Assembly: GCA_963828195.1 (NCBI GenBank)
Contig: CAWHDT010000005.1
Coordinates: 352,001 to 416,000, forward strand
Direction: 5' to 3'
Length of the DNA stretch: 64,000 nt
Origin: Candidatus Bathyarchaeota archaeon
Lineage (GTDB): Archaea; Thermoproteota; Bathyarchaeia; Bathyarchaeales; Bathycorpusculaceae
Shown here: piece by piece, positions 1 to 64,000 of the stretch
How positions within the stretch are numbered: the first letter of the stretch is position 1
Layout of the letters: each line of letters starts with the position of its first letter
Program-made: the position numbers and the translations under genes
The notes under the pieces: model-generated
What the model was told of the DNA's origin: nothing
Databases searched by the model: none
The model's input: the letters and a program-made list of their open reading frames with translations, nothing else

Positions 1-381
1 ATCGCGAAAAGCCTCAAAATATCTTTAGGAACAGTTCATAAGCGTGTAGAAGACTTAGAGAATAGAGGGCTCTTGAAGGGATACACCGCAGTTCTGGATC
101 CAGTCAAGCTTGGGTACGCAATGTCAACTGTTATTTTCATTCAAACTGAGGGTGGGCATCTTGATTATGTTGAAAACATTATTTCAAAGGCAGCTAATGT
201 AACGTCAATATACGAAATCACTGGGGACTTCGACTTAGTCATAGTTGCAAAGTTTAAAGATAGCGCCGACTTGAGTTCTTTCATCAAACAATTGCTAACA
301 ATTCGCCATGTCCGAAGAACCGTTACAGACGTAGCCCTCAACATCATAAAAGAAGAAGCCTCTCCAGCGGTGATTGGATAA
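1..381 (+). CDS. Lrp/AsnC family transcriptional regulator (5' truncated by window edge)
   Basis: Frame open from base 1 (IAKSLKISLGTVHKRVEDLENRGLLKGY = HTH), followed by a RAM domain (YEITGDFDLVIV ... RRTVT). Confidence 0.9.
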   Translation: MAKSLKISLGTVHKRVEDLENRGLLKGYTAVLDPVKLGYAMSTVIFIQTEGGHLDYVENIISKAANVTSIYEITGDFDLVIVAKFKDSADLSSFIKQLLTIRHVRRTVTDVALNIIKEEASPAVIG

Positions 382-778
382 AATGAATATTCAAAATAAA
401 TGATAACAAAATTTATGAAACGATGTGAAAAACCTGAAGAACAACTGCAACCTTCAACTCTCAGGCTTGCCCTAAAATGGGTAGAGTCTTAACAGCTAAC
501 TCAAACGAAATTTTTCGACAAAACTAGCTCGGTTTGCTACCGTTGGGATTGCCAAAGACCAATGGATGATCAAGCGGAAGTCTCCCTTTTTTATGAGAAA
601 AACGAACCAGGGCATAGAAAAATGGCCTGGCGAAGTTGTTTCGGTGAATTTAGCGGCATTACCTCCGAACTCCTTTTTTACAACATTGCCTTGAATGAAA
701 TACTTCCAGTGATAAATATGATAAAAATTTATTTCATGCTAACAATAAGGCTGCCAAATGATTCACTATTCATAATTA

Positions 779-817
779 TTCTTAATATTTGTGAACATTT
801 CTCAAATCGTTTTATAT
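779..817 (+). promoter_or_regulatory. Operator + TATA box, copy 1
   Basis: TTCTTAA-TAT-TTGTGAA-CA, 13 nt, TTTATAT; same architecture at five other promoters. Confidence 0.7.
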
Positions 818-869
818 TCTTATCCTAACACTCAGATTTCAGAGCAAACAAAAAATAGGATGAAATGGC

Positions 870-995
870 ATGTTGGATTTGGAAACTCCATTATTGGCGC
901 GTTTAAGCTCGTTCACCTTACCCTTCATGTTTACGGGGTATGACAGTTTGTGCATGCAACAAGCAATAAGAGCAACATCCGGCAAGGTGGATTAA
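870..995 (+). CDS. Small ORF, 41 aa (MLDLETPLLARLSSFTLPFMFTGYDSLCMQQAIRATSGKVD), paralog of 3080-3178
   Basis: Follows operator/TATA copy 1; aligns at nucleotide and peptide level with the ORF at 3051-3178 (-). Confidence 0.45.
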   Translation: MLDLETPLLARLSSFTLPFMFTGYDSLCMQQAIRATSGKVD

Positions 996-997
996 AC

Positions 998-1177
998 GTG
1001 TATAGTACGATAATTTTGGATTGCCAAACCAAAACAGCCTTCTCCTGCTCGGAGGACTGCATCGCTTTCAAAACATGCACTGCACGCAAGAAGCGTCCAC
1101 CAATCCGCTCTCGCAGACATTTAGTAGTCATTGAAGCTCCAACCGAGAAAACGAGAAAAAACAGGCTGAAAATCTAA
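998..1177 (+). CDS. Small Cys-rich basic hypothetical protein, 59 aa
   Basis: GTG start after GGTGG; four Cys (C-x7-C-x3-C-x5-C) then a Lys/Arg-rich tail. Confidence 0.4.
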   Translation: MYSTIILDCQTKTAFSCSEDCIAFKTCTARKKRPPIRSRRHLVVIEAPTEKTRKNRLKI

Positions 1178-1211
1178 CAAACAAATTAACTTATGGAAGA
1201 GTAAAAACGAA

Positions 1212-1337
1212 ATGAAAGTTGTTGCTGCATGGAGCGGCGGAAAAGACAGTTGCTACGCGTACTATTTGGCAATGCAACAAGGCCACGAGGTAATCAACCT
1301 TTTAATATATGAGCTTAATACGCTTCAAACTTATTAA
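1212..1337 (+). pseudogene. N-terminal fragment of a diphthamide-synthase-like (Dph6/MJ0570) PP-loop ATPase
   Basis: MKVVAAWSGGKDSCYAYYLAMQQGHEVINLL then a stop after 41 codons; SGGKDS PP-loop. Confidence 0.75.
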
Positions 1338-1403
1338 GAAGACAGATTTAAATAAAATTGCAGGTGAGATTCACCTCATCATTCAAAGGGGTCTTTGGGC
1401 TTT

Positions 1404-2962
1404 TCAACATTTGATTGGCGACAGACCAGTAACCTCATAAAGCTTCTTCATGTCTATATTTGCTCTTACGATTTCGGCTAACTTATCCAAATTTTCTTCC
1501 CAGATCTTCTGAATGTTTTCTTCACGGTGAAAACTTGTCTTTAGCTGTTTTTTTCTAAGAGAAACCCAACTAAAGCCCGCCTTAGCGGTGGATCATCGAA
1601 GAGACCGTGAAGATATGTACCAAAGATAACGCCGGCATTATCACATGCGCCGTCAAGTCTCTCGAATGTGTTGTCGTCACGCTTTACTACCTTAAAGATC
1701 GGACGGGCTTTTTCGCCTAGTACAGTTGAACCCATATGGATTTCGTAACCCACAATCCTTTGCCCCCTCACTTGATCGAATATATGGCCCGATCCTATTA
1801 TCTCGGCCTCAAGCTGATTGGTGGTCTTGCCATAGAAATCGAATTTTGTTGAGACGTCAAGCAGCCCTAGCCCTCTAATAGTTGTGGGAAGGCCACCTTC
1901 AATTCCCTTTTCATCCACCAGCTCTTTACCGAGCATCTGGAATCCGCCACAAACACCAATCACTGGAACACCTTTCCCCGCAAGGTCAACGATTTTTTCT
2001 GCGAACCCAGACTGTTTCAGCCACAGAAAGTCTTGGATAGTGTTCTTGGTTCCAGGTATGACAATGGCATCCGGCGAGCCCAATTCCCGTGTTGACCCGA
2101 CAAAGTTCACTTTTACGTTTGGTTCGATTTCTAACGGGTGGAAATCCGTGAAATTTGAAATCATGGGCAGACGGATAACGGCAATTTCGACATTTGTCCC
2201 AGTGTGCGCAACAGTTTTTTCCATTAGTCCTATTGAATCTTCATCAGGGAGGACAAGTCCTTCAATACGAGGAATTGCTCCAACTATGGGCCATCCAGTT
2301 TTCTCTTCGATGATTGAAGAGCATGGCTTGAGAAAATCTTTTCGTCCCTCCCATTTATTGATTATCACTCCTTTGATTCTGTTTCTGCTGTCTTCGTCAA
2401 GCAACTCATGGATGCCGACGACGGAAGCCATAGCCCCTCCTCTGGCGCAGTTTATATCCGCAACCAATAAAACAGGAGCCTCAGCTATTTCTGCCGTCTT
2501 CATGTTAACAACGCTTACATTAAAGTAATCGTCCGTGGGGCATCCCGCTCCTTCAATGACTACTACGTCAGACTCCGACTTCAGTCGCTCAAGGGATTCC
2601 TCAATCACTTTGGTCAAAAGCGCAGCAAATTTTCCATGCTGCCAGTAGTCATCAACCGCGACATCGCAGTACGGCTTTCCGTGAATTATCAACTGAATGT
2701 CTTTTCCTATTTCCTTCGGTTTCACTAGGATCGGGTTCATGTCAACAGTGGGTTCTACGCAGGCGGCCATTGCCTGCAGAACTTGGATTCTGGCCATTTC
2801 GCCGTCTTTGGCGACGAAGGAATTTAGGGACATGTTCTGCGACTTGAATGGGACGACCTTGTACCCATCTTTGGCGAAAATTCTGCATAACGCTGCAACT
2901 ATTATGCTTTTCCCAACTTGGCTTCCGGTACCTTGAATCATTAGAGTCTTTGCTTTCTTCAT
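1404..2962 (-). CDS. cobQ: Cobyric acid synthase, with a frameshift in an A7 run near the 3' end
   Basis: MIQGTGSQVGKS, PFKSQNMSLNS, ISNFTDF, PGTKNT, GVCGGFQMLG, GTYLHG. The ORF stops at 1541 but the typical C-terminal helix (LDKLAEIVRANIDMKKL) continues in another frame to 1404. Confidence 0.9.
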
Positions 2963-3079
2963 TACTAAACCCCGTTCGGTATACTAAACACCTTTTCTAC
3001 ATAACCTTTGAACTTCTACATAGAATTGGCAACCAAAACAATCGTGCTATTTAAGTCAAGCCTCTATTGATCTTTACTC

Positions 3080-3178
3080 TTAGAACTTGTTGCACCCGAA
3101 CGAACTCCTATTCCTCATGAATGTAAAAGGTGTGGTAAACAAGTCTGGACCTGCGCATACAAAGATTCCCAAATTCAA
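3080..3178 (-). CDS. Small ORF, 32 aa (probably frameshifted; alternative frame ends at 3051), paralog of 870-995
   Basis: TTG start after GGTGA; LNLGIFVCAGPDLFTTPFTFMRNRS; shifted frame gives VQQVLRVKINRGLT. Confidence 0.4.
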   Translation of the reverse strand: MNLGIFVCAGPDLFTTPFTFMRNRSSFGCNKF

Positions 3179-3232
3179 CTGTCTTTCACCCAATTTTTTG
3201 TTTTGGCTCTAAAATTAAATTGATATTTCATT

Positions 3233-3271
3233 ATATAAGGTGATTTGAGAAATGTTCATAAATATTAAGAA
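3233..3271 (-). promoter_or_regulatory. Operator + TATA box, copy 2 (upstream of small ORF and cobQ)
   Basis: Minus strand TTCTTAA-TAT-TTATGAA-CA, 13 nt, CTTATAT. Confidence 0.7.
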
Positions 3272-3593
3272 TAGTTAAACGATCAAACACCATTTTAAAG
3301 ATTATTTGAATCAACATCTATGTTGCCTGCAACAATTCCCTATCCGACTTGACTTCTCTTGTTGAGAAAAAAATAGGAAAAGTCATAAGGCAATAAGCAA
3401 ATGTAGCTAAAAACATAGTTGTGCATAGTTTGACTAAGGATACTGGTTTCTTAAATCATTTTTCAAAACCTGAACGTGATGTAAATGTTTTCTTTTCCGG
3501 TAAAACTATCTTTAACGGTAATGCTTTTTTCATTTTTAATCAGTATAACTTTTGGAAGAAAACTAGAGTTTTTTTAAAAAAGAAAAGGGGGGA

Positions 3594-5201
3594 TTAAGTT
3601 TTTTTCCAGAACTTGATTGTTCTGGATTTGGTGGTTTTGGTCGCGGTTGTGTCATCTTCGTCTTTGCCTGGGAATGGGAACAAGCCAGAGGGCTTAGATT
3701 TTGAGTTAACGCGGAAATAGACCAAGCCTATTGCCAACCATATTGCGGTGCCGACTATAGCAAAGATACCTTCCGATGACGACGCCCCTCCACCAGCAAA
3801 GCTAAGATACACAATAGTAGCCATCATAACGGCGTTAGCAGCGAAGCCTGCAATTGGAACTACTTTGCGTTTGAAGATGTTACTGCGCTCTTTCGTAAAT
3901 GCGATCAGTGCCACGATGTTTGTTATTGCATAGAGCAGGAAGGTGCCAAAGTTTGATAGCAATGTGATTGATGTTAGGTTTGTGATTGTCAGCACTCCGA
4001 AAGATCCTATAGCTGCTGCAACAGCTGTCATTATCCAAATTCCAATCCCTGGAGTTTGGTATTTTGGGTTTAGCTTGCTTAGGTGATACGGTACTTCAGT
4101 GTCTCGGCTGATTGCGTAGGTTACTCTAACTCCGGTGTTCATGCACGCAAGGGTAGTGCCTAATATTGCAGCGGCCACAATCGCAGCTATTATTAACTCC
4201 AGTGTGAATCCGTTGCCGCCGAGAAATACGTTTCCGAGGTTGCGAACCATATCGCCGATGGGGGCGCTTGAGACTGCGGCAGCGCTAAATCCTCTGTATA
4301 CTTGGCCATTTTGCGTTATGGTGTAGCTGCTGTTCATCCAAGCTTCAGCGCCGAAGTACTCGAACAGATACGCGAAAAGACCTTGGATAACTAGCGATAG
4401 TATGATTGCTTTAGGAACCGTCTTAGGATCTTTGGCTTCTGCGGTGTATGCTGTTGCGGATTCGAATCCGACTAGTACTAAGATAGCGATGGTCGCTTGA
4501 AATAGCACAGTGCTAATGTCATGAGGTGTAACTATTCCGCCTAAGCTCGTGAACGTGAAGCTTACGTGTTGAGGGTTGGTAAAACGGAATGCTAATGCCA
4601 TGCCGGTGATAACGACAAGCATACCGATTTGAACTATGTTGAGGAGCAGGTTTGTTTTTGTTGATCCTTGAATTCCGCGGTAAGCTATCGCGCCTGTGAC
4701 AACAGCAAATAAGCAAGCGATACCAATTTCGCCTAAGGGTGAAATGCTGAAGCCAAGTACCGATAAAATCCATGTGAGCAGGATAGACATAGCTGCAACC
4801 ATGACTCCAGGGTAGACCCAGTAGTAGAGGTGAGAAATCCAGCCGACACCGAACTTTGCGTTTCTCGCTGAAGTGTTGCTTGCACCGTTGTCTAGCAAGG
4901 CTCTTTGAGCAAAGTAATACGAGCTGCCGGGACCTGCATCAGGGTAACGCCGAGCTAGCCACGAATAAGACGCGGCAGTTAGGAACGCCAAAATTAATGC
5001 TAATGTAAGGCCAAAAAATATGTCGTTGGCGGTTGAAGCGCCAGACGGGGTGGTCTGAGCTGCGTTTATCTGGAAAGTGAGCCACAAGAACGCTCCTGGA
5101 GCTATTAAGGCCATGGCGTTTATCGTTATACCGCCTAGGCTGAGAGTTTTTTTCAATTGAGTTTTGTTTTGCGTCTGTGAACCTGTTGAATCAGTAGAGA
5201 T
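3594..5201 (-). CDS. APC-family amino acid/amine permease (start ATC 5201 or TTG 5156)
   Basis: About 12 hydrophobic helices; NAMALIAPGAF, GPGSSY and GFESATAYTAEAKDP motifs. Confidence 0.9.
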   Translation of the reverse strand: MSTDSTGSQTQNKTQLKKTLSLGGITINAMALIAPGAFLWLTFQINAAQTTPSGASTANDIFFGLTLALILAFLTAASYSWLARRYPDAGPGSSYYFAQRALLDNGASNTSARNAKFGVGWISHLYYWVYPGVMVAAMSILLTWILSVLGFSISPLGEIGIACLFAVVTGAIAYRGIQGSTKTNLLLNIVQIGMLVVITGMALAFRFTNPQHVSFTFTSLGGIVTPHDISTVLFQATIAILVLVGFESATAYTAEAKDPKTVPKAIILSLVIQGLFAYLFEYFGAEAWMNSSYTITQNGQVYRGFSAAAVSSAPIGDMVRNLGNVFLGGNGFTLELIIAAIVAAAILGTTLACMNTGVRVTYAISRDTEVPYHLSKLNPKYQTPGIGIWIMTAVAAAIGSFGVLTITNLTSITLLSNFGTFLLYAITNIVALIAFTKERSNIFKRKVVPIAGFAANAVMMATIVYLSFAGGGASSSEGIFAIVGTAIWLAIGLVYFRVNSKSKPSGLFPFPGKDEDDTTATKTTKSRTIKFWKKT

Positions 5202-5328
5202 CTATCTTCCCTCCTCTGAGTGGTAAGCTGGAAATAGTGGAAAATATTTTTTTGCCTTTTTTAACGAGTAGAGTGTCGGGCTTTCTGCTTGATTTGTTTA
5301 CATTTGGAGATTCCATTCTCTTTTTCAT
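5191..5328 (-). CDS. Upstream small basic ORF, 45 aa, overlapping the permease start
   Basis: ATG about 45 nt after the TATA box; MKKRMESPNVNKSSRKPDTLLVKKGKKIFSTISSLPLRGGKIDLY. Confidence 0.3.
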   Translation of the reverse strand: MKKRMESPNVNKSSRKPDTLLVKKGKKIFSTISSLPLRGGKIDLY

Positions 5329-5371
5329 CTAGTAACACCGAACTTTTAGTCAATAAAGCAAGTCCAGCGAA

Positions 5372-5410
5372 ATATAAACCTAATTAAGATTTGTTCATAA
5401 CTTTTATGAT
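5372..5410 (-). promoter_or_regulatory. Operator + TATA box, copy 3 (permease promoter)
   Basis: Minus strand ATCATAA-AAG-TTATGAA-CA, 13 nt, TTTATAT. Confidence 0.75.
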
Positions 5411-5840
5411 AAACAAAAATAATGTTCAATTAAAATAATTTATATTAGACATTTGGCTGGTAATTGCCGCTTTTCTTTGTCACCTTGGTTTGAAACATTT
5501 CGTTGGTGAAGCAGGCTATCGCTCATTTATGAGTTCTTTGATCGGTCAAGGTATTGAAAGTCATCAAGTTGACGTTTGGCAAAGAGGTTGCAAAGAACTT
5601 GTGCCTCTTAAAGGGATAAATCAAATAATGTTGGTAGTGCAGTAATCACAATGAGTTGTTCTCCGTCCGCCGTCTGGAGAAAAATCAAATTTAAGACACC
5701 AGTATCAACTTTGAGCTTTGGGACGGCCAATGAGGTTTTCTGGGGTGTCCAACACTTTCAAGATTTCGAGGGAGAGTTATGATAACGACAATCAAACATT
5801 TAATTGGCTTAAACTACGGTGCGGTGCTATATGTTTCTGT

Positions 5841-8621
5841 TTAAGTGTGGTCGTGCATTTTAAGCATTTCAGGACTGGTTTTAGTGAACTTGCGGCTGAA
5901 GAACTTTCTTATTTCCTCTGCGCAAACAACGATTACTGCTAGTGATACTAGAAATGCCCAGTTGCTGAGGGAGAGAGCAGTTGTTGTGAAGATGTGCTGC
6001 ATAAAAGGAACATAGATGAGTAGTGAGAGGATTCCGATTTGTGCAGTTATGCCGAAGATTATCCATTTGTTTGTTTTCAAGCTTGTTTTAAAGATTGATT
6101 GCTTGCTGGTTCGACATGCTAAGACATTGCCTGCTTGAGCTACTACTATACCAGCAAAAGTCATGGTTACACCTTTGGCGTAAACTCCGCTAGTATAAAA
6201 TGAACTGGTACTTGTTAAGACCATTCCAAAGTGCCATCCACCCGCAATCCAAGCGTTAAGGCACCCAATCATAGCTCCTGTAGCAATGATAACCCCGACG
6301 AACACCGAACGAAGTAGAACTTTACGGGTAAACAGTCTCTCCTTGATGCTTCTGGGTGGCTCTTGCATAATCCCTGCTTCAGGTGGTTCACGGCTTAAAG
6401 CCAAAGAGGGAATAACATCAATCGCAAGGTCAATGGCTAAAACTTGGGGCACAAGCAACGGCAAAGGAATACCTAAAACGGCGAACAATATAAACGGAAT
6501 CAGTTCAGCCCAGTCATGCGAAAACACATAAACAATAAACTTACGAATATTTTCATAAATTGCCCTCCCAGACTCAATGGCTTTCACAATGGATGCAAAG
6601 CTATCATTGAGCAAAACAATGTCGGCGGCTTCACGAGCAACATCAGTACCTGACGCCCCCATGGCAACACCGATGTCAGCTTCCTTAAGCGAAGGCGCAT
6701 CATTTGCTCCGTCACCAGTAACCGCAACAATTTCTCCGCCCTTTTTGACCACTGTAACTATACGAAGTTTCTGTTCAGGTGAAACACGAGCAAAAATCAC
6801 GTTGCCTTTGCGAACTTCATCTACGATTGCTTGGTCGCTTAAATCATCCAAGTCCACCCCGCGAATAATCTGATGACGTTCCTGGTCGACGATTCCAACT
6901 TCTTGAGCAATAGCCTGAGCGGTTGGACCGTAATCCCCCGTGATAATGACGGTTTTCACTCCTGCTCGCTTTGCCTCCAAAACGGCATCTTTAACTTCTA
7001 TTCGTGGAGGATCACGCATTGCGGCCAACCCTACAAAAATTAGGTTTTTTTCTACTTCATCTTTGATGTATGCGCTTTTGGGGATTTCCTTGTATGCTGC
7101 GGCAATGACGCGCAACCCCTCAGTGGCAAACTCATGAATCTTAGCTTCAATAACCTTAATGGTCTCTTCGTTTAATTCTTCAACTTTATCATCAACAAGC
7201 ATTTCGGTACAGATGTCTAAAATGTTTCTTGGAGCACCTTTTGTGTAAATGCAAACGTCACCGTTCATCTTATGAACGGTGCTCATTCGTTTTCGCTCAA
7301 AACTGAACGGTAAAACATGCACAATTGGTTTCTCTTCTAAAGCATTTTGAACGTTCACATTCGATTTTAGCGCAGCAACAAGTAAAGCGCCGTCAGTTGG
7401 GTCACCTATCACACCCCAATTTCTGTTTCTATCTGAAGGAGGATCAAGCTTTGCTCCGTTACAAAGTGCAGTAATCTCAATAAGCTTTTCCAGAGAGCCC
7501 GTTTGCCCCTCTTGTAGTGGCTGACCGTTTTTGGTGAAATCGCCTTCAGGTTTGTAGCCTAAGCCCGAAACGTCCACGACAGAATCGTAAACCCACAGCT
7601 TGTTTACAGTCATTTCGCCCTTCGTTATTGTGCCAGTCTTATCAGTGCAGATTACTGTAACGCTGCCTAAGGTTTGCACAGCTGATAACCGCTTTACCAA
7701 AACGTTCTGTTTTACCATTTTTAGAACGTTGATGGCTAAGGCGCTTGAAACGGTGACTTGTAAACCTTCAGGAACGCAAGCCACCATTACACCAATCATG
7801 AAGAAAATGCCTGTAGCTAAAGTAACATGTAAGAAGAAAAAACTAAAGACAAAAAATATCGTACCCACTGCAACAGCGATTATGAAATCATACTTTGCTG
7901 TTAAAGTGATTTCTTTCTGGAGCGGGCTTTCTTCTTCATGAATTGTCTGAGTTAAACTGGCGATTCTTCCAAACTGGGTATTCATTCCTGTTGAGTAAAC
8001 AACTGCTTTTCCTTGACCTTTGGCGACGCTTGTACTCATGAAAACGAGGTTTGGCGAATACAAGTACGTTTTCTCAGCTGTGTTAACGACCTCGGCAACA
8101 CGCGGTTGCGGTTCCGACTCACCTGTTAAAGGAACGTTATTGGTCCATAAGTCAAAAGCTTCAATTAAGCGTGCGTCCGCCGGTACACGGTCGCCTTCTT
8201 CCAGAGATATAATGTCCCCTGGGACAATTTCTCTGACTGAGATTTTTTTATGTTCTCCGTCTCGGATTACTTTGGCAAACTCGGGCATCCAGCTTTTGAG
8301 GGTTGCCATAGCTTTTTCTGCACGGGACTCTTGAAACATGCTTACAAAAATGTTTACAAAAACAACTGCAAGTATAATTAAGGCAGTTTCTAGACTGCCG
8401 CTTATGTAAGATAAAACGCTTGCAACTAGCAACAAAATGCCGAAAAGGTCGCGAAGGTGATGGATAAATTTGTGGATAAAAGGTATTTGCCTTTTTTCGG
8501 AAAGTTGGTTGTAGCCATATTTCGTCAGACGAAGTTTTGCCTCGTCGCTTGACAGGCCATTGGGTGATGTCTTTAGGTCGTCGAAGACCTCGTTAATTGG
8601 CAAAGAAGCAGCTTTCTCCAA
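5841..8621 (-). CDS. Cation-transporting P-type ATPase (type II, IIC-like)
   Basis: TGES, CVPEGL, DKTGT, KGAP, TGDGANDAP; M6 LAIDLAID resembles Na/K-type pumps. Confidence 0.92.
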   Translation of the reverse strand: MEKAASLPINEVFDDLKTSPNGLSSDEAKLRLTKYGYNQLSEKRQIPFIHKFIHHLRDLFGILLLVASVLSYISGSLETALIILAVVFVNIFVSMFQESRAEKAMATLKSWMPEFAKVIRDGEHKKISVREIVPGDIISLEEGDRVPADARLIEAFDLWTNNVPLTGESEPQPRVAEVVNTAEKTYLYSPNLVFMSTSVAKGQGKAVVYSTGMNTQFGRIASLTQTIHEEESPLQKEITLTAKYDFIIAVAVGTIFFVFSFFFLHVTLATGIFFMIGVMVACVPEGLQVTVSSALAINVLKMVKQNVLVKRLSAVQTLGSVTVICTDKTGTITKGEMTVNKLWVYDSVVDVSGLGYKPEGDFTKNGQPLQEGQTGSLEKLIEITALCNGAKLDPPSDRNRNWGVIGDPTDGALLVAALKSNVNVQNALEEKPIVHVLPFSFERKRMSTVHKMNGDVCIYTKGAPRNILDICTEMLVDDKVEELNEETIKVIEAKIHEFATEGLRVIAAAYKEIPKSAYIKDEVEKNLIFVGLAAMRDPPRIEVKDAVLEAKRAGVKTVIITGDYGPTAQAIAQEVGIVDQERHQIIRGVDLDDLSDQAIVDEVRKGNVIFARVSPEQKLRIVTVVKKGGEIVAVTGDGANDAPSLKEADIGVAMGASGTDVAREAADIVLLNDSFASIVKAIESGRAIYENIRKFIVYVFSHDWAELIPFILFAVLGIPLPLLVPQVLAIDLAIDVIPSLALSREPPEAGIMQEPPRSIKERLFTRKVLLRSVFVGVIIATGAMIGCLNAWIAGGWHFGMVLTSTSSFYTSGVYAKGVTMTFAGIVVAQAGNVLACRTSKQSIFKTSLKTNKWIIFGITAQIGILSLLIYVPFMQHIFTTTALSLSNWAFLVSLAVIVVCAEEIRKFFSRKFTKTSPEMLKMHDHT

Positions 8622-8954
8622 ATAAATTCCGCCAACCTCACGATTGACTGCCGCTTAGTCCCATTAAACTCTTAATTAATTTTTTAGTGGTTGGCCCTTG
8701 TATGTTTAAATGAATGAAACAGTATCTTTGTTGCATACCTTGTGAGTTACCTTGTCTTAGTAATATATCCTTCAGAAAATCTTTTGAAAGTCTCCCTTTC
8801 ATCTTCCAGCTTATCGATTTTTTCAAACCATTATGGTGACAGTACGACATCTAATGTTGTTATTTCTCCTTTCTGTTTAAAGCAATCCGTTAGAGGGATT
8901 ATGTATTGGCTCTTAGTGCAGTATTTCCACTATTTCAGAATACCAGACCAACGC

Positions 8955-9287
8955 TTAGCTTAAGGGAACGCTGCCACTTTCGTGATGAACATTATATGCG
9001 GCTTGTAGCAATCGATTTACACGACAAAGCTCAGGATAGATTTTTTTGTATTCTTCCGATGCATAGTATTCTATTTCACTGGGATAGGCCTTTGCATGTT
9101 GATTTATGTATTTCAGTGCTTCGTGTATGTTCTTGAATTCCAAGTTGCTCATCTTCCAATTTAATGGACATAAAATGGGTTTCTTGTATCAGACTTTGAT
9201 TTTGAGTTCTAACTTGATGCTATAGGCTATAAAGGCAATTGAACCGATTATCGCGGTTATTGAAGCTATATCAATTATTCCAAACAT
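8955..9287 (-). pseudogene. Probable membrane-anchored small protein split by a frameshift (32 aa 9189-9287 + 65 aa 8955-9152)
   Basis: MFGIIDIASITAIIGSIAFIAYSIKLE hydrophobic segment; a 1-nt deletion near 9207 would join it to SKSKSDTRKPILCPLNWK-MSNLEFKN. Confidence 0.45.
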
Positions 9288-9330
9288 ATTTTCACCGTTT
9301 TACTTCTCACTAAGTTAGTTGCTTAGTTAA

Positions 9331-9369
9331 ATATAAATGCAGTTGTGATTTGTTCATAATTTTTCATAA
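9331..9369 (-). promoter_or_regulatory. Operator + TATA box, copy 4
   Basis: Minus strand TTATGAA-AAA-TTATGAA-CA, 13 nt, TTTATAT. Confidence 0.7.
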
Positions 9370-9580
9370 ACACTCGACATGCGTCTAAACTATAACAAGA
9401 AAAATTTTTATGAAATAAAGCATTAAAGCGCGCTTGTTGATGTAACTAAAAACGGAACCGTGTTTTATGCTGCGGAAGTACTTGAGCGTACAATCAAACT
9501 AAACAGTTAGCTAACTAATACATTAAGATGCGGTTGCCTGTCCATATTTTTCGGAGCATTACTTTACAAATTTTTTATTT

Positions 9581-9619
9581 TTCATAATTTTTATGAACAA
9601 ATCTCAATTACGTTTAAAT
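9581..9619 (+). promoter_or_regulatory. Operator + TATA box, copy 5 (glnA promoter; perfect palindrome)
   Basis: TTCATAA-TTT-TTATGAA-CA, 13 nt, TTTAAAT, about 50 nt before the glnA ATG. Confidence 0.8.
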
Positions 9620-9670
9620 GTGATCGTTTCTCCCTTTGTCTCAAAATATCTTGAATAAATGGTGAAGTGA

Positions 9671-11137
9671 ATGGAAAAAAATGATTCCGTGAAAAAAGCC
9701 ACAGAGAGCCTAAAAACCAACAATGTTAGGTGGGTGCATTCCGCCTTCGTTGATATTCGTGGAATACTGCAAGACATGGTGCTCCCGGCAAGGGATTATC
9801 TTAGCGGCGAAGCATTTACTGCAGGAGTGGGTTTTGACGGTTCTTCTGTTAGAGGCTTCAAATCCATTGAAGAATCAGACATGATTTTCATGCCTGACGC
9901 AAAAACCCTATCAATAATGCCTTGGGTCACCGATGAAAAGCAAAAAAGTGCTATAATTCTCGGAGACGTCTACGAAGCATTCGGGGGAAAAGAGCCATCA
10001 GTCGTTGACCCAAGAAGCTTTGCAGCAAAAAGAGCCGTAGCAGAAGCCAAAGCAATGGGTTACACAGGATTCTTCGCTCCCGAACTGGAGTTCTTCGTCT
10101 TTTCCTCAATTGACCCAACTAAACTCACTTGGGATCTTTGGGCAGCTCCAAAAAGTGGCGAAGGAGACGCGTGGGGAGCCCCAAGAGTGGTACCTCAGTC
10201 ACCAGAAATTACGCCAGGTAATTACGTGATAAGACCAAAGGAAGCATACTACAGAACCCCGCCCGAAGACACAACCGTCGAATTCAGGAATGAGGTTTCG
10301 CAAGTCCTAGAAGATGACTTTGGATTAACCATTGAAAAGCATCACCATGAGGTAGCCACCGTTGGTCAAGTGGAAATTGACTACAAATACGGAGAACTCT
10401 TAGATACGGCGGATAGGGCGATGTACTACAAATTTGTTGCCAAAAACATCGCTCACAAACATGGCTTAATTGCAACTTTCATGCCAAAACCAGTTTACCT
10501 TGACAATGCAAGCGGGATGCACGTACACCAGTCGATATGGTCTGGAGGAAAAACCGCCATGTACGATGAAGCAGACGGATACGCTGAGCTAAGCCAAACT
10601 GGAAGATACTACGTTGGAGGCCTTTTGGAGCATGCAAAAGCCTTAACCGCGGTCTGCTGCCCAACGGTAAGCTCCTATAAGCGTCTTGTACCAGGTTTTG
10701 AAGCGCCGATTTACGTAGTTTGGTCTAGACGTAACAGGTCAGCATTAGCCCGCATACCAATGTACTACAAAGGACCAGAGTTTGCAGCACAAAAAAGAGT
10801 CGAGTACCGAGGAGTAGACCCTTCATGCAACCCCTACTTGGCGTTTGCATGCCTCTTGACGGCCGGGCTTGATGGCGTCAAAAAGAAGATAGACCCCGGC
10901 GACCCAGTTGACGAAGACATCTACAAGTTATCTCCACAAAAACGCAAATCCCTCGGCATCAAAGAACTCCCAACCACGCTTAAGGACGCATTGGAAGAGC
11001 TAAAAAGCGACGAAGTACTTCAAAAGGCACTTGGAAGCCACATATTCGACGCCTTTATAGATCTTAAAACCAACGATTGGAACCAGTACTGCCTCTACGT
11101 GTCACCATGGGAGATAATGAAATACCTTGACTACTAA
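9671..11137 (+). CDS. glnA: Glutamine synthetase type I
   Basis: FDGSS, ESDM, PELEFF, HHEVA, TFMPKP, SGMHVHQS, SYKRLVPGFEAP, RNRS, NPYLA. Confidence 0.97.
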   Translation: MEKNDSVKKATESLKTNNVRWVHSAFVDIRGILQDMVLPARDYLSGEAFTAGVGFDGSSVRGFKSIEESDMIFMPDAKTLSIMPWVTDEKQKSAIILGDVYEAFGGKEPSVVDPRSFAAKRAVAEAKAMGYTGFFAPELEFFVFSSIDPTKLTWDLWAAPKSGEGDAWGAPRVVPQSPEITPGNYVIRPKEAYYRTPPEDTTVEFRNEVSQVLEDDFGLTIEKHHHEVATVGQVEIDYKYGELLDTADRAMYYKFVAKNIAHKHGLIATFMPKPVYLDNASGMHVHQSIWSGGKTAMYDEADGYAELSQTGRYYVGGLLEHAKALTAVCCPTVSSYKRLVPGFEAPIYVVWSRRNRSALARIPMYYKGPEFAAQKRVEYRGVDPSCNPYLAFACLLTAGLDGVKKKIDPGDPVDEDIYKLSPQKRKSLGIKELPTTLKDALEELKSDEVLQKALGSHIFDAFIDLKTNDWNQYCLYVSPWEIMKYLDY

Positions 11138-11170
11138 AACTAAATGAGCTAAAAAAAAGAAGAACCGAAC

Positions 11171-12151
11171 ATGGCACCAAACAAATCTGAATATGAGAAA
11201 CTGCTTCCAGAAATTCGGGCTCTAACAGACAAAGTGGTCATGCAAAATATGGCTGACGGAATTCTATTCTCAGCTGGAGTCAACACAAGCGTAATTGCCT
11301 ATCACGCAGTCAAATACAAACCTAAAATACCCACTTTGACCATGTCTTTCAAGCATGGCCAACCCAAAGACACTGAATACGTTAAAAAAATGGTGGATTT
11401 CCTCCACCTTCAACATGAATTCCACAGTTTTGACCGCGCCGACATAGTTGCTTCAGTCGAGCAAATTGTTCAGGTCCTAAAGATTTTTGACCCCATGGAA
11501 ATAAGAAACTGTGTTTCGGTTTACATTGGCTTAACTATTGCAAAGATTGAAGGCATAAAAAGCGTTTTCACAGGAGATGGAGTAGATGAGCTTTTCGGTT
11601 ATCCTTGGATGTGGCGCCTATCTGATACTGAACTGACGAAAAAATTCGAGGACATGTGGGGAGAAATGGCTTTCTCTTCTATTCCCATGGGCAAATCATT
11701 AGGCGTTGAAGTGAAGCCGCCTTTTCTTGACTCTAAGTTCATGGAGTACGCAAAGAAACTGCCTAACTATTTGAAGATCAACGAAGAAAACGGCGTGAAA
11801 TACAGCAAATGGATTCTTCGCAAAGCATATGAAGATCTGATTCCAAAAGAAGTAATTTGGCGACCGAAAGCACCATTGGAACAAGGAACTGGCACTACAG
11901 TTCTCACAGATTACTTTGGCAAGGAAATTTCAGACACAGAGTTTGCTGAGAGGCGAAAGCTGATCCTCGAGAAAGATGATGTTTTCATAACAAGCAAAGA
12001 ACAGCTGCTATACTACGACCTTTTCAGAAAACACTTCGCAAAACCATCAAGCGTCTACAGTGAAAAAATAGGCAGGCAATGTCCCAAATGTAAAAGCTAT
12101 GTGAAAACGGAGCTTGGATTCTGCAAGGTTTGCGGGAATTACCCCATTTAA
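11171..12151 (+). CDS. Asparagine-synthetase C-terminal-domain protein with C-terminal zinc ribbon (no glutaminase domain)
   Basis: TGDGVDELFGY, PFLD, KWILR, WRPK; CPKC-x10-CKVC tail; variant PP-loop SAGVNT. Confidence 0.85.
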   Translation: MAPNKSEYEKLLPEIRALTDKVVMQNMADGILFSAGVNTSVIAYHAVKYKPKIPTLTMSFKHGQPKDTEYVKKMVDFLHLQHEFHSFDRADIVASVEQIVQVLKIFDPMEIRNCVSVYIGLTIAKIEGIKSVFTGDGVDELFGYPWMWRLSDTELTKKFEDMWGEMAFSSIPMGKSLGVEVKPPFLDSKFMEYAKKLPNYLKINEENGVKYSKWILRKAYEDLIPKEVIWRPKAPLEQGTGTTVLTDYFGKEISDTEFAERRKLILEKDDVFITSKEQLLYYDLFRKHFAKPSSVYSEKIGRQCPKCKSYVKTELGFCKVCGNYPI

Positions 12152-12212
12152 TTCTCCTTTTTTTGGAAACTATCTTAAAATATATCTTTCAGATTTTTTA
12201 GACGGTGGACTT

Positions 12213-13886
12213 ATGTGTGGAATAGTTGGGATCTTTAATTTGACTGAACCAGTCTCTAGTGCACGGGACAAGGCGCTTAGGATGGCTGCTAAGATAAGGC
12301 ATAGAGGTCCAGACTGGAGTGGCATTTACAGTGATGATAAGGCAATTCTTGCTCATGAAAGACTCTCAATCGTTGACGTTGAACATGGTGCACAACCCTT
12401 GTTCGACAAGCTTAATGGTAACGTTCTGGCTGTGAACGGCGAAATTTACAACCACTTGCTTCTTCGTAATGAATTGAAAAAAAACCATTTGTGGCAGACA
12501 AAATCAGACTGCGAAGTAATCCTGTATCTCTACGATGAGTATGGCCCAGAGTTTTTGAACATGCTAAACGGCATGTTTGCTTTCATCCTCTATGACAAGA
12601 CAAAAGGGCAGTATTTCATTGCGAGAGACCACATTGGAATCATTCCGCTGTACGTAGGGTGGAATAACAAAGGAACTTTTTATGTAGCCAGCGAAATGAA
12701 AGCCCTAAATGATTATTGTACCAATGTCAAAGAGTTCCCTCCGGGACATTATCTAAATGGTAAAGGGAAAGATTTCGTTAGGTGGTATAAACCTGAGTGG
12801 GCTGAGAAAATTCCAACAAAAAAACTTGTTCTTCCAGACTTGAGAAAAGCATTGGAGAAGTCGGTGAAAGGACAAATGATGTCGGACGTGCCCTACGGCG
12901 TTCTTATCTCGGGCGGACTCGATTCTTCGCTAATAGCTGCTATCGCTTCGAAGTTCAGAAAGAAGAGGGTTGAATCTGGCGACAAAGAGGAAGCATGGTG
13001 GCCACGTTTGCACTCATTCGCAGTGGGTTTGACGGACTCGCCTGACCTGAAATACGCAAAGAAGGTTGCCGACTACATTGGAACCGTGCATCATGAAATA
13101 ATTTTCACTATACAGGAAGGTTTTGACGCGATAGAGGATGTAATCTACCATTTGGAAACATTTGATGTTACCACTATTCGTGCTGCTACACCGATGTATT
13201 TGATGGCTAGAAAAATAAAATCTATGGGTATCAAAATGGTCTTATCCGGTGAAGGCGCAGACGAAGTATTTGGCGGATACCTGTATTTCCATAAAGCACC
13301 AAATAAACAGGAATTCTACGAAGAAACAGTAAGAAAACTATTCTTGCTAAGCAAATATGATTGCCTGCGAGCAAACAAAGCAACCGCTGCTTGGGGCGTT
13401 GAAACACGGGTGCCTTTTTTAGATAAGGAGTTTTTGGATTTTGCCATGGGCTTTGATCCACAAGAGAAAATGTGCTCAGGTGGCAAAATCGAAAAATATG
13501 TGTTGAGAAAAGCGTTTGAAGGCTACATTCCTGACGAGATTCTTTGGAGACAAAAAGAGCAGTTCTCCGACGGCGTTGGCTACGGATGGATAGACTACCT
13601 CAAAAAATACGCCGAAAGCGCAGTAACAGATGCAATGATGGCGAACGCTAAACTTAAGTTCTCTACACAAACGCCATCATCAAAAGAGGAATATTACTAC
13701 AGACAGATATTTGACAGCTACTTTACATGTCCCACTGCCGCATTAACTGTTCCTGTGGGTCCAACAATTGCCTGTTCCACCCCAACGGCCTTCAGATGGA
13801 GCAAAGAATTTGCAAAAATGGCCGACCCATCAGGCAGATCCGTCAAAGAACACAACCAAACATTAACCGAAAACAAGAAACAATAA
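12213..13886 (+). CDS. asnB: Asparagine synthase (glutamine-hydrolysing), bacterial AsnB type
   Basis: N-terminal MCGI, HRGPD, HERLSIVD, NGEIYN, SGGLDS, WWPRLHSF, SGEGADE, WRQKEQFSDGVG. Confidence 0.96.
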   Translation: MCGIVGIFNLTEPVSSARDKALRMAAKIRHRGPDWSGIYSDDKAILAHERLSIVDVEHGAQPLFDKLNGNVLAVNGEIYNHLLLRNELKKNHLWQTKSDCEVILYLYDEYGPEFLNMLNGMFAFILYDKTKGQYFIARDHIGIIPLYVGWNNKGTFYVASEMKALNDYCTNVKEFPPGHYLNGKGKDFVRWYKPEWAEKIPTKKLVLPDLRKALEKSVKGQMMSDVPYGVLISGGLDSSLIAAIASKFRKKRVESGDKEEAWWPRLHSFAVGLTDSPDLKYAKKVADYIGTVHHEIIFTIQEGFDAIEDVIYHLETFDVTTIRAATPMYLMARKIKSMGIKMVLSGEGADEVFGGYLYFHKAPNKQEFYEETVRKLFLLSKYDCLRANKATAAWGVETRVPFLDKEFLDFAMGFDPQEKMCSGGKIEKYVLRKAFEGYIPDEILWRQKEQFSDGVGYGWIDYLKKYAESAVTDAMMANAKLKFSTQTPSSKEEYYYRQIFDSYFTCPTAALTVPVGPTIACSTPTAFRWSKEFAKMADPSGRSVKEHNQTLTENKKQ

Positions 13887-14078
13887 TCCAAACTCTCACC
13901 CCAACACGAATGGATCGATGGAATTTTCTCTTGCCTCATTAATTGCTGTCAAAAACGATTAACTTTAGCAACCGCCTGTTTCACTAATTCTTTCGATGTT
14001 CTATAAAAACTATTTTCGTTTTATCTGCTGAAAAGTTAAAAAAAGTTTGAAGTTTTTATAAGTTTCGTGCCCTTGAAG

Positions 14079-14321
14079 CTACATCGGTAATAGCACAATG
14101 GAGGTTTCTGTTCGGATGACGTTGGGGTCTTTTTCAATTATTTTGTAAACGACTTGGTTTATGTCTTCAAGTTCTGGAGCTTCCAAAATTATTATTGCGT
14201 CGTATCGACCGAAGATGGCATCCGCAGATAATATGCAGGTTCCTTTGACTTTGCCTTTTATTCTTTTAACGACTTCTAATGATGTACCTGGTTTGGTGCT
14301 TAATAATATGTAGGCTTTCAA
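14079..14321 (-). CDS. Stand-alone Lrp/AsnC ligand-binding (RAM) domain protein
   Basis: 80 aa, KAYILL ... IFGRYDAII ... IRTETSIV; no HTH. Confidence 0.85.
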   Translation of the reverse strand: MKAYILLSTKPGTSLEVVKRIKGKVKGTCILSADAIFGRYDAIIILEAPELEDINQVVYKIIEKDPNVIRTETSIVLLPM

Positions 14322-14419
14322 TTTTTTTTACCTCTTCGTTTTTAAATACCTGATTAAAGAATAAAGTAAGTAATCTTTTTTCCACACATATAAATCTTGT
14401 TTAGACATATGTTTAACTT

Positions 14420-14458
14420 TTAAGAATAAATATGAACAAAGCACAACTATATTTAAAT
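14420..14458 (+). promoter_or_regulatory. Operator + TATA box, copy 6
   Basis: TTAAGAA-TAA-ATATGAA-CA, 13 nt, TTTAAAT. Confidence 0.65.
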
Positions 14459-14501
14459 TCAGCTATACATCCATCTCATCATAAAATAAAATGGTGAAAA
14501 A

Positions 14502-14561
14502 ATGTTTGGAATAATTGATATGGCTTCAATAGGCATGATCTTAGAACACAGGGGGGATTAA
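14502..14561 (+). pseudogene. Truncated paralog of the MFGIID small membrane protein
   Basis: GGTGAAAAAATGTTTGGAATAATTGATATGGCTTCAATA nearly identical to the reverse complement of 9259-9296; stops after 19 codons. Confidence 0.55.
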
Positions 14562-14588
14562 GCAGCGAATAGGCAAGAGGCAGTTTCG

Positions 14589-14795
14589 TTGTTGAAGGAA
14601 TTAATGACTGATTGTGACTCATTCCATACCGCCAAAGCTGTTTCGGTAGAATCTAACAGGGCAGACGATAATTGGCAACTTAATCTTAGCTGGGTGCCTT
14701 ACCCAACAGAAAACGAGTGCCTCAAAAAAATCGTTACTGAGCACGGTTTAGAAATGCTAACGTCAAATGAAAGAACAATTTTTCGCTCAGTCTAA
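14589..14795 (+). CDS. Small hypothetical protein (frame open from 14562, NRQEAVSLLKEL)
   Basis: Plausible 68-78 aa ORF, in frame with 14502-14561 across a single TAA. Confidence 0.5.
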   Translation: MLKELMTDCDSFHTAKAVSVESNRADDNWQLNLSWVPYPTENECLKKIVTEHGLEMLTSNERTIFRSV

Positions 14796-15141
14796 CGCTT
14801 TTTTTGAAATTGGTTTTATAACCCGCGAGGTTAACCTTGATAAACGACTCGAGTTTCTATTTAAAAGATATAGTTTCAATAGCGTTTTTTCAAATCTCGT
14901 TTATTGAGGGTTTATACCAACTTTCGGCTGACAACCTCTTTCTCATGTTCAGCAAGATGACGCGCATCCGAATATACCTAAAAAAAAGTTTATTTTAATA
15001 ATTGCGTAGTTACGGGATTCAACCGCTATTTTTTCTGGTTCTGATGGATGAGTTTTAAATAGAACTTGACTTTTCCGTTTTTCTTTAAAGTCCTTCGAAG
15101 ATAGAATCTTAATCAAAGATGATTTAGCACCTCAAATGGAA

Positions 15142-15168
15142 CGGCCCGATGGAATTTGAACCCATCAC
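15142..15168 (-). other. tRNA 3'-half remnant (att-like)
   Basis: Minus strand GATGG-GTTCAAAT-TCCATC-GGGCCG = T-arm plus acceptor 3' strand; no 5' half. Confidence 0.5.
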
Positions 15169-15454
15169 TTGCAGCCTTTCATATTTTTCTGCAGACAGCT
15201 TTGGTTTAGATGACAATTCAGCGCCTTGCAATCTCTCGAAACATTTGTTCCCAATTTGAAATTTCACTTTATTTTTGGTGCAAGAAAAAACCACTTGTTA
15301 AACAAAGAATTTAACTTGTCGGAGAAAGCCGCTTGCGAGACAAAATCTCGCCTAATAAGCTATTTGCGCCTAAAAACATCCACAAAAAGAAACAGGAAGA
15401 AGAAGAAGAAAAATTGTTTTCACCAGCTTCTTCTTCTTTTAAAAAAATATCGCC

Positions 15455-15508
15455 GAGAAGAACAACATTTGAATTTCGGGTGTTGTTGTTCTTTCAAAAT
15501 TCAAAATT
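15455..15508 (+). repeat. 54-bp hairpin repeat, copy A
   Basis: 50/54 identical to the reverse complement of 52946-52999; internal stem AAGAACAACA/TGTTGTTCTT. Confidence 0.8.
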
Positions 15509-15780
15509 AATGACAAAATTCCGCTACAAAGAGCGACACGCGACAACATAAAATGGAGCTTATATCGCTCTGGAACAGCTCCGAGTTTTAAGGGTACAAT
15601 TTGGGTATACGTGTCAGTGACCTAAGTTGAACCCGTGTGCTGAGGCTAAGTGGGCAGATTCGGGGCAGCTACAATGGCGCTGGTATATATGAATGTCAAC
15701 CTAAAATTTTAGGTCTAAATAGCACACTGGAGCCTAAAACACCGGTCACTGTGCAGGTTCTAAGCCAATTTAGAAAGCAT

Positions 15781-16260
15781 CTATTTTAGTTTCTTTACTG
15801 ATTCGTTGGCTTTTTCAAGCTCTTTTCTTTTCTGCGCTTGATAACTCTTAACTTTCTCAGCCATCTCGGCATCGCTAAGCGCAAAAATTTTCGCAACCGC
15901 AATCGCCGCTCCTTCAGGCTCAATTGTAACCACGGAGCCTATGCCGCTTGGTACTCTTAGCGAGGAGACGATGTCTGCTCCGCCGAATTTCTCGCTGTAA
16001 GGTGGGCATGCGATGACTGGTTTGGAGGTGTTGCCGTCTATGAATGCGCTCAGCGCGTTTGAGCGTCCTGCGACGGTGACGTAGACTATTTTTTCGTTTT
16101 CGGATTCTTTTATTATTTCAATGACTTTCTCGGGGTTTTTGTGTGCAGAAGCAACTCGGAACTCGTAGCTGACGCCTAAAAGCTTTAGGTATTTGGCTAT
16201 TTCTCGGGAAAAATCCAGATCCCGCTCGGAACCCATAACAATTAACGCTTTTCCAGACAT
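15781..16260 (-). CDS. purE: AIR carboxylase / N5-CAIR mutase family
   Basis: VMGSERD, ASAHK, AGRSNAL, PVIACP, SSLRVPSG. Confidence 0.9.
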   Translation of the reverse strand: MSGKALIVMGSERDLDFSREIAKYLKLLGVSYEFRVASAHKNPEKVIEIIKESENEKIVYVTVAGRSNALSAFIDGNTSKPVIACPPYSEKFGGADIVSSLRVPSGIGSVVTIEPEGAAIAVAKIFALSDAEMAEKVKSYQAQKRKELEKANESVKKLK

Positions 16261-16358
16261 AACCGGTTTCCCAATAAACAAACAAAAAACAAGCTAATTA
16301 ACTAAACTGTTTAAACAGCTTCGATAAAACTAACTACCCCCGTTTTTCAAAGAAAAGC

Positions 16359-16847
16359 CTAAGCAAGCAAACCGAGCAAAATCTTCGTTAAACGTTCGGT
16401 AGCCGCTTGAACTTCAGCGGTTAAGCCTTCACCGAACTCTACGCTTTTCGGTTCAATTAATAGTAACGCAATTTTTGCTCCAGTTGCCTGCTTGACGTAA
16501 TCGCAGAAAATCCGCAGAGGCAGATAATGCGTTGTAATAGCCGAAAAATCCGTGAACTTTTCAGCGTCCACAAGGCTGGCTTCCCCAGGCTTTAAACCTA
16601 CAAAGGCAGCGTCAATCAACAGCACATGCGAAGGATGAAACTCCTCTATTTCTAGCAGGTAGCTTTCGGGAACCGTTTCGGCCTCCAGTAGAAGAACAGT
16701 TTCTGGCAACTTACCTTGCAGTTGCTCAACGACTTTCAATCCTACATAATCGTCTAAGCGTATGGGGTTGCCTATTCCAGCTATGACAGTTTTCTTGGCG
16801 TCTGCAAACCAGTTTTTGAGCTTTTTTTCGATTTCCTCAGGCATCAA
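16359..16847 (-). CDS. hycI: Hydrogenase maturation endopeptidase
   Basis: GIGNPIRLDDYVG, ETVPE, IDAA, TTH; downstream of mvhA. Confidence 0.9.
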   Translation of the reverse strand: MMPEEIEKKLKNWFADAKKTVIAGIGNPIRLDDYVGLKVVEQLQGKLPETVLLLEAETVPESYLLEIEEFHPSHVLLIDAAFVGLKPGEASLVDAEKFTDFSAITTHYLPLRIFCDYVKQATGAKIALLLIEPKSVEFGEGLTAEVQAATERLTKILLGLLA

Positions 16848-16924
16848 CGCACCAGCACAATTGAATTAAGGCTTAAAGATAGAAAAAGTTTACCACAGCT
16901 ACATCATGAAAGCTTTAGAGCCGA

Positions 16925-17398
16925 CTAATTGTGGGTTAATGTTTGGCACCACGTAGCGATTTGCTTTTCAGATGCCTCTTTATCAGCCAAAGGGCTGATC
17001 ATCGAGAGTTCGCCGATGCAGGTGGAGTTCGGCATCAAAGCTTTAGTCTGCTCAATACCCTGAGGTTTTTTCCCTCCCTGTGCAAAGAAAACAGCAACCT
17101 TCTTGCCCGAAAAGTCGTTTTTCTTCAAGTAAGTGCGAATGGCAGGGGTTGGTTGACCAGCCCAGACAGGAGTCCCAACGATTACTAAGTCGTAGGCGGC
17201 AGGTAACTTCGCGGTTGGAGCTATCTTGGTTCCTTTGCCAAATCTAGCAGCAAAACCGCTGCTGAGAAAACCGAATGTGCCACTTCGTTTTTTCAGGTTG
17301 ACAACTTCTTCGATGTCAGCACCGACCTCCGCCGCTATGGTTTCAGCGACGAAGCGTGCGTTGCCGGTTCGCGAATAGTAAACGACAAGACTCTTCAA
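16925..17398 (-). CDS. Flavodoxin
   Basis: VVYYSRTGNA, VGTPVWAG, GKKVAVF. Confidence 0.88.
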   Translation of the reverse strand: MKSLVVYYSRTGNARFVAETIAAEVGADIEEVVNLKKRSGTFGFLSSGFAARFGKGTKIAPTAKLPAAYDLVIVGTPVWAGQPTPAIRTYLKKNDFSGKKVAVFFAQGGKKPQGIEQTKALMPNSTCIGELSMISPLADKEASEKQIATWCQTLTHN

Positions 17399-17516
17399 TT
17401 TTATTTCCAACCAATAGAGCGTATTGAAAAGCATTTGCTTATAAAATTTGCCTCGAATAAAATGTAGCCATCATTCAAATAAACAAAAAAAGATTGCCCG
17501 TGAAAAAAGGGCTAAA

Positions 17517-18971
17517 TTAACGGCTTACTGAACTGACGAGGGTTTTCTGTGCATTGAAGACTTCGACGGTAAGCGGCATTTTTCCGAAGGCAGCGTGTGT
17601 TGCGCATCCGAAGCATGGGTCGTAGGCTCTGAAAGCCATTTCAACCATGTTTAGTATGCCTTGGTTGACTTTGCCGTTGTGGATTAAGCCTTTGGCTGCG
17701 TCACGTATGCTCATGCAGATTGCTGGGTAATTGTTGGTGGTTGCAACGATCAGGTTTACGTCTTTGACCAGTGCGTCTTTGTCGAGTGTGTAGTGGTGAA
17801 TAAGTGTGCCTCTTGCTGCTTCGACGATTCCGACGCCTTCCCCTGGTTCGCCGGGGGTGTTGCGGACGTTTGTGCTGGTGATTTCTGGGTCTTTAACCAG
17901 CTCCATGGTTCTTTCTGTGGCGTAGAGCAACTCAATTAATCGTGCCCAGTGGAAAGCCAATGTGCTGTGAACTGGTTTGCCACCCAGTGTCTTGTACATT
18001 ACTTCATATTCAGCTTGAGCTAAAGGCGTAGCCATGCCTTCAGAAGCGTTTAATCGTCCAAGTGGACCCACACGGTAAACGCCACTGTCTGCGCCTGCGA
18101 CCTGTCCTTTCCAGCCGACTGCTTTGAGGTATGGGAACTTGCTGTATGTCCATTCTTCAACGTGTTCGCCAATGTGTTTAAGGTAATCTTTTGACTCGAA
18201 CTTTAGGAATTCTTTGCCAGATGGATCGACAACGCGGATTTTACCGTCGTAAAAGTTGATTTTGTTGTTTTCGTCAACTGTGCCCATGTAGTAAGTTGGC
18301 ATTGTGTACGCTGGGCTTTTGATCAGGTTGACGTATTGGGTGTTGCCGAGTACGATGTCGTGGAAGATTTTAAGTGTGAACTGTGCAAAGTTTATGCATG
18401 AAACAGTCATTTTCTCTATTTCTTGCCTGTTTTCTTCGCTCAGCGGTTTGGAGATTCCGCCGGGCAGCCCACAGACCGGGTGAGTTGCTTTTCCGCCGAT
18501 GATTTCAGTTATTTTTTGTCCGTATGCTCTGTGTTTTATTACTTCTTTTGCTACTGGCAGACCTGCTTTCTCGATGACGCCGAGTATGTTGCGTTTTTCT
18601 GGCGGTGCGTCTGGTCCAACGATGAAGTCTGGTCCGCCGAGGAAGTAGAAGTGCAGTATGTGGTCGTAGATGTAGTAGCCAGTGTACATTAGTTCGCGGA
18701 GTTTCTTTGCGGCTGAGGGTGGTTCAACATTAAATGCTGCGTCCAAGGCTTTTACTGCTGCGTAATGGTGAGCTACTGGACAAACACCGCAGATTCTTGT
18801 TGTAAGCTGAGGCATGAGTTCTGCTCGTCTGCCAATACAGAATTTTTCGAAGCCTCTTAACTCTGGAATTTTAAGGTATGCGTTTTCTACTTCGCCTTGG
18901 TCATTGAGGAATATGGATACGTTTCCGTGTCCTTCAAGCCGTGTGATTGGGTCTATAACTATTTCTTTCAT
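17517..18971 (-). CDS. mvhA: [NiFe] hydrogenase large subunit, group 3c
   Basis: TRLEGHG, RGFEKF, RICGVC, EAARGTL, AYDPCFGCATH plus cleavable C-terminal extension. Confidence 0.93.
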   Translation of the reverse strand: MKEIVIDPITRLEGHGNVSIFLNDQGEVENAYLKIPELRGFEKFCIGRRAELMPQLTTRICGVCPVAHHYAAVKALDAAFNVEPPSAAKKLRELMYTGYYIYDHILHFYFLGGPDFIVGPDAPPEKRNILGVIEKAGLPVAKEVIKHRAYGQKITEIIGGKATHPVCGLPGGISKPLSEENRQEIEKMTVSCINFAQFTLKIFHDIVLGNTQYVNLIKSPAYTMPTYYMGTVDENNKINFYDGKIRVVDPSGKEFLKFESKDYLKHIGEHVEEWTYSKFPYLKAVGWKGQVAGADSGVYRVGPLGRLNASEGMATPLAQAEYEVMYKTLGGKPVHSTLAFHWARLIELLYATERTMELVKDPEITSTNVRNTPGEPGEGVGIVEAARGTLIHHYTLDKDALVKDVNLIVATTNNYPAICMSIRDAAKGLIHNGKVNQGILNMVEMAFRAYDPCFGCATHAAFGKMPLTVEVFNAQKTLVSSVSR

Positions 18972-19957
18972 TTTTTAATCACCTTTCTTTTTAGAATCGA
19001 GTTTGGAAGAGAATACATGTAGAATGTGCCAACGGGATCTTTCACTTGTCTCATCAAAGTCTCAATCTCTTCTTCAGTATATTTTTCTTTCCCTGATTCA
19101 CCATCGTAGCCAAGAATGGAAGCCAGAGCAGAAATCATCGCTGCACCTTGCTCGGGCACATTCGGCGCTGGACCCCCACAACCTGTACAGGGCATATCAA
19201 CTTTTAGGCATTGAGCCCCGCAGCCACTCCGGGTCGCGAGTCCCATGCAGATAATTCCTTGTTCAAGAAGACATTTTTCTGGTTCTGGAGTTTTCTCGTA
19301 GACTCGATAGATTTTGCCGATTTTTTTGTTTTCGCGTTTCCTTGGGCATTCATCACATACTGCTTTTAGTGGAGCGAGCACTGAGCCTTTTGGCGGCAGC
19401 TTGTTGCTTGCTATTGCATCTACTGCGCCTGCAATTAGCTTGACTGGTGGCGGGCAACCTGGGAGGAAATAGTCTACGTCAACTGTTTGCGCCAAGGTTT
19501 TTACTGTGTCGTAAAATTCGGGAATTTTGAGGGTGCCTTCTTTAACTTGGGTTTGAGTTTTAGGTGTGGTAGCTTGCGGATTGATGTTTGATTTGTCCGT
19601 TATGTAGACTTGATCAAAAATTTCTTGTTTATTGTTTAAGTTTGCTAATCCAGGTACGCATCCTTCGTGGGCGCATGATCCGAATGCGACAAGGGTTTTT
19701 GATTTTTCTCTGAGCATTTTAGCCATGTGTTCTTGTTCGGAGTTACGTATTGAACCGTTAAAAAATGTGATGTCAATATATTTGTCAGGCATCGCTTCGA
19801 CATCTTTGTATTTGACGTCGATGGCTACAGGCCAAAACACGATGTCGGCTAATGCTACTACATCAAGGATTCTTTCGTTCAGGTCTAAGACGGCTATTTC
19901 GCAACCGCCGCAACTAGCAGCCCAGTAAAAGGCTATTTTTAACTTGTTTTTACTCAT
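18968..19957 (-). CDS. mvhG: [NiFe] hydrogenase small subunit, copy 1
   Basis: ASCGGC, FGSCA, PGCPP, VCDEC, CLLEQGIICMG, PCTGC. Confidence 0.9.
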   Translation of the reverse strand: MSKNKLKIAFYWAASCGGCEIAVLDLNERILDVVALADIVFWPVAIDVKYKDVEAMPDKYIDITFFNGSIRNSEQEHMAKMLREKSKTLVAFGSCAHEGCVPGLANLNNKQEIFDQVYITDKSNINPQATTPKTQTQVKEGTLKIPEFYDTVKTLAQTVDVDYFLPGCPPPVKLIAGAVDAIASNKLPPKGSVLAPLKAVCDECPRKRENKKIGKIYRVYEKTPEPEKCLLEQGIICMGLATRSGCGAQCLKVDMPCTGCGGPAPNVPEQGAAMISALASILGYDGESGKEKYTEEEIETLMRQVKDPVGTFYMYSLPNSILKRKVIKK

Positions 19958-20846
19958 TTTTGTTTGCTCCCTCAGTTACTTGTTTTAGTATTTTTGATGC
20001 ATTTACTCGGAGTTCGTTGAAGGCTAATTCTTCAGGGGTTAAACCCATTGCTAACCCGAGCAGTTGTGGGTAATGAAGAATTGGAATGCCATATGTTTCA
20101 TTAAACGTTTTCTCTATTCTTAACTCGTTAGTATCATACATTATGTGGCAAAACGGGCAAATTGTGATCAATGCTTGAGCATCCACCATTTTTACGTGGT
20201 TTAGCTTGTCTCTTGCAAGTTGCAACGCAATTTTGTCGCTGACTCCCACGCTTGGAGCACCACAGCACTCAGTTTCGTCAATGTAATCCAAGCAGGTGGC
20301 TCCCGTTGCTTCGATAAGAGTTTTTAGTGTTTGCGGGTCTTCTGGGTTATCAAAGCCAATGTATTCCTGTGGTCTCAGAATGTGGCAGCCATTGTGCTCA
20401 GCTACTTTTAGCGAAGTAAGAGGTCTGACGACGGAGGCTCTTATTTTTTCTAAACCCACATCTTCCTTGAGGAACTGCAACAAGTGTTTTGTTTCAATGG
20501 TTCCTTTGAATTCCAATCCTACTTCTTTTAGATGGCAATTAATTTGCTCTTTTAATGCTTTGTCTTCTTTGAGGATTTTATTCACTTTCTTAAGTGTGCC
20601 CGCGCAGCCTGGACACAGAGTAAGTATATTTAGGCCCTGCTGCTCTGCCAACGCCAAATTCTTTGCAGCCAAAATAAGCATAGTTTCATGGCTTACTGGA
20701 TCTAAAGGTAAACCGCAACAGTTGAATTCGGGCATTTCAACAAGTTCAACGCCAAGTTTCGCAAGGACTTTACGGGCAGAAATCTCGTAGGCTGAGACAC
20801 GATAGGGAATAGCACAACCAAGGAAAATCAGGTATTTATTGGGCAT
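19950..20846 (-). CDS. hdrB: Heterodisulfide reductase subunit B, copy 1
   Basis: Two CCG domains (FLGC..NCCG..CPGC; HNGCH..ECCG..CPFC), HYPQLLGLA. Confidence 0.93.
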   Translation of the reverse strand: MPNKYLIFLGCAIPYRVSAYEISARKVLAKLGVELVEMPEFNCCGLPLDPVSHETMLILAAKNLALAEQQGLNILTLCPGCAGTLKKVNKILKEDKALKEQINCHLKEVGLEFKGTIETKHLLQFLKEDVGLEKIRASVVRPLTSLKVAEHNGCHILRPQEYIGFDNPEDPQTLKTLIEATGATCLDYIDETECCGAPSVGVSDKIALQLARDKLNHVKMVDAQALITICPFCHIMYDTNELRIEKTFNETYGIPILHYPQLLGLAMGLTPEELAFNELRVNASKILKQVTEGANKNE

Positions 20847-21393
20847 TCGGTTGTTCTCCAACTGGTTTTTGGATGGTCTCAACGAATTTTACGCCTTTGA
20901 GCGCTTTACGGACTTTTTCGGCGTCGCCTTTCGGTAGGGGTGGTAAACCTTGGGATTCACGTTTTTTAATTCTTAACTCGGGAATCTTGAAAGCATAGCC
21001 TGATTCGAGAAGACTTGCAGCTTGCTCTTTGAAGACTTGCGGTACGCAGCCTTTTTCTACTGCTAGATTGCGGAAAACTCGGATTACGCTTGCCACTTCA
21101 ACGTCTTGTGGGCAGCGGTCTGTGCATGTGAAGCATGCTGCGCATAACCATAATGTTTCACTTTTGAGCACTCGGTCGCGAAGCCCAAGTTGAGCCATAT
21201 GGATCAGCGTTCGTGGGCGGTAACTGTCGCTGTACCTTGCAACTGGACAGTCTGAGGTGCATGTTCCACATTGGAAGCATTTGAGAATTTTTTCGCTTCC
21301 ATGCATTTTGACCAGTTCATACTTAAATTTCGGGTCTAACTCGGAAGCTCTTATAGGCTCTTTGCCTGATGATGTTTGGGCTGTCTCAGTCAT
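20836..21393 (-). CDS. hdrC: Heterodisulfide reductase subunit C, copy 1
   Basis: [12 protein letters not shown] and [14 protein letters not shown]. Confidence 0.93.
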   Translation of the reverse strand: MTETAQTSSGKEPIRASELDPKFKYELVKMHGSEKILKCFQCGTCTSDCPVARYSDSYRPRTLIHMAQLGLRDRVLKSETLWLCAACFTCTDRCPQDVEVASVIRVFRNLAVEKGCVPQVFKEQAASLLESGYAFKIPELRIKKRESQGLPPLPKGDAEKVRKALKGVKFVETIQKPVGEQPNAQ

Positions 21394-21674
21394 TTTATAA
21401 TTCGCCTTGACTGGTAAGGAAGCGCCTTACATGCTTATTCACCCAAAATGCCCGACTCAACCATTTAAATCTTCAGTAAACACCGACGTTTTTCTTCCAT
21501 GTTCCCAGTCTTGATGCCTTAAACAAGAAAGCTTGGCATATTGAGCCGTGGGCTAAATCCGAAAGTGCGTTTAACATGCTCTAAAAAGAAGGGTCTACCT
21601 ATGAAGGGGTCTAGTATTTACACCAAAAAACCAACACAAATATGGAACTAAAAGAAAGAGTGAAGGGAAACGGT

Positions 21675-23120
21675 TTATCTGACCTTGCGATCGACCAGTT
21701 TGCCGTCTGAATTGATCAGTTTTATGTCAATCGGCATCTGCCCGACTGCATGCGTCGCACAGCTGAGGCATGGGTCGAATGCTCGGATAACGGCTTCAAC
21801 GCGATTGAGCATGCCTTCTTGAAGTTCTTTTGCTTTTACGTATTTTTTGGCTACTTGTGTTATTGCCATGTTGTAGGCGAGGTTGTTGTGTTCTGTTGCG
21901 ATCATCATTGTGTTGGATATGATTAGTCCTTGCTGGTCTACTTTATAATGGTGGATAAGTGTGCCTCTTGGCGCTTCAGCCACGCCGACACCTTCATACG
22001 CGTTTACCATTGCTTTTGATTCCACGTGCTCCGAGAGAATTTCTGGGTCTTCAAGCAGTTTCTTAGCGGTTTCAACGCAGAACAGCAACTCTACCAAACG
22101 TGCATAATGATAGTGGAAGGTGCTTTGAACAACTCCGTTTCTGCCTAGTTTTTTGAATTCTTTTAGTTCTTGATCTGCAAGCGGTGTATCACAGTGTGAA
22201 GCAACGTTAAGTCTGGCTAACGGTCCAACTCGGTATGCTCCATCTGGGTAACCGACGGCTTTGAAGTAGGGAAACTTCATGTACGACCATGGTTCAACAG
22301 CTTCTCCGATGAATTCGTCATAGTCTGTAGGATCAACACATTCTGCCACTACGTTGCCAGTGTAACCCATTATCCGTATTTTGCCATCATAATGTTCCAA
22401 TCCTCCGTCAGGAGTCACTAAACCCATGTAGTAGGTTGGGAAATTACCGAAGTTTTCAACTTCTTCGCTGAATCCATCCAACATTTTCTTGAACAAAGTT
22501 AGGGTTTTTAATGCACTTTCCTGTGCTTCAGGCAAATTAGCTTTTAGGTAATCAGCTCGCTCTTTTGTAAGTGGCCATTTGGCACCACCGGGGATTATCC
22601 AGTCGGCCGAATGAATTCTTTTGCCAGCAACATTCTCTATGATTTCTTGACCGAATTTCCTCAGCCTGATGCCTTGGCGTACAAGTGCTGGGTCTTTCTC
22701 CATTAAACCGAAAACGTTTCTTGATGCTGGGTCAGAATCCATACCTAAAAGGAGGTCAGGTGAGGACAGGTGGTAAAAGTTTAATGCATGCGATTGAATC
22801 AGTTGCCCCATATGCATTAAGCGTCTTAGCATTATCGCTGTTTTTGGCGGGCTAACTCCCACAATTGCGTCGCAGGCTTTAGCTGAAGCTAACAGGTGGC
22901 TCACTGGACAGATACCGCAAGCTCTTGAAGTGATACTGGGCATTTCGTAAAATGGTCTGCCTTCAGTGAATTTTTCGAAACCTCGGAAGTCAGTTACTTG
23001 AAACCTTGCGTTTTTTACAGTATCGTTCTCGTTGAGGAAGATTGTTACTTGAGCGTGTCCCTCTATTCTTGTGATCGGGGCGATTACAATTTGTTTACTA
23101 TCTTTTTGTTCTTTAACCAT
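21675..23120 (-). CDS. hoxH: Bidirectional [NiFe] hydrogenase large subunit (group 3d)
   Basis: [43 protein letters not shown]; in hoxEFUY context. Confidence 0.9.
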
Positions 23121-23655
23121 ATTTTGTTTTACCCTCCATTCTGGGTGTTCTGCCTGCTAACAGCTCGGTTAACACGTAGTTAATCAGGTCCGCTGGTGGC
23201 GGGCATCCTGGAATATAGAAATCTACTTTGACGGCTTCATGAAGCGGACGAGCCTTAACTAGCAGTTTTGGCACTTGATCTGGTTTCTGAGCGTTTAAGT
23301 CTGACTTATCAAGGTAGGCTCGCTCGATGATTGCTTTGTCGCTGTGGGGCCAAGCGTTTCTTAGAGCAGTTACATTTCCTGTTACAGCGCAGTCGCCAAG
23401 TGAAATTAAGATTTTAGTGTTTGCTCTGGCTTTCTTAAGCATGGTTAACTGTTCCTCATTAGCTAAGGCACCCTCAATCAAGGTTACGTCAACGTTTTCG
23501 GGGAATTCTTTAATGTCAGCAAGTGGACTATAAACTAATTTTATTTTCTGGGCTAAATCAAAAAGTCTCTCATCCAGATCTAGAAATGACATGTGGCAAC
23601 CTGAACAGCCGCTCAGCCAAATAGTAGCTACTCTAACTTTTTCTGATGTTGTCAT
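23113..23655 (-). CDS. hoxY: Hydrogenase small subunit HoxY
   Basis: WLSGCSGCHMSFLD, GDCAVTGNV, PGCPP; 180 aa, single cluster. Confidence 0.9.
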   Translation of the reverse strand: MTTSEKVRVATIWLSGCSGCHMSFLDLDERLFDLAQKIKLVYSPLADIKEFPENVDVTLIEGALANEEQLTMLKKARANTKILISLGDCAVTGNVTALRNAWPHSDKAIIERAYLDKSDLNAQKPDQVPKLLVKARPLHEAVKVDFYIPGCPPPADLINYVLTELLAGRTPRMEGKTKYG

Positions 23656-24362
23656 TTGCGGTTCCTCCTTGACAGAATAAACTCTGCAACATCTTTATTC
23701 TTAGTATGCCCGATTGGTTCTTCTTCAATATATATTGCTCCCACAGGACAAACTTTCGCGCATTTACGGCAAGAAGTGCAAGAACAAGAATTATCCCAGT
23801 TTTCATCAAGATCCATTATTACTTGAGTGGTTCTTCCTCTTAGTTTGAGGTCAAGTGTATGAACGCCTTCAATTTGGTCGCAGATACGTATGCATCGGGT
23901 GCATAAGATGCAGCGGTTGCGGTCAATAACTAAGAAATCATGGGTGGAATCAACTGGGTCGCAACTCCAGTTTCGTTCAAACATTACATGGTCAACTCCA
24001 AGCTCGTTTGCCAAGGCTTGAAGTTCGCAGTGATCATTGGCAACGCAAACTGAGCATATGTGCGTCCTCTCGGAAAGAAGCATTTGCACCGCCATCTTGC
24101 GGTATTCTTTAAGTCGGTCAGAATTGGTTGTGATTTCCATGTTTGGGCCAACCGGAGTTGTGCAAGCAGGGAAAAGTCTGGATGAACCGCTAATTTCGAC
24201 AAGGCAAAGTCGGCAGCCACCGTAAGGGGTTAAGCCTTCAACATTGCATAAGGTTGGAATCGCGATTCCGTTGTCTTTGGCTGCTTTCAAAATAGTTGTA
24301 CCTTCATTAACGACGACATCTATTCCGTCAATTTTGATGTTAAAAATGGTAATTGAGCCCAT
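23652..24362 (-). CDS. hoxU: Diaphorase Fe-S subunit HoxU
   Basis: IPTLC, GGCRLC, HICSVC..CEL, CILCTRC, CTSCRKCAKVCP. Confidence 0.9.
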   Translation of the reverse strand: MGSITIFNIKIDGIDVVVNEGTTILKAAKDNGIAIPTLCNVEGLTPYGGCRLCLVEISGSSRLFPACTTPVGPNMEITTNSDRLKEYRKMAVQMLLSERTHICSVCVANDHCELQALANELGVDHVMFERNWSCDPVDSTHDFLVIDRNRCILCTRCIRICDQIEGVHTLDLKLRGRTTQVIMDLDENWDNSCSCTSCRKCAKVCPVGAIYIEEEPIGHTKNKDVAEFILSRRNRK

Positions 24363-24364
24363 GC

Positions 24365-26020
24365 TTATTCCTCCTCATGCTTTTTGAAACATTTGCCAGC
24401 GTCACATTTCTTGTCCACTATATGTTTAATGTAATCGTCTTTGTAGTATCGAAGCGTGGTTATTACCGGATTAGGCGCTGTTTGCCCAAGACCGCAAAGG
24501 CTTGCATCCCTGATGAAAACACTGGCTTTCTCCAGAGCTGAAATATCATCCATTTTTCCGTCACCAGCCGTAATTCGCTCATATATTTCTAAGACCCTAG
24601 CTAACCCCGATCTGCAAGGTGTGCATTTGCCACATGATTCATCAACACAGAAATCGGTGAAAAACTTCGCTGTATCAACCATGCAAGATTGGTCGTCAAG
24701 CACAACAATTCCGCCTGAACCCATAATTGCTCCTGCTTTGTTTAATGATTCGTAGTCTATCGGCAAATCTAGCATGATATCTGGTAAGCAACCGCCTGAA
24801 GGACCGCCAACCAACACAGATCGAAATGCTCGATTGTTTGGAATACCCCCGCCGATTTCGAATACTACCTCTCGCAAACTAATACCCATCGGAACCTCAA
24901 TAAGACCAGGATTTTTAATCTGACCCGTTAGTGAAAACACTTTTGTCCCTGGACATTTTGGCGTGCCAAGTTTTGCAAACCATGCGCTACCGTTGACTAT
25001 TATTTGCGGTATATTTGCGAGAGTTTCGACATTTTGGATAAGCGTTGGCTTCTTCCATAAACCAGAGTTTGCTGGATACGGCGGACGGGGTCGAGGCATA
25101 GCTCTTTGACCTTCAACAGATGCAAGAATGGCTGTTTCCTCACCTGCAACGAACGCACCTGCACCATATCTAAGCTCAATGTCAAAATCGAACCCCGTTT
25201 CAAGAATGTCCTCACCTAGCAGTGATAGGGCTTTTGCTTGGTTTATAGCGTTCTTTAGCGTTTGAATTGCCAATGGGTATTCTGCCCTGATGTAAATGAA
25301 GCCTTTTTCGGCTCCCACAGAATAAGCTGCGATGAGCATGCCTTCAAGTATGGAGTGTGGGTCAGCCTCAGCTAAAGATCTGTTAGCGAATACTCCCGGG
25401 TCGCCTTCATCTAAGTTGGCAACGATGTATTTGGGTGTTCCATGAGCACGTGCAACTAGGCTCCATTTTTGACCCGTGGGGAAACCCGCTCCGCCTCTGC
25501 CGCGCAATCCGCTTGCAAGAACTTCACTTATTACACCTTGGGGGGTCATTTGGGTTAAGCATTTGATAAATGCATTATATCCGCCGGCATGTATGTAGTC
25601 TTCAATTCTGTGTGGGTCGATTTTTCCCGCATTTTTTAGAACGTGACGTTGTTGTTTCTTAAAGAAGCCTTCATCTTTGTACAACTGTTCTTGCATCGGT
25701 AAGCCTAAAACAATGTGGTCCCGAACTATCTCCCGTGCATTTTGGGGTGTAGCGCTATGATAAAGGTAGTCTCCCGGTTCGATAATTACTGCTGAACACA
25801 ACGAACAGGTGCCTATGCAGCCTGTTTTGGCAACTTTTACTTCTTTTTCAACGCCTAATTCTTTAACCGCGTTTTGAAACGCCTTGAATAGTTGTACAGC
25901 GCCAAATCTCTCGTGGCCACTTGAGCAACATACGTTTATTCTATGCTTATAGGCTCTTTCGTATTCAAGTTCGTTTTCGGCTATTTGTTGTATATCAGCT
26001 GGCTTCAACTTTTTGCTCAC
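24365..26020 (-). CDS. hoxF: Diaphorase flavoprotein HoxF (NuoF family)
   Basis: LRGRGGAGFPTG, DEGDPG, GEETA, GGPSGG, SCGKCTPCR, SLCGLG. Confidence 0.9.
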   Translation of the reverse strand: MSKKLKPADIQQIAENELEYERAYKHRINVCCSSGHERFGAVQLFKAFQNAVKELGVEKEVKVAKTGCIGTCSLCSAVIIEPGDYLYHSATPQNAREIVRDHIVLGLPMQEQLYKDEGFFKKQQRHVLKNAGKIDPHRIEDYIHAGGYNAFIKCLTQMTPQGVISEVLASGLRGRGGAGFPTGQKWSLVARAHGTPKYIVANLDEGDPGVFANRSLAEADPHSILEGMLIAAYSVGAEKGFIYIRAEYPLAIQTLKNAINQAKALSLLGEDILETGFDFDIELRYGAGAFVAGEETAILASVEGQRAMPRPRPPYPANSGLWKKPTLIQNVETLANIPQIIVNGSAWFAKLGTPKCPGTKVFSLTGQIKNPGLIEVPMGISLREVVFEIGGGIPNNRAFRSVLVGGPSGGCLPDIMLDLPIDYESLNKAGAIMGSGGIVVLDDQSCMVDTAKFFTDFCVDESCGKCTPCRSGLARVLEIYERITAGDGKMDDISALEKASVFIRDASLCGLGQTAPNPVITTLRYYKDDYIKHIVDKKCDAGKCFKKHEEE

Positions 26021-26489
26021 CTTTAAGTACTTCTTTTATTTTTTGTATAACTTGTTCTTTTGTGGCTTTACCGATAACCTGATCGTCAACAACTATGTTT
26101 GGTGCCATAGCGCATGCGCCGATGCAGCGTGTTAGAAGAAGGGAGAGTTTTCCATCGGCAGTTGAGCCGCCGCGTTTGAGATCAAACTCTTTTTCTATGG
26201 CTGTCATGATTTCATCAACTCCTTTGACGTAGCAGGCGGTTCCTAAGCAGCCGGTTACGACGTGTTGACCTGGCTTTCTAAGCTTAAACAGGCTATAGAA
26301 AGTTGCGACGCCATAAATGTGGCTGGGAGGAAGGTTCAAAGAACCAGCAATATCTGTGAGTAAGTCTTTATCTAGATATCCATAAATTTCTTGGGCTCGA
26401 TTAAGGATTTCTAGAAGGGCGCTTTCTTGATAATTGTGTTCTTTCAAAACTTTTTCAAGCATTAAACGTCTCTCATCATTTTCAACCAA
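25995..26489 (-). CDS. hoxE: HoxE (NuoE family 2Fe-2S subunit)
   Basis: GVATFY, CLGTACYV, CIGAC. Confidence 0.88.
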   Translation of the reverse strand: MVENDERRLMLEKVLKEHNYQESALLEILNRAQEIYGYLDKDLLTDIAGSLNLPPSHIYGVATFYSLFKLRKPGQHVVTGCLGTACYVKGVDEIMTAIEKEFDLKRGGSTADGKLSLLLTRCIGACAMAPNIVVDDQVIGKATKEQVIQKIKEVLKGEQKVEAS

Positions 26490-26806
26490 ACTTTGATCCT
26501 CCTTTTAAATTACGGGGAATCATAGGCAATCGGTAGCCATCTCTGAAGACCCTAGTATAAAAGTGTAGAGGGTCGATTCAACAAATTTTAACAAACACCG
26601 AATATAAAACCAGCTTTTTAACAAATGACTCTCAATTTGCTAGGGATTGGAGAATGCAGACATAAACTCACCCCTTTCTGTTTTTAAGACCAATTTATTG
26701 GTCTATTTGTGCGCTTTTGGCAAGAGAATTAGTTACATTAAGCAAATGAACTAAACTAAAGAATGTGCACAGTATCAAGGGAAAACTTTACCAATTCCGT
26801 AAATAG

Positions 26807-29626
26807 TTAGATCGAAGGCACCTTTGGCTTTTCTCGGGCTTTGCTTTTGTTTTCTTCGGAAACCTCAGTTTCAAGCGTTTTTTCTGTTGCTGCTTTTGAA
26901 GAAATCTTAGGTCGAAAACATCGACTATCCGCGTCAATATTTTTGAGGTCTAAAAAGCCTTTTACTGTGCCATCATGTAAGTATTCAAGATTGAAACCCA
27001 TTTTCTTTGTAAGGCTTAAAGCGCGATAATTGTCGCTTAACATTATCGCATAGACATTTTCAACTCCTTTTTCCTTGGCAATATCAAGCACATAATCAAT
27101 CATTTTTGTTCCCAAGCCTAAGCCCTGCCAGTAATCAGTTACGATAAAAGCCATTTCACCGCTTTTTCCGTCAGGCTCTATACTTATACGAGTTACTCCC
27201 AATATTTTTCTTCGCTCACCTTCAGTTAGTTCTGCGACAATGGCTATTTCTCGGTCGTAGTCAATGTTGCAGTAGCGTACTCGAACCTCATGGGGCGTAT
27301 CTTTAAGTATCTGGAAGAAACGGTAGCGGATTGCTTCTTCCGAGAAGCTCTGAAACATTTCAAGCCACATAGGCTCGTCTTCAGGTTTTATAGGTCGCAG
27401 AAGCACTTCTTGACCGCCTTTGAGAGACCAAAGCAACTCGTATTTTTTGGGGTAAGGACTAATCACCATATGTGCATGAGGCTCAAATTTCTTGCAAACG
27501 ATATCTTTGTCAATAACTATCGTTGCATCAAGAATGCTGGCTTCTTTTCCAGTTACCAATAGCGGATTAATCCCGATATTTTTTATCTGTGGAAAATCAA
27601 CGAGAAACTGAGAAAAAAGCAGTACAGTTTCTTCAAGCTGTTTAAGATCAACAGATGGCGCATTACGGTATCCTTTCAGAAGCTGGTAAACCTTTGTTTC
27701 CTCCATCATGCGCCGTAAAAGCGTGGTATTCAACGGTGGAAGCGCTATTGAATAATCCTTAAAAAGTTCCACACCTACACCGCCCATCCCGAAAAGAATC
27801 ACGGGTCCAAAAACAGGATCGGTTTTTCCGCCTATTATTAATTCATACCCATTTTTCGCAATCATAGGTTGAACCAATACGCCGTTTATCTGGGCAGCAG
27901 AATTGTAGGCTTTAGCTCTTTGAATTAATAATTCAAAGGCTTCACGCACTGCATTTGGCGAATGTACATTTAAAATAACTCCGCCTGCGAGGCTTTTGTG
28001 GACAATTTGGGGAGAAAGAATTTTTAATGCTACTGGAAAGCCAATTTCTTGCGCTAAAGTAACTGCTTCGTCAACATTGTGTGCGACAACAGTTTTTAAA
28101 ACTGGAAAATTGTAATATTTAAGTACTTTTTGTGCTTCGCTTTCTGTTAATTCTTCACGGTTTTCAAGTGAGACATTTCTAAATATAGCTAGTATGGGGC
28201 GTTTTGGCGGTGAAGCATCAACGGGTAATTCTTCCGGAGTTTCGTAAAGAAGCTCAAGATTGCGCTGGTAATTGTACATGTACATGTATGTTTTGACCGC
28301 TTGCTCAGGTGTAGAGTAAGTAGGAATTGTGTTGGCATTAAAAATATCATTTGCCTCGTGAACTGCATCAAAACCCATGAATGAGGTAAGAATAGTTTTG
28401 TTCTGGTAAGATTTACTCCGCACAAGTTCCACTATGCCCTTTGCAACCTCTGCGGGCTCTGAACCGGCCTGCTTGGTAAAAATAACTAGTATTCCATCAA
28501 CAGTATCGTCGTTTAGGCAAGCTTCAACCGCAATTCTGTAACGGTCAACCCTTGCATCTCCAAGAACATCAGCCGGATTGCTTTTGCTCCAGAAAGGCGG
28601 CAAAACACTGTTAAGAATATCCATTGTTTTCTTGCTCAACTCAGCCAATTTGCCGCCGCGAGCAATCAAAGCGTCAGTAGCCATAACCCCTGGACCACCC
28701 GCGTTAGTTATTATAGCAAGCCTTGGCCCTTTAGGCAATGGCTGAGTTCCTAAAACCTCGGCAGCATTAAACAAATCAGCTATCTCTTCAACCCGAACAA
28801 TCCCCGCTCGTTTAAACGCCGCATCATAAACGTCATCTTCTCCCGAAATAGACCCTGTGTGAGAAGCGGTCGTTTTTGCGCTTTCAATAAATTTTCCTGA
28901 TTTCACAACGATTATAGGTTTGGTTCTTGCAAAGTGCCTTGCAGCGCTCATAAACTTACGCGCTTCAGTTATTCCCTCAACGAACATGAGTATGCTCTTG
29001 GTTTTTGGGTCTGAACCGAAATAGTCAATTAAATCGCCGAAGTCTACATCAATCATCGATCCAACTGAAACAAAGCTACTGAAGCCAATGTTTTCGTGAA
29101 TCGCCAAATCAAGAATTGCTGAACCCAATGCGCCGCTTTGCGATATAAAAGCGATGTTACCAGATTTCGGCATCTTATCCAGGAAAGTAGCATTGAGACT
29201 TATTTTTGGGTTTATTACACCAATACAGTTGGGACCGACTAATCGAATACCATATTTTTTGGCTATTTCAAGAATTTTATCTTCCAAAGCTTTACCCTCA
29301 GCGCCTGTTTCTTTGAAGCCCCCAGAAACAATAATTACGCCTTTAACAGGTGCCTTCCCACATTCTTCCATTATAGCCGGAACGGTCTTGGCCGGCGTCG
29401 CAATCACGGCTAAATCCACAAGTTCAGGAATATGAGTTACTGTTTTGAATGTTTTAATTCCTAAAATCTCAGGTTTTCGAATGTTCACTAAGTAAACTTT
29501 TCCTGTATAGTCAAGTTGAGTAAAATTTCTTACTAGAGCATATCCAACTGAGCCTTCAACGTCGCTGGCTCCGATAATGGCTACAGTACGAGGGTTGAAA
29601 ATTTTGTCAAGATTCAATGTAACCAT
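26807..29626 (-). CDS. Acyl-CoA synthetase (NDP-forming)-GNAT fusion, Pat/PatZ-like protein acetyltransferase
   Basis: CoA-binding domain (GPNCIG), SQSGA, SHTG, TNAGG, ATP-grasp, C-terminal GNAT (LRPIKPED ... QGLGLG). Confidence 0.88.
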   Translation of the reverse strand: MVTLNLDKIFNPRTVAIIGASDVEGSVGYALVRNFTQLDYTGKVYLVNIRKPEILGIKTFKTVTHIPELVDLAVIATPAKTVPAIMEECGKAPVKGVIIVSGGFKETGAEGKALEDKILEIAKKYGIRLVGPNCIGVINPKISLNATFLDKMPKSGNIAFISQSGALGSAILDLAIHENIGFSSFVSVGSMIDVDFGDLIDYFGSDPKTKSILMFVEGITEARKFMSAARHFARTKPIIVVKSGKFIESAKTTASHTGSISGEDDVYDAAFKRAGIVRVEEIADLFNAAEVLGTQPLPKGPRLAIITNAGGPGVMATDALIARGGKLAELSKKTMDILNSVLPPFWSKSNPADVLGDARVDRYRIAVEACLNDDTVDGILVIFTKQAGSEPAEVAKGIVELVRSKSYQNKTILTSFMGFDAVHEANDIFNANTIPTYSTPEQAVKTYMYMYNYQRNLELLYETPEELPVDASPPKRPILAIFRNVSLENREELTESEAQKVLKYYNFPVLKTVVAHNVDEAVTLAQEIGFPVALKILSPQIVHKSLAGGVILNVHSPNAVREAFELLIQRAKAYNSAAQINGVLVQPMIAKNGYELIIGGKTDPVFGPVILFGMGGVGVELFKDYSIALPPLNTTLLRRMMEETKVYQLLKGYRNAPSVDLKQLEETVLLFSQFLVDFPQIKNIGINPLLVTGKEASILDATIVIDKDIVCKKFEPHAHMVISPYPKKYELLWSLKGGQEVLLRPIKPEDEPMWLEMFQSFSEEAIRYRFFQILKDTPHEVRVRYCNIDYDREIAIVAELTEGERRKILGVTRISIEPDGKSGEMAFIVTDYWQGLGLGTKMIDYVLDIAKEKGVENVYAIMLSDNYRALSLTKKMGFNLEYLHDGTVKGFLDLKNIDADSRCFRPKISSKAATEKTLETEVSEENKSKAREKPKVPSI

Positions 29627-29890
29627 TTCTGAATTTAACCTCTAAGTTAAGGCTCTCACATCGACATAAATAAGTTTGTTGTGTCTTTATTTTTCCGTAA
29701 CGAATTCGGGATTCAAGAGGCAAAACTAAAGTTTCGGAAATTCATTTTTTAAAAACCGCGCCGGACCACAGGTTCCATTGGAAATACTTAAGTGCATCAG
29801 TCGAAAAAATGCAGTGACGTAAGCAATAACATTGCTCTGATTTCTCGAATTATGATGCCTCAATATTGTCACAAATAGACTTGCACTGTT

Positions 29891-30415
29891 CTAATGAATG
29901 GAAGCAACGATGGCAGTTACGGTTCCTTGAATATGTGGAACTTCTTTCTGTATTTTTAAAACAAGTCGTTTGAGATCTTCCTTGTCGCTTGCTTTTACCG
30001 CGCATATTACGTCGTATGGTCCGAATACCGTATCAGCGGACAAAACATTGGGAATACTTTGAAGCTCTTGTTGGACCACTTCAATATTTCTAGGCTGGGT
30101 ATTGAGGAAGAGAAATGCGTATGGCTCCTCCGTGAGCGGCTTGCCTTCGGATATAACAATGAGAGTTTGCGTTTTCTCAATCAGTGGTTCTTGCGGCGTT
30201 ATTGCTCTAATAGGATTGAACCATTTCTTAATGAATTCGTCAAGATCATTAAAATGCAATTGAACCAGAATGTCAACGGGGCCAAAGAGCAAAAAGACAT
30301 CCTGCATTGAAAGACCCATTTTTATTAGCTCATCTAAAACTGTATTGATTGCCAACTCGTCTAAAATTGTGTTAAAAACGCCTGTTTTACACGATAAAAT
30401 CATGTAAGCTTTCAT
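29891..30415 (-). CDS. Tandem Lrp/AsnC RAM-domain protein
   Basis: Two repeats (FGPVDILV; FGPYDVIC); no HTH. Confidence 0.8.
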   Translation of the reverse strand: MKAYMILSCKTGVFNTILDELAINTVLDELIKMGLSMQDVFLLFGPVDILVQLHFNDLDEFIKKWFNPIRAITPQEPLIEKTQTLIVISEGKPLTEEPYAFLFLNTQPRNIEVVQQELQSIPNVLSADTVFGPYDVICAVKASDKEDLKRLVLKIQKEVPHIQGTVTAIVASIH

Positions 30416-30477
30416 TGTCGCTCAAGAATTAATAGTGCTCACTGCCTCATAAGTGTTAAGTTCGGCAAATCTTTTCT

Positions 30478-31461
30478 TTATGGTTTCTTTATTTTTCTTC
30501 TGAGAATTGATGAGGGCAGCGAGTACATATAGAATGTTCCGATTGGATCTTTAATTTGGCTTATTAGAGTCTCAACGTCTTGTCCTGGTTGAAGCTCTTG
30601 TTCTCCTTCCAAGCCGAGAATGGAGGCTAAGGCGCTAAGCATAGCTGCACCTTGTTCTATCGAGTTCGGACAAGGTCCTCCGCATCCTGTGCAGGGCATG
30701 TCAACGGTCAAGCATTTAGCCTCGCATCCAGCTCGAGTTGCTGGTCCCATGCATATTATTCCCTGTTCAAGCAAGCACTTTTCCGGTTCAGGAGCCTTCT
30801 CATAAACGCGGTATATCTTTGAAATTCTCTTGTCTTCCTTCTTTCGGGGGCATTCGTCACAAACAGACTTCATCGGTGCAAGAACCGAACCTTTAGGAGG
30901 TAGTGCTTTTTTTGCTATGGCTTCAACGGCGTTACCGATTAATTTAACTGGTGGCGGGCAACCTGGAAGGTAATAGTCCACTTCAACGGTCTGATCTAAA
31001 GTCTTCACGGTGTCGTAGAATTCTGGAAGCTTCAAGAGCCCTTCTTTTGCTTCAGTCTTAGTTTTGGGAATTACATTGCTTGGATTAATGGTCGATTTGC
31101 TTTCCAAGTAGACCTTCTTGAAAATTTCTTTGCGGTCATGAAGATTTGCCAATCCCGGTATACACCCCTCTTGAGCACAGGAACCGAAGGCTACAAGCGT
31201 CTTTGACTTTTGTCTAAGAAGTTTAGCCATGTGTTCTTGCTCTTCGTTTCGAACTGAACCGTTGAAGAAGCATATGTCCATATATTTGTCAGGCATGGCT
31301 TCGAGGTCTTTATACTTGATATCTATGGCTACAGGCCAGAATACTATGTCTGCAATTTGTACGACGTCTAATATTTTCTCGTTTAGATCTAACACCGCGA
31401 TTTCGCAGCCGCCGCAACTTGCAGCCCAATAAAAGCCAATTTTCAGTTTCTCTTCAGCCAT
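30478..31461 (-). CDS. mvhG: [NiFe] hydrogenase small subunit, copy 2
   Basis: Highly similar to 18968-19957. Confidence 0.9.
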   Translation of the reverse strand: MAEEKLKIGFYWAASCGGCEIAVLDLNEKILDVVQIADIVFWPVAIDIKYKDLEAMPDKYMDICFFNGSVRNEEQEHMAKLLRQKSKTLVAFGSCAQEGCIPGLANLHDRKEIFKKVYLESKSTINPSNVIPKTKTEAKEGLLKLPEFYDTVKTLDQTVEVDYYLPGCPPPVKLIGNAVEAIAKKALPPKGSVLAPMKSVCDECPRKKEDKRISKIYRVYEKAPEPEKCLLEQGIICMGPATRAGCEAKCLTVDMPCTGCGGPCPNSIEQGAAMLSALASILGLEGEQELQPGQDVETLISQIKDPIGTFYMYSLPSSILRRKIKKP

Positions 31462-31468
31462 CTGGTTT

Positions 31469-32353
31469 TCAGCCTTCACAAACTTGCTTTAAAATTTTTG
31501 AACAGTCAACCCGTAATTCGTTGAAGGCTAATTCATTAGGTGGAATTCCCATGGCTAGACCCAGCAATTGAGGATAATGCAGAATAGGTATTCCATAGAC
31601 TTCATTAAACATTTTTTCAATACGTTGCTCATTCGTGTCATACATGATATGACAGAAAGGGCAAATCGTTATCATGGCTTGCGCATTTACTTGTTTGACA
31701 TGGTTCAATTTGTCCCTTGACAGTTGCAGGGCAACTTTGTCGCTTACGCCTGCACTTGGGGCGCCACAGCATTCAGTTTCATCCATGTAATCCAGGCAGG
31801 TTGCACCTGTGGCTTCTATTAGATTTTTGAGTCCTGTTGGGTTTTCCGGGTCCTCGAACCCGATGATGTCTCTAGGCCTCAAAATGTGACAGCCGTTGTG
31901 TTCCGCAACCTTTAGCTTCGACAAGGGTTTCGTCACTGAGCACTTTATTTTCGCTACCCCGATGTCCTCAATGAGCACTTGCATGAGATGTTTTGCATTT
32001 ACTGTTCCCTTGAATTCTAAATTTGCTTCCTTCAAACTACTATTTACTTCGTCACGAAGAGATTTGTCCTGCATTAACATTTTTTTGACTTTTCTCAAAG
32101 TACCGGCGCAGCCTGGGCAGAGCGTCAAAATATCTAAGCCTTGTTGCTCAGCCAAACATAGATTGCGTGCCGCCAAGATTATCATTGTTTCGTGGCTGAC
32201 GGGGTCTAATGGAAGCCCACAGCAATTGAACTCGGGCATCTCGATTAGTTCAACGCCTAGTTTTCCCAGAATTTTGCGAGCTGAAATCTCATACGCGGAT
32301 ACTCGGTAAGGTATGGCGCACCCGAGAAACAGAAGATACTTATGCTCGCCCAT
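31469..32353 (-). CDS. hdrB: Heterodisulfide reductase subunit B, copy 2
   Basis: Two CCG domains; paralog of 19950-20846. Confidence 0.93.
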   Translation of the reverse strand: MGEHKYLLFLGCAIPYRVSAYEISARKILGKLGVELIEMPEFNCCGLPLDPVSHETMIILAARNLCLAEQQGLDILTLCPGCAGTLRKVKKMLMQDKSLRDEVNSSLKEANLEFKGTVNAKHLMQVLIEDIGVAKIKCSVTKPLSKLKVAEHNGCHILRPRDIIGFEDPENPTGLKNLIEATGATCLDYMDETECCGAPSAGVSDKVALQLSRDKLNHVKQVNAQAMITICPFCHIMYDTNEQRIEKMFNEVYGIPILHYPQLLGLAMGIPPNELAFNELRVDCSKILKQVCEG

Positions 32354-32354
32354 T

Positions 32355-32870
32355 TTACTCACCAGCCGCCTCTACTTGTTTTGGGAAATGCACCTTTTGC
32401 AGAGTCTTTCTGATGCTTTCAGGATTACTTTTGGGTAAAGGAGGAAGCCCCTGAGTCTCGCGTTTTTTCTGTCTTAACTCTGGAATTTTGTATGCATAAC
32501 CTGATTCCATTATGCTTGCACGCTGGTCCTTGAATACCTGAGGCATGCAACCTTCTTGAGCCGCAAGGTTTCGCAAGACACGAATGACGCTCGCCACTTC
32601 AACGTCTTGAGGGCATCGGTCTGAGCAAGTAAAACATGCTGCGCACAGCCATAAAGTGTCACTGTGCAATACTCTTTCTTTTAATCCAAGCTGGGTCATT
32701 CGAATTATCTGTCTGGGTCTATAAGTTTCGCTGAACCTAGCGACGGGGCAATCTGACGTACATGTTCCACATTGGAAACAACGCATCAATTTTTCACCGC
32801 CCGGCATCTTTGAGATTTCATGTTTGAATTTAGGGTCAATTTCCGATTGTTTTACTGTTTCTGTAGTCAA
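32355..32870 (-). CDS. hdrC: Heterodisulfide reductase subunit C, copy 2
   Basis: Two 4Fe-4S motifs; paralog of 20836-21393. Confidence 0.93.
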
Positions 32871-33304
32871 GTTTTTACATCCTTAATTGTTAACGGGTTT
32901 GGTCCTAATTCCTTGATTTCTCTCACCATATCGCGGACGACAGCTGCGAATTTGTCTCCTTCGCTCGCGGAAATCCACTCTAACCTGACACGTTTATCCT
33001 CTATCCCGAACTCTTGCAGAACTTTTTTCAAAAGCAATATCCGCCTTTTAGCTTTGAAATTTCCGCTGATATAGTGGCAGTCTGAGGGCAAATGGCAACC
33101 TGCAATGAGCACACCGTCGGCACCATCTTTGAAGGCTTTTAGGACAAAAGCTGGATCAATTCTGCCACTGCACATTACTCGAACAATTACAATGTTCGGC
33201 GGGTACTGGATTCTACTCACTCCAGCCAAGTCCGCGCCTGCATAGCTGCACCAGTTGCAGAGAAAACCGATTATCTTAGGTTCAAAACTTTCCGCGGCAG
33301 TCAT
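32867..33304 (-). CDS. mvhD: Hydrogenase Fe-S subunit MvhD
   Basis: [32 protein letters not shown]; ATGA overlap with hdrA. Confidence 0.92.
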
Positions 33305-36300
33305 TGTTCTTCCTCCATCAATGCAGCGTCTATCTGAGCAAGAATTTCTTCGTGAGTGAAATGGCCTAATGCTATGGCTTTGGTTGGACAAGCTGAGCCG
33401 CATGAACCACATCCCTTGCATAACGCTTCCAACACGTGCGCAACTGGTTTGCCATTCACAACTTGAATTTCAATTGCACCATATGGGCACATGTGTTCGC
33501 ATACTCTGCAGCCACTGCATAAATCTTCGACCACGCTTGCTATGGTTCCTTCTGTTTCAAGTGTTTTCTTTGAAAGCACCGTCGCAGCCCTAGATGCAGC
33601 CGCGCATGCCTGAGCAATACTTTCATCTATGTATTTTGGTGAATGCGCCATACCACAGAGGTAAACTCCTTCTGTTGCAAAATCGACGGGTCTGAGCTTC
33701 ATGTGGGCTTCCAAAAAGAATCCGTCCTTTGTTAACGGCACCTTAAGCTTCTCAGCCAAAGCCTTGTTTCCCGAATTTGGAATCGTAGCTGCACTTAAAA
33801 CCACTTGGTCAGGTTCAAGTTCAACTTCCTGTTTTAAGACTGGATCCCAAATGACAGCCTTAAGCTTACCGTTTTCTATGATGATGCATGGTTTTCTTTC
33901 ATCGCCGTAATTTATGAAGAGAACGCCTTTTGAGGCTGATTCACGGTAGAAGTCTTCCTTAAAACCGTATGTTCTCATGTCCTTGTAGAGAACGTAGACT
34001 TCCGCTTCAGGGTCTATTTCTTTAATCTTAAGAGCGTTTTTTGTTGCTTGTCCGCAGCAGATTCTTGCGCAATTCGGTTTTTCCTTGTTTCTTGCACCAA
34101 TGCACTGTATCATCAACACGCTTTTGGCTTTGAATTGCCCTTTTGCGAGTGTTTTTTCCAGTTCGTGCTGCGTTATTATTCTTGGGTCTTGACCATAGAG
34201 GTATTCTGTAGGCGTGTATTCAATGGCTCCTGTAGCAACAATAACTATTCCATGCTCAACTTCCTTCAGCATGTTCAGCTGCTTTATCTTGGACTTGAAG
34301 TTTCCCACGAACCCATAAACATCTAAGACTTCAGCATCCGTGTAAACGTGAATTTTTTCATTTTTCGTAACTTGCTCGATAAGGGCGTGGAGGTTCTTTT
34401 GAGGATCGGTCTTTTCGCCTAATAAGTAATAGATGTTGCGCAGATGACCGCCTAAAACAGGTTCCTTCTCGACAAGATGCACTTCAAACCCCTGCTTGGC
34501 AAGCTCTAAAGCGGCAGTCATTCCTGAAACTCCGCCGCCTATAACTAAGCCAACTGGAGTTACGTTTATAACTGGCTTTTTCAAAGGTTTCAAAAGCGCT
34601 GCTTTAGCGGTAATCGAGCGAACCAGGTCTTTGGCTTTCTTGGTTGCTTCTTTCGGCTGTCGCATGTGAACCCAGCTGCATTGGTCGCGGATGTTTGTCA
34701 TTTCAAACAAGTAAGGGTTCAACCCAGCTTCCTGCACCGTTTCTTTGAATAATGGCTCATGAGTTCGCGGAGTGCACGAAGCCACAACCACACGGTTAAG
34801 CTTGTTCTGCACAATCTTTTCCTTGATGAGTTTCTGCGTATCTTGTGAACACGTGTAAACGTTTGCTTCCGCATAAGCAACGTTGGGTAACTTTTTGGCG
34901 TATTCAACAACCTCGGGAACGTTTACAACTCCGCCAATGTTGATTCCGCAGTGACAAATGAAGACGCCGACTCGGGGAGGCTCGCAAAGAACGTCTCGTT
35001 CTGGCGGGTAGCTTCGTGCTGTAACTTGGGTTCCTCTGGCGCTAGCTATTATACTCATGGCTTTGGCTGCTGCTCCGCTGGCTTGTGCTACGCTTTCAGG
35101 GATGTCTTTAGGCGCGGAAAAAGCTCCGCAAACGAATATGCCCGTTTTTGACGTGTTCATGGGATCAAAGGTTTGAGTTTCGCAAAAATTATATTGGTTA
35201 AGTTCAATTCCCAGAACGGCTGCAAGTTTTTCGATATTTTTCGGAGGAACCATTCCTATTGACAGGACGACCATGTCGAACTCTTCGGTTACCGGTGTTT
35301 CGTCTTTAACGTAGTGAACAAAAAGGTTGCCTGTGGTTGGGTCCTCTGTGACTGAACCTGCGCGTGAACGGATAAATCTTATGCCATATTCTTCTTCCGC
35401 ACGATTACGATATTCGTCAAATTCCTTTCCATACGAACGCATATCCATGTAGAAAATTGATGCCGAAAGCGGCGTTGGCGTGTGCTCCTTTGCAATGACC
35501 GCTTCTTTAATGCCGTACATGCAACAAGCTGCAGAACAATATTTGTTTCCAACTTTATAGTCCCTTGAACCGACACATTGGATAAATGCGACTTTTTTCG
35601 GTATTTCGCCGTCTGAGGGCCGCAAAACAAGTCCGCCGTAAGGTCCAGAGGCACTTAATAATCGTTCGAATTCGATACTGTTTAGAACATTCGGATATCG
35701 CCCGTAGCCATATTCGGCTTTGAGCCTTGCGTCGAAAGGTTCGAAACCGGGCGCAAGTATTATTGATCCGACTTTCAGTTTGACTTGGCTATCGGTCTGG
35801 TCATACTGAATTGCACCGGCCTTACAGACTTCCGCGCAAGTTCCACATCCAACACATTTTTCACGGTCAATTAGGTATTTCAGTGGAACAGCCTGCGGAT
35901 ATTCAACGTAAACCGCACCTTTGCGCCCGAGTCCTTCATTGAAAGAATCAACCGCTTCAATAGGGCACTTTTGAGCGCATAGACCACATCCATTGCATTT
36001 TTCCTCAATTATATAACGGCTTTTTCGTCGAAGCCCAACTTCAAAATTCCCGGCTGGGCCACTTAAATTCTCTATGTCAGCGTTCGTCAGTATTGTAATG
36101 TTGGGGTGTCTTCCTGTCGCCACAAGTTTGGGTGAAAGAATACACATTGCACAATCGTTAGTGGGAAATGTCTTGTCAAGCTGTGCCATAACGCCCCCGA
36201 TGCTGGGTCCTTTATCTACAAGATAAACCTTGAAGCCTGAATCAGCCAAATCAAGAGATGCTTGAATGCCAGCAACGCCGCCGCCAACAACCATAACTGC

Positions 36301-36321
36301 ACCGACTTTCATGTCAACCAT
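33301..36321 (-). CDS. hdrA: Large two-module HdrA-family flavoprotein (1006 aa)
   Basis: Two GGGxxG FAD motifs, [33 protein letters not shown], multiple 4Fe-4S motifs. Confidence 0.92.
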
Positions 36322-36324
36322 TTT

Positions 36325-37098
36325 TTAAGCCTCCAAAGCCTTGTATAAAGGCGTGTTACCTTCGATGTGATCAACCGTAATCATGTTTCTTCTCCTCATC
36401 GCAACAATGTGTTTGAGAACCTCCGCCGGCTTAAGTTCAGTAGCCGCTGATAGGTTAGCGACCGACTGCGGGTTGTTCCGTGCTAAAACATGAATCTTAT
36501 GGCGCATGAACTCTTCTTCAACTGCTTCATCAAGCAGATCCTCAAAGTTCTCTTGAAGGACTTTTTCACCATAAACATTGCATTTTTCAGTCAACTCCCT
36601 TTCCTTGCCAACTAGAACCCTCAGCCTGAAACCTGAAGCGACATCAATTGCCGCCGTAAGATTCTCAAGGATCTTCGGGTCTGGCTTGGTTCCAGATATG
36701 GGAGACTGACCTAACTTTCTTATTCTTTCAGTAAACTGCGTCACTACCTGAGCGAATCTTTGACCCTCTGACGCTGAAACCCATTCAAGCTCTATTCTTT
36801 CTGAACCTAAGCCAGTCAGCGCCAACAGTTTTTTGAGAAGCTTGATTTTTTTCTCTGCGTAAAGATTTCCTTCTGAGTAGTGGCAATCTCCCGGGTGACA
36901 GCCCAAAACAATGACCCCGTCTGCGCCCTGAGCAAAAACTTGCAGGGGAATCACAGGATCAATTCTGCCACTGCACATGACTCTTACCACTCTAATATTG
37001 GAGGGGTACTGAATTCTGCTTACACCCGCTAAGTCCGCGCCGGCATAACTGCACCAGTTGCATAGAAAACCGATTATCTTCGGTTCAAATTCTGTCAG
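36325..37098 (-). CDS. mvhD: MvhD with C-terminal winged-helix-like extension (CTG start)
   Basis: Frame extends upstream of the ORF-track start: (M)[24 protein letters not shown]; about 110 extra C-terminal residues. Confidence 0.85.
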   Translation of the reverse strand: MTEFEPKIIGFLCNWCSYAGADLAGVSRIQYPSNIRVVRVMCSGRIDPVIPLQVFAQGADGVIVLGCHPGDCHYSEGNLYAEKKIKLLKKLLALTGLGSERIELEWVSASEGQRFAQVVTQFTERIRKLGQSPISGTKPDPKILENLTAAIDVASGFRLRVLVGKERELTEKCNVYGEKVLQENFEDLLDEAVEEEFMRHKIHVLARNNPQSVANLSAATELKPAEVLKHIVAMRRRNMITVDHIEGNTPLYKALEA

Positions 37099-37099
37099 A

Positions 37100-38800
37100 T
37101 TAAGACCCTCCTATGGCTGATGTTGCTTCAGCAATAATTTGAGCATCGCTAAAGTGTCTCATATTAATGGCTTTTTCAGGGCAGCTGGCGGAACATACCC
37201 CACAGCCCTTGCATAGAACATCATTTACTTTCGCCACTCCAGATTCATTCTTTCTTATCGCATTGTAAGGGCAAAGTTTAACGCAGGTGCCGCACCCAGT
37301 GCATTTAGCGTCATTAACACAGGCGGTTATCGCTTCAGCTCTGATTTTTCCTAACGCCATTGGGATTCCTGCTCTTGACGCAGCGGCGTATGCCTGAGTT
37401 ATGCTTTCGGCGACCGTTTTGGGTCCATGTGCGGTTCCACATAAGAAAATGCCATCGGTCGCAAAATCCACAGGTCTTAGTTTAAAGTGTGCTTCCAAAA
37501 AGAAGCCATCTGCTCCTATTGGAACTTTGAGGAGTTTTGAAAGCTCCGTTGCATCCTCCGATTTAACAAGAGGAGTAGATAACACAATAAGATCGGGTTC
37601 AAGTTCAAGCGCGTAGTTACCCAAGATGTCATGCACTTTAACTGAGAGTTTGCCGTTTACGTCTGAAGACACCTGAGGCGGATTGGAATCATCGTATCTT
37701 ATGAACTGCACAAAGTTGTGCCTAGCCTTCTCGTATTGTTCTTCAAAGTCTTTTCCATAGGCCTGCATGTCTCTGTACAGTATTGAAACTTCGGAATCTG
37801 GAAGCATCTCCTTAATTATCATAGCATTCTTAAGCGCCATGGTGCAACATATTCTCGAGCAGTAGTTTCGTCCGCCAACTTTCCCTTCTCTTGCACCAAC
37901 GCATTGAATCATAAGTATGTTCTTTGGATGCCCAAGTTTTCCTTCTCTCATGAGTTTTTCAAGCTCAAGTTGGGTTACCACGTTTTTATTTTCGCCGTAG
38001 CAGTACATTCCGATGGGCTTAAAAACATCGGCTCCTGTAGCAAGCACTATTGTGCCAGCGTTAAGTTTTTCTTCGGTTCCATTATGGTTAAGGGTTACTT
38101 CGAAGTTTCCGATGAAGCCATTGACGTTCGTTACGGTGGAAGACATATAGGTTTTGATGTTTGGGTTTGAACGCACAGAGTGAATATACTCGTCGAGAAT
38201 TTCGGAGCCGGGTTTATTGCTGGGGTACAACGTGTAAAGTTCACATAGTTTCCCACCGAGCTCTTTGTTTTTCTCTACTAAAATCACGTTAAATCCTTGA
38301 TTGGCAAGGCTGAGGGCAGCAGTCATTCCTGAAACTCCACCGCCCATCACTAGTACTGAAGGTTGGATCTCAATTTCTGTTTCCGCTTGAGGCTCAAGCA
38401 GTCCAGCTTTTGCAATAGCCATCTTAACAATCCCTTTGGCTTTCTCGGTGGCTTTTTCGGGTTCTTTAGCGTGTACCCAACTACATTGTTCACGAATGTT
38501 TGCCATATGAAACATATACTTATTCAGGTTCGCTTCTTCACATGCGCCTCTAAAAAGCGGCTCGTGCGTTCTGGGTGTGCATGAAGCCACCACTACGCGG
38601 TCAAGGTCATATTTTCTTATGGCATCCTTAATCTTGTTTAGTCCTTCCGATGAGCAGGTGTAAAGATTGTCCTCTGCATATGCAACATTAGGCAGGGTTC
38701 TTGCGTACTCTACGACTGAGGGCACGTTTACCACACCGCCTATGTTAACACCACATTGGCAGACGAAGACGCCGATTCGCGGTTTATTTTTCTCGCTCAC
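37100..38800 (-). CDS. hdrA: HdrA-family protein, equivalent to the C-terminal half of the 1006-aa HdrA
   Basis: [39 protein letters not shown]-terminal 2x4Fe-4S. Confidence 0.9.
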   Translation of the reverse strand: MSEKNKPRIGVFVCQCGVNIGGVVNVPSVVEYARTLPNVAYAEDNLYTCSSEGLNKIKDAIRKYDLDRVVVASCTPRTHEPLFRGACEEANLNKYMFHMANIREQCSWVHAKEPEKATEKAKGIVKMAIAKAGLLEPQAETEIEIQPSVLVMGGGVSGMTAALSLANQGFNVILVEKNKELGGKLCELYTLYPSNKPGSEILDEYIHSVRSNPNIKTYMSSTVTNVNGFIGNFEVTLNHNGTEEKLNAGTIVLATGADVFKPIGMYCYGENKNVVTQLELEKLMREGKLGHPKNILMIQCVGAREGKVGGRNYCSRICCTMALKNAMIIKEMLPDSEVSILYRDMQAYGKDFEEQYEKARHNFVQFIRYDDSNPPQVSSDVNGKLSVKVHDILGNYALELEPDLIVLSTPLVKSEDATELSKLLKVPIGADGFFLEAHFKLRPVDFATDGIFLCGTAHGPKTVAESITQAYAAASRAGIPMALGKIRAEAITACVNDAKCTGCGTCVKLCPYNAIRKNESGVAKVNDVLCKGCGVCSASCPEKAINMRHFSDAQIIAEATSAIGGS

Positions 38801-40113
38801 TTTTTTTGCTCCTTTGCCGTTAACGCGATTGCTTCTGCAGCTCTGGCAGCTGCTCCACTAGCTTGAGCCACGCTCTCCGGGATGTCTTTGGGACTTTGGC
38901 AATATCCGCAAATGTAAATCCCTTTGGAAGTTGTGTCCATCGGCGCCGTGAGTAAATCCTTTGCTTTGAAGAAATTAGCCTCATCAAGTTCTATACCCAT
39001 TTCTTTAGCAAGCCTCTTGTTTTCCGTCTTCGGAATCAAGGCAGGACATAGCACGACCATGTCAGCCTCAAGCTTTTTCATTTCCCCCGTCTTGATATCT
39101 TCGAAGTGAATCTGCAGATTCTTTGTAGCTTGGTCCTCAGCTATACCGCCTGGATGAGCTTTGATGTATGTTACGCCGTAGTCGTCTCTTGCCCTGTCGA
39201 CAAATTCCTGAAAGCCCTTTCCCACGGCTCTCATGTCAATATACATAATGTAAGTCTGAGTTTGCGGAGAATGTTCTTTGACAAGAATTGACTCTTTAGT
39301 TGCATAAACACAGCATACTGTTGAACAGAACGGAAATCTTCCATGAAGGTTTCTCGAACCCACACATTGAACGAAAACAACGCTTCTGGGCGTTTTCCCA
39401 TCTGAGGGACGAACAAGATGCCCCCCCGTTGGGCCAGATGCACATATTAACCGCTCAAACTCCATGGAGGTAAGAACATTTTGGAATCTGCCATAACCAT
39501 ACTCGCCAATAGCGGAAGGATCAAAAACATCAAAACCCGTGGCTAAGATTATTGAAGCCACATTCAAGTCTATTTCTTCTGGTTTTTGATCGTAGTTGAT
39601 GGCATTAGATGGGCACACTTTCTTGCAAACACCGCAAATCTTTTTAGAAAAGTAAAGACAATTTTCTGCGTCGATTGTGGCGACGAGAGGAACTGCTTGC
39701 TTAAATGGCATGTAAATGGCTTTCCTCTTGCCCAAGCCCATATCGAACTCGTTGGAAACTTTAACCGGGCACTTTTCCATGCAAGTGCCGCATCCTGTGC
39801 ATTTAGAGAAATCTACATAACGGGGCTTTCGAAGGATTTTCACATTAAAATTTCCTTCCTCGCCTTCAACATGCTGAACTTCCGAGTATGTAAGTAGGCT
39901 GATATTTGGATGTCTGAGGCACTCAATCATTTTTGGAGCAAGTATACAAATGGAACAGTCTAAAGTTGGAAAAGTTTTATCAAGCTGAGCCATGCGTCCG
40001 CCTATACTTGGAGTCTTTTCAACAAGATAGACTTTTGTGCCTCGATTAGCCAAGTCTAATGACGCCTGAATACCAGCAATCCCGCCTCCGACTACCAAAA
40101 CTGACTTGGAGAT
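38797..40113 (-). CDS. hdrA: HdrA-family protein, equivalent to the N-terminal half (start ATC 40113 or TTG 40098)
   Basis: [22 protein letters not shown], inserted ferredoxin, [14 protein letters not shown]. Confidence 0.9.
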   Translation of the reverse strand: MSKSVLVVGGGIAGIQASLDLANRGTKVYLVEKTPSIGGRMAQLDKTFPTLDCSICILAPKMIECLRHPNISLLTYSEVQHVEGEEGNFNVKILRKPRYVDFSKCTGCGTCMEKCPVKVSNEFDMGLGKRKAIYMPFKQAVPLVATIDAENCLYFSKKICGVCKKVCPSNAINYDQKPEEIDLNVASIILATGFDVFDPSAIGEYGYGRFQNVLTSMEFERLICASGPTGGHLVRPSDGKTPRSVVFVQCVGSRNLHGRFPFCSTVCCVYATKESILVKEHSPQTQTYIMYIDMRAVGKGFQEFVDRARDDYGVTYIKAHPGGIAEDQATKNLQIHFEDIKTGEMKKLEADMVVLCPALIPKTENKRLAKEMGIELDEANFFKAKDLLTAPMDTTSKGIYICGYCQSPKDIPESVAQASGAAARAAEAIALTAKEQKK

Positions 40114-40452
40114 ATTTTATGCCCCCTACTCCATATTGATTTAAATGAATTAATAATCTAAGGCTAAATATCTTGCGGTTATTCCCATTTTTGGATATTA
40201 GCACATCTTTGACCAATTTCAAAAGCTCTTTTTTGTCAAATGAAAAGGGCTTCTGAAAAATTATAAATCTGGCGGAAAAGAGGGCTCAGGCACAAGCATC
40301 TTCTAGTCACATTCATAACTACTAAATTATTGTTGAAAAAGCCCCAGCCGCATAAAGGAAGAATTGTTTACAAGGAGGAGTTAGGGAACTTTTATCTAAT
40401 AGTCAAATGAAAGGTTTGTAGCTATGCCTTTGAAAAGAGCGAGGAAACAAAA

Positions 40453-41772
40453 ATGGTAGAGGGCAAATACTGGAACGAAAAAATCGAAACCATATCTGCT
40501 GAAGAACTAAAAGCACATCAACTAAAAAAATTAAAAGAACAAGTAAAACGTTGCTACGAAAACAGCGCTTTCTACAAGAAAAAATTTGACCGCGCAGGAT
40601 TAAAGCCTGAAGATATACGCTCACTAGAAGATCTTCAGAAAATTCCTTTCACAGTAAAGAACGACTTACGCGATACATACCCTTTTGGAATGGTTGCAGC
40701 TAAATCTGATGACATAGTGGAGATTCATGCTTCGAGCGGTACAACTGGCAACCCCATAATCGGTGCTTACACAAGCAATGACATGGATGTTTGGCAAGAA
40801 TTAATGGCGAGATCCATCTACACTGCGGGGGGAAGACACAACGATGTTATGCATATCGCTTACGGCTATGGCTTATTCACAGGCGGGTTCGGTTTTCATT
40901 ATGGCGCTCAAAAGGTTGGAGCCAAAATTATTCCCGCAAGCGGAGGAATGACTCAGCGTCAAATAAAATTCATGAAGGATTTGGGAGTCACAATTTTAGC
41001 TTGCACCCCAAGTTTCGCTGTTTACCTTGCAGAAACCATGGCTCATGAAGGTATTGACCCACGAAAAGACCTTAAACTTAAACTAGGCATGTTTGGGGCT
41101 GAACCATGGTCAGATAAGATTAGAGAAAGAATTGAGAGAGACCTTGGAATTGAAGCCTTTGACGTTTACGGGTTAACGGAACTTTGTGGTCCAGGAGTCG
41201 CCGTTGAATGCCCTGAGCATAAAGGGCTGCATATTTGGGAAGACCACTTTATCGTAGAAACAATTAACCCTGACACAGGCGACGTGTTGCCCGCGGGGGA
41301 AGAAGGCGAACTTGTCTTCACAACGCTCACCAAAACAGGCTTGCCTATGCTTAGATACAGGACACGAGACATCTCAAAACTTGTAACAGAAAAATGCGAT
41401 TGCGGACGCACACACACCCGAATGATGCGTGTCCACGGAAGATCAGACGACATGCTAATTATACGCGGTGTCAACGTATTTCCATCGCAAATAGAGTTTG
41501 CGGTAATGTGCTTCTCCGAACTAGCCACGCAATACTTAATAGTTGTTGATAGACCTGGCGCTTTAGACACATTCGTAGTTAAAGTTGAATTGTCAGAAAA
41601 AGCTTCCAGAGATCCGCAGGTCGATAAAAATATGCTTAAAAACGAAATTCAAAAGAGAATTCACATAGTAACAGGGATAACGGCAGACGTCGAAATCGTC
41701 GAGCCAGGCGAACTTCCGAGAACAGAGGGAAAAGCAAAAAGAGTTCTAGACTTACGCACTGGCAAAATGTAA
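40453..41772 (+). CDS. paaK: Phenylacetate-CoA ligase
   Basis: HASSGTTG, YGYGLFTGG, GAEPW, YGLTE, RYRTRD, GRSDDM, GKAKRV. Confidence 0.93.
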   Translation: MVEGKYWNEKIETISAEELKAHQLKKLKEQVKRCYENSAFYKKKFDRAGLKPEDIRSLEDLQKIPFTVKNDLRDTYPFGMVAAKSDDIVEIHASSGTTGNPIIGAYTSNDMDVWQELMARSIYTAGGRHNDVMHIAYGYGLFTGGFGFHYGAQKVGAKIIPASGGMTQRQIKFMKDLGVTILACTPSFAVYLAETMAHEGIDPRKDLKLKLGMFGAEPWSDKIRERIERDLGIEAFDVYGLTELCGPGVAVECPEHKGLHIWEDHFIVETINPDTGDVLPAGEEGELVFTTLTKTGLPMLRYRTRDISKLVTEKCDCGRTHTRMMRVHGRSDDMLIIRGVNVFPSQIEFAVMCFSELATQYLIVVDRPGALDTFVVKVELSEKASRDPQVDKNMLKNEIQKRIHIVTGITADVEIVEPGELPRTEGKAKRVLDLRTGKM

Positions 41773-41784
41773 AGGACTTAACAT

Positions 41785-43977
41785 ATGACTTCCAAAATTG
41801 CAGCAGATAAGCCCAGCACTTTTGCTTTGCTTAACGGCGACGAAGCAGTTGCACGAGGAGCAATCGAAGCCACTGTCAAAGTTGCAACATCTTATCCTGG
41901 GACGCCAGCCACTGAAATTTTGGAGACCCTTGCCGAGGTCTCAAAAGACTTAGGCATTTATGCCGAATGGAGTATAAACGAGATTGTAGCCACTGAAGTC
42001 GCGGCGGGCGCGTCGATGACTGGTGTCAGAGCTATCGTTTCAATGAAGCACGTCGGTTTGAACGTTGCTGCGGATGCAGCCATGACCTTGGCGTACACTG
42101 GAATCGAAGGTGGGCTGGTAATCGCGGTTTGTGATGATCCATCACTGCACAGCAGCCAAAACGAACAAGACACAAGATACTTTGCGGTTCATTCGAAGCT
42201 TCCGTTGCTGGACGCAGGCAATCCGCAGGAAGCTCTGGACATGTGCAGGGAGGCGTTCGAATTAAGTGAAAAACTGCATTTGCCAATCATCTTACGTTTA
42301 ACAACGAGGGTAGCCCATGGAAAAGCCAGAGTGAAACTTGGGCGGCTGCATAATCTAAATCGACGGGCAGATTTTGATAAGCAAGGTTCTAAATGGGTTA
42401 TGGTGCCGTCAAATGCAATTCGGCAACACAGAGTCTTAGAAGTAAAGATGATAGAAGCAAAAATTCTTGCAAATCAGTCAAAATTCAATCAGATTGAGGA
42501 CAACGCCAGTGACATTGGAATTATAGGAAGCGGCGTGGCTTACTATTATGCTCGTTCGGTACTTGACACCAAAAAGTTTTCTTGGCTAAAATTAGGTTTT
42601 GTTTATCCGTTTCCTCAAGAAATCGTTAGACGATTCGCGTTTAAAGTAAAGAAAATCATAGTGATTGAGGAGCTACGACCTTACCTTGAGGAAAATATTC
42701 AGCGGTTAGGTCTACGCGCACTTGGAAAGACTGAGTTAGGCTTGGAAGAAATTGGAGAGTTAACGCCTGACAAGGTACGCCAAGCCTTTGCAAGTCTAAA
42801 TTTAACTAATAAAGCTGAACCACCCGACCTTTTAGATTTGCCGCCTCGACCGCCCGCACTTTGCCCAGGCTGCCCTCATAGAGCATTTTATTACGCGTTA
42901 AACATGGTTAATCAACATCTTGATTGTGATAAAGACAAGTGCGTCGGCTGCGGTATCTGCGAATACGCTTGCTCTTTTGAAAAAGAGAAGGTTTTCAATC
43001 CAATCAAGTCGCGCATTCGTTCGGTTAGAATTAATCAAATACTCAACACTGCAGTAGCCTGCAAGACATGCGTTAATGCGGTTTGCATTGATGCTTGTCC
43101 CGAAAAAGCTCTTATCAGATCAGAGGAAACTGGAGCTGTTCTTGTTGATGAAAACAGATGCAAAGGTTGCCCTTGGTGCATACAAGCCTGCGAGTTTGGA
43201 GCCATAACGATTCATCCGACCACTCATAAAGCCATAATCTGTGACAAATGCAGTGGTGAACCGAAATGCATTCCCCTCTGTCCAGAGAGCGCTTTAAGCT
43301 TATCTGGAAGCTCCACCGACAAAATCGTGACAGGCGATATAGGCTGCTACACTTTGGGTGTCTTGCCCCCTGAAAGTTCCCTTCAAACATGCTTGTGTAT
43401 GGGTGGTGGCATATCTCAGGCTGCAGGCATGTTTCATGCTGGTGTTAAAGACAAAGTGTTCTCAGTTATCGGCGATTCAACGTTTTTCCACGCCGGAATG
43501 CCTGGGCTACTCAATATCGTGTACAATAGAGCTAACGTTTGCGTAATTATCATGGATAACTCTACAGTCGCAATGACTGGGCATCAGCCGACTCCTGGTT
43601 CAGGCAAAACAGCGATGGGTGCTGACACTAAGGTTTTGAGAATCAAGGATGTTGCCAAAGGACTTGGAATAGATAAAGTGGAAGTCATTGACCCATATGA
43701 CATTGAAACGACAACTCAGACCATCAGGAAAATTTTAGATTACAATGGTCCATCCGTAATAATTTCTCAGAGGGCATGTCCGCTTTTGGTTGAAAGAGGC
43801 AAAGCCCCAGAAGTTTTGGAGAAATGTGATGCCTGCGGCGTGTGCGTGAAAGCTTTCGGTTGCCCAGCGATTACCTTGTCAAGCAATCGGGCGGAAATAG
43901 ATGCGACTCTATGCTACGGATGCAACGTCTGCGAAGTTGTCTGTCCCTCGGGCGCCATTAGGAGGAAAGAGAAATGA
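41785..43977 (+). CDS. iorA: Indolepyruvate:ferredoxin oxidoreductase alpha subunit with inserted polyferredoxin
   Basis: YPGTP, MKHVGLN, SQNEQD, LCPGCPH, GDIGCY, GDSTF..MDN, MTGHQP; extra Fe-S domain about 42916-43310. Confidence 0.92.
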   Translation: MTSKIAADKPSTFALLNGDEAVARGAIEATVKVATSYPGTPATEILETLAEVSKDLGIYAEWSINEIVATEVAAGASMTGVRAIVSMKHVGLNVAADAAMTLAYTGIEGGLVIAVCDDPSLHSSQNEQDTRYFAVHSKLPLLDAGNPQEALDMCREAFELSEKLHLPIILRLTTRVAHGKARVKLGRLHNLNRRADFDKQGSKWVMVPSNAIRQHRVLEVKMIEAKILANQSKFNQIEDNASDIGIIGSGVAYYYARSVLDTKKFSWLKLGFVYPFPQEIVRRFAFKVKKIIVIEELRPYLEENIQRLGLRALGKTELGLEEIGELTPDKVRQAFASLNLTNKAEPPDLLDLPPRPPALCPGCPHRAFYYALNMVNQHLDCDKDKCVGCGICEYACSFEKEKVFNPIKSRIRSVRINQILNTAVACKTCVNAVCIDACPEKALIRSEETGAVLVDENRCKGCPWCIQACEFGAITIHPTTHKAIICDKCSGEPKCIPLCPESALSLSGSSTDKIVTGDIGCYTLGVLPPESSLQTCLCMGGGISQAAGMFHAGVKDKVFSVIGDSTFFHAGMPGLLNIVYNRANVCVIIMDNSTVAMTGHQPTPGSGKTAMGADTKVLRIKDVAKGLGIDKVEVIDPYDIETTTQTIRKILDYNGPSVIISQRACPLLVERGKAPEVLEKCDACGVCVKAFGCPAITLSSNRAEIDATLCYGCNVCEVVCPSGAIRRKEK

Positions 43978-44558
43978 AGTTAGACACGGTTTTCAGCGGC
44001 GTTGGGGGACAGGGAATCGTTGTTTTAAGCGACATTTACTGTGAGGCTGCCATGTTAGACGGTTTTGACGTGGCTAAGGCGGAGGTTCATGGAATGGCTC
44101 AGCGAGGAGGCTCGATTGTTGCTTATGCAAGAATCGGCGATAAAGTTGAATCTCCCCTGATTGAAACTGGGAAAGCGGATGTCCTTGTTGGTTTTGAGAT
44201 TCTTGAAACGGCGAGGGCTTTGCCAATGCTGAAGAAGAATGGCGACGTGGTTGTTAACTTGAAATACATTCAGCCAAGCTGCATGGGTTCGGTTAAGCCG
44301 AAAAAAACCGAAGAATTAATTGAATTGTTGAAGACAAAAGGTAAGGTTCATGGAGTTGACGGACCAAAATTGGCGGAAAAACTTGGAAACCCGCTGGTCG
44401 TCAACACTATTCTTCTAGGGGCATTATCTGCTCTTCCAGAAAATCCAGTTAAGAAGGAATCCCTTCAAAACGCCATAGCTGGCAGATTAAAGGAGAAATA
44501 CATTAACGTGAACCTTAAGGCTTTCCAGTTAGGTAGAGAAAGCGTTTTAATGAGTTAA
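43974..44558 (+). CDS. iorB: Indolepyruvate oxidoreductase beta subunit
   Basis: GVGGQG, EVHGMAQRGG, NTILLG, NLKAF. Confidence 0.93.
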   Translation: MKLDTVFSGVGGQGIVVLSDIYCEAAMLDGFDVAKAEVHGMAQRGGSIVAYARIGDKVESPLIETGKADVLVGFEILETARALPMLKKNGDVVVNLKYIQPSCMGSVKPKKTEELIELLKTKGKVHGVDGPKLAEKLGNPLVVNTILLGALSALPENPVKKESLQNAIAGRLKEKYINVNLKAFQLGRESVLMS

Positions 44559-44648
44559 TCGATTTCTTCAGCCAATTCTTCGTGGCCCAAACTTTTTAGC
44601 AACATATTTTTAAAGAAGACCATACAAAGTGTTTCAAGGTGGGTTATT

Positions 44649-44930
44649 TTGGTAAAACCTCAAAAATATTTAGCTATGATTAAGATAAGCCCAAATATGG
44701 CTGCTAAACTGTATGAGCCGTTGATGGAATTTAGCGAAAGCCCAGTCAAGGGAGTAACGCTTGAAGAATCCTTTCAAGTGTTTGGCGAATGGGATTTTGC
44801 TCTGCTTTTTCAGGCAGATACGAACGAGAATGCTTTGCATTTTGTCGGAGACAAGATTCGCCTTGTGGAAGGTGTTGTACAGACTCTCACGATTCCCATG
44901 ACGCCAATTAAGGAATATCGCAAACGCTAA
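44649..44930 (+). CDS. Stand-alone Lrp/AsnC RAM-like domain protein
   Basis: VFGEWDFAL ... IRLVEGVVQTLT. Confidence 0.7.
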   Translation: MVKPQKYLAMIKISPNMAAKLYEPLMEFSESPVKGVTLEESFQVFGEWDFALLFQADTNENALHFVGDKIRLVEGVVQTLTIPMTPIKEYRKR

Positions 44931-45054
44931 AACTGCCATGCAGTCTAATAATATCAATCCTCCAATAAGCTTTCTTACTATATTTGCGATGAGATAATTT
45001 TATTAAGCCTACAAGAGGGAAGTTCACTATCATGAACCAAAGGAGCAAGAATCC

Positions 45055-45417
45055 ATGAAGGGAGTAGACTGTTTCGCAGAAACACTTGGAATAAAAGTTC
45101 TCGAAGCTAAAGATGGCTACGCGAAGGTTTCGATGAAAGTTGAGAAGAACCACACGAACGCATTGGGCTTTACTCATGGAGGCGCAGTCTTTTCGCTGGC
45201 TGATTACGCTTTTGCGCATGCATGCAATTTTGGAGACAACGTCGCCGTCGCAGCTCAAGTAAGCATAAACTTTCTGAAGCCCTCGGTTGAAGGAGACACA
45301 TTGACGGCTGAAGCAACAAGGGTCTCAGACGGCAAAACAATGGGTCTCTACCACGTGACCGTTAAGAAAGAGGATAAGATAGTTGCTTTCTTTTCGGGAT
45401 TAGCAGTCAAAAAATAA
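45055..45417 (+). CDS. paaI: PaaI-family acyl-CoA thioesterase
   Basis: NALGFTHGGAVFSLAD hot-dog motif. Confidence 0.9.
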   Translation: MKGVDCFAETLGIKVLEAKDGYAKVSMKVEKNHTNALGFTHGGAVFSLADYAFAHACNFGDNVAVAAQVSINFLKPSVEGDTLTAEATRVSDGKTMGLYHVTVKKEDKIVAFFSGLAVKK

Positions 45418-45518
45418 CTTTTCCAATCCAATGTTAAAAGCGAGTTAGCGGAAAACGGCAAAAAAAGAAATGTCACCTAACAATATTTTTATGTTGGACT
45501 CAATCCTAGTTTCAAGGC

Positions 45519-45594
45519 GCTGGGGTGGCCGAATGGTTCAGGCGACAGCCTGCAGAGCTGTTATATATGGGTTCAATTCCCATCCCCAGCTCCA
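45519..45594 (+). tRNA. tRNA-Cys(GCA)
   Basis: Acceptor GCTGGGG/CCCCAGC, anticodon arm ACAGC-CTGCAGA-GCTGT, TTCAATT T-loop, U73, encoded CCA. Confidence 0.95.
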
Positions 45595-45697
45595 CGAACC
45601 GATACATAAATTTTCAAGTATGTCGAACATCATAGATTGAAGACCGCTTAATTTTACGATATAAACTTATTATATTGATAAAAGATTGATATTACTT

Positions 45698-46528
45698 ATG
45701 CTATACCCTAACTCATCGGAAAGGGTTAAAAAAATAAATGAAGTTGCCCAATTATTTGAAAGCAAGGGTTATCCAAAAACGGCGAATGGAGTTTTGAGTT
45801 TTGAAAATTTATTACAAGAGCCCACTTTCCCCGCAGATTTGGCACATAGGTTTAATCATCTTCTTGATACCTTTCATAATGAATTTAGTGGAAGCATAAA
45901 AGAAGGGCAAGTTTACCGCGAGCAAGTTTTTATTGAAATCAGAGAAATTATTACTCGCTCAGTAAATAAATTAACATACGTTAATTTCTCTGCTAAATCG
46001 TCTGAGTTAATGCCTATAGTAGTAAGTATTAAGAATGGACGAAACGTAATCGGTGATATAGCTAGCGAATTAGGGACTGTTAGAAAATCTAGTAAAAGAG
46101 CGGCATTTCATCTTTGTTGCTACGCGTATTTAGTTATGGTAGAGGGTGTTTTCGATGATATTGCGCGAGCAATAAATTTTTTTTCAAGAATAAATGAAGA
46201 CAAGGTTACCAACATATCCAGATTGATGAATAAACGAGTTGGCGATATTTTAAATGAATTTAGCACCGTACCAACTTTCCTCAAAGATTGGGAGGAGAAA
46301 AAACATAGGAGAAATGCTATTGCATATGCTACAGCATATTATAACTCAGATAAAGATGAGGTTCAGTTTGTTGATATGCTTTCGCCAAAACCTTATGACA
46401 AAACTATAAGTCTAAATGATTTCTTGTTAACTGAATTAGAATTTGAGGATGTTGTTGACTCTTTTTCGTATATAATGGTCCTGCTCGGGTTGATTGAGCT
46501 TTTTGTAATAAAAAACTTAGTTTTTTAA
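45698..46528 (+). CDS. HEPN-like hypothetical protein
   Basis: AT-rich, helical; YLVMVE upstream helix and RNAIAY at the Rx4H position. Confidence 0.55.
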   Translation: MLYPNSSERVKKINEVAQLFESKGYPKTANGVLSFENLLQEPTFPADLAHRFNHLLDTFHNEFSGSIKEGQVYREQVFIEIREIITRSVNKLTYVNFSAKSSELMPIVVSIKNGRNVIGDIASELGTVRKSSKRAAFHLCCYAYLVMVEGVFDDIARAINFFSRINEDKVTNISRLMNKRVGDILNEFSTVPTFLKDWEEKKHRRNAIAYATAYYNSDKDEVQFVDMLSPKPYDKTISLNDFLLTELEFEDVVDSFSYIMVLLGLIELFVIKNLVF

Positions 46529-46617
46529 GTTTTCTTAAATACAATATTAAGCAGCACTTGAATATGCAACAGTGATGTTACCACTGAGATTATTAATCAA
46601 ACGGGGAAAGTGAGAAA

Positions 46618-46947
46618 ATGAAGAAGGAAGAAATGGTTGCCGCAAGATTACCTGAAACATTAGTATCCGACATCAAGAAAATAGAGGAAGTGGAGCAGAC
46701 AGACCGCTCGACAGTGCTTAGAAAACTTCTTGACAAGGCTGTAAGGGAATGGAAGAAAGAGTACGCAGCGAAACGTTATGCAGAGGGCTCAGTAACCCTG
46801 GAGAGAGCGGCAATGGATGCTGGAGTATCTGTTAGACAAATGATGGATTACTTAAAGAAAAATAAAACTGTCGCTCAATATGACAAAGAAGATTTAGAAG
46901 AAGATATGGCTAACTTTTACAAGAGAACGAGAAAAACAATCGACTAA
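46618..46947 (+). CDS. RHH + UPF0175-family protein (antitoxin-like)
   Basis: AARLPETL..DRSTVLRKLL (RHH); YAEGSVTLERAAMDAGVS. Confidence 0.75.
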   Translation: MKKEEMVAARLPETLVSDIKKIEEVEQTDRSTVLRKLLDKAVREWKKEYAAKRYAEGSVTLERAAMDAGVSVRQMMDYLKKNKTVAQYDKEDLEEDMANFYKRTRKTID

Positions 46948-47098
46948 ATTCCCAATTAGACTTTTATCAATAAAAGGGCCTGCAGAGCTGTTATATGGGT
47001 ACAATTCCCATCCCCGGCGAAGCCTTTCTCATTAGATTTTCAGAATGTTAGTAATCTTCATATCATACGGGTTTGTTATACAATATTTGGTTATACTT

Positions 47099-47329
47099 AT
47101 GGGTATGGAAGAAACCGTATGTGCGAAGGTTCCGGCTGAGCTCAAGAAAAAACTATCCATCTTAAACGTTAACATAAGCGAAGTAATACGCGAATCTTTA
47201 CAATCGGAAGTAGACCGATTGGAAAAAGAGCTGCTAAACAAGCTCGCCAAAGAGGTATCAATTATCCTCAAGAAAATCCCCTCTGAAGAGTTCACTGAAT
47301 CTATTCGTGCTTCAAGGGACAGCAGATGA
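47099..47329 (+). CDS. VapB-like RHH antitoxin
   Basis: VCAKVPAELKKKL..NISEVIR..IRASRDSR; ATGA overlap with PIN gene. Confidence 0.8.
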   Translation: MGMEETVCAKVPAELKKKLSILNVNISEVIRESLQSEVDRLEKELLNKLAKEVSIILKKIPSEEFTESIRASRDSR

Positions 47330-47745
47330 GTAAATCGCAGTACCTCTTTGACTCCAACATCATATACAAGGTCATCAGAGAACAACCACAAAATGCCGTG
47401 GAAAAACTGGCTGAAGGCTCAACGATTTATTTAGCATACTACGAGCTAGGCAATGCGTTATGGAGAGAATCCCTTTTGCTTAAAAGGATAAGTGTTGAAG
47501 AGGCTGAAAAATCATTAGATCTGATGTACTCAATTCTTGAACGTATACAGGTAGCCTCGCTTGATAATGAAACAGGAAGTGAAGTATTGGATATGGCGTA
47601 CAAATTTAAGTTAACATTTTATGACGCAGCCTATCTTGTAGAAGCAAAGAAAACAGGCAAAACCTTTGTAACTGATGACATCAAGCTTGCCAAAGCAGCA
47701 GAAAACTTGGGCATAAAAATCTTATCAAGCAAAGCGCTTATGTAA
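47326..47745 (+). CDS. vapC: VapC PIN-domain toxin
   Basis: FDSN, YELGNALW, LTFYDAAY, VTDD. Confidence 0.9.
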   Translation: MSKSQYLFDSNIIYKVIREQPQNAVEKLAEGSTIYLAYYELGNALWRESLLLKRISVEEAEKSLDLMYSILERIQVASLDNETGSEVLDMAYKFKLTFYDAAYLVEAKKTGKTFVTDDIKLAKAAENLGIKILSSKALM

Positions 47746-47799
47746 TGATTAGACAACCTGCATCACCTACACATAGGTGACAAAAACTTTGATGTAGTC

Positions 47800-47998
47800 G
47801 AAGAGAAAATACGCGGCGAAATGTTATGCTGATGGGTCAATAACTTTGGAGCGGGCTGCAAACGACGCTGAGGTATCTGTTAGAGAGATGATGGATTATT
47901 TCAAGCAGAAGAAAACGGTTTCTCAATATGATTGAGAAGATTTAGAGGAAGACATGAAGAACATTTACAAGCGAATTGGAAAAAAGAGCCCAGATTGA
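47800..47998 (+). pseudogene. Degenerate copy of the 3' half of the UPF0175 gene
   Basis: YAAKCYADGSITLERAANDAEVSVREMMDYFKQKKTVSQYD*EDLEEDM aligns to 46760-46947; in-frame TGA, no start. Confidence 0.8.
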
Positions 47999-48088
47999 TG
48001 AACACTTGAGCCACATTGAATAGATATTCAGACTCGAGAAGCCAAATTGAAGCAGGCATATAAACTAGTTTCCTTTTAAAAAGTAGCC

Positions 48089-48769
48089 ATGCGACTTGGG
48101 GTTTTGTTTTCAGGCGGCAAAGACTCAACAATGGCGCTTCACTTAGCTAAGGAAAAAGAAGAAGTCAAGTGCCTCATTACGGTGCTTTCGAAAAATAAAG
48201 AGAGCTTCATGTTTCATACTCCAAATATTGACGTAACGGCGCTTCAAGCACAAGCTTTAGGTCTGCCCCAGATAACAAGGACAACGCAGGGCGAAAAAGA
48301 GGAGGAACTCGCGGACCTAAAAGAAGCAATCGCTGAGGCTACAACAAATTTCCATATAGATGGCGTGGTAACGGGTGCAGTTGAGTCAGTCTATCAGGCT
48401 GAAAGAGTCCAGCGTATCTGCAATGACCTTGACCTTTGGTGCTTTAACCCTCTGTGGAAACACGACCAGAAAGCCCTCTTAGAGGAGCTTCTTGAAAAAC
48501 GTTTTAACGTGATTATTTCAGGAGTTTTTGCTTATCCTCTTGACGAAAAATGGCTTGGAAAACAAATCGACACCAAAATCATAGATAGGCTGGTGGACCT
48601 TCAGCAAAAGTATGGCTTAAGCCCAGCTGGAGAAGGCGGCGAAATTGAGACAACAGTTTTAGATGCGCCGCTTTTCAAAAAGAAAATCGAAGTCCTTGAT
48701 TACAGTGTCGAGTTTAAAGGAAATTCTGGAGTATTCATAATTAAGCGGTCACGGCTGGTTTCCAAATGA
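48089..48769 (+). CDS. Diphthine-ammonia ligase family (Dph6/MJ0570)
   Basis: FSGGKDS, SFMFH, GAVESVYQ, PLW, GEGGEIET. Confidence 0.9.
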   Translation: MRLGVLFSGGKDSTMALHLAKEKEEVKCLITVLSKNKESFMFHTPNIDVTALQAQALGLPQITRTTQGEKEEELADLKEAIAEATTNFHIDGVVTGAVESVYQAERVQRICNDLDLWCFNPLWKHDQKALLEELLEKRFNVIISGVFAYPLDEKWLGKQIDTKIIDRLVDLQQKYGLSPAGEGGEIETTVLDAPLFKKKIEVLDYSVEFKGNSGVFIIKRSRLVSK

Positions 48770-49314
48770 TCCTTGTTGTAGACATGAATTGGAAAAAGGA
48801 TTCATTAGGCTTCTACGAGTTCGTATTACCCATAGTCGCAATTGCCAAAACACAGGACAAATGCCGTGTCAAACATTTCCTTGAAGTAACCACACAAGAT
48901 CTAAGCCAATGCGAAAGCATAATTCTTTCAGGCACCACGCTCAAAGACTCGGCAACGTTGAGTCAGCCCGACAAGTTCAGTTGGCTCAAAGAAACAGAAA
49001 AGCCGGTTTTAGGCATCTGCGCAGGTATGGAAACGATAGGCGTGGTTTTCAATATGCGTTTAATTCGATGTTTAGAGATAGGTATTACACAGATAAATTG
49101 TTCAAAAGAAAACCCGCTTTTTAACCGTGAATTCAAGGCTTACTCTCTTCACAGTTACTGCGTCGAGCCTTCAGAAGATTTTTATGTTTGGGCAAAATCC
49201 ACAAAATGTACCCAAATTATTAAACATAAAACCAAGAGAATTTACGGTGTGCTTTTTCATCCTGAAGTGAGAAACCCCGAATTAATTCAAGGTTTCCTTC
49301 GCCTCAAAAGTTAG
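48766..49314 (+). CDS. Class I glutamine amidotransferase
   Basis: IILSG, PVLGICAG, FHPE triad. Confidence 0.85.
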   Translation: MILVVDMNWKKDSLGFYEFVLPIVAIAKTQDKCRVKHFLEVTTQDLSQCESIILSGTTLKDSATLSQPDKFSWLKETEKPVLGICAGMETIGVVFNMRLIRCLEIGITQINCSKENPLFNREFKAYSLHSYCVEPSEDFYVWAKSTKCTQIIKHKTKRIYGVLFHPEVRNPELIQGFLRLKS

Positions 49315-49418
49315 CGCCTGACAAGGAAGCGCTGAAAAGAAGGTAACAGAAACTTAATTACTTAGCAAACCAAATTTAAAGTATACTAATTTTATTGTTT
49401 AAACGAAGTGATTTTAAC

Positions 49419-51836
49419 ATGATAAACAAGTTGCCAATAGAAAAGTTAAGGAAAGAATGTGAACCTGATTTTATGCAGTGTGAATCGACCAAAGATCTTG
49501 TTCCTTTAAGCGAAATTATAGGCCAAGAAAGAGCTGTTCGAGCCTTAAAATTCGGGCTCGGCATAAAAGACCACGGTTTCAACATGTACGTTGCAGGTTA
49601 CCCAGGAACAGGCAGAAAAACCACGGTTCAAAACTTTGTAGAAGCCCAAGCGAAAGTTCAACCAGTTCCGCCTGACTGGTGCTATGTCAATAATTTTGCT
49701 AACTCGTATGAACCGAAAGCCATTCAGTTGCCGCCGGGAAAAGGAAAAGAATTCCGCGATGATATGAAGAATTTTATTGAAAACGTTGTTCGTAACGCGC
49801 TTCCTAAGGCTTTTGAAAGTGAAGATTACATTGCAAGAAGAGACGCAACAATCCAGGGGCTTGAAAATCAGCGGAAAAAGTTAATTGACGAATTAAACGA
49901 GAAGGCTCAAAGCGAAGGCTTTGTAATTCAAACGACACCAATTGGCCTCTTACTTATTCCGGTGCTAGACGGCAAACCGCTCAGCGAAGAAGAAATGTTA
50001 GCTTTGCCTCAGAAAATGAAAGAGAAGATTCAAGAGAAAAGGGAAAAGTTGGAAGCGGATTTTAGGAACACGATGCGGCAGCTAATAGATATGGAGAGAA
50101 AAATTCATGAGGCAATAAAGAAACTTAACAAAGAAGTTGCCCTCTTCACTATTGGCAATCAAGTTGAAAGCTTAATTGAGAAATACAAAGGATCAGCCGA
50201 AGTAGCAGCTTACATGAAAGATGTCGAAAACGACATTTTAGATAATCTGCAGCAGTTCATTAAAAGAGGGGAACCTCAACAGCAATTCCCGTTCCCAATG
50301 CCGTGGATGAGGGAAGAGCCTTATAAGAAATATGAGGTAAACGTAGTCATCGATAATTCCGATACTAAAGGCGCCCCTGTTGTTATGGAATCTAACCCAA
50401 CTTACCCCAACCTTCTTGGAAAAACAGAGAAGGAAGCGCAGTTTGGGGCATTAACCACTGACTTCACCATGATAAGGGGAGGATCCATACACAAAGCCAA
50501 CGGCGGATACCTGATTATTCCAGTTGAAGACCTGCTGAGAAACCCCTTCTCCTATGACGGTTTGAAGCGGGATCTTAGAGATAGAAACATAGCGATAGCG
50601 GAACCTGAAGAACGTTATGGTTTTCTAAGCGTTAAAACCCTTAAACCTCAACCGATTCCGATGACAGCGAAAGTCATTCTAATCGGTGATCCCGAAATTT
50701 ACCAACTCATGTTCCAGTTGGATACCGATTTCAGAGACTTGTTCAAAATTAAAGCTGAATTTGACACAGTAATGAATCGGACTGATGACACAATAAGCCA
50801 GTATGCTTCTTGGGTATGTACGCTCTGCGAAAAAGAAAAACTCAAACACCTCGACGGCACAGGAATAGCTAAACTAGTAGAGTACAGTTCAAGAATTGCA
50901 GATGACCAATACAAACTGTCAACGCAGTTCGCACTTGTAGCAGACATCATTCGCGAAGCAAACTATTACGCTTCACAAGATAATACCGAGTTCATAAATG
51001 GAAGCCAAGTCAAAAAAGCAATAGAAGAAAAAGTTTACCGCTCAAAACTCGTTGAAGAAAAAATTCAAGAAATGATAACCCGCGGATTCTTCCTGATCGA
51101 CACCATCGACGAGAGAGTGGGGCAAGTAAACGGCTTATCCGTTATGGGCCTAGGCGACTTTGCCTTCGGTACCCCTTCGCGTGTAACAGTAAGCATCGGC
51201 TTGGGCAGAGAAGGAGTAATTGATATTGAAAGAGAAGCGAAGATGGGTGGACCGATACACACAAAAGGCGTTTTGATTCTCAGCGGCTACATAAATGACA
51301 AATATGCCAGGGATAAACTGTTAAGTCTTTCTGCCAGGCTTACTTTTGAGCAGAGCTACGGGGGAGTTGAAGGTGACAGCGCTTCAAGCACCGAATTATA
51401 TTCGATTTTGTCAGCGCTTTCGGGACTGCCGATAAAACAGAACATAGCTGTAACAGGGTCAGTTAATCAGAAAGGTGAAGTGCAAGCCATCGGTGGCGTC
51501 AATGAAAAAATCGAGGGTTTCTTTGAAGTCTGCAAACTTAAGGGCTTAAATGGAACACAGGGAGTGATGATACCCGAGAGCAATGTGCAAAACCTGATGC
51601 TCAAAGAAGAAGTTGTTGAAGCAGCAAAGGCAGGAAAATTCAACATCTACTCCGTTAAAACAATAGATGAAGGCATAGAAGTTCTCACTGGGACAAAGGC
51701 TGGACAAAAAAATGCAGATGGATCTTTCGAAGAAGGAACAGTGAATTACCTAGTTGACAAGCAACTAAGAGAAATGGCTGATAAACTAAAAGAGTACCCG
51801 ACTGCCGCAACGCCAGAGAAAAAAGCTGAAAGCTGA
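49419..51836 (+). CDS. Lon-like protease, LonC type
   Basis: IGQERA, GYPGTGRKT, coiled-coil insert, ANGGYL, GDSAS (Ser), IGGVNEKIEGFF (Lys); no transmembrane insert. Confidence 0.88.
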   Translation: MINKLPIEKLRKECEPDFMQCESTKDLVPLSEIIGQERAVRALKFGLGIKDHGFNMYVAGYPGTGRKTTVQNFVEAQAKVQPVPPDWCYVNNFANSYEPKAIQLPPGKGKEFRDDMKNFIENVVRNALPKAFESEDYIARRDATIQGLENQRKKLIDELNEKAQSEGFVIQTTPIGLLLIPVLDGKPLSEEEMLALPQKMKEKIQEKREKLEADFRNTMRQLIDMERKIHEAIKKLNKEVALFTIGNQVESLIEKYKGSAEVAAYMKDVENDILDNLQQFIKRGEPQQQFPFPMPWMREEPYKKYEVNVVIDNSDTKGAPVVMESNPTYPNLLGKTEKEAQFGALTTDFTMIRGGSIHKANGGYLIIPVEDLLRNPFSYDGLKRDLRDRNIAIAEPEERYGFLSVKTLKPQPIPMTAKVILIGDPEIYQLMFQLDTDFRDLFKIKAEFDTVMNRTDDTISQYASWVCTLCEKEKLKHLDGTGIAKLVEYSSRIADDQYKLSTQFALVADIIREANYYASQDNTEFINGSQVKKAIEEKVYRSKLVEEKIQEMITRGFFLIDTIDERVGQVNGLSVMGLGDFAFGTPSRVTVSIGLGREGVIDIEREAKMGGPIHTKGVLILSGYINDKYARDKLLSLSARLTFEQSYGGVEGDSASSTELYSILSALSGLPIKQNIAVTGSVNQKGEVQAIGGVNEKIEGFFEVCKLKGLNGTQGVMIPESNVQNLMLKEEVVEAAKAGKFNIYSVKTIDEGIEVLTGTKAGQKNADGSFEEGTVNYLVDKQLREMADKLKEYPTAATPEKKAES

Positions 51837-51974
51837 TTTAAAAATTTTGATTTAGCACTTTTTCTTCTTCTTTTTTAGTTGTTTCAAGTGGATAAGAAAT
51901 ATTGATTCTGACTCGTTATTCTGAAGAATCAAGGTTTATTTGCATTTAGACACTACGGGTAATTAGGTGCAAAT

Positions 51975-52193
51975 TTGGTAACTCCAAAGGGCAAGCGCAA
52001 ACGTAGCAAAGTATTGATGATTGTGCTTTTTCCAGCGGTTATGTTTATTGCAGTTATTGGTTGGTGCTTGTACTGTTTGGGAGACCAAAAAAGACCAAAG
52101 AAGAAACAGCATAAACCGCCCCAAAAAATTGATGACGAGAACGTAACCTTTATGCCTATAATTTACGAGGAAAAGGAAGAAATAAGAACTTAA
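51975..52193 (+). CDS. Small single-pass membrane protein
   Basis: Basic N-terminus, 20-aa hydrophobic helix, charged tail. Confidence 0.6.
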   Translation: MVTPKGKRKRSKVLMIVLFPAVMFIAVIGWCLYCLGDQKRPKKKQHKPPQKIDDENVTFMPIIYEEKEEIRT

Positions 52194-52303
52194 TAATGCA
52201 AAAGCAAGCGCTTCATTAATCATTTGCAAAGTTAAAATTTGAACATTATAAATAGGCTTGCACGCTTGTTGTTGCAAATGCACAACCACAATTCCATTTA
52301 TAC

Positions 52304-52460
52304 CTCGCAAAAGTTCTGTTAACTTGCGAGAAAATAGCCATCCAAGAGGTACACCCACGCTTGGCGGGTTAGCAGTTAAATGAGGCGCGGATTGCTGCAC
52401 CCTGAAGACTCAGGGCTTTTTGATCCGCGGCTGTCGTTTAACAGTTGCGATCCGTCAAGC
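52304..52460 (+). ncRNA. Candidate structured non-coding RNA
   Basis: Hairpin 52304-52330 plus a 102-nt multi-stem hairpin 52359-52460 with G-U pairs on the + strand; TATA-like at 52247. Confidence 0.45.
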
Positions 52461-52548
52461 CTACTTTTGGTTACTCTTATCAAGTTAGCTGGTTTTCTGT
52501 ATAGAATTTATAAGGGATAGATGCAATTCTATTTTTTGTGAACGTAAC

Positions 52549-52908
52549 TTGAATTACAAAGAAAACATGCATCCGAAAGTCAGCCAAGCAGAAATGGCTG
52601 TTTTCCACGAATTAAGCAAAGCTGGCTTAACCACCGGCATGCTGACGCAAAACCCCATCATCCTAAAATCCACTATTCCAGATTTCTGTTGGGCTAACAA
52701 AAGAAAAATTGTGTACTTAGACGGCGTGCCAGTGCATTCCAGTGATAAAGCACAAAAACGTGACTGCGAAATCGATGAACTGCTGGAAGCGCAGGGATGG
52801 GAAGTGCTTAGAATTCCCTATCAACCGCCCATAACAGAGAAGGGACTTGCTGAAATAATGGCAACCATAAAACATTTTTTAAATGCGGACGTAGAAGAGG
52901 AAACGTAG
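52549..52908 (+). CDS. DUF559/Vsr-like PD-(D/E)xK endonuclease domain protein
   Basis: SQAE, IPDF, YLDGVPVH, RD, GWEVLRI. Confidence 0.75.
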   Translation: MNYKENMHPKVSQAEMAVFHELSKAGLTTGMLTQNPIILKSTIPDFCWANKRKIVYLDGVPVHSSDKAQKRDCEIDELLEAQGWEVLRIPYQPPITEKGLAEIMATIKHFLNADVEEET

Positions 52909-52945
52909 ATTTTTTTAATCGTTCAGTCTTCTGTTTTTTTGGTAG

Positions 52946-52999
52946 AATTTTGAATTTTAAAAGAACAACAACACCCGAAAAACAACTGTTGTTCTTCTC
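52946..52999 (-). repeat. 54-bp hairpin repeat, copy B
   Basis: Inverted copy of 15455-15508. Confidence 0.8.
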
Positions 53000-53075
53000 A
53001 GGCTTTGTCTGGGCAAGTTTCTGAAGTCGCCTCATGAAAAGATATTTATCTGTTAGAACTTACCTCTTTGGGAAT

Positions 53076-53184
53076 GCTCCGGTAGTATAGTCCGGTCAAA
53101 CCTTACTAAGCCATCTTATTAAGGGACCATGTATAGCGGCCTCTCGAGTCGCGGACCCGGGTCCAAATCCCGGCCGGAGCACCA
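53076..53184 (+). tRNA. tRNA-Glu(CTC) with 31-nt D-loop intron (53100-53130)
   Basis: GCTCCGG/CCGGAGC, GCGGC-CTCTCGA-GTCGC, CCGGG-TCCAAAT-CCCGG, CCA; BHB-like GGTC/GACC helix. Confidence 0.92.
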
Positions 53185-53242
53185 TTTTATTTAGTTCCAG
53201 CATGCAGTTTTTTCTAACTGATGGCTTTTCCAAAAAGAAAAA

Positions 53243-54346
53243 TTATTTGTATGCGAGTGTTGAGCATAATTCTTCTACCGTGCGGTTAAGTGTTAGTTCT
53301 GCCATGTTTCTGCTGTAGTCCATTATGCGTCTTGAGCTGTCAAAGATCAAGCGCAGCACTGAAGCTATGTTTGGGTCGAGTTTTTTGCTTGACATCAACA
53401 TTATCAACTCGTTTTCAAGTGGAGCGAGGGTGTCACGTTTTGAGATGAGTTTTTCTGCGTCTTTGTATTCTCTTTTGAACAACGCTTTTATGGCGTCGTC
53501 GTATAGCTGGTTGGCTTGGGTGCTGAAGTTGACGAGTTGATTGTATATTTCTTCGTCTATGGGGTCTTTTATGTATAGGGTTTCGTCGTCGATGAGTTTT
53601 TGCAGTGAACCCAAGTTGTTGATGATGTTCATGGCGTTTTGAGCGATGCTTTCCACATCGTTTACGGCGATGCGGTAGAGGAGAAATTCCTTGGGTGTTC
53701 TAAAGCCGAGTTCCCGGTACAGGTTGCGCTCTATCCCATATTTCAGTTGGCGAACAATGTATAATCCCAAGCGGTTTACATCATTGTGGGCATTGATTAC
53801 GCTGTCAAATAAAGCGGTGCTTCTCTCTTTTAAGGCGGCGATGGCGTCCCTGTTTGCGGAGAGCGCTACGATAGCCATTCGTCTGACGGCTTTTTCAATT
53901 GGGAATTCTGAAGGTTTTATCAGAATTTGCAAGGTAATTTCATCGGTTGTTTCATCTATTATTTCTGAGCCGAGAAAATTGTCTCTTGCCAAATTTTTTA
54001 TTTCATTTTTGTATTTTACTGTATCCTGAGTGTTTTTGAATCGGACGCGTATTATGTCGGCTCCTATGGCGTATAATGCGCGGGTCATGCGTAAAGTTGA
54101 TTGTATGGGTTCTTTCGGGTCAACGGTGATGAAGTATTCTTTGGGTTTAGCTGCGTTGCCTCTGCCTTCTTTTTCCTGTATTTTCCGTGGAACCAACGTT
54201 AAGGTGGAGTCTGGCTGGATGTTGAAGGCTATTTCGCTGCCGCGTTTTAATTCGAGGTCTTGGACCCATTCTTTGGGAAGCGAGATTATGTATGAGCCTC
54301 TGCCTGTGCATTGGACTCTTCTATAGCCTAGGTCTTTTTCTGCCAT
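53243..54346 (-). CDS. phoU: Archaeal phosphate-uptake regulator (AbrB + PhoU domains)
   Basis: RRVQCTGRGSYIISLPKEW followed by two PhoU-like helical bundles. Confidence 0.85.
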   Translation of the reverse strand: MAEKDLGYRRVQCTGRGSYIISLPKEWVQDLELKRGSEIAFNIQPDSTLTLVPRKIQEKEGRGNAAKPKEYFITVDPKEPIQSTLRMTRALYAIGADIIRVRFKNTQDTVKYKNEIKNLARDNFLGSEIIDETTDEITLQILIKPSEFPIEKAVRRMAIVALSANRDAIAALKERSTALFDSVINAHNDVNRLGLYIVRQLKYGIERNLYRELGFRTPKEFLLYRIAVNDVESIAQNAMNIINNLGSLQKLIDDETLYIKDPIDEEIYNQLVNFSTQANQLYDDAIKALFKREYKDAEKLISKRDTLAPLENELIMLMSSKKLDPNIASVLRLIFDSSRRIMDYSRNMAELTLNRTVEELCSTLAYK

Positions 54347-54621
54347 ACCCTCATCGCCTGATATACGAATCGTTTAGATAACATATTTCACGACGTTGCA
54401 TATAAATGATTATCAACAAAGTTATATAGAATATGTGCTATTTATGTGGGCTAGCACTAATAAAAAAGTGGTAAAAATGGCAGTAAACACCCGCAAAATA
54501 ATACTGACTTGTGGTAACCAATCGCCCACAAACAAAAGCGTTTTTTGCACAAGCGACGTTGAACTGCACATTCTCATGCTCACTTGTCCACGCTAAACAC
54601 GAAATCTAAAGAGGTTAAAGT

Positions 54622-55068
54622 ATGGTTAAAAGAATAGTTGCAAAACAAGAAGTATGCATCGGATGCGGACTATGCGAAGTCTACTGCACAGTTCAGCATT
54701 CAAAATCAAAAGACATAATCAAAGCCTACAACAGCGAGAAGCCTAAACCAATAAGCCGAGTTAAACTAGAAGTCAACAAGCCCGTCTCCTTCGCCATCCA
54801 ATGCCGACACTGCGAAGACGCCCCATGCGTAATCGCTTGCTTATCAGGCGCAATGCAAAAAGACGAAAAAACAGGTCAAGTAACCCATAACCAAGAGAAA
54901 TGCATGGGCTGCTGGACCTGCATAATGGTTTGCCCATATGGCGCTTTAAAAATGGACAAGGAAGACCATGTGGTTGCTAAATGCGATTTATGCCAAGACC
55001 TCGAGGAGCCAGCATGTGTTGCCAACTGCCCCAATGGAGCGTTGGTTTTCAAAGAGGTGAAACCGTAA
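54622..55068 (+). CDS. CooF/DmsB-like 4x[4Fe-4S] protein
   Basis: CIGCGLCEVYC, CRHCEDAPC, CMGCWTCIMVCP, KCDLC..CVANCP. Confidence 0.88.
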   Translation: MVKRIVAKQEVCIGCGLCEVYCTVQHSKSKDIIKAYNSEKPKPISRVKLEVNKPVSFAIQCRHCEDAPCVIACLSGAMQKDEKTGQVTHNQEKCMGCWTCIMVCPYGALKMDKEDHVVAKCDLCQDLEEPACVANCPNGALVFKEVKP

Positions 55069-56349
55069 ATGGCGAAGTACGTGGTTGTTGGCGCTTCAGC
55101 AGCAGGCATAGGTGCAGTTGAAGCCATACGAGAAGTAGATCAAACTGGGGCCATAACCATAATCTCCGAGGAAACATGCGCACATTACAGTCGCCCAATG
55201 ATCAGCGACCTCCTGAGTGGAAAAGCAGACACCAAAAAAATGAAGTGCCGAAGCGACGAGTTCTGGAAAGAAAACAACATTGAAGCAATCATGGGCAAAA
55301 AAGCAACAGCCCTAAACTTAACTGAAAAAACTGTTCAGCTAGACAGCGGCGAAAAAGTTGCTTACGAAAAACTGTTGCTGGCGACAGGCGGCAAACCCTT
55401 TGTTCCAAAAATGGAGGGGTCAGATAAAGACGGCGTATTCACTTTCACAACGATGGGTGATGCGCAGCGCCTTGGAGCTAAGATTGACAGCATAAACGCT
55501 AAGTCAGCCATAGTTATCGGCGCTGGTCTCATCGGCATAAGCGTAACTGAAGCGCTCATGAAACGGGGTTTAAAAGTTACTATGGTTGAGTTGCAAGAGA
55601 AAATTCTCAGCTTGCTCTTAGACGCAAAAGGTTCAGACATCGTTGAAGCGGCTGTCAAGAAAGCAGGCGTCAACATCATAACTGGCCAGTCTGTCCAGAA
55701 AATAGTGGGCAAACCAGATAACGAAAGCACCGTCGGCGGAGTAACCTTAACTAAAGGCGACCAAGTACCCTGCGACCTCGTCATCGTAGCCATAGGTGTC
55801 ATTCCACGGACTGAGTTAGCGGTCGGGACAACGGTGAAAATCAACAGGGGGATAGTGGTTGACGACGCTATGCAGACAAATGTCCCTGACGTTTACGCCA
55901 GCGGCGATGTGGCTGAAGCGTACGATTTCATTTTGAATCAGAACCGACTTTTGCCCCTTTGGCCTCTTGCGGTTTTAGAGGGACAAGTTGCAGGGTATAA
56001 CATGGCGGGAAAGAAAACTGCTTACGCGGGCGGCACAAACATGAGCAGCCTCAAGTATTTCGGCATACCTATCGTCTCGATAGGCTTAGCTAACGCTAAA
56101 GAAGACCCAGCTTTGGAGGTGCTTGTTAAACAAGACATCGAACGCGGCATCTACAAGAAAATTGTCTTAAAAAACAACGTTATCGTAGGCTTAACGCTTG
56201 TTAACAGCATTGAGCGAGCGGGCATCTTGTTCTACCTGATAAAAAACGCGGTGAACGTGAAAAAATTCAAGCAGAAACTTCTCGAAGACGACTTCAGCTG
56301 GGCCACATTGCCGGCGGGTCTTCAGAGAAAAATGGGTGTGGTGCAATAA
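55069..56349 (+). CDS. NAD(P)/FAD-dependent oxidoreductase (NirB N-terminal/rubredoxin-reductase-like)
   Basis: GASAAG, YSRP, LLATG, GAGLIG, TNVPDVYASGD. Confidence 0.88.
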   Translation: MAKYVVVGASAAGIGAVEAIREVDQTGAITIISEETCAHYSRPMISDLLSGKADTKKMKCRSDEFWKENNIEAIMGKKATALNLTEKTVQLDSGEKVAYEKLLLATGGKPFVPKMEGSDKDGVFTFTTMGDAQRLGAKIDSINAKSAIVIGAGLIGISVTEALMKRGLKVTMVELQEKILSLLLDAKGSDIVEAAVKKAGVNIITGQSVQKIVGKPDNESTVGGVTLTKGDQVPCDLVIVAIGVIPRTELAVGTTVKINRGIVVDDAMQTNVPDVYASGDVAEAYDFILNQNRLLPLWPLAVLEGQVAGYNMAGKKTAYAGGTNMSSLKYFGIPIVSIGLANAKEDPALEVLVKQDIERGIYKKIVLKNNVIVGLTLVNSIERAGILFYLIKNAVNVKKFKQKLLEDDFSWATLPAGLQRKMGVVQ

Positions 56350-57488
56350 TGAACTGGCAAGACAGAAAAATAATCAGTCCGTTTGGAGATGACAAGGATT
56401 TTTCAGGCTGCGCCCTCTTCGGCATGATGAACACGGAAGGCAAGCGTTTCGGCTCGAAAGATCCAGTTCGCGCTATAACGAACATGCATGACCGAGGCAA
56501 CGGTTTAGGCGGAGGCTTCGCAGTTTACGGCATATACCCAGAATTCAAAGATTACTATGCCTTCCACGTGATGTATCTGAGCAAAGACGCAAAAGAAAAA
56601 ACTGACCACATCCTCGCTTCGAGATTTGACATAATCTACGATGAAGAAATGCAGACAAGACCCGCCGCCGACGTCCGTGACGCCCCGCTTGTTTGGCGGT
56701 ATTTTGTTCAACCTAAAAAACATCGACCGGAAGACCAGGCAGAAGAGGATTACGTGATAGAAGCCATCATGCATATTAACAGTGAAACGGGCAAAGCATT
56801 TGTTTTTTCAAGCGGCAAAAACATGGGCGTATTCAAAGGCGTAGGTTTCCCCGAAGATGTAGCGGACTTTTTCAGTTTAGAAGATTACCAGGGATACCTC
56901 TGGACATGCCACAGCAGATTCCCCACAAACACTCCTGGCTGGTGGGGCGGAGCACACCCATTCAACATTTTGGATTGGACGGTAGTGCACAACGGTGAAC
57001 TGTCATCCTACGGCATCAACCGCCGCTACTTGGAAATGTACGGTTACAAATGCACGATGCAAACTGACACCGAAGTGTTAGCTTACGCGGTTGACTTGCT
57101 AATACGAAGACAACATCTGCCAATCGAGTTGGTTTCGCAAATCCTTGCTGCGCCGCTGTGGAGTGAAATAGACTGCATGGAACCCAAAAAAGCGCAGCTT
57201 CTAAGATCAATGCGTCAAACCTACGGGAGCTTACTGATGAACGGGCCCTTCAGCATAATTGTTGCTCACCACGGCGAAATGATAGGGTTGACTGACAGAA
57301 TTAAGCTGCGGCCAATGGTGGCGGGTTCAAACGGCGACTACATGTACCTGTCATCTGAGGAGTCAGCCATGCGGTTGGTTTCGCCGAACTTGGACAAGTT
57401 CTGGTGCCCAAGAGGCGGAGAAACTGTGGTTGCCAGACTAAAAAACAGCCCACAAGCCATTGAGGTTTGTGTTGGAGGACAAATTTAA
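56349..57488 (+). CDS. Glutamate synthase amidotransferase subunit (GltB1-type, Ntn GATase)
   Basis: SGCALFG, RGNGLGGG, HSRFPTN, GAHPF, HNGE, TDTE, DRIKLRP. Confidence 0.88.
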   Translation: MNWQDRKIISPFGDDKDFSGCALFGMMNTEGKRFGSKDPVRAITNMHDRGNGLGGGFAVYGIYPEFKDYYAFHVMYLSKDAKEKTDHILASRFDIIYDEEMQTRPAADVRDAPLVWRYFVQPKKHRPEDQAEEDYVIEAIMHINSETGKAFVFSSGKNMGVFKGVGFPEDVADFFSLEDYQGYLWTCHSRFPTNTPGWWGGAHPFNILDWTVVHNGELSSYGINRRYLEMYGYKCTMQTDTEVLAYAVDLLIRRQHLPIELVSQILAAPLWSEIDCMEPKKAQLLRSMRQTYGSLLMNGPFSIIVAHHGEMIGLTDRIKLRPMVAGSNGDYMYLSSEESAMRLVSPNLDKFWCPRGGETVVARLKNSPQAIEVCVGGQI

Positions 57489-58999
57489 TGAAAACTTACA
57501 TTATCCCTGAATATTTAGTTGAACGCGACCAAAACCGCTGCATACGCTGCAAAGTATGCGTGAACCAATGCACCTACGAAACCCATTCCTACGACGAGGA
57601 AACCGACAAGATATGCAGTAAGGACGAGAACTGTGTTAACTGTCAACGCTGCGTAACATTTTGCCCAACCCACGCCATCACAATCAGAAAGAACCCTAAT
57701 GTTAGCCGAGAAAACGCCAACTGGACAATGGAGGCTATTCGAGACGTAAAGAAGCAGGCTGAAACAGGGGGAGTCATCTTAACAGGCATGGGCTGCGATA
57801 AACCAGAATACTCTTACTGGGACAAACTGCTCCTAAACGCCAGCCAAGTGACAAATCCATCGATTGACCCGCTGCGTGAACCCATGGAGATCAGAACTTA
57901 CTTGGGTGCAAAACCAGACAAGCTGGAGCTCGAAGTGGAAAACGGCGAAACGGTGCTTAAGACACAGCTAACGCCGCAGCTTTGCCTAGACATACCCGTC
58001 ATGTTCTCAGCGATGTCCTACGGCGCCATAAGCTTAAACGTTCATGAATCCTTAGCCCGAGCAGCTACCGAATGCGGAACCTACTTCAACACTGGCGAAG
58101 GCGGCTTAGACAAAAGCCTCTACAAGTACGGCGACCACGCCATCGTCCAAGTTGCATCGGGACGCTTCGGCGTGCATCCCAAGTACCTTAAGGTGGGTGC
58201 AGCTGTGGAAATAAAAATTGGTCAAGGCGCAAAACCAGGCATAGGCGGACACTTGCCAGGCGAAAAAGTAACCGAAAACGTAGCTAAAACACGCATGATA
58301 CCCACAGGCACAGACGCGCTTTCACCTTACCCTCAACATGACATCTACTCAATCGAGGACCTGCGCCAACTAATTTACGCGCTCAAAGAAGCCACAAACT
58401 ACACCAAGCCCATCTCTGTGAAAATTGCGGCGGTCCACAACTCGGCGGCGATTGCAAGCGGGATGGTGCGGGCTGGGGCAGACATCATTGCTCTTGACGG
58501 CGTCAGAGGCGCAACTGGTGCGGCGCCCAAAACCATCAGAGACAACGTGGGCATACCCATAGAATTAGCCATTGCACAGGTGGATCAGCGGCTCAGAGAA
58601 GAAGGCATCAGAAATCAAGCTTCCGTCGTGGCGGCTGGCGGCTTCAGAAGCAGCGCTGACGTGGTTAAAGCCATCGCACTTGGAGCTGACGCAGTGTACA
58701 TTGGAACTGCCGCTTTGATCGCTATGGGCTGCACGGTTTGCCAACGCTGCTACACAGGTAAATGCCCATGGGGGATTGCGACAAGTGACCCGTGGATCGG
58801 CAAACGCATCAACCCCGACATTGCTTCGAAACGTCTGGTGAACATGCTCAATAGCTGGAGCCTCGAGATCAAAGACATCATGGGCGGCATGGGCATAAAC
58901 GCCATTGAAAGCTTACGCGGCAACCGACTTGCCCTACGAGGTGTCGGCTTAACGAGAGCGGAATCAAAAATCTTAGGCGTGAAGTTGGCAGGAGAGTAA
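57488..58999 (+). CDS. Glutamate synthase FMN subunit with N-terminal ferredoxin (GltB2-type)
   Basis: AMSYGA, NTGEGG, QVASGRFG, KIGQGAKPGIGGHLPGEKV, CTVCQRCYTGKCP. Confidence 0.92.
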   Translation: MKTYIIPEYLVERDQNRCIRCKVCVNQCTYETHSYDEETDKICSKDENCVNCQRCVTFCPTHAITIRKNPNVSRENANWTMEAIRDVKKQAETGGVILTGMGCDKPEYSYWDKLLLNASQVTNPSIDPLREPMEIRTYLGAKPDKLELEVENGETVLKTQLTPQLCLDIPVMFSAMSYGAISLNVHESLARAATECGTYFNTGEGGLDKSLYKYGDHAIVQVASGRFGVHPKYLKVGAAVEIKIGQGAKPGIGGHLPGEKVTENVAKTRMIPTGTDALSPYPQHDIYSIEDLRQLIYALKEATNYTKPISVKIAAVHNSAAIASGMVRAGADIIALDGVRGATGAAPKTIRDNVGIPIELAIAQVDQRLREEGIRNQASVVAAGGFRSSADVVKAIALGADAVYIGTAALIAMGCTVCQRCYTGKCPWGIATSDPWIGKRINPDIASKRLVNMLNSWSLEIKDIMGGMGINAIESLRGNRLALRGVGLTRAESKILGVKLAGE

Positions 59000-59003
59000 A
59001 AAT

Positions 59004-59807
59004 ATGCTTGAACAGAAACCGAAACTGGAAATCGACGCAAAATACAACCCGATCCTACAGAAAGAAGGCAATGTGCTGAAAATCAACGCAGAAGGGCTCT
59101 ACTACAGAGACTTAAACTGCCTCCTAAGACAGGCAATATGCACAAGCAACCTTGAAAAAATAGAAATACACAATGTCTGCGGGCAACGATACATCGGCAC
59201 CGACTTGGACACAAGCATTCAAATTGACATTTACGGAACGCCTGGAAATGACCTTGGCGCATTCATGAATGGACCCAAACTGGTGGTGCATGGCAATGCT
59301 CAGGACGGCTGCGGCAACACCATGAACGAGGGGCAAATAATCATCAACGGCCACGCTGGAGATGTAACGGGGAACTCGATGAGGGGCGGAAAAATCTTCG
59401 TGCGGGACTACGTCGGCTACCGAGTGGGCATCCACATGAAAGAGTACCAACGCAAAATCCCCCAAATAGTCATCGGGCACACAGCAGGCGACTTTTTGGC
59501 TGAGTACATGGCAGGCGGAATCATGGTTATCCTGGGCTTAAACCTGAAAGAAGGCGAAAAATGCAACGCAAGATTCGTCGGCACAGGAATGCACGGCGGC
59601 GTAATCTACGAGCGAGGCGAAATCCTGAAGCCCGTCAACGGCACAAAAACCATGAACGTGGGCAAACGCGACCTAAAAACCATTGGAGCACTGGTCAACG
59701 AATATTGCAGCCACTTCGGCGCAGACCCCAAAGAAATCCTAAACGGCAAATTCAAGAAAATACTACCCGTATCAAAAAGACCATACGAAAAACTATACTC
59801 CCACTAA
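59004..59807 (+). CDS. Glutamate synthase GXGXG subunit (GltB3-type)
   Basis: GQRYIG, GTPGNDLGAFM, GDFLAEYMAGG, GTGMHGG. Confidence 0.9.
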   Translation: MLEQKPKLEIDAKYNPILQKEGNVLKINAEGLYYRDLNCLLRQAICTSNLEKIEIHNVCGQRYIGTDLDTSIQIDIYGTPGNDLGAFMNGPKLVVHGNAQDGCGNTMNEGQIIINGHAGDVTGNSMRGGKIFVRDYVGYRVGIHMKEYQRKIPQIVIGHTAGDFLAEYMAGGIMVILGLNLKEGEKCNARFVGTGMHGGVIYERGEILKPVNGTKTMNVGKRDLKTIGALVNEYCSHFGADPKEILNGKFKKILPVSKRPYEKLYSH

Positions 59808-59955
59808 ACAACATTTCTATTTTCAATTTTTTGAAAAAAAAATCTTATTGTTCTGGTAGCGTTTTAAACTGTTATCGCTTTCAGTGTAATTTTAAATAAA
59901 GAAAAATAAGCTGTTCGCTGCAGATGAAAAATTCAAAAAACCAAAAAATAAAAGT

Positions 59956-60186
59956 TTAGTAGAGATTGCGTGCTTCTTTTCTTTTTTCTGCTTCTTCGTA
60001 GAAACGCAGAACTTCATCGATTATTTCGACGTTTGAAAGCAGCATTCGTCTGCAGCAGTACCGTTTCAAGCCGAGGCTGTCTAGTATGTCGCTTGCGTTC
60101 TCGCCTGTCTTGATGCGCCGTGTAAACTCGTCCCATTGGTCTCCGACCAGTTTGCCGCATGTGAAGCATCTTACAGGAATAATCAT
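59956..60186 (-). CDS. rpoN: RNA polymerase subunit N (Rpo10)
   Basis: [12 protein letters not shown] ... RYCCRRM. Confidence 0.97.
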
Positions 60187-60200
60187 TTGTTTTTTCCACC

Positions 60201-60611
60201 TTACCTGTAGCTTTTCTGTTCTTTTGATCTTGCGCCTGCTCCGCCGACCTTTTTGGTTTCTTTAGTTCGGGAGTCTCCGGCAACCATAGTTCGGTCATAT
60301 TCGTAGAACACTGTGCGCAGATGAGTGCTTTTTGTCCATTTAAGCAGTGCATTCGCAACGGCCATTCGAGCGGCTTCTGCCTGCCCCATGTATCCGCCGC
60401 CGCTGGTTTTAACATCCATGTCCAGCTGCTGCCAGACGTCTCCGCCTGCTTGCAGCAGAGGCTCCATTATTTTTGCGCGAGCGATGTCGGGTTCGTAAAT
60501 TTCAACTGGAGTCATGTTTATCCGTACTTTGCCTATGCCTTGTTTAACTACGGCGCGGGCAACAGCGGTTTTTCTTTTTCCACTAACAACTAAAACTTTT
60601 TTTGCCGGCAT
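60201..60611 (-). CDS. rps9: 30S ribosomal protein S9
   Basis: [23 protein letters not shown]. Confidence 0.96.
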
Positions 60612-60613
60612 AA

Positions 60614-61075
60614 TTATTCCATCCTGTTTCTCCATCCGATGTCTTTTGCCAATTCGCCGAGGGTAAAATGTGGCCCCTTCAGTTTGGCTGATGAAGCTTC
60701 CTCGAACGTAATCATTTGTTGATCTTTAAGCTCGATAGGCACACCCATGAATACCTTCAGCCTTTTGAAAGCGTTTTTGCCTTTCGGCTGCTTATAAGGA
60801 ACCATACCTCTTACGATTTTTCGCAGAAAACGGTCGGGTCTTCTATAGTGGAATGGACCGCGGACTGGTGCGCCTACTTCAAGGAAGATGTGGGCTTCCA
60901 GCACCTTGGCTTTCTTTTTGCCTGAGAAAACGGCTTTTTCGGCGTTAAGGATGATTACTTCTTCTCCGTTCAGTAGTCTTTTGGCAACTTTGCTGCACAT
61001 TCTGCCAACTATTAATCCTTCAGCATTCACCAATGTGACAGGAGCTTTTTTTGTTGTTGTTTGCATTTTTTTCAC
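60614..61075 (-). CDS. rpl13: 50S ribosomal protein L13
   Basis: IVGRMCS, GPFHYRRP, VRGMVPYK. Confidence 0.95.
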   Translation of the reverse strand: MKKMQTTTKKAPVTLVNAEGLIVGRMCSKVAKRLLNGEEVIILNAEKAVFSGKKKAKVLEAHIFLEVGAPVRGPFHYRRPDRFLRKIVRGMVPYKQPKGKNAFKRLKVFMGVPIELKDQQMITFEEASSAKLKGPHFTLGELAKDIGWRNRME

Positions 61076-61434
61076 CGAATAATCTTTACGTTTGCGCCAG
61101 TTGGATTTTTCTCCAAGAGCTCAGGAATTGAAAGATATTTTGCTTTAGCAGCAACAAGCTTCGCTTTAGCTTTCTCAGAAGCACCAAACGACGCCACTGT
61201 TACCGCGTGGTTTATGCTGCCCGACCCCAAAAGTTTGCCGGGTACAACGACGACATCGCTTCTTTTAGTGTTCCTGTTTATTCTGCTCAGGTTAACAGAG
61301 ATGCGTTGACTTCTTGTTTTGGATAAATGGTCAGCTACATCTAGCCAGATGCCTACTTGTTTCTCTCTGCTTTCCTTCCTTAGAAGATGAATAAGATTGA
61401 TTAATTCCGGGTTTGATGTTTTGGTTTCTCTCAT
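61072..61434 (-). CDS. rpl18e: 50S ribosomal protein L18e
   Basis: VNLSRI, VVPGKLLGSG. Confidence 0.95.
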   Translation of the reverse strand: MRETKTSNPELINLIHLLRKESREKQVGIWLDVADHLSKTRSQRISVNLSRINRNTKRSDVVVVPGKLLGSGSINHAVTVASFGASEKAKAKLVAAKAKYLSIPELLEKNPTGANVKIIR

Positions 61435-62246
61435 TGTGGTTCAGCCTTAAATAATTCTTCAAGTTCGTTTAATTGTTTGTCTAACGTTTTGGTGGCTTCT
61501 TTAAGGATACGTTCTGGAGGAAGCGCACCTGTAGACTCAATGCTCATTACGAAAGCGTTCTTTTCCCATTCAACCTTCAGCGGCGCCGGTTTCTGTGGGC
61601 AAGCCTCAACACAGTCCATGCAGAGGTTACATGCTAACAGATCCCTGACCTCAACCGTTTCGTCTTTGTAAGTGAACACTTTCTTGGGACAAATATCCAC
61701 GCATTTTCCGCATTCTTCACATTTGCCGGTTGGAACAGTTATTTGCGGGTAATACTTGTAAGCGCACATTGAAACGGGCTGCCACTTGGCGTGAGTTTTG
61801 CCTCTTCCAAGCCGAGCGTAGGCTTCAAGTTTTAGTTTTTGATTTTTAGCCAGCTTTATTATTGGAATCTTGTCTGACACGGGGATGATTTCTGGGTTTT
61901 CTGAAACAATTTCTCCTGAATAAACTGTCCTTGTTCCTTCTTTCGCTTCAGCATCCAGCGTAAGAGTTACTCGGCATTGGGAACAGCCGAATTCGCTTTT
62001 GCATTCGCATACTTCAGGAAGATTGTAAGCATCCAAGTCAGTTTTCAGCGGTGTTAGCCCTAGCCTGTGGGCAATTATTTCGTCCTGCAAAATGGAAGAG
62101 TTTTCTATCATGACAACTTCTTCTATTGCCATGGTGGGCACCTCAGCAAGTGCTATACGACGCAGAGCGTTCATTAAAGGAACATCCGCGTCTCTCACGC
62201 TTATGCGGAGGTTGTTATCGTTTTTTTCTAGGATTTCTATTTTCAC
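61431..62246 (-). CDS. rpoD: RNA polymerase subunit D (Rpo3) with 2x[4Fe-4S] ferredoxin-like domain
   Basis: NALRR, EVPTMAI, AHRLGL, HAKWQP, CEECGKC..CP, CNLCMDC..CP. Confidence 0.96.
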   Translation of the reverse strand: MKIEILEKNDNNLRISVRDADVPLMNALRRIALAEVPTMAIEEVVMIENSSILQDEIIAHRLGLTPLKTDLDAYNLPEVCECKSEFGCSQCRVTLTLDAEAKEGTRTVYSGEIVSENPEIIPVSDKIPIIKLAKNQKLKLEAYARLGRGKTHAKWQPVSMCAYKYYPQITVPTGKCEECGKCVDICPKKVFTYKDETVEVRDLLACNLCMDCVEACPQKPAPLKVEWEKNAFVMSIESTGALPPERILKEATKTLDKQLNELEELFKAEPQ

Positions 62247-62330
62247 TTGCTAAGCACTCCAATAATGCGTTCAATAAAGATATTGGTGCATTATTTCAAT
62301 TTTTCTGTTAATAAAGAAGGGAAATTGAGA

Positions 62331-62738
62331 TTAGACTCTTCTTCCTCTTCTGCCACCAGGCCTTCTGGTGCCGTCGTGGGGAATAGGTGTAACTTCTTCG
62401 ATACGTTCAATGCGGAAACCGAACCTTGCCAACGCACGTATAGCTGCCTGAGCACCTGGCCCTGGAGTTCTTGGTCCTGAACCGCCTGGCGCTCGTACCT
62501 TAATGTGGATAGCTGTTATTCCTTTATCCCGAGCGACTTCAGCCGCGCCGGTTGCAGCGCGCATAGCAGCGTAGGGGGATGATTCCATGCGGTCTGCCTT
62601 CACGAACATGCCGCCGCTTGTTCTTGCGATTGTTTCTGCGCCTGAAATGTCAGTTATGTGGATTAACGTGTTGTTGTAGGAGCTGAATATGTGGACTATT
62701 GCCCATTTCTCGTTTCGTTTGCTGTTGGCGTTGCTCAA
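62331..62738 (-). CDS. rps11: 30S ribosomal protein S11
   Basis: SSYNNT, SPYAA, PGPGAQ, PIPHDG. Confidence 0.97.
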
Positions 62739-63328
62739 AATCTGCCGCCTCTTCCGCCGCCTCTTCTTCCGCCTCTGGCAGGCTGCCTAATTTCTGGTTG
62801 TTTAGCTACGACTGATAATCCTGCGCGTAGTGCGTGGGCTTGGTTTGCAATTGCGCTCTCTGGGGAATAGATAACTTTTGTTTCATCTGCCTTGGGCAGT
62901 ATGTAGCCTGGGATTGTTACGCGGCGTCCATCGATAGTTATGTGTCCATGAGTTATTAGTTGACGCGATTGAAAAACGGTTCGTGCTAAGCCTTTGCGGA
63001 AAACAACTGTTTGAAGCCTGCGCTCCAGGATGTCCTCGATTGTTAAGTCTAAAACGTTGTCTAACACGGCTGTTTCTTGCAGGATACCGAGTTTTTTAAG
63101 CTTGGCAAGCTGTTCGTTCTCCATTTTTGCGCGTTCTTCAGCAGTCTTGCTGATAAGTGAACGTGCGATGCCTCTGGTTTTTGACAGCGTGGTTTTAAGA
63201 CGCCAGAGTTCATGCTTGTTTCTTAAGCCATATAGCCCTACAAGCTTGAGTTCTTCTTGAAGGATGTCTTTGCGCCATCGAAAACGGGGAGTATCAAATT
63301 TCTTACGCTGCTTCTTTGGATCGCCCAA
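62735..63328 (-). CDS. rps4: 30S ribosomal protein S4
   Basis: [28 protein letters not shown]; RGG tail. Confidence 0.97.
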
Positions 63329-63330
63329 GC

Positions 63331-63822
63331 TTATTTGCCTCCTTCAGCGGCTGGTGCTCCACCAGGCTTCTGCAACAGACTCTTCTTTTTGACACCTAAA
63401 GCTTTGCCAGCTCGCCCAGTGGTTTTTGTGTGTTGCCCACGGACTTTGAGGCTGTAAGCGTGGCGGTATCCTCGCCAAGACCTGATGTTTTTAGCTTCGT
63501 CAATATCCTGTTTTGTTCTTAAAGCTAGGTCAGCGCTTAAAAGATGCATGTCTTTTCCTGTTTCCGAGTCTTTTCGCCTGTTAAAAAGCCAAGTTGGCAG
63601 GCCATATTTTACTGGATCTTTAATAACATCCTCAATTTTTGATAAATCTGACTCAGTTAACAAGCCCACTCTCAGATCTGGGTTAACGCCTGCCTTTTTC
63701 AAGATGGCGTTTGAGAGGCTCATGCTGACGCCTTTTATTTGTGCGACAGCGTAAGAAGTCTTAAGGGTACCCTGAACGTCGGTGCCCATAATACGAAGTA
63801 TATAGCGATATTCCTGTGACAT
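63331..63822 (-). CDS. rps13: 30S ribosomal protein S13
   Basis: [29 protein letters not shown]. Confidence 0.97.
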
Positions 63823-64000
63823 ATTAAATTTTCATCCGTTTTTTCTTAAAGCATATACGAAATGAGCCAGTGTTTATTTAAACCTTACTTTCACAAGACA
63901 TTCGTTTAACTACCAGTTTAAACCCAAAAATTTTCCACCTGTATTGCGCTTGCTTGGTTTTTTCATATCATTTCACAAGCACGGGCTAGGTATGCTTATT

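Follow-up and report, generated by a model that had tools for sequence, protein, structure and literature searches.

We analysed a window of 64,000 nucleotides (the whole stretch of DNA, 64 kb) and identified two copies of a small-gene cassette in inverted orientation, copy A (773-1030, + strand) and copy B (3277-3020, - strand), with cobQ between them. Taken as a whole, the locus is probably best explained by two old, diverged copies, of which A is degenerate and B has been reused for cobQ, within a nitrogen or amino-acid regulon and with a membrane peptide as cassette product. The cassette would comprise an archaeal promoter with an operator, a 5' UTR that is short and conserved, a small ORF of about 40 codons (sORF1) and the start of a second one (sORF2), and copy B would be a pseudogene copy, cut off inside sORF2. 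The features of the locus are the following:

1..381, + strand: gene of an Lrp/AsnC-type regulator, its 5' end lying beyond the window (Pfam AsnC_trans_reg 2e-14, HTH_24)
773..822, + strand: promoter A, with half-site TTCTTAA, core TGAACATTTCTCAA at 792-805 and TATA box TTTATATT at 811-818
838..869, + strand: putative 5' UTR of A, with conserved AGAGCAAACAAAA at 841-855 and Shine-Dalgarno (SD)-like AGGATGA at 857-863
870..995, + strand: sORF1-A, 41 aa, an intact family member, degenerated in this genome
998..1177, + strand: sORF2-A, 59 aa with four Cys, GTG start, SD AAGGTGG at 984-990 within the last sORF1 codons
1212..1337, + strand: truncated PP-loop ATPase gene, 41 aa, N-terminal 31 positions of Diphthami_syn_2 (Pfam E 1.7e-7)
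1541..2962, - strand: cobQ, cobyric acid synthase type, downstream of copy B (Pfam GATase_3 4.6e-56, CbiA, AAA_26)
3020..3054, - strand: sORF2-B relic, first ~10 codons, without start codon and with a 1-nt gap, where the duplication ends on its inner side
3051..3178, - strand: sORF1-B relic, CAG in the start column, 2-nt insertion giving frames 3178-3098 and 3095-3051
3184..3277, - strand: promoter B and 5' UTR, with core TGAACATTTCTCAA at 3258-3245, TATA box at 3240-3233 and UTR motif AGAGCCAAAACAAAA

A preliminary description of this DNA had reported inverted, near-identical promoters followed by homologous ORFs, which was confirmed by repeat, shuffle and alignment tests. The 30-nt block TTCTTAATATTTRTGAACATTTCTCAAATC occurs exactly twice in the window, at 779-808 (+) and 3242-3271 (-), against an expected count of 0.00 (100 shuffles); the A and B blocks are identical in 29/30 positions, the sole difference being a purine, and the copies are otherwise ~65% alike. 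A repeat search returned an inverted repeat of 45 nt (773-817/3233-3277, 89% complementary) and two more arms (846-865/3184-3203 and 955-975/3074-3094). With the promoter block excluded, 818-1020 and the reverse complement of 3030-3232 align with a score of 54, reached by 0/1000 shuffled controls (17.6 +/- 2.4, maximum 32), the best score among 562 other window chunks being 26. The similarity ends at about 1030/3020, shortly after an 18-mer common to both copies (1002-1019/3033-3050). The ORFs at 870-995 (41 aa) in A and 3080-3193 in B match the earlier description, and the frame-shifted reading of B at 3095-3051 indeed gives V-Q-Q-V-L-R-V, continuing to the stop. Further copies searched for by blastn in the window were promoter parts only (5371-5424, 9330-9369, 9573-9607 and 14388-14438). 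The idea that A and B arose by decay from the 5' end of the Dph6-like gene, with TGCAACAAG in common, was rejected, the alignments to 1150-1400 being reached by 84 and 106 of 1000 shuffles.

The inverted repeats could also delimit a 2.6-kb cobQ module that is mobile or can invert. Window positions 764-3373 match 9591-12192 of L001, a 21-kb locus of a related Bathyarchaeota MAG, at 93.7%; identity drops to 36% and 29% just outside, and the 64-kb window and L001 show no other synteny. In addition, the A-side module boundary lies at most 9 nt from the outer edge of the repeat, a tRNA-Arg gene is located 194 nt away in L001, and among cobQ relatives the next-closest one found reaches only 50% identity. 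However, 764-3373 contains no transposase, integrase or invertase ORF or Pfam domain, no flanking direct repeats were seen by eye, the module reaches 96 nt beyond the repeat on its B side, and the arms, 89% alike over 45 nt and ~65% beyond, are not near-identical termini. The repeat is fully explained as promoter, which also occurs at non-repeat sites, and recombination between cassette copies would yield the same picture of rearrangement. We thus regard a mobile module as unlikely and retain the duplicated cassette.

Profile comparisons show that sORF1 represents a real, unannotated family of predicted proteins, with conserved start, stop and promoter. Starting from a profile of the window A peptide and its L001 counterpart, a search of 1.84 billion representatives retrieved 10 matches at E<=1e-3 (8/10 sized 40-72 aa), and a second profile retrieved 58 proteins at E<=0.01, all lacking Pfam domains; a single-sequence word search with peptide A gave no candidate, and only the exhaustive profile search revealed the family. 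The aligned start is Met in 54/58 members and the same end column is shared by 45/58, counts biased by the protein search from which they come, since frameshifted copies would escape it. The most conserved motif is an LPF core, with P in 56/58. A 19-aa Kyte-Doolittle hydropathy of at least 1.6 was observed in 53/58 members (median 2.19), and the C-terminal tail has a median charge of +4; by these measures the typical member is shown to have one predicted hydrophobic helix followed by a basic tail. The L001 A copy has a hydropathy of 2.31 and a tail charge of +3, and its AF2 model is a single helix (residues 2-37, pLDDT 73). Among canonical members, the best Pfam/NCBIfam matches stayed under their cut-offs (UBA, 17.9 bits vs 22.4; BcsF, 12.6 vs 56). 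The member P0017 reached at best 0.84 in the ESM Atlas, under the 0.9 threshold, the 'transporter small subunit-like' cluster to which the Atlas pointed scoring at chance level (0.79), and gave no tblastn match against plasmids and phages. The PDB sequence search with both profiles returned nothing under E 0.2, and the family profile detected no other sORF1 copy in the window or in the other 58 comparison loci.

The promoter is linked to the family by over-long gene calls, in which the upstream DNA has been translated. Wherever the N-terminal extension is at least 26 aa, the core promoter motif is found translated 25-29 codons before the Met (27/27; 17 in one frame, 9 in another and 1 pattern variant), and the upstream half-site is also visible in 17/18 calls that extend far enough upstream; across the family the core motif lies ~75-87 nt before the start codon. 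The UTR motif is translated in 30/32 members with an extension of at least 12 aa, and occurs in all three frames, which indicates that indels are tolerated in the UTR and not in the ORF. The family of ~42-aa peptides that had been proposed thus stands, with 58 database matches, a conserved promoter of its own and the LPF core, but the Gln-Gln (QQ) signature by which it had been described is not family-wide: the two residues are mostly R (44/58) and H (47/58) in the family, with Q in only 4/58 and 3/58, and the L001 A copy has Q-R.

Promoter A is 92% identical to its L001 counterpart and, from the TATA-box distance, transcription would start near 842. Against a profile of database members only (without window and L001), sORF1-A scores 53.8 bits (E 2e-14) and L001 A 71.5 bits. 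The frame opens with ATG at 870 and is closed by a stop at 993-995, and the 76 nt from the motif AAC at 794 to the ATG are within the family range. Nevertheless, its best 19-aa hydropathy is 0.85 and its tail charge 0, vs family medians of 2.19 and +4, so that helix and basic tail are not recognizable. Between window and L001, sORF1-A differs in 23/126 nt without gaps, with a pN/pS of 0.45 and a pN (0.147) above the pS of cobQ (0.119); together with its UTR it differs in 36/174 positions, faster than the cobQ synonymous sites (39/327, p=0.012). We infer that sORF1-A is an open frame lacking the physical hallmarks of the family, whose rate of change appears at least neutral. Pfam/NCBIfam gave no match for A, B or sORF2 of the window.

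The constrained part of copy A would rather be the Cys-rich sORF2. Its core (996-1100) differs from L001 in 4/105 positions, slower than the cobQ synonymous sites (39/327, p=0.014). One of these changes turns the GTG start into TTG and the other three each replace an amino acid; the 34 codons contain no further synonymous change, and the conservation could therefore be at the nucleotide level. The L001 version also has an in-frame 9-nt deletion. Three database homologues were found, in which 3/4 Cys columns are invariant, the fourth being shifted by one position in P0064. The AF2 model of sORF2 has a pLDDT of 44.9, too low to be informative, and the complex prediction of sORF1 with sORF2 (L001 versions) a score of 0.01, which speaks neither for nor against a complex. 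At the level of sequence, the cassette is recurrent in many environmental archaeal entries, the one named source being the Bathyarchaeia MAG from which one of the sORF2 homologues derives.

Copy B had been described as encoding a second peptide, a reading that its gene structure does not support. The missing ATG and the 2-nt insertion are common to the window and L001, where an extra 1-nt deletion gives a stop; that two independent assemblies have the same defects argues that the frame breaks, at about 3095-3097 and 3120, are real. Against the database-only profile, sORF1-B scores 13.9 bits (E 0.058), at the top of the noise and short of significance; its conceptual translation (X at the break) shares 14-18 identities with the 12 best-scoring family members and is no closer to A. 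Copy B differs from L001 in 15/248 positions, slower than the cobQ synonymous sites (39/327, p=0.02), which fits a role as promoter or leader for cobQ, itself 97% identical in amino acids between the two genomes (pN/pS 0.12) and with a frameshift at about 1559. The stretch between B and cobQ (2963-3029) differs in 8/68 positions, a neutral rate, and may hold a separate cobQ promoter. Judging from conservation and position, the broken copy B appears to act as the cobQ promoter region.

Each copy had also been said to precede the gene of an amide-forming enzyme. Pfam supports the Dph6-like piece and CobQ, but sORF2 intervenes after A (sORF2 and 35 nt lie between sORF1-A and the PP-loop remnant, which is truncated in L001 too), and a link to such enzymes is confined to this locus and unsupported elsewhere. 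Two origins considered for the region after A were rejected: the remnant shows no DNA similarity to the full-length Diphthami_syn_2 gene at 48089-48769, of which it might have been a recent copy, and the exact 15-nt match between 1122-1136 and the cobQ sense strand at 2565-2551, which would make the region a decayed 5' part of cobQ, does not extend, is reached by 5/300 shuffles and has a BLASTP E of 18.

Codon-level conservation, proposed earlier as a check on the peptides, is not visible between A and B, the mismatches falling without bias at the three codon positions (10, 12 and 10 of 26 each). Together with the fast change of A relative to synonymous sites, the frameshift in B and the empty single-sequence search, this is what would be expected from neutral decay of a duplicated intergenic segment, without family or function. 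This is very unlikely as an account of the whole, given the 58 homologues, small proteins whose ends and promoter are conserved, the 29/30 identity of the operator vs ~65% elsewhere, and the conservation of the sORF2 core and B above the neutral rate. The family refutes it as a whole, and it survives only for sORF1-A and sORF1-B in this genome.

Three other proposals concern the window copies, which share QQ in aligned or shifted frame; QQ being lineage-specific (R-H in the family), Gln-sensing leaders, amidation substrates and an RNA element are all left unsupported. In the first, translation of Gln codons would control read-through into amide-forming enzyme genes, and it is true that the genes downstream of A and B use glutamine or ammonia and that the locus is in the neighbourhood of glnA. 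We nevertheless find it highly improbable: QQ is absent from the family consensus, there is no conserved run of regulatory codons, B reaches QQ only via a frameshift and is broken further in L001, sORF1-A is set apart from the remnant gene by sORF2 and the 35 nt, and no alternative hairpins stand out (z -0.83 for A, +1.21 for B). That the peptides are amidated, RiPP-like substrates of CobQ or the Dph6-like enzyme draws on their adjacency at this locus only, and deserves next to no credence, since the Dph6-like gene is truncated in both genomes, B is a pseudogene and canonical members resemble membrane anchors.

N-regulated sRNAs exist in Methanosarcina, and a conserved RNA that does not code for protein (sRNA or leader acting in cis, with incidental ORFs) would be in line with the nucleotide-level conservation of promoter and 5' UTR motif, with the unbiased A-vs-B mismatches and with the B relic, non-coding yet conserved above the neutral rate. 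On the other hand, the z values above mean fold energies no better than those of shuffles, the four-sequence consensus fold reaches only -12.95 kcal/mol over about 200 nt, and the family holds sORF1 in one frame with fixed start and stop as the UTR shifts through all three. Rfam 15 at gathering score returned only a tRNA (45519-45591) in the whole window and, at E<=10, a single chance match inside cobQ within 600-3500. We consider an RNA element quite unlikely and continue with the protein-coding cassette.

The promoters of A and B share their architecture with other genes. The operator-plus-TATA arrangement has a core, TGAACA-N3-TC-N-CAA, at a fixed 6 nt from the TATA box and a TTCnnAA half-site upstream, and the operator contains an AT-rich imperfect palindrome (TTCWWAA-N3-TTWWGAA). 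Exact core sites number 11: the window has 6, confined to its first 14.5 kb, L001 has 5, and the other 58 comparison loci have none; core plus TATA box gave 5 matches vs 0.01 expected. Related sites in the window are:

5371..5409, - strand: operator and TATA box upstream of an amino-acid permease gene, 3594-5156 (-)
9330..9369, - strand: operator and TATA box upstream of a 32-aa hydrophobic ORF, 9189-9287 (-)
9581..9620, + strand: operator and TATA box upstream of glnA, 9671-11137
14420..14459, + strand: operator and TATA box upstream of a 19-aa ORF, 14502-14561

In L001, the same architecture is present upstream of nifH (glnA, permease and nifH were identified by Pfam). Its occurrence before glnA, the permease, small ORFs and nifH suggests that it marks one putative nitrogen or amino-acid regulon with a common factor. 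The core of the sORF type, ACATTTCTCAA, is not the same as that of the glnA/nifH type (ACAAATCWCAA), and one regulator shared by both types is our assumption. In L001, a 48%-identical Lrp gene adjoins the module, behind an operator site, and the Lrp/AsnC protein is possibly, by adjacency only, the first candidate regulator.

We propose that a common factor, with the adjacent Lrp/AsnC protein as first candidate, would bind the operator, and that copy B survives because it would now supply the regulated promoter and leader of cobQ; if B is the cobQ promoter, the duplicated cassette would have recruited cobQ into the regulon. More tentatively, canonical sORF1 would be a peptide that crosses the membrane once, keeps its basic tail on the inside and is produced while the regulon is active; with the same low confidence, it would act as a modulator of some membrane component that takes part in nitrogen uptake or assimilation. 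A wider and more speculative proposal, which we hold to be rather unlikely, is that promoter, UTR, sORF1 and sORF2 form a portable nitrogen-responsive cassette of Bathyarchaeia, in which membrane peptide and Cys-rich partner would together form a small-protein switch, controlled by a glutamine-sensing Lrp-type factor, that acts on nitrogen uptake or assimilation, duplicates would wire genes (now cobQ and, in the past, a PP-loop ATPase) into the regulon, and recombination between copies would move modules.

Bathyarchaeia are abundant and uncultured, and we know of no experimental work on the regulation of their nitrogen metabolism. The locus provides a testable operator-plus-TATA architecture common to glnA, nifH, the permease and several small ORFs, a widespread unannotated family of ~40-residue predicted membrane peptides tied to one promoter variant, and what would be a case in which an enzyme gene is controlled from the remains of a small-gene cassette. 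As a method, over-long metagenome gene calls retain translated promoter and UTR, and can show the linkage of promoter and gene without the DNA.

Among the papers listed on small proteins and nitrogen limitation, we found no mention of Bathyarchaeia. The 61-aa protein sP36 of Methanosarcina mazei is reported to bind both AmtB1 and GlnK1; it is cytoplasmic and relocates to the membrane (PMC10714827). As a small archaeal protein with a link to nitrogen status and a membrane target in nitrogen uptake, it is a working model for canonical sORF1; in contrast, sORF1 has ~40 aa and a predicted integral helix, and its nitrogen control and partner would be by analogy only. The preliminary description had pointed to sP26 of M. 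mazei (23 aa), which is reported to enhance glutamine synthetase (bioRxiv 10.1101/2020.05.06.080432). The idea of a small regulator may hold in a general sense only: like sP26, sORF1 would be a small protein in an archaeal nitrogen regulon, but sP26 acts on a soluble enzyme, whereas sORF1 looks like a membrane helix rather than a soluble enzyme ligand (53/58 members at >=1.6), which argues for a membrane target.

KdpF, MgtS and AcrZ are small membrane proteins of bacteria, by which transporters or sensors are tuned. They resemble sORF1 in having one helix and 30-50 aa and in being co-regulated with the modulated system, and differ in belonging to another domain of life, with no sequence relation. 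Archaeal glutamine-responsive Lrp/AsnC regulators have been described, namely Sa-Lrp (PMC3584215) and Grp (PMC2504300). The likeness is that Lrp-type genes adjoin the cassette in both genomes, one of them behind an operator site, and that the operator palindrome is AT-rich. However, the Lrp proteins next to the cassette in the two genomes share only 48% identity, and the operator motif corresponds to no published Lrp consensus known to us.

Amino-acid attenuator leader peptides of the trpL type are encoded by a short ORF between promoter and biosynthetic gene, and copy B likewise has a short ORF between promoter and cobQ. The cassette differs in having neither a conserved run of regulatory codons nor terminator/antiterminator folds, and what further distinguishes it is the membrane-protein-like conserved sequence of sORF1 and an archaeal transcription apparatus.

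The small-peptide cassettes that flank cobQ form a true inverted pair, as the preliminary description had held: a 30-nt block is present at 779–808 (+) and 3242–3271 (−) and nowhere else in the 64 kb, where none is expected by chance, and the remainder aligns far above shuffled sequence. With the promoter block removed, copies A and B align with a score of 54; 1000 shuffles gave 17.6 ± 2.4 and never more than 32, and none of 562 other chunks of the window exceeded 26. An inverted-repeat search recovered a 45-nt arm (773–817/3233–3277, 89% complementary) and two further arms. The similarity extends to ~1030 on the A side and to ~3020 on the B side. A and B arose by duplication; its inner end is marked in B, where about ten codons of sORF2 survive as a relic that has a gap and lacks a start. 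Both copies contain the small ORFs quoted for them, and B, read in its shifted frame, agrees with the description; the neighbours named, a Dph6-like remnant and CobQ, were confirmed by Pfam, which also identified nearby a Lrp/AsnC gene (1–381), glnA and genes for an amino-acid permease and two asparagine synthases. At 48089–48769 (+) the window also has a Diphthami_syn_2 (Dph6-like) gene of full length, and the remnant is thus the relic of a second paralogue.

Features around the inverted pair
773–1030, +, copy A (promoter, UTR, small ORF)
870–995, +, sORF1-A, ORF of a 41-aa peptide
998–1177, +, sORF2, 59 aa, the slow-changing stretch after sORF1-A
1212–1337, +, Dph6-like remnant
1541–2962, −, cobQ
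3277–3020, −, copy B
3051–3178, −, sORF1-B relic

sORF1 belongs to a family of small proteins. A profile of the two A peptides (from the window and from L001, a related Bathyarchaeota MAG contig), searched exhaustively over 1.84 billion representatives (E ≤ 1e-3), matched ten proteins, eight of 40–72 aa and two of 2607 and 2462 aa, each with several short matched stretches; a second profile, of nine sequences (E ≤ 0.01), yielded 58 proteins among 1875 candidates. Peptide A alone gave no candidate in a word-based protein search, no relatives were found in Pfam, NCBIfam or PDB, and none of the 58 proteins carries a Pfam domain. Where the source names them, they are called 'hypothetical protein', except for a 40-aa member with the JGI label 'ABC-type arginine transport system permease subunit', which we take to be spurious. 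In a MAFFT alignment, 54/58 members share the column of the Met and 45/58 the end column, and the best-kept stretch is L-P-F-I-F-M-G-Y-V-R-S-R-V-R-H-A-L (P in 56/58, final L in 54/58). Hydropathy over 19 residues is at least 1.6 in 53 members (median 2.19), the tail from residue 25 has a median net charge of +4, and AF2 predicted a single helix for L001 A (residues 2–37, pLDDT 73, 36 aligned rows).

The family is linked to the promoter. Twenty-seven members were called with an N-terminal extension of at least 26 aa, which we read as translated upstream DNA, and in all 27 the core promoter motif is translated 25–29 codons ahead of the Met: 17 times as N-(I/T/N/V)-S-Q, nine times as E-(H/Q/N)-F-S (one frame further on in the same DNA) and once, in the database protein P0051, as N-S-S-Q, outside the search pattern. 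F-L, corresponding to a TTCTTA half-site, is present in 17 of the 18 calls that extend five codons further upstream, and the UTR motif AGAGCAAAACAAA in 30 of the 32 members with an extension of at least 12 aa, in three frames (11, 13 and 6). Promoter, UTR motif and ORF therefore travel together. The spacer between them accepts indels of any length, whereas the ORF keeps its frame and ends; with the proviso that frameshifted copies are invisible to a protein search, this is the strongest support for coding obtained here without DNA.

Among 59 loci from a CobQ scan of species-representative genomes, only L001 has a close CobQ (97% aa identity; next best 50%). Window 764–3373 and L001 9591–12192 are 93.7% identical, from promoter A to 96 nt past promoter B, with unrelated flanks; in L001 the module lies between a Lrp gene with a nif-like operon and a tRNA-Arg (12386–12462). 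Either the 2.6-kb module moved or recombination between the cassette copies rearranged the region. Its cobQ has pS 0.119 and pN 0.014 between the two. The window cobQ has one base fewer than L001 within 1541–1600 (about 1559), and thus stops 52 codons early; the frame downstream is still open, to about 1395, and matches the longer, 529-aa ORF of L001. Either a recent mutation or an error in the assembly accounts for the missing base.

Both window copies of sORF1 have decayed. A membership profile of 56 database members (window and L001 excluded; the weak P0061 and P0002, which contains an internal repeat, dropped) was run on the window and all 59 loci, each translated in six frames: L001 A reached 71.5 bits and window A 53.8 bits (E 2e-14); window B, with 13.9 bits and E 0.058, stood at the top of the noise, and no further copies scored. 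In window A the helix contains charged residues, the hydropathy is 0.85 and the tail has zero net charge, while L001 A is canonical (2.31, +3). The 41-codon ORF is open in both, with 14/41 residues different (pS 0.325, pN 0.147); L001 usually keeps the commonest family residue at these positions, so most change fell on the window branch. Taking cobQ synonymous sites (39/327) as yardstick, A with its UTR (823–995) changed faster (36/174, p=0.012), and both 996–1100 after sORF1-A (4/105, p=0.014) and B (3030–3277; 15/248, p=0.02) more slowly, with 2963–3029 neutral (8/68). sORF2 and B are under constraint. B lacks an ATG and has the same 2-nt insertion in both genomes; in L001 an additional 1-nt deletion leads to a stop. 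Lack of homologues together with lack of codon bias had been set beforehand as the sign of neutral decay; A-versus-B mismatches are indeed unbiased (10, 12 and 10 of 26 at each codon position), but the 58 homologous proteins contradict the first part. The suggestions that the peptides are glutamine sensors or amidation substrates found no support: QQ, shared by window A and both B copies, is Q-R in L001 A and R-H in the family. Nor did a conserved RNA element: the fold z-scores were −0.83 and +1.21, the consensus fold reached −12.95 kcal/mol and Rfam gave no match.

sORF2 is probably a small Cys-rich protein. An SD-like AAGGTGG (984–990) lies within the final codons of sORF1, the start codon is GTG in the window and TTG in L001, and the L001 tail has an in-frame 9-nt deletion. 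A protein search found three homologues: two, of 43 and 40 aa, begin at a common M-Y-S-T-I-I-L-D-C, and the third (P0062, an 80-aa NCBI call, 'MAG: hypothetical protein ABR909_01030 [Candidatus Bathyarchaeia archaeon]', from a third Bathyarchaeia MAG) reads an alternative frame across sORF1 and on into sORF2. That overlapping frame (862–1177, +) is open for ~101 codons in L001 and closed in the window by TGA at 941–943; in another database protein, P0054 (104 aa), a degenerate sORF1 runs into sORF2. Three of the four Cys columns are invariant; in one sequence the remaining column is displaced by one position. Start codon apart, the first 34 codons show three replacements and zero synonymous changes between window and L001, which counts against coding, and the AF2 model (pLDDT 44.9) was uninformative. 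A 15-nt exact match between the sORF2 tail (1122–1136) and the cobQ sense strand (2551–2565), both encoding V-V-I-E, does not extend, is equalled by 5/300 shuffles and is unexplained.

The core, TGAACA-WW-(T/G)-C-W-Y-AA, has six sites in the window, all within the first 14.5 kb, and none in the other 58 loci.

Core sites
Window: 792 +, 3258 −, 5397 −, 9356 −, 9594 +, 14433 +
L001 (n=5): 7722 −, 9181 −, 9263 +, 9706 +, 12165 −

A TATA-like box stands 6 nt from every site, and TTCnnAA lies upstream of most; core plus TATA box, with at most two mismatches, gives five sites against 0.01 expected. Sites of the sORF type read ACATTTCTCAA and the remaining ones ACAAATCWCAA. In the window the sites precede sORF1-A, B with cobQ, the permease, a 32-aa ORF, glnA and a 19-aa ORF; one L001 site is followed by nifH and then by genes for a radical-SAM protein, two proteins of nitrogenase component-1 type and a homocitrate-synthase-like protein, and the others by a Lrp/AsnC gene, a 58-aa ORF, B with cobQ, and sORF1-A. 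This nif-like operon (L001 130–7722), directly after its operator site, also includes CobW-like and ABC ATPase genes. We infer that these genes make up a nitrogen or amino-acid regulon under one common factor. Lrp/AsnC genes, 48% identical to each other, adjoin the module in the window and L001 and are, by position, candidate regulators; glutamine-responsive archaeal Lrp proteins are on record (Sa-Lrp, PMC3584215; Grp, PMC2504300).

The window is rich in Lrp-type regulators: besides gene 1–381, a stand-alone 80-aa ORF (14079–14321, −), by eye resembling the Lrp/AsnC ligand-binding (RAM) domain, is divergent from the operator site at 14433, and a 174-aa protein (29891–30415, −) has an AsnC ligand-binding domain by Pfam. 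Two paralogous small hydrophobic ORFs (9189–9287, −, and 14502–14561, +) follow operator-type promoters by ~70 nt; both begin M-F-G-I-I-D, have a short D-I-A-S-like start in common with some sORF1 members, and gave no score with the family profile. Elsewhere, a large block (15781–40098) of hydrogenase, heterodisulfide-reductase-like and NADH-dehydrogenase-like genes (NiFe large and small subunits, FlpD/MvhD, CCG-domain proteins, Nuo51-type) and a glutamate synthase set (56349–59807) are ordinary Bathyarchaeia energy and nitrogen metabolism.

Taken as a mechanism, B would now provide cobQ with its regulated promoter and leader, and the useful payload of A in the window would be sORF2. Canonical sORF1 may be a membrane-inserted modulator, made while the regulon is on; the model for this role, by analogy, is sP36 of M. 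mazei (PMC10714827).

Follow-up and report, generated by a model that had tools for sequence, protein, structure and literature searches.

To our knowledge, NrpR of the methanogens is the only well-studied archaeal nitrogen regulator. It is a repressor whose operators coincide with the transcription start or follow it; most known archaeal repressors have their sites over the TATA box or downstream of it. PII accompanies nitrogen control in most diazotrophs. Ribbon-helix-helix (RHH) proteins are mostly repressors, and RHH dimers bind cooperatively to series of short sub-sites that recur roughly once per turn of the helix. Among archaeal Lrp-family activators, Ptr2, LysM and Ss-LrpB have a dimer site whose place, immediately 5′ of the promoter, is tightly constrained (PMC2995911). 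Archaeal FFRP sites share the form abcdeWWWedcba (PMC2715240), and the glutamine-responsive Sa-Lrp is described as wrapping DNA and as binding AT-rich sites at numerous promoters (PMC3584215).

We analyzed a 64,000-nt stretch, the window, from a Candidatus Bathyarchaeota archaeon (GCA_963828195.1, CAWHDT010000005.1, positions 352,001 to 416,000). An original prediction had described here six promoters around glnA with a palindromic operator exactly 13 nt upstream of the TATA box. Similar to the NrpR regulon, nif, glnA and amt are joined in an archaeon under one fixed-position promoter operator, and nitrogen status is presumably the cue here too. However, the present array lies upstream of the TATA box, its sequence does not resemble the NrpR operator as quoted in the original prediction, and neither NrpR (domain PF01995) nor, unlike in most diazotrophs, PII was found in this 96%-complete genome; positive controls in reference genomes worked for both. 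The element shares with Ptr2, LysM and Ss-LrpB its constrained position just upstream of BRE/TATA, with archaeal FFRP sites a dyad around an A/T-rich 3-bp center, and with Sa-Lrp an association with genes that assimilate glutamine and ammonia; Lrp and RAM-only genes also stand inside the present regulon. In contrast to a single 13-17-bp Lrp box, the element has a third half-site and an invariant CA step, and it is one sharply defined motif, unlike the AT-rich, DNA-wrapping sites given for Sa-Lrp in PMC3584215. No Lrp clade co-occurs with it across genomes.

Three half-sites at a fixed distance from the TATA box

The predicted pattern matched six times in the window, whereas 100 shuffles that preserved dinucleotides gave a mean of 0.00 matches and a maximum of 0, and the sites were built as had been described (Table 1). 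The 17-bp dyad was indeed perfect at glnA2 (TTCATAA-TTT-TTATGAA, window 9581-9597) and degenerate at 9369 and 14420; at 9369 (site 4), the left element repeats in direct, not inverted, orientation. The count of six promoters was an understatement, as the pattern has 14 matches genome-wide, and a scan of the 2.83-Mb genome with a 45-nt matrix gave 19 sites at 27.8-55.4 bits (next scores, 22.0 and 15.6), hence at least 19 motif promoters. The 22.0-bit sequence lies in the window, between the two score classes; it has an outer half-site in common with site 6 and the standard TATA spacing, and its conservation is too low for it to count as a full seventh site.

Alignment of the 19 genomic sites revealed three 7-bp half-sites of the form TTNNNAA, alternating in orientation and set at 10 bp intervals, which places all three on one helix face. 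In its strict build, the control element spans 40 bases, TTCATAA-N3-TTATGAA-CAA-ATCAYAA, then 5 nt, then YTTAWAT. "Palindrome plus spacer" therefore described too little: the noted similarity of the spacer is real, but the label is not, since this part is a third, TATA-proximal half-site that fits WTCHYAA in 17 of 19 sites, versus 9 of 19 for the distal half-site (the predicted left half), the least conserved part. The middle half-site reads TTCATAA on the reverse complement in 11/19. Conservation is restricted to the half-sites and the TATA box; conserved positions reach ∼30 bp past a BRE as repeated half-sites, and the 5 nt immediately 5′ of the TATA box, the expected BRE place, are variable. 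The TATA boxes come close to the consensus. In promoters of this genome at large, the sequence 5′ of the TATA box slightly favors A at −3 and −4 and shows nothing more.

The claimed spacing held to the base. TGAACA-N13-YTTAWAT occurred 18 times in the genome, and every other spacing from 6 to 21 nt occurred 0-3 times. Similarly, of 30 TGAACANNTCNNAA cores, 15 had YTTAWAT exactly 5 nt downstream and the other 15 had none within 30 nt. Because the TATA-proximal half-site ends 5 nt before YTTAWAT, a protein bound there would abut or overlap the BRE.

Table 1. Putative composite operator-promoters and neighboring genes in the window
Feature	Position	Strand	Pattern match	Details
Site 1	777-821	+	789-817	Score 48.2; half-sites 779-785, 789-795, 799-805; YTTAWAT 811-817; "type B" spacer TGAACATTTCTCAAA
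Site 2, near-copy of site 1, toward cobQ-like gene	3229-3273	−	3233-3261	Score 46.6
Site 3, toward 45-aa ORF and APC permease	5368-5412	−	5372-5400	Score 53.3
Site 4, toward 32-aa ORF, two more small ORFs and P-type cation ATPase	9327-9371	−	9331-9359	Score 51.7
Site 5, glnA2 promoter, perfect left dyad	9579-9623	+	9591-9619	Score 51.7
Site 6, toward 19-aa ORF (14502-14561), MFGIID family	14418-14462	+	14430-14458	Score 47.5
Possible weak site, toward RAM-only gene	14384-14428	−		Score 22.0
LrpA (Lrp/AsnC regulator gene), 3′ part	1-381	+		PF01037, PF13412
41-aa small ORF, MxDL family, behind site 1	870-995	+		ORF layout
cobQ-like glutamine amidotransferase gene	1541-2962	−		PF07685, PF01656
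APC-family amino-acid permease gene	3594-5156	−		PF13520; preceded by 45-aa ORF 5191-5328 (−)
P-type cation ATPase gene	5841-8621	−		750 nt downstream of site 4, behind small ORFs
32-aa hydrophobic small ORF, MFGIID family, behind site 4	9189-9287	−		ORF layout
glnA2, Asn-synthase-domain gene, asnB	9671-13886	+		9671-11137, 11171-12151, 12114-13886; Pfam
Stand-alone RAM-domain protein gene, 80 aa	14079-14321	−		PF01037

Targets of the element and its distribution

In this genome, the motif precedes glnA2-asnB, nifHBDK (a locus with nifH, a radical-SAM gene, two nitrogenase component-1 genes and homocitrate synthase), kdp including KdpA, two amino-acid permeases, cobQ, RAM-only proteins, two Lrp genes and several small ORFs. 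In relatives, the targets include amt, a CitMHS carrier and a KaiC-like ATPase, the last together with amt. The expectation of sites at amt and other nitrogen genes was borne out in this way, by amt in relatives and nifH here. Because amt, glnA2-asnB, nifHBDK, kdp, permeases and RAM-only proteins are among the targets, the reading of the motif set as a putative nitrogen regulon is well supported by gene content. Within the original interpretation, the nitrogen regulon and the fixed operator-TATA distance are supported, and the choice of an Lrp regulator is not.

The glnA2 gene is an extra copy; the other glnA, at C5:490995, is 83% identical and lacks the motif. From the last TATA-box base of site 5 to the glnA2 ATG is 49 nt. 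As anticipated for glnA orthologs, the motif stands before 4/4 orthologs of glnA2 (kept in G016, G064 and G032), versus 0/26 other GS loci. A second APC permease is likewise preceded by a site, paralogous to site 3, at C5:939694. The operon promoter of LrpA bears the motif at C5:351592, 409 nt before the window start (score 39.9). Whether the P-type cation ATPase gene belongs to the regulon is uncertain. Relatives of the MxDL ORF occur behind type-B sites in C8 and other genomes, and L010, L015, L017 and L108 retain an MFGIID-family ORF 43 nt downstream of the TATA box.

Several sites form paralogous pairs in two duplicated islands, with an integrase gene beside the second. The caution that two site pairs arose by duplication was well placed: the sites at 779 and 3271 have ∼33 identical bases in common, and those at 9369 and 14420 are each followed by a small ORF of one family.

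We observed the exact pattern in 41/97 genomes of the same family, across at least seven genera (g1, g14, g17, g18, g24, g34 and g43), and in 2/153 genomes of the order's 11 other families. Among congeneric genomes, it was present in 42/60, and with up to one mismatch in 17/18. The reversed pattern, as a control, matched in 0/251 genomes; the motif does not strike AT-rich intergenic DNA at a background rate.

A candidate RHH regulator

We lean towards reading these sites as composite promoter-operators of a nitrogen-limitation regulon, with a dedicated ligand-sensing factor, in a Bathy-6-type Bathyarchaeon. Such a transcription factor would bind the three-half-site array, the last half-site lying directly against the zone of TFB-BRE contact, and would control TBP/TFB/RNA polymerase assembly at ∼19 promoters.

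The likeliest binder, to which we give an even chance, is an uncharacterized 165-187-aa protein, present in two copies in this genome, in which an N-terminal RHH domain is followed by a C-terminal alpha/beta domain, possibly a small-molecule binder. Its profile matches CopG (E 3.8e-4), and the fold of residues 1-48 matches the RHH domains of PutA, NikR and Arc (Z 6-7); homologs are named "hypothetical protein" or "CopG family transcriptional regulator" in databases. The domain order is that of NikR-type regulators. However, the C-terminal domain differs from the one that binds metal in NikR (no Pfam/PDB sequence match), and its best, weak, fold matches are H-NOX (Z 8.1-8.6, a range that the tool calls common; Foldseek TM ∼0.3), TRAPP-Bet3 and YslB-like domains. 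Similar to the arrays of Arc, CopG and MetJ, the putative operator consists of short sub-sites repeated about once per helical turn, and one RHH dimer would occupy each half-site. Literature searches found no RHH nitrogen regulator.

In genus g1, the RHH gene was present in 39/43 motif-bearing versus 4/18 motif-less genomes (Fisher p = 3e-7, uncorrected for shared ancestry); the counts were 7/7 with and 0/4 without the motif in g17, and 4/4 in g14. A same-strand site follows the gene in 25 of 65 RHH-bearing genomes, at ∼50-310 nt where the distance was read. The gene was undetected in four motif-bearing g1 genomes (G005, 92% complete; G040, 66%; G034; G049), and three or four g1 genomes (G009, G053, G054, G039) have it with no exact site, G039 carrying a 1-mismatch site right after it. 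Co-occurrence, which was compared for a few transcription factors and in related, non-independent genomes, can also mean merely that the RHH gene is a fellow member of a nitrogen gene package.

Alternative readings

The original prediction named the Lrp gene at window 1-381 as the regulator. More broadly, LrpA and/or LrpB here, and an amt-linked Lrp clade in relatives, would bind the operator; there are two overlapping 17-bp dyads, and a dimer seated on either would activate through TBP contact, as Ptr2 does, its oligomeric state being modulated by RAM-only proteins. The distal dyad suits the Lrp-box form (abcdeWWWedcba for archaeal FFRP sites, PMC2715240) as well as it suits an RHH array, and a Sulfolobus glutamine-responsive Lrp binds the glnA, gltB and gdhA control regions (PMC3584215). 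LrpA and LrpB each have a motif promoter, the Lrp system is expanded (four RAM-only genes, ∼29 RAM-domain hits), and in 12/15 loci a clade-I Lrp gene is directly followed by a motif site, the downstream gene being amt where read. We nevertheless consider Lrp binding unlikely. The distal half-site that the W-centered dyad requires is the least conserved part, and none of the Lrp clades follows the distribution of the motif: clade I, the amt-adjacent one, is absent here, has a different recognition helix, and occurs in 15/43 motif-bearing g1 genomes, or 15/60 congeneric genomes versus 42/60 for the motif; for LrpA, G016 alone yielded a close ortholog, 72% identical; and the widely conserved C1:274470 type is also in motif-less genomes. 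The DNA-contacting positions vary by clade (FSLGTH, LAPGTI, YSGVMS), yet these genomes all share one operator. In our own reading of the alignment, the published FFRP contact code applied to LrpA predicted 3/5 half-site bases. LrpA is better placed as a regulon member, because its gene sits behind a motif promoter, and is possibly a secondary regulator.

For the sign of regulation, we mildly prefer activation via TBP/TFB contact to repression through a blocked BRE. The reason is the position: all 19 sites here and those seen in relatives lie upstream of BRE/TATA, never over or after the TATA box, and their spacing is fixed to the single base. The same element and binder might instead form a repressor operator, at which the nitrogen-sufficient factor blocks TFB from the adjacent BRE and a limitation signal would release it, as 2-oxoglutarate releases NrpR in methanogens. 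We hold this possible, somewhat short of probable. The proximity of the last half-site to the BRE and the weak A preference of general promoters fit it; the near-consensus TATA boxes mean that these promoters do not look weak or activator-needing, and the repressor habit of RHH proteins, shared by NrpR, pulls against the activator reading. Steric repression, however, does not need single-base precision, and the array is not where known archaeal repressors mostly bind. It is very improbable that a specialized TFB/TBP paralog reads the 40 bp as an extended promoter with no separate regulator: the genome has three TFB paralogs and the conserved block extends to the TATA box, but repeated half-sites conserved so far past the BRE are typical of an oligomeric DNA-binding protein, and the BRE place itself varies. 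We give next to no credence to copies of a duplicated promoter cassette or mobile repeat under no common regulation. The paralogous pairs and the integrase gene would suit such copies, but across at least seven genera the element precedes orthologous and non-orthologous nitrogen genes with differing flanks, always points toward a gene with its TATA box at the 3′ end, and is conserved in the half-sites and TATA box alone.

Under the preferred reading of a dedicated factor at composite promoter-operators, a second, amino-acid-sensing layer would come from the RAM-only proteins and the two Lrp genes served by motif promoters. Overall, the element points to an uncharacterized DNA-binding protein as the nitrogen switch.

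Three phased half-sites beside the TATA box

The genome under study (G000; 2.83 Mb, 9 contigs, 44% G+C; the window is C5:352001-416000) carries a composite promoter element, WTRTGAACA-N13-YTTAWAT, and all six of its predicted occurrences in the window were recovered. Across 100 dinucleotide-preserving shuffles, the mean was 0.00 matches and the largest count 0. The 17-bp dyad ascribed to these sites was also found as described, being perfect at glnA, a direct copy in its left element at site 9369, and degenerate at site 14420. The two suspected duplications were confirmed as well, sites 779 and 3271 being near-copies of each other, and likewise 9369 and 14420. However, a regulon of six promoters proved too small: the same regular expression matched 14 times genome-wide, and a 45-nt matrix built from these 14 matches returned 25 matches above 12 bits that fell into two classes, 19 sites at 27.8-55.4 bits and the others at 22.0 bits or less.

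In G000, TGAACA was followed by YTTAWAT 18 times at a spacing of 13 nt, compared with 0-3 times at any of the remaining spacings between 6 and 21 nt. Half of the 30 TGAACANNTCNNAA cores had YTTAWAT exactly 5 nt downstream, and the other 15 had none within 30 nt. Alignment of the 19 sites overturned the reading of the intervening sequence as a spacer, and showed it to be a third half-site. The element thus reads TTCATAA-N3-TTATGAA-CA(A/T)-(A/T)TC(A/T/C)(C/T)AA, then 5 nt, then YTTAWAT, and consists of three 7-bp units whose starts lie 10 bp apart and whose orientation alternates. The middle half-site is TTCATAA (as its reverse complement) in 11 of the 19 sites; WTCHYAA fits the TATA-proximal half-site in 17 and the distal half-site, the left half of the palindrome first proposed, in 9. 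The CA step 3' of TGAA is almost invariant. The proximal dyad is centred on CAA or CAT, its C being invariant; the distal dyad, TTCATAA-WWW-TTATGAA, has mostly A/T centres and is perfect at the glnA copy of the window (glnA2). Because the 281 other TATA-bearing upstream regions of G000 showed a sole preference before the TATA box, for A at -3 and -4, the conserved block is not a general BRE.

At most sites, the start codon lies 43-52 nt past the TATA box and often opens a small ORF; several sites have a GGTGA-type ribosome-binding site directly before it. We also observed two divergent promoter pairs that share one outer half-site, which reads TTAAGAA or TTCTTAA depending on the strand, suggesting that one bound unit could serve both directions.

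Coordinates of the element and of the features near it (C, contigs of G000; L, loci fetched from G000 and relatives)
Feature	Location	Strand
Pattern match, site 779	window 789-817	+
Pattern match, site 3271	window 3233-3261	-
Pattern match, site 5410	window 5372-5400	-
Pattern match, site 9369	window 9331-9359	-
Pattern match, site 9581	window 9591-9619	+
Pattern match, site 14420	window 14430-14458	+
Outer half-site shared by a divergent pair	window 14420-14426	
Outer half-site shared by a divergent pair	C8:130605-130611	
LrpA, 3' end	window 1-381	
41-aa PF01902-like ORF	window 1212-1337	+
MFGIID ORF	window 9189-9287	-
MFGIID ORF	window 14502-14561	+
MFGIID ORF	C5:946442-946540	
MFGIID ORF, further copies	L010, L015, L017, L108	
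176-197-aa protein	C8:131223-131753 (L005:7224-7754)	
176-197-aa protein, further copies	L019, L021, L031, L107, L113	
51-aa Cys-rich ORF, G000	L005:6983-7138	
glnA paralog, 83% identical	C5:490995-492449	
Glutamine-synthetase-like gene, 43% identical	C5:493730-494605	
nif cluster	C7:179000-184650 (L004:2-5648)	-
Sole amt of G000	C8:139722	
RHH gene, 165 aa	C7:185031-185525	
Second RHH copy	C7:325578-326054	
Second island	C5:937000-951000 (L003)	
Phage-integrase-family gene	L003:17675-19111	
amt behind a site, relatives	L014, L020, L030, L032, L104, L111	
CitMHS carrier behind a site, relatives	L013, L033	
RAM-only gene and kdpA behind a site, relatives	L029, L034, L106, L112	
KaiC-like ATPase heading amt operon	L125-L133	

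Genes behind the element and its distribution

The Pfam assignments of the window genes (Lrp/AsnC, CobQ-like amidotransferase, APC permease, P-type ATPase, glutamine synthetase, two asparagine-synthase genes and a RAM-only gene) held. Across G000, the sites precede glnA2 with an Asn-synthase-domain gene and asnB; a cobQ-like gene; two paralogous APC permeases; nifH with a radical-SAM (NifB-like) gene, two nitrogenase component-1 genes and homocitrate synthase; a RAM-only gene followed by kdpABC and another RAM-only gene; a RAM-only gene followed by a zinc-ribbon ORF and a PHP protein; peptidase A4; the Lrp genes LrpA and LrpB, the latter next to nif; and small ORFs of at least four families. 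In relatives, they precede amt, a CitMHS carrier, a RAM-only gene with kdpA, 32-aa and MxDL small ORFs, and a conserved 176-aa protein that has no family assignment; in other genera, a KaiC-like ATPase and then amt. The natural reading of this gene content is a nitrogen-limitation regulon.

The expected element at amt was present in relatives but not in G000, where no matrix match above 14 lies within 1.5 kb of the sole amt gene; amt is therefore not visibly part of the G000 regulon, unlike in its relatives. Conservation upstream of glnA orthologs, in turn, was borne out in 4 of 4 (G000 and three other genomes, G016, G064 and G032), compared with 0 of the 26 other glutamine-synthetase loci fetched. 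The window glnA is an extra copy. Its 83%-identical paralog has no matrix match and is the copy retained in most relatives; a further glutamine-synthetase-like gene is 43% identical to the window glnA.

The nif cluster runs nifH, radical-SAM (NifB-like), nifD-like, nifK-like and then homocitrate-synthase-like, with no PII genes between its genes. A second island repeats the APC permease and its small ORF, the RAM-only gene and the MFGIID ORF of the window island, adds kdpABC and peptidase A4, and ends at a phage-integrase-family gene. RAM-domain (PF01037) matches number 29 in G000, many of them stand-alone. The KaiC-like ATPase (PF06745, ~256 aa, single-domain) is the first gene of motif-driven amt operons in genera g14, g18, g24, g34, g43 and g122, and could be a nitrogen-signalling partner where PII is missing.

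Several of the small ORFs recur. In several motif promoters, a conserved hydrophobic ORF of 32 aa (beginning MFGIIDxAS) starts 43 nt past the TATA box, and its second window copy is shortened to 19 aa; the other recurring families are MxDL..., MKKRMESPNV... (ahead of APC permeases) and ...IPLFALCTSSLTAAFVYYN. In several genomes, a conserved protein of 176-197 aa stands behind a variant of the motif ('type B'), and in G000 a 51-aa Cys-rich ORF lies between the site and its gene. Pfam and NCBIfam gave no match for the 176-aa protein, the 81-aa ORF ahead of LrpA or the 90-aa ORF behind the C8 site. Behind the first window site lies a 41-aa ORF that aligns with no more of the diphthamide-synthase/PP-loop family (PF01902) than its initial 31 positions; it is probably a truncated gene remnant.

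For cross-genome counts we used the pattern TGAACANNTCNNAANNNNNYTTAWAT. It occurred exactly in 42/60 congeneric genomes and with at most one mismatch in 17 of 18. In an order-wide scan, exact matches were found in 41 of 97 same-family genomes (genera g1, to which G000 belongs, g14, g17, g18, g24, g34 and g43) versus 2 of 153 in 11 other families, and one of these two lies before an amt gene (L025). Matching at background rate, which would have undermined the original prediction, was not seen: the reversed-pattern control gave 0 across 251 genomes.

Candidate regulators

The best-supported regulator is an uncharacterised ribbon-helix-helix (RHH) family, a putative binder of the element. In G000, its gene encodes 165 aa and lies between LrpB and the nifH promoter. 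The RHH part matched Pfam RHH_1 (E 0.004), CopG by profile (E 3.8e-4) and the RHH domains of PutA, NikR and Arc by fold (Z 6-7), and is followed by a conserved C-terminal alpha/beta domain (alignment A1); databases name the homologs 'hypothetical' or 'CopG family'. The gene was present in 39/43 motif-bearing versus 4/18 motif-less g1 genomes, and in 7/7 versus 0/4 in g17; in g14, it was present in all four motif-bearing genomes, the draw containing no motif-less one. Co-occurrence in g1 gave a Fisher p of 3e-7, a statistic that ignores the relatedness of the genomes. One of the four motif-less g1 genomes with the gene (G039) has a 1-mismatch site directly after it.

Gene and site are also neighbours. 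A site lies downstream of the RHH gene on the same strand in 25 of 65 RHH-bearing genomes, ~50-310 nt away where the distance was read. The layout is RHH-[site]-kaiC-like-amt in other genera, RHH-[site]-nifHBDK in G000, and RHH-Lrp-[site]-amt in two relatives, G011 and G056; from its coordinates, a third, G062, likely shares the last. An RHH DNA-binding protein is thus encoded with, and beside, the sites. None of 11 loci in other genera had nifH next to the RHH gene, and no motif match above 5.2 bits lies near the second RHH copy of G000. The short sub-sites of the element, three in number and spaced by one turn of the helix, would suit RHH dimers that bind cooperatively.

For the C-terminal domain we compared two structure models, a poor one from 12 sequences (pLDDT 60.6) and one from 52 sequences (pLDDT 75.1). 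Fold matches included H-NOX chains (Z 8.1-8.6 over 73-84 residues), Bet3 (Z 6.5) and YslB (Z 5.5), with designed proteins scoring equally high; Foldseek hits with the better model were weak (E 0.02-0.08, TM ~0.3), and no clear natural fold match emerged even from the 52-sequence model. Since its resemblance to H-NOX/Bet3/YslB-type domains is weak, the modelled domain is at most a possible sensor domain.

An Lrp had been the original candidate, and binding by Lrp/FFRP proteins (LrpA, LrpB or an amt-linked clade of relatives, clade I) has points in its favour. FFRP operators take the form abcdeWWWedcba, two inverted half-sites flanking three A/T base pairs (PMC2715240), to which the distal dyad conforms; LrpA and LrpB both stand behind motif promoters, and at 12/15 loci a clade-I Lrp gene is followed directly by a motif site and then, where read, by amt. 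However, clade I is absent from G000 and was found in only 15/60 congeneric genomes; each of these carries the motif, so that clade I reaches 15 of the 43 motif-bearing g1 genomes. For LrpA, no genome but G016 was seen to hold a close ortholog (72% identity). A query of genome contigs with LrpA, of use for taxon names alone, gave 10 loci, the best 55% identical, mostly distant Lrp homologs and several of them bacterial. With clade I and LrpA profiled, a cognate Lrp did not accompany the operator wherever it occurs. Moreover, the residues at the six FL11-equivalent DNA-contact positions differ among LrpA, LrpB and clade I, although all these genomes share one operator. The FFRP contact code, applied to LrpA with FL11 positions taken from PDB alignment, predicted 3/5 half-site bases, too few to weigh on either side. 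We consider Lrp binding unlikely and the RHH protein the better candidate. G000 has three TFB paralogs, and reading of the element by an alternative TFB is considered very unlikely.

Mode of action and relation to known systems

The array always lies upstream of the TATA box at one exact spacing (13 nt from TGAACA), its last unit abutting the BRE zone, and in this it has the architecture of an archaeal activator-type promoter. Ptr2, LysM and Ss-LrpB, activators of the archaeal Lrp family, have a dimer site whose place just upstream of the promoter is highly constrained (PMC2995911). By this analogy of position, activation through TBP/TFB contact is favoured, and we lean slightly towards it. 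Repression through the same element is somewhat less likely. In its favour, and against activation, RHH proteins are mostly repressors and the TATA boxes of the sites are near consensus.

We read these promoters as the regulon of a transcription factor, with an operator that is new. The regulon resembles the NrpR regulon in gene content but differs in what defines it: NrpR (PF01995) had no match in G000, which is 96% complete and nif-bearing, while the control matched two methanogen reference genomes; PII (PF00543) had no match in G000 either, while the control genomes matched; and the NrpR operator quoted with the original prediction, GGAA-N6-TTCC, is in the conserved block of none of the 19 aligned sites. 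Promoters of Lrp activators are alike in geometry, but neither clade I nor LrpA, the Lrp proteins profiled, accompanies the operator throughout. A full nitrogenase gene cluster was recently reported as confidently identified in Bathyarchaeia, for the first time in archaea beyond the methanogen lineages, and the order nifHBDK in G000 is that reported for Bathy-6 MAGs (both PMC11697101). With this gene order, and with a close homolog of a linked protein named as coming from a 'Candidatus Bathyarchaeota archaeon', assignment of G000 to the Bathyarchaeia is plausible. The words 'Lrp' and 'promoter' are absent from the main text of that paper, which hence contains nothing on control of the nif cluster. 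A literature search, with subscription journals and supplementary files outside its scope, found no account of the motif, of a Bathyarchaeal nitrogen regulon or of an archaeal RHH nitrogen regulator. A new regulator family is probably behind the nitrogen regulon.

Tentatively, N2-fixing Bathyarchaeia without NrpR and PII may run their entire nitrogen response through a hitherto unrecognised one-component regulator that joins the RHH domain to an H-NOX/V4R-like sensor. Such a protein would occupy the three helically phased half-sites beside the BRE, act directly on TFB/TBP, and govern amt, glnA, nifHBDK, kdp and amino-acid uptake; Lrp and RAM-only proteins would form an amino-acid-sensing tier below it.

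For the abundant, uncultured Bathyarchaeia, the element makes the nitrogen response accessible from sequence. The genes predicted to be switched jointly include a kdp operon and many small proteins that lack annotation, and a specific candidate regulator that can be expressed, together with its 45-bp DNA target, is directly testable without culturing. If confirmed, the RHH-sensor protein would be a second, unrelated archaeal solution to nitrogen control beside NrpR, and a clean model of how a bacterial-type factor beside the BRE addresses the archaeal basal machinery.
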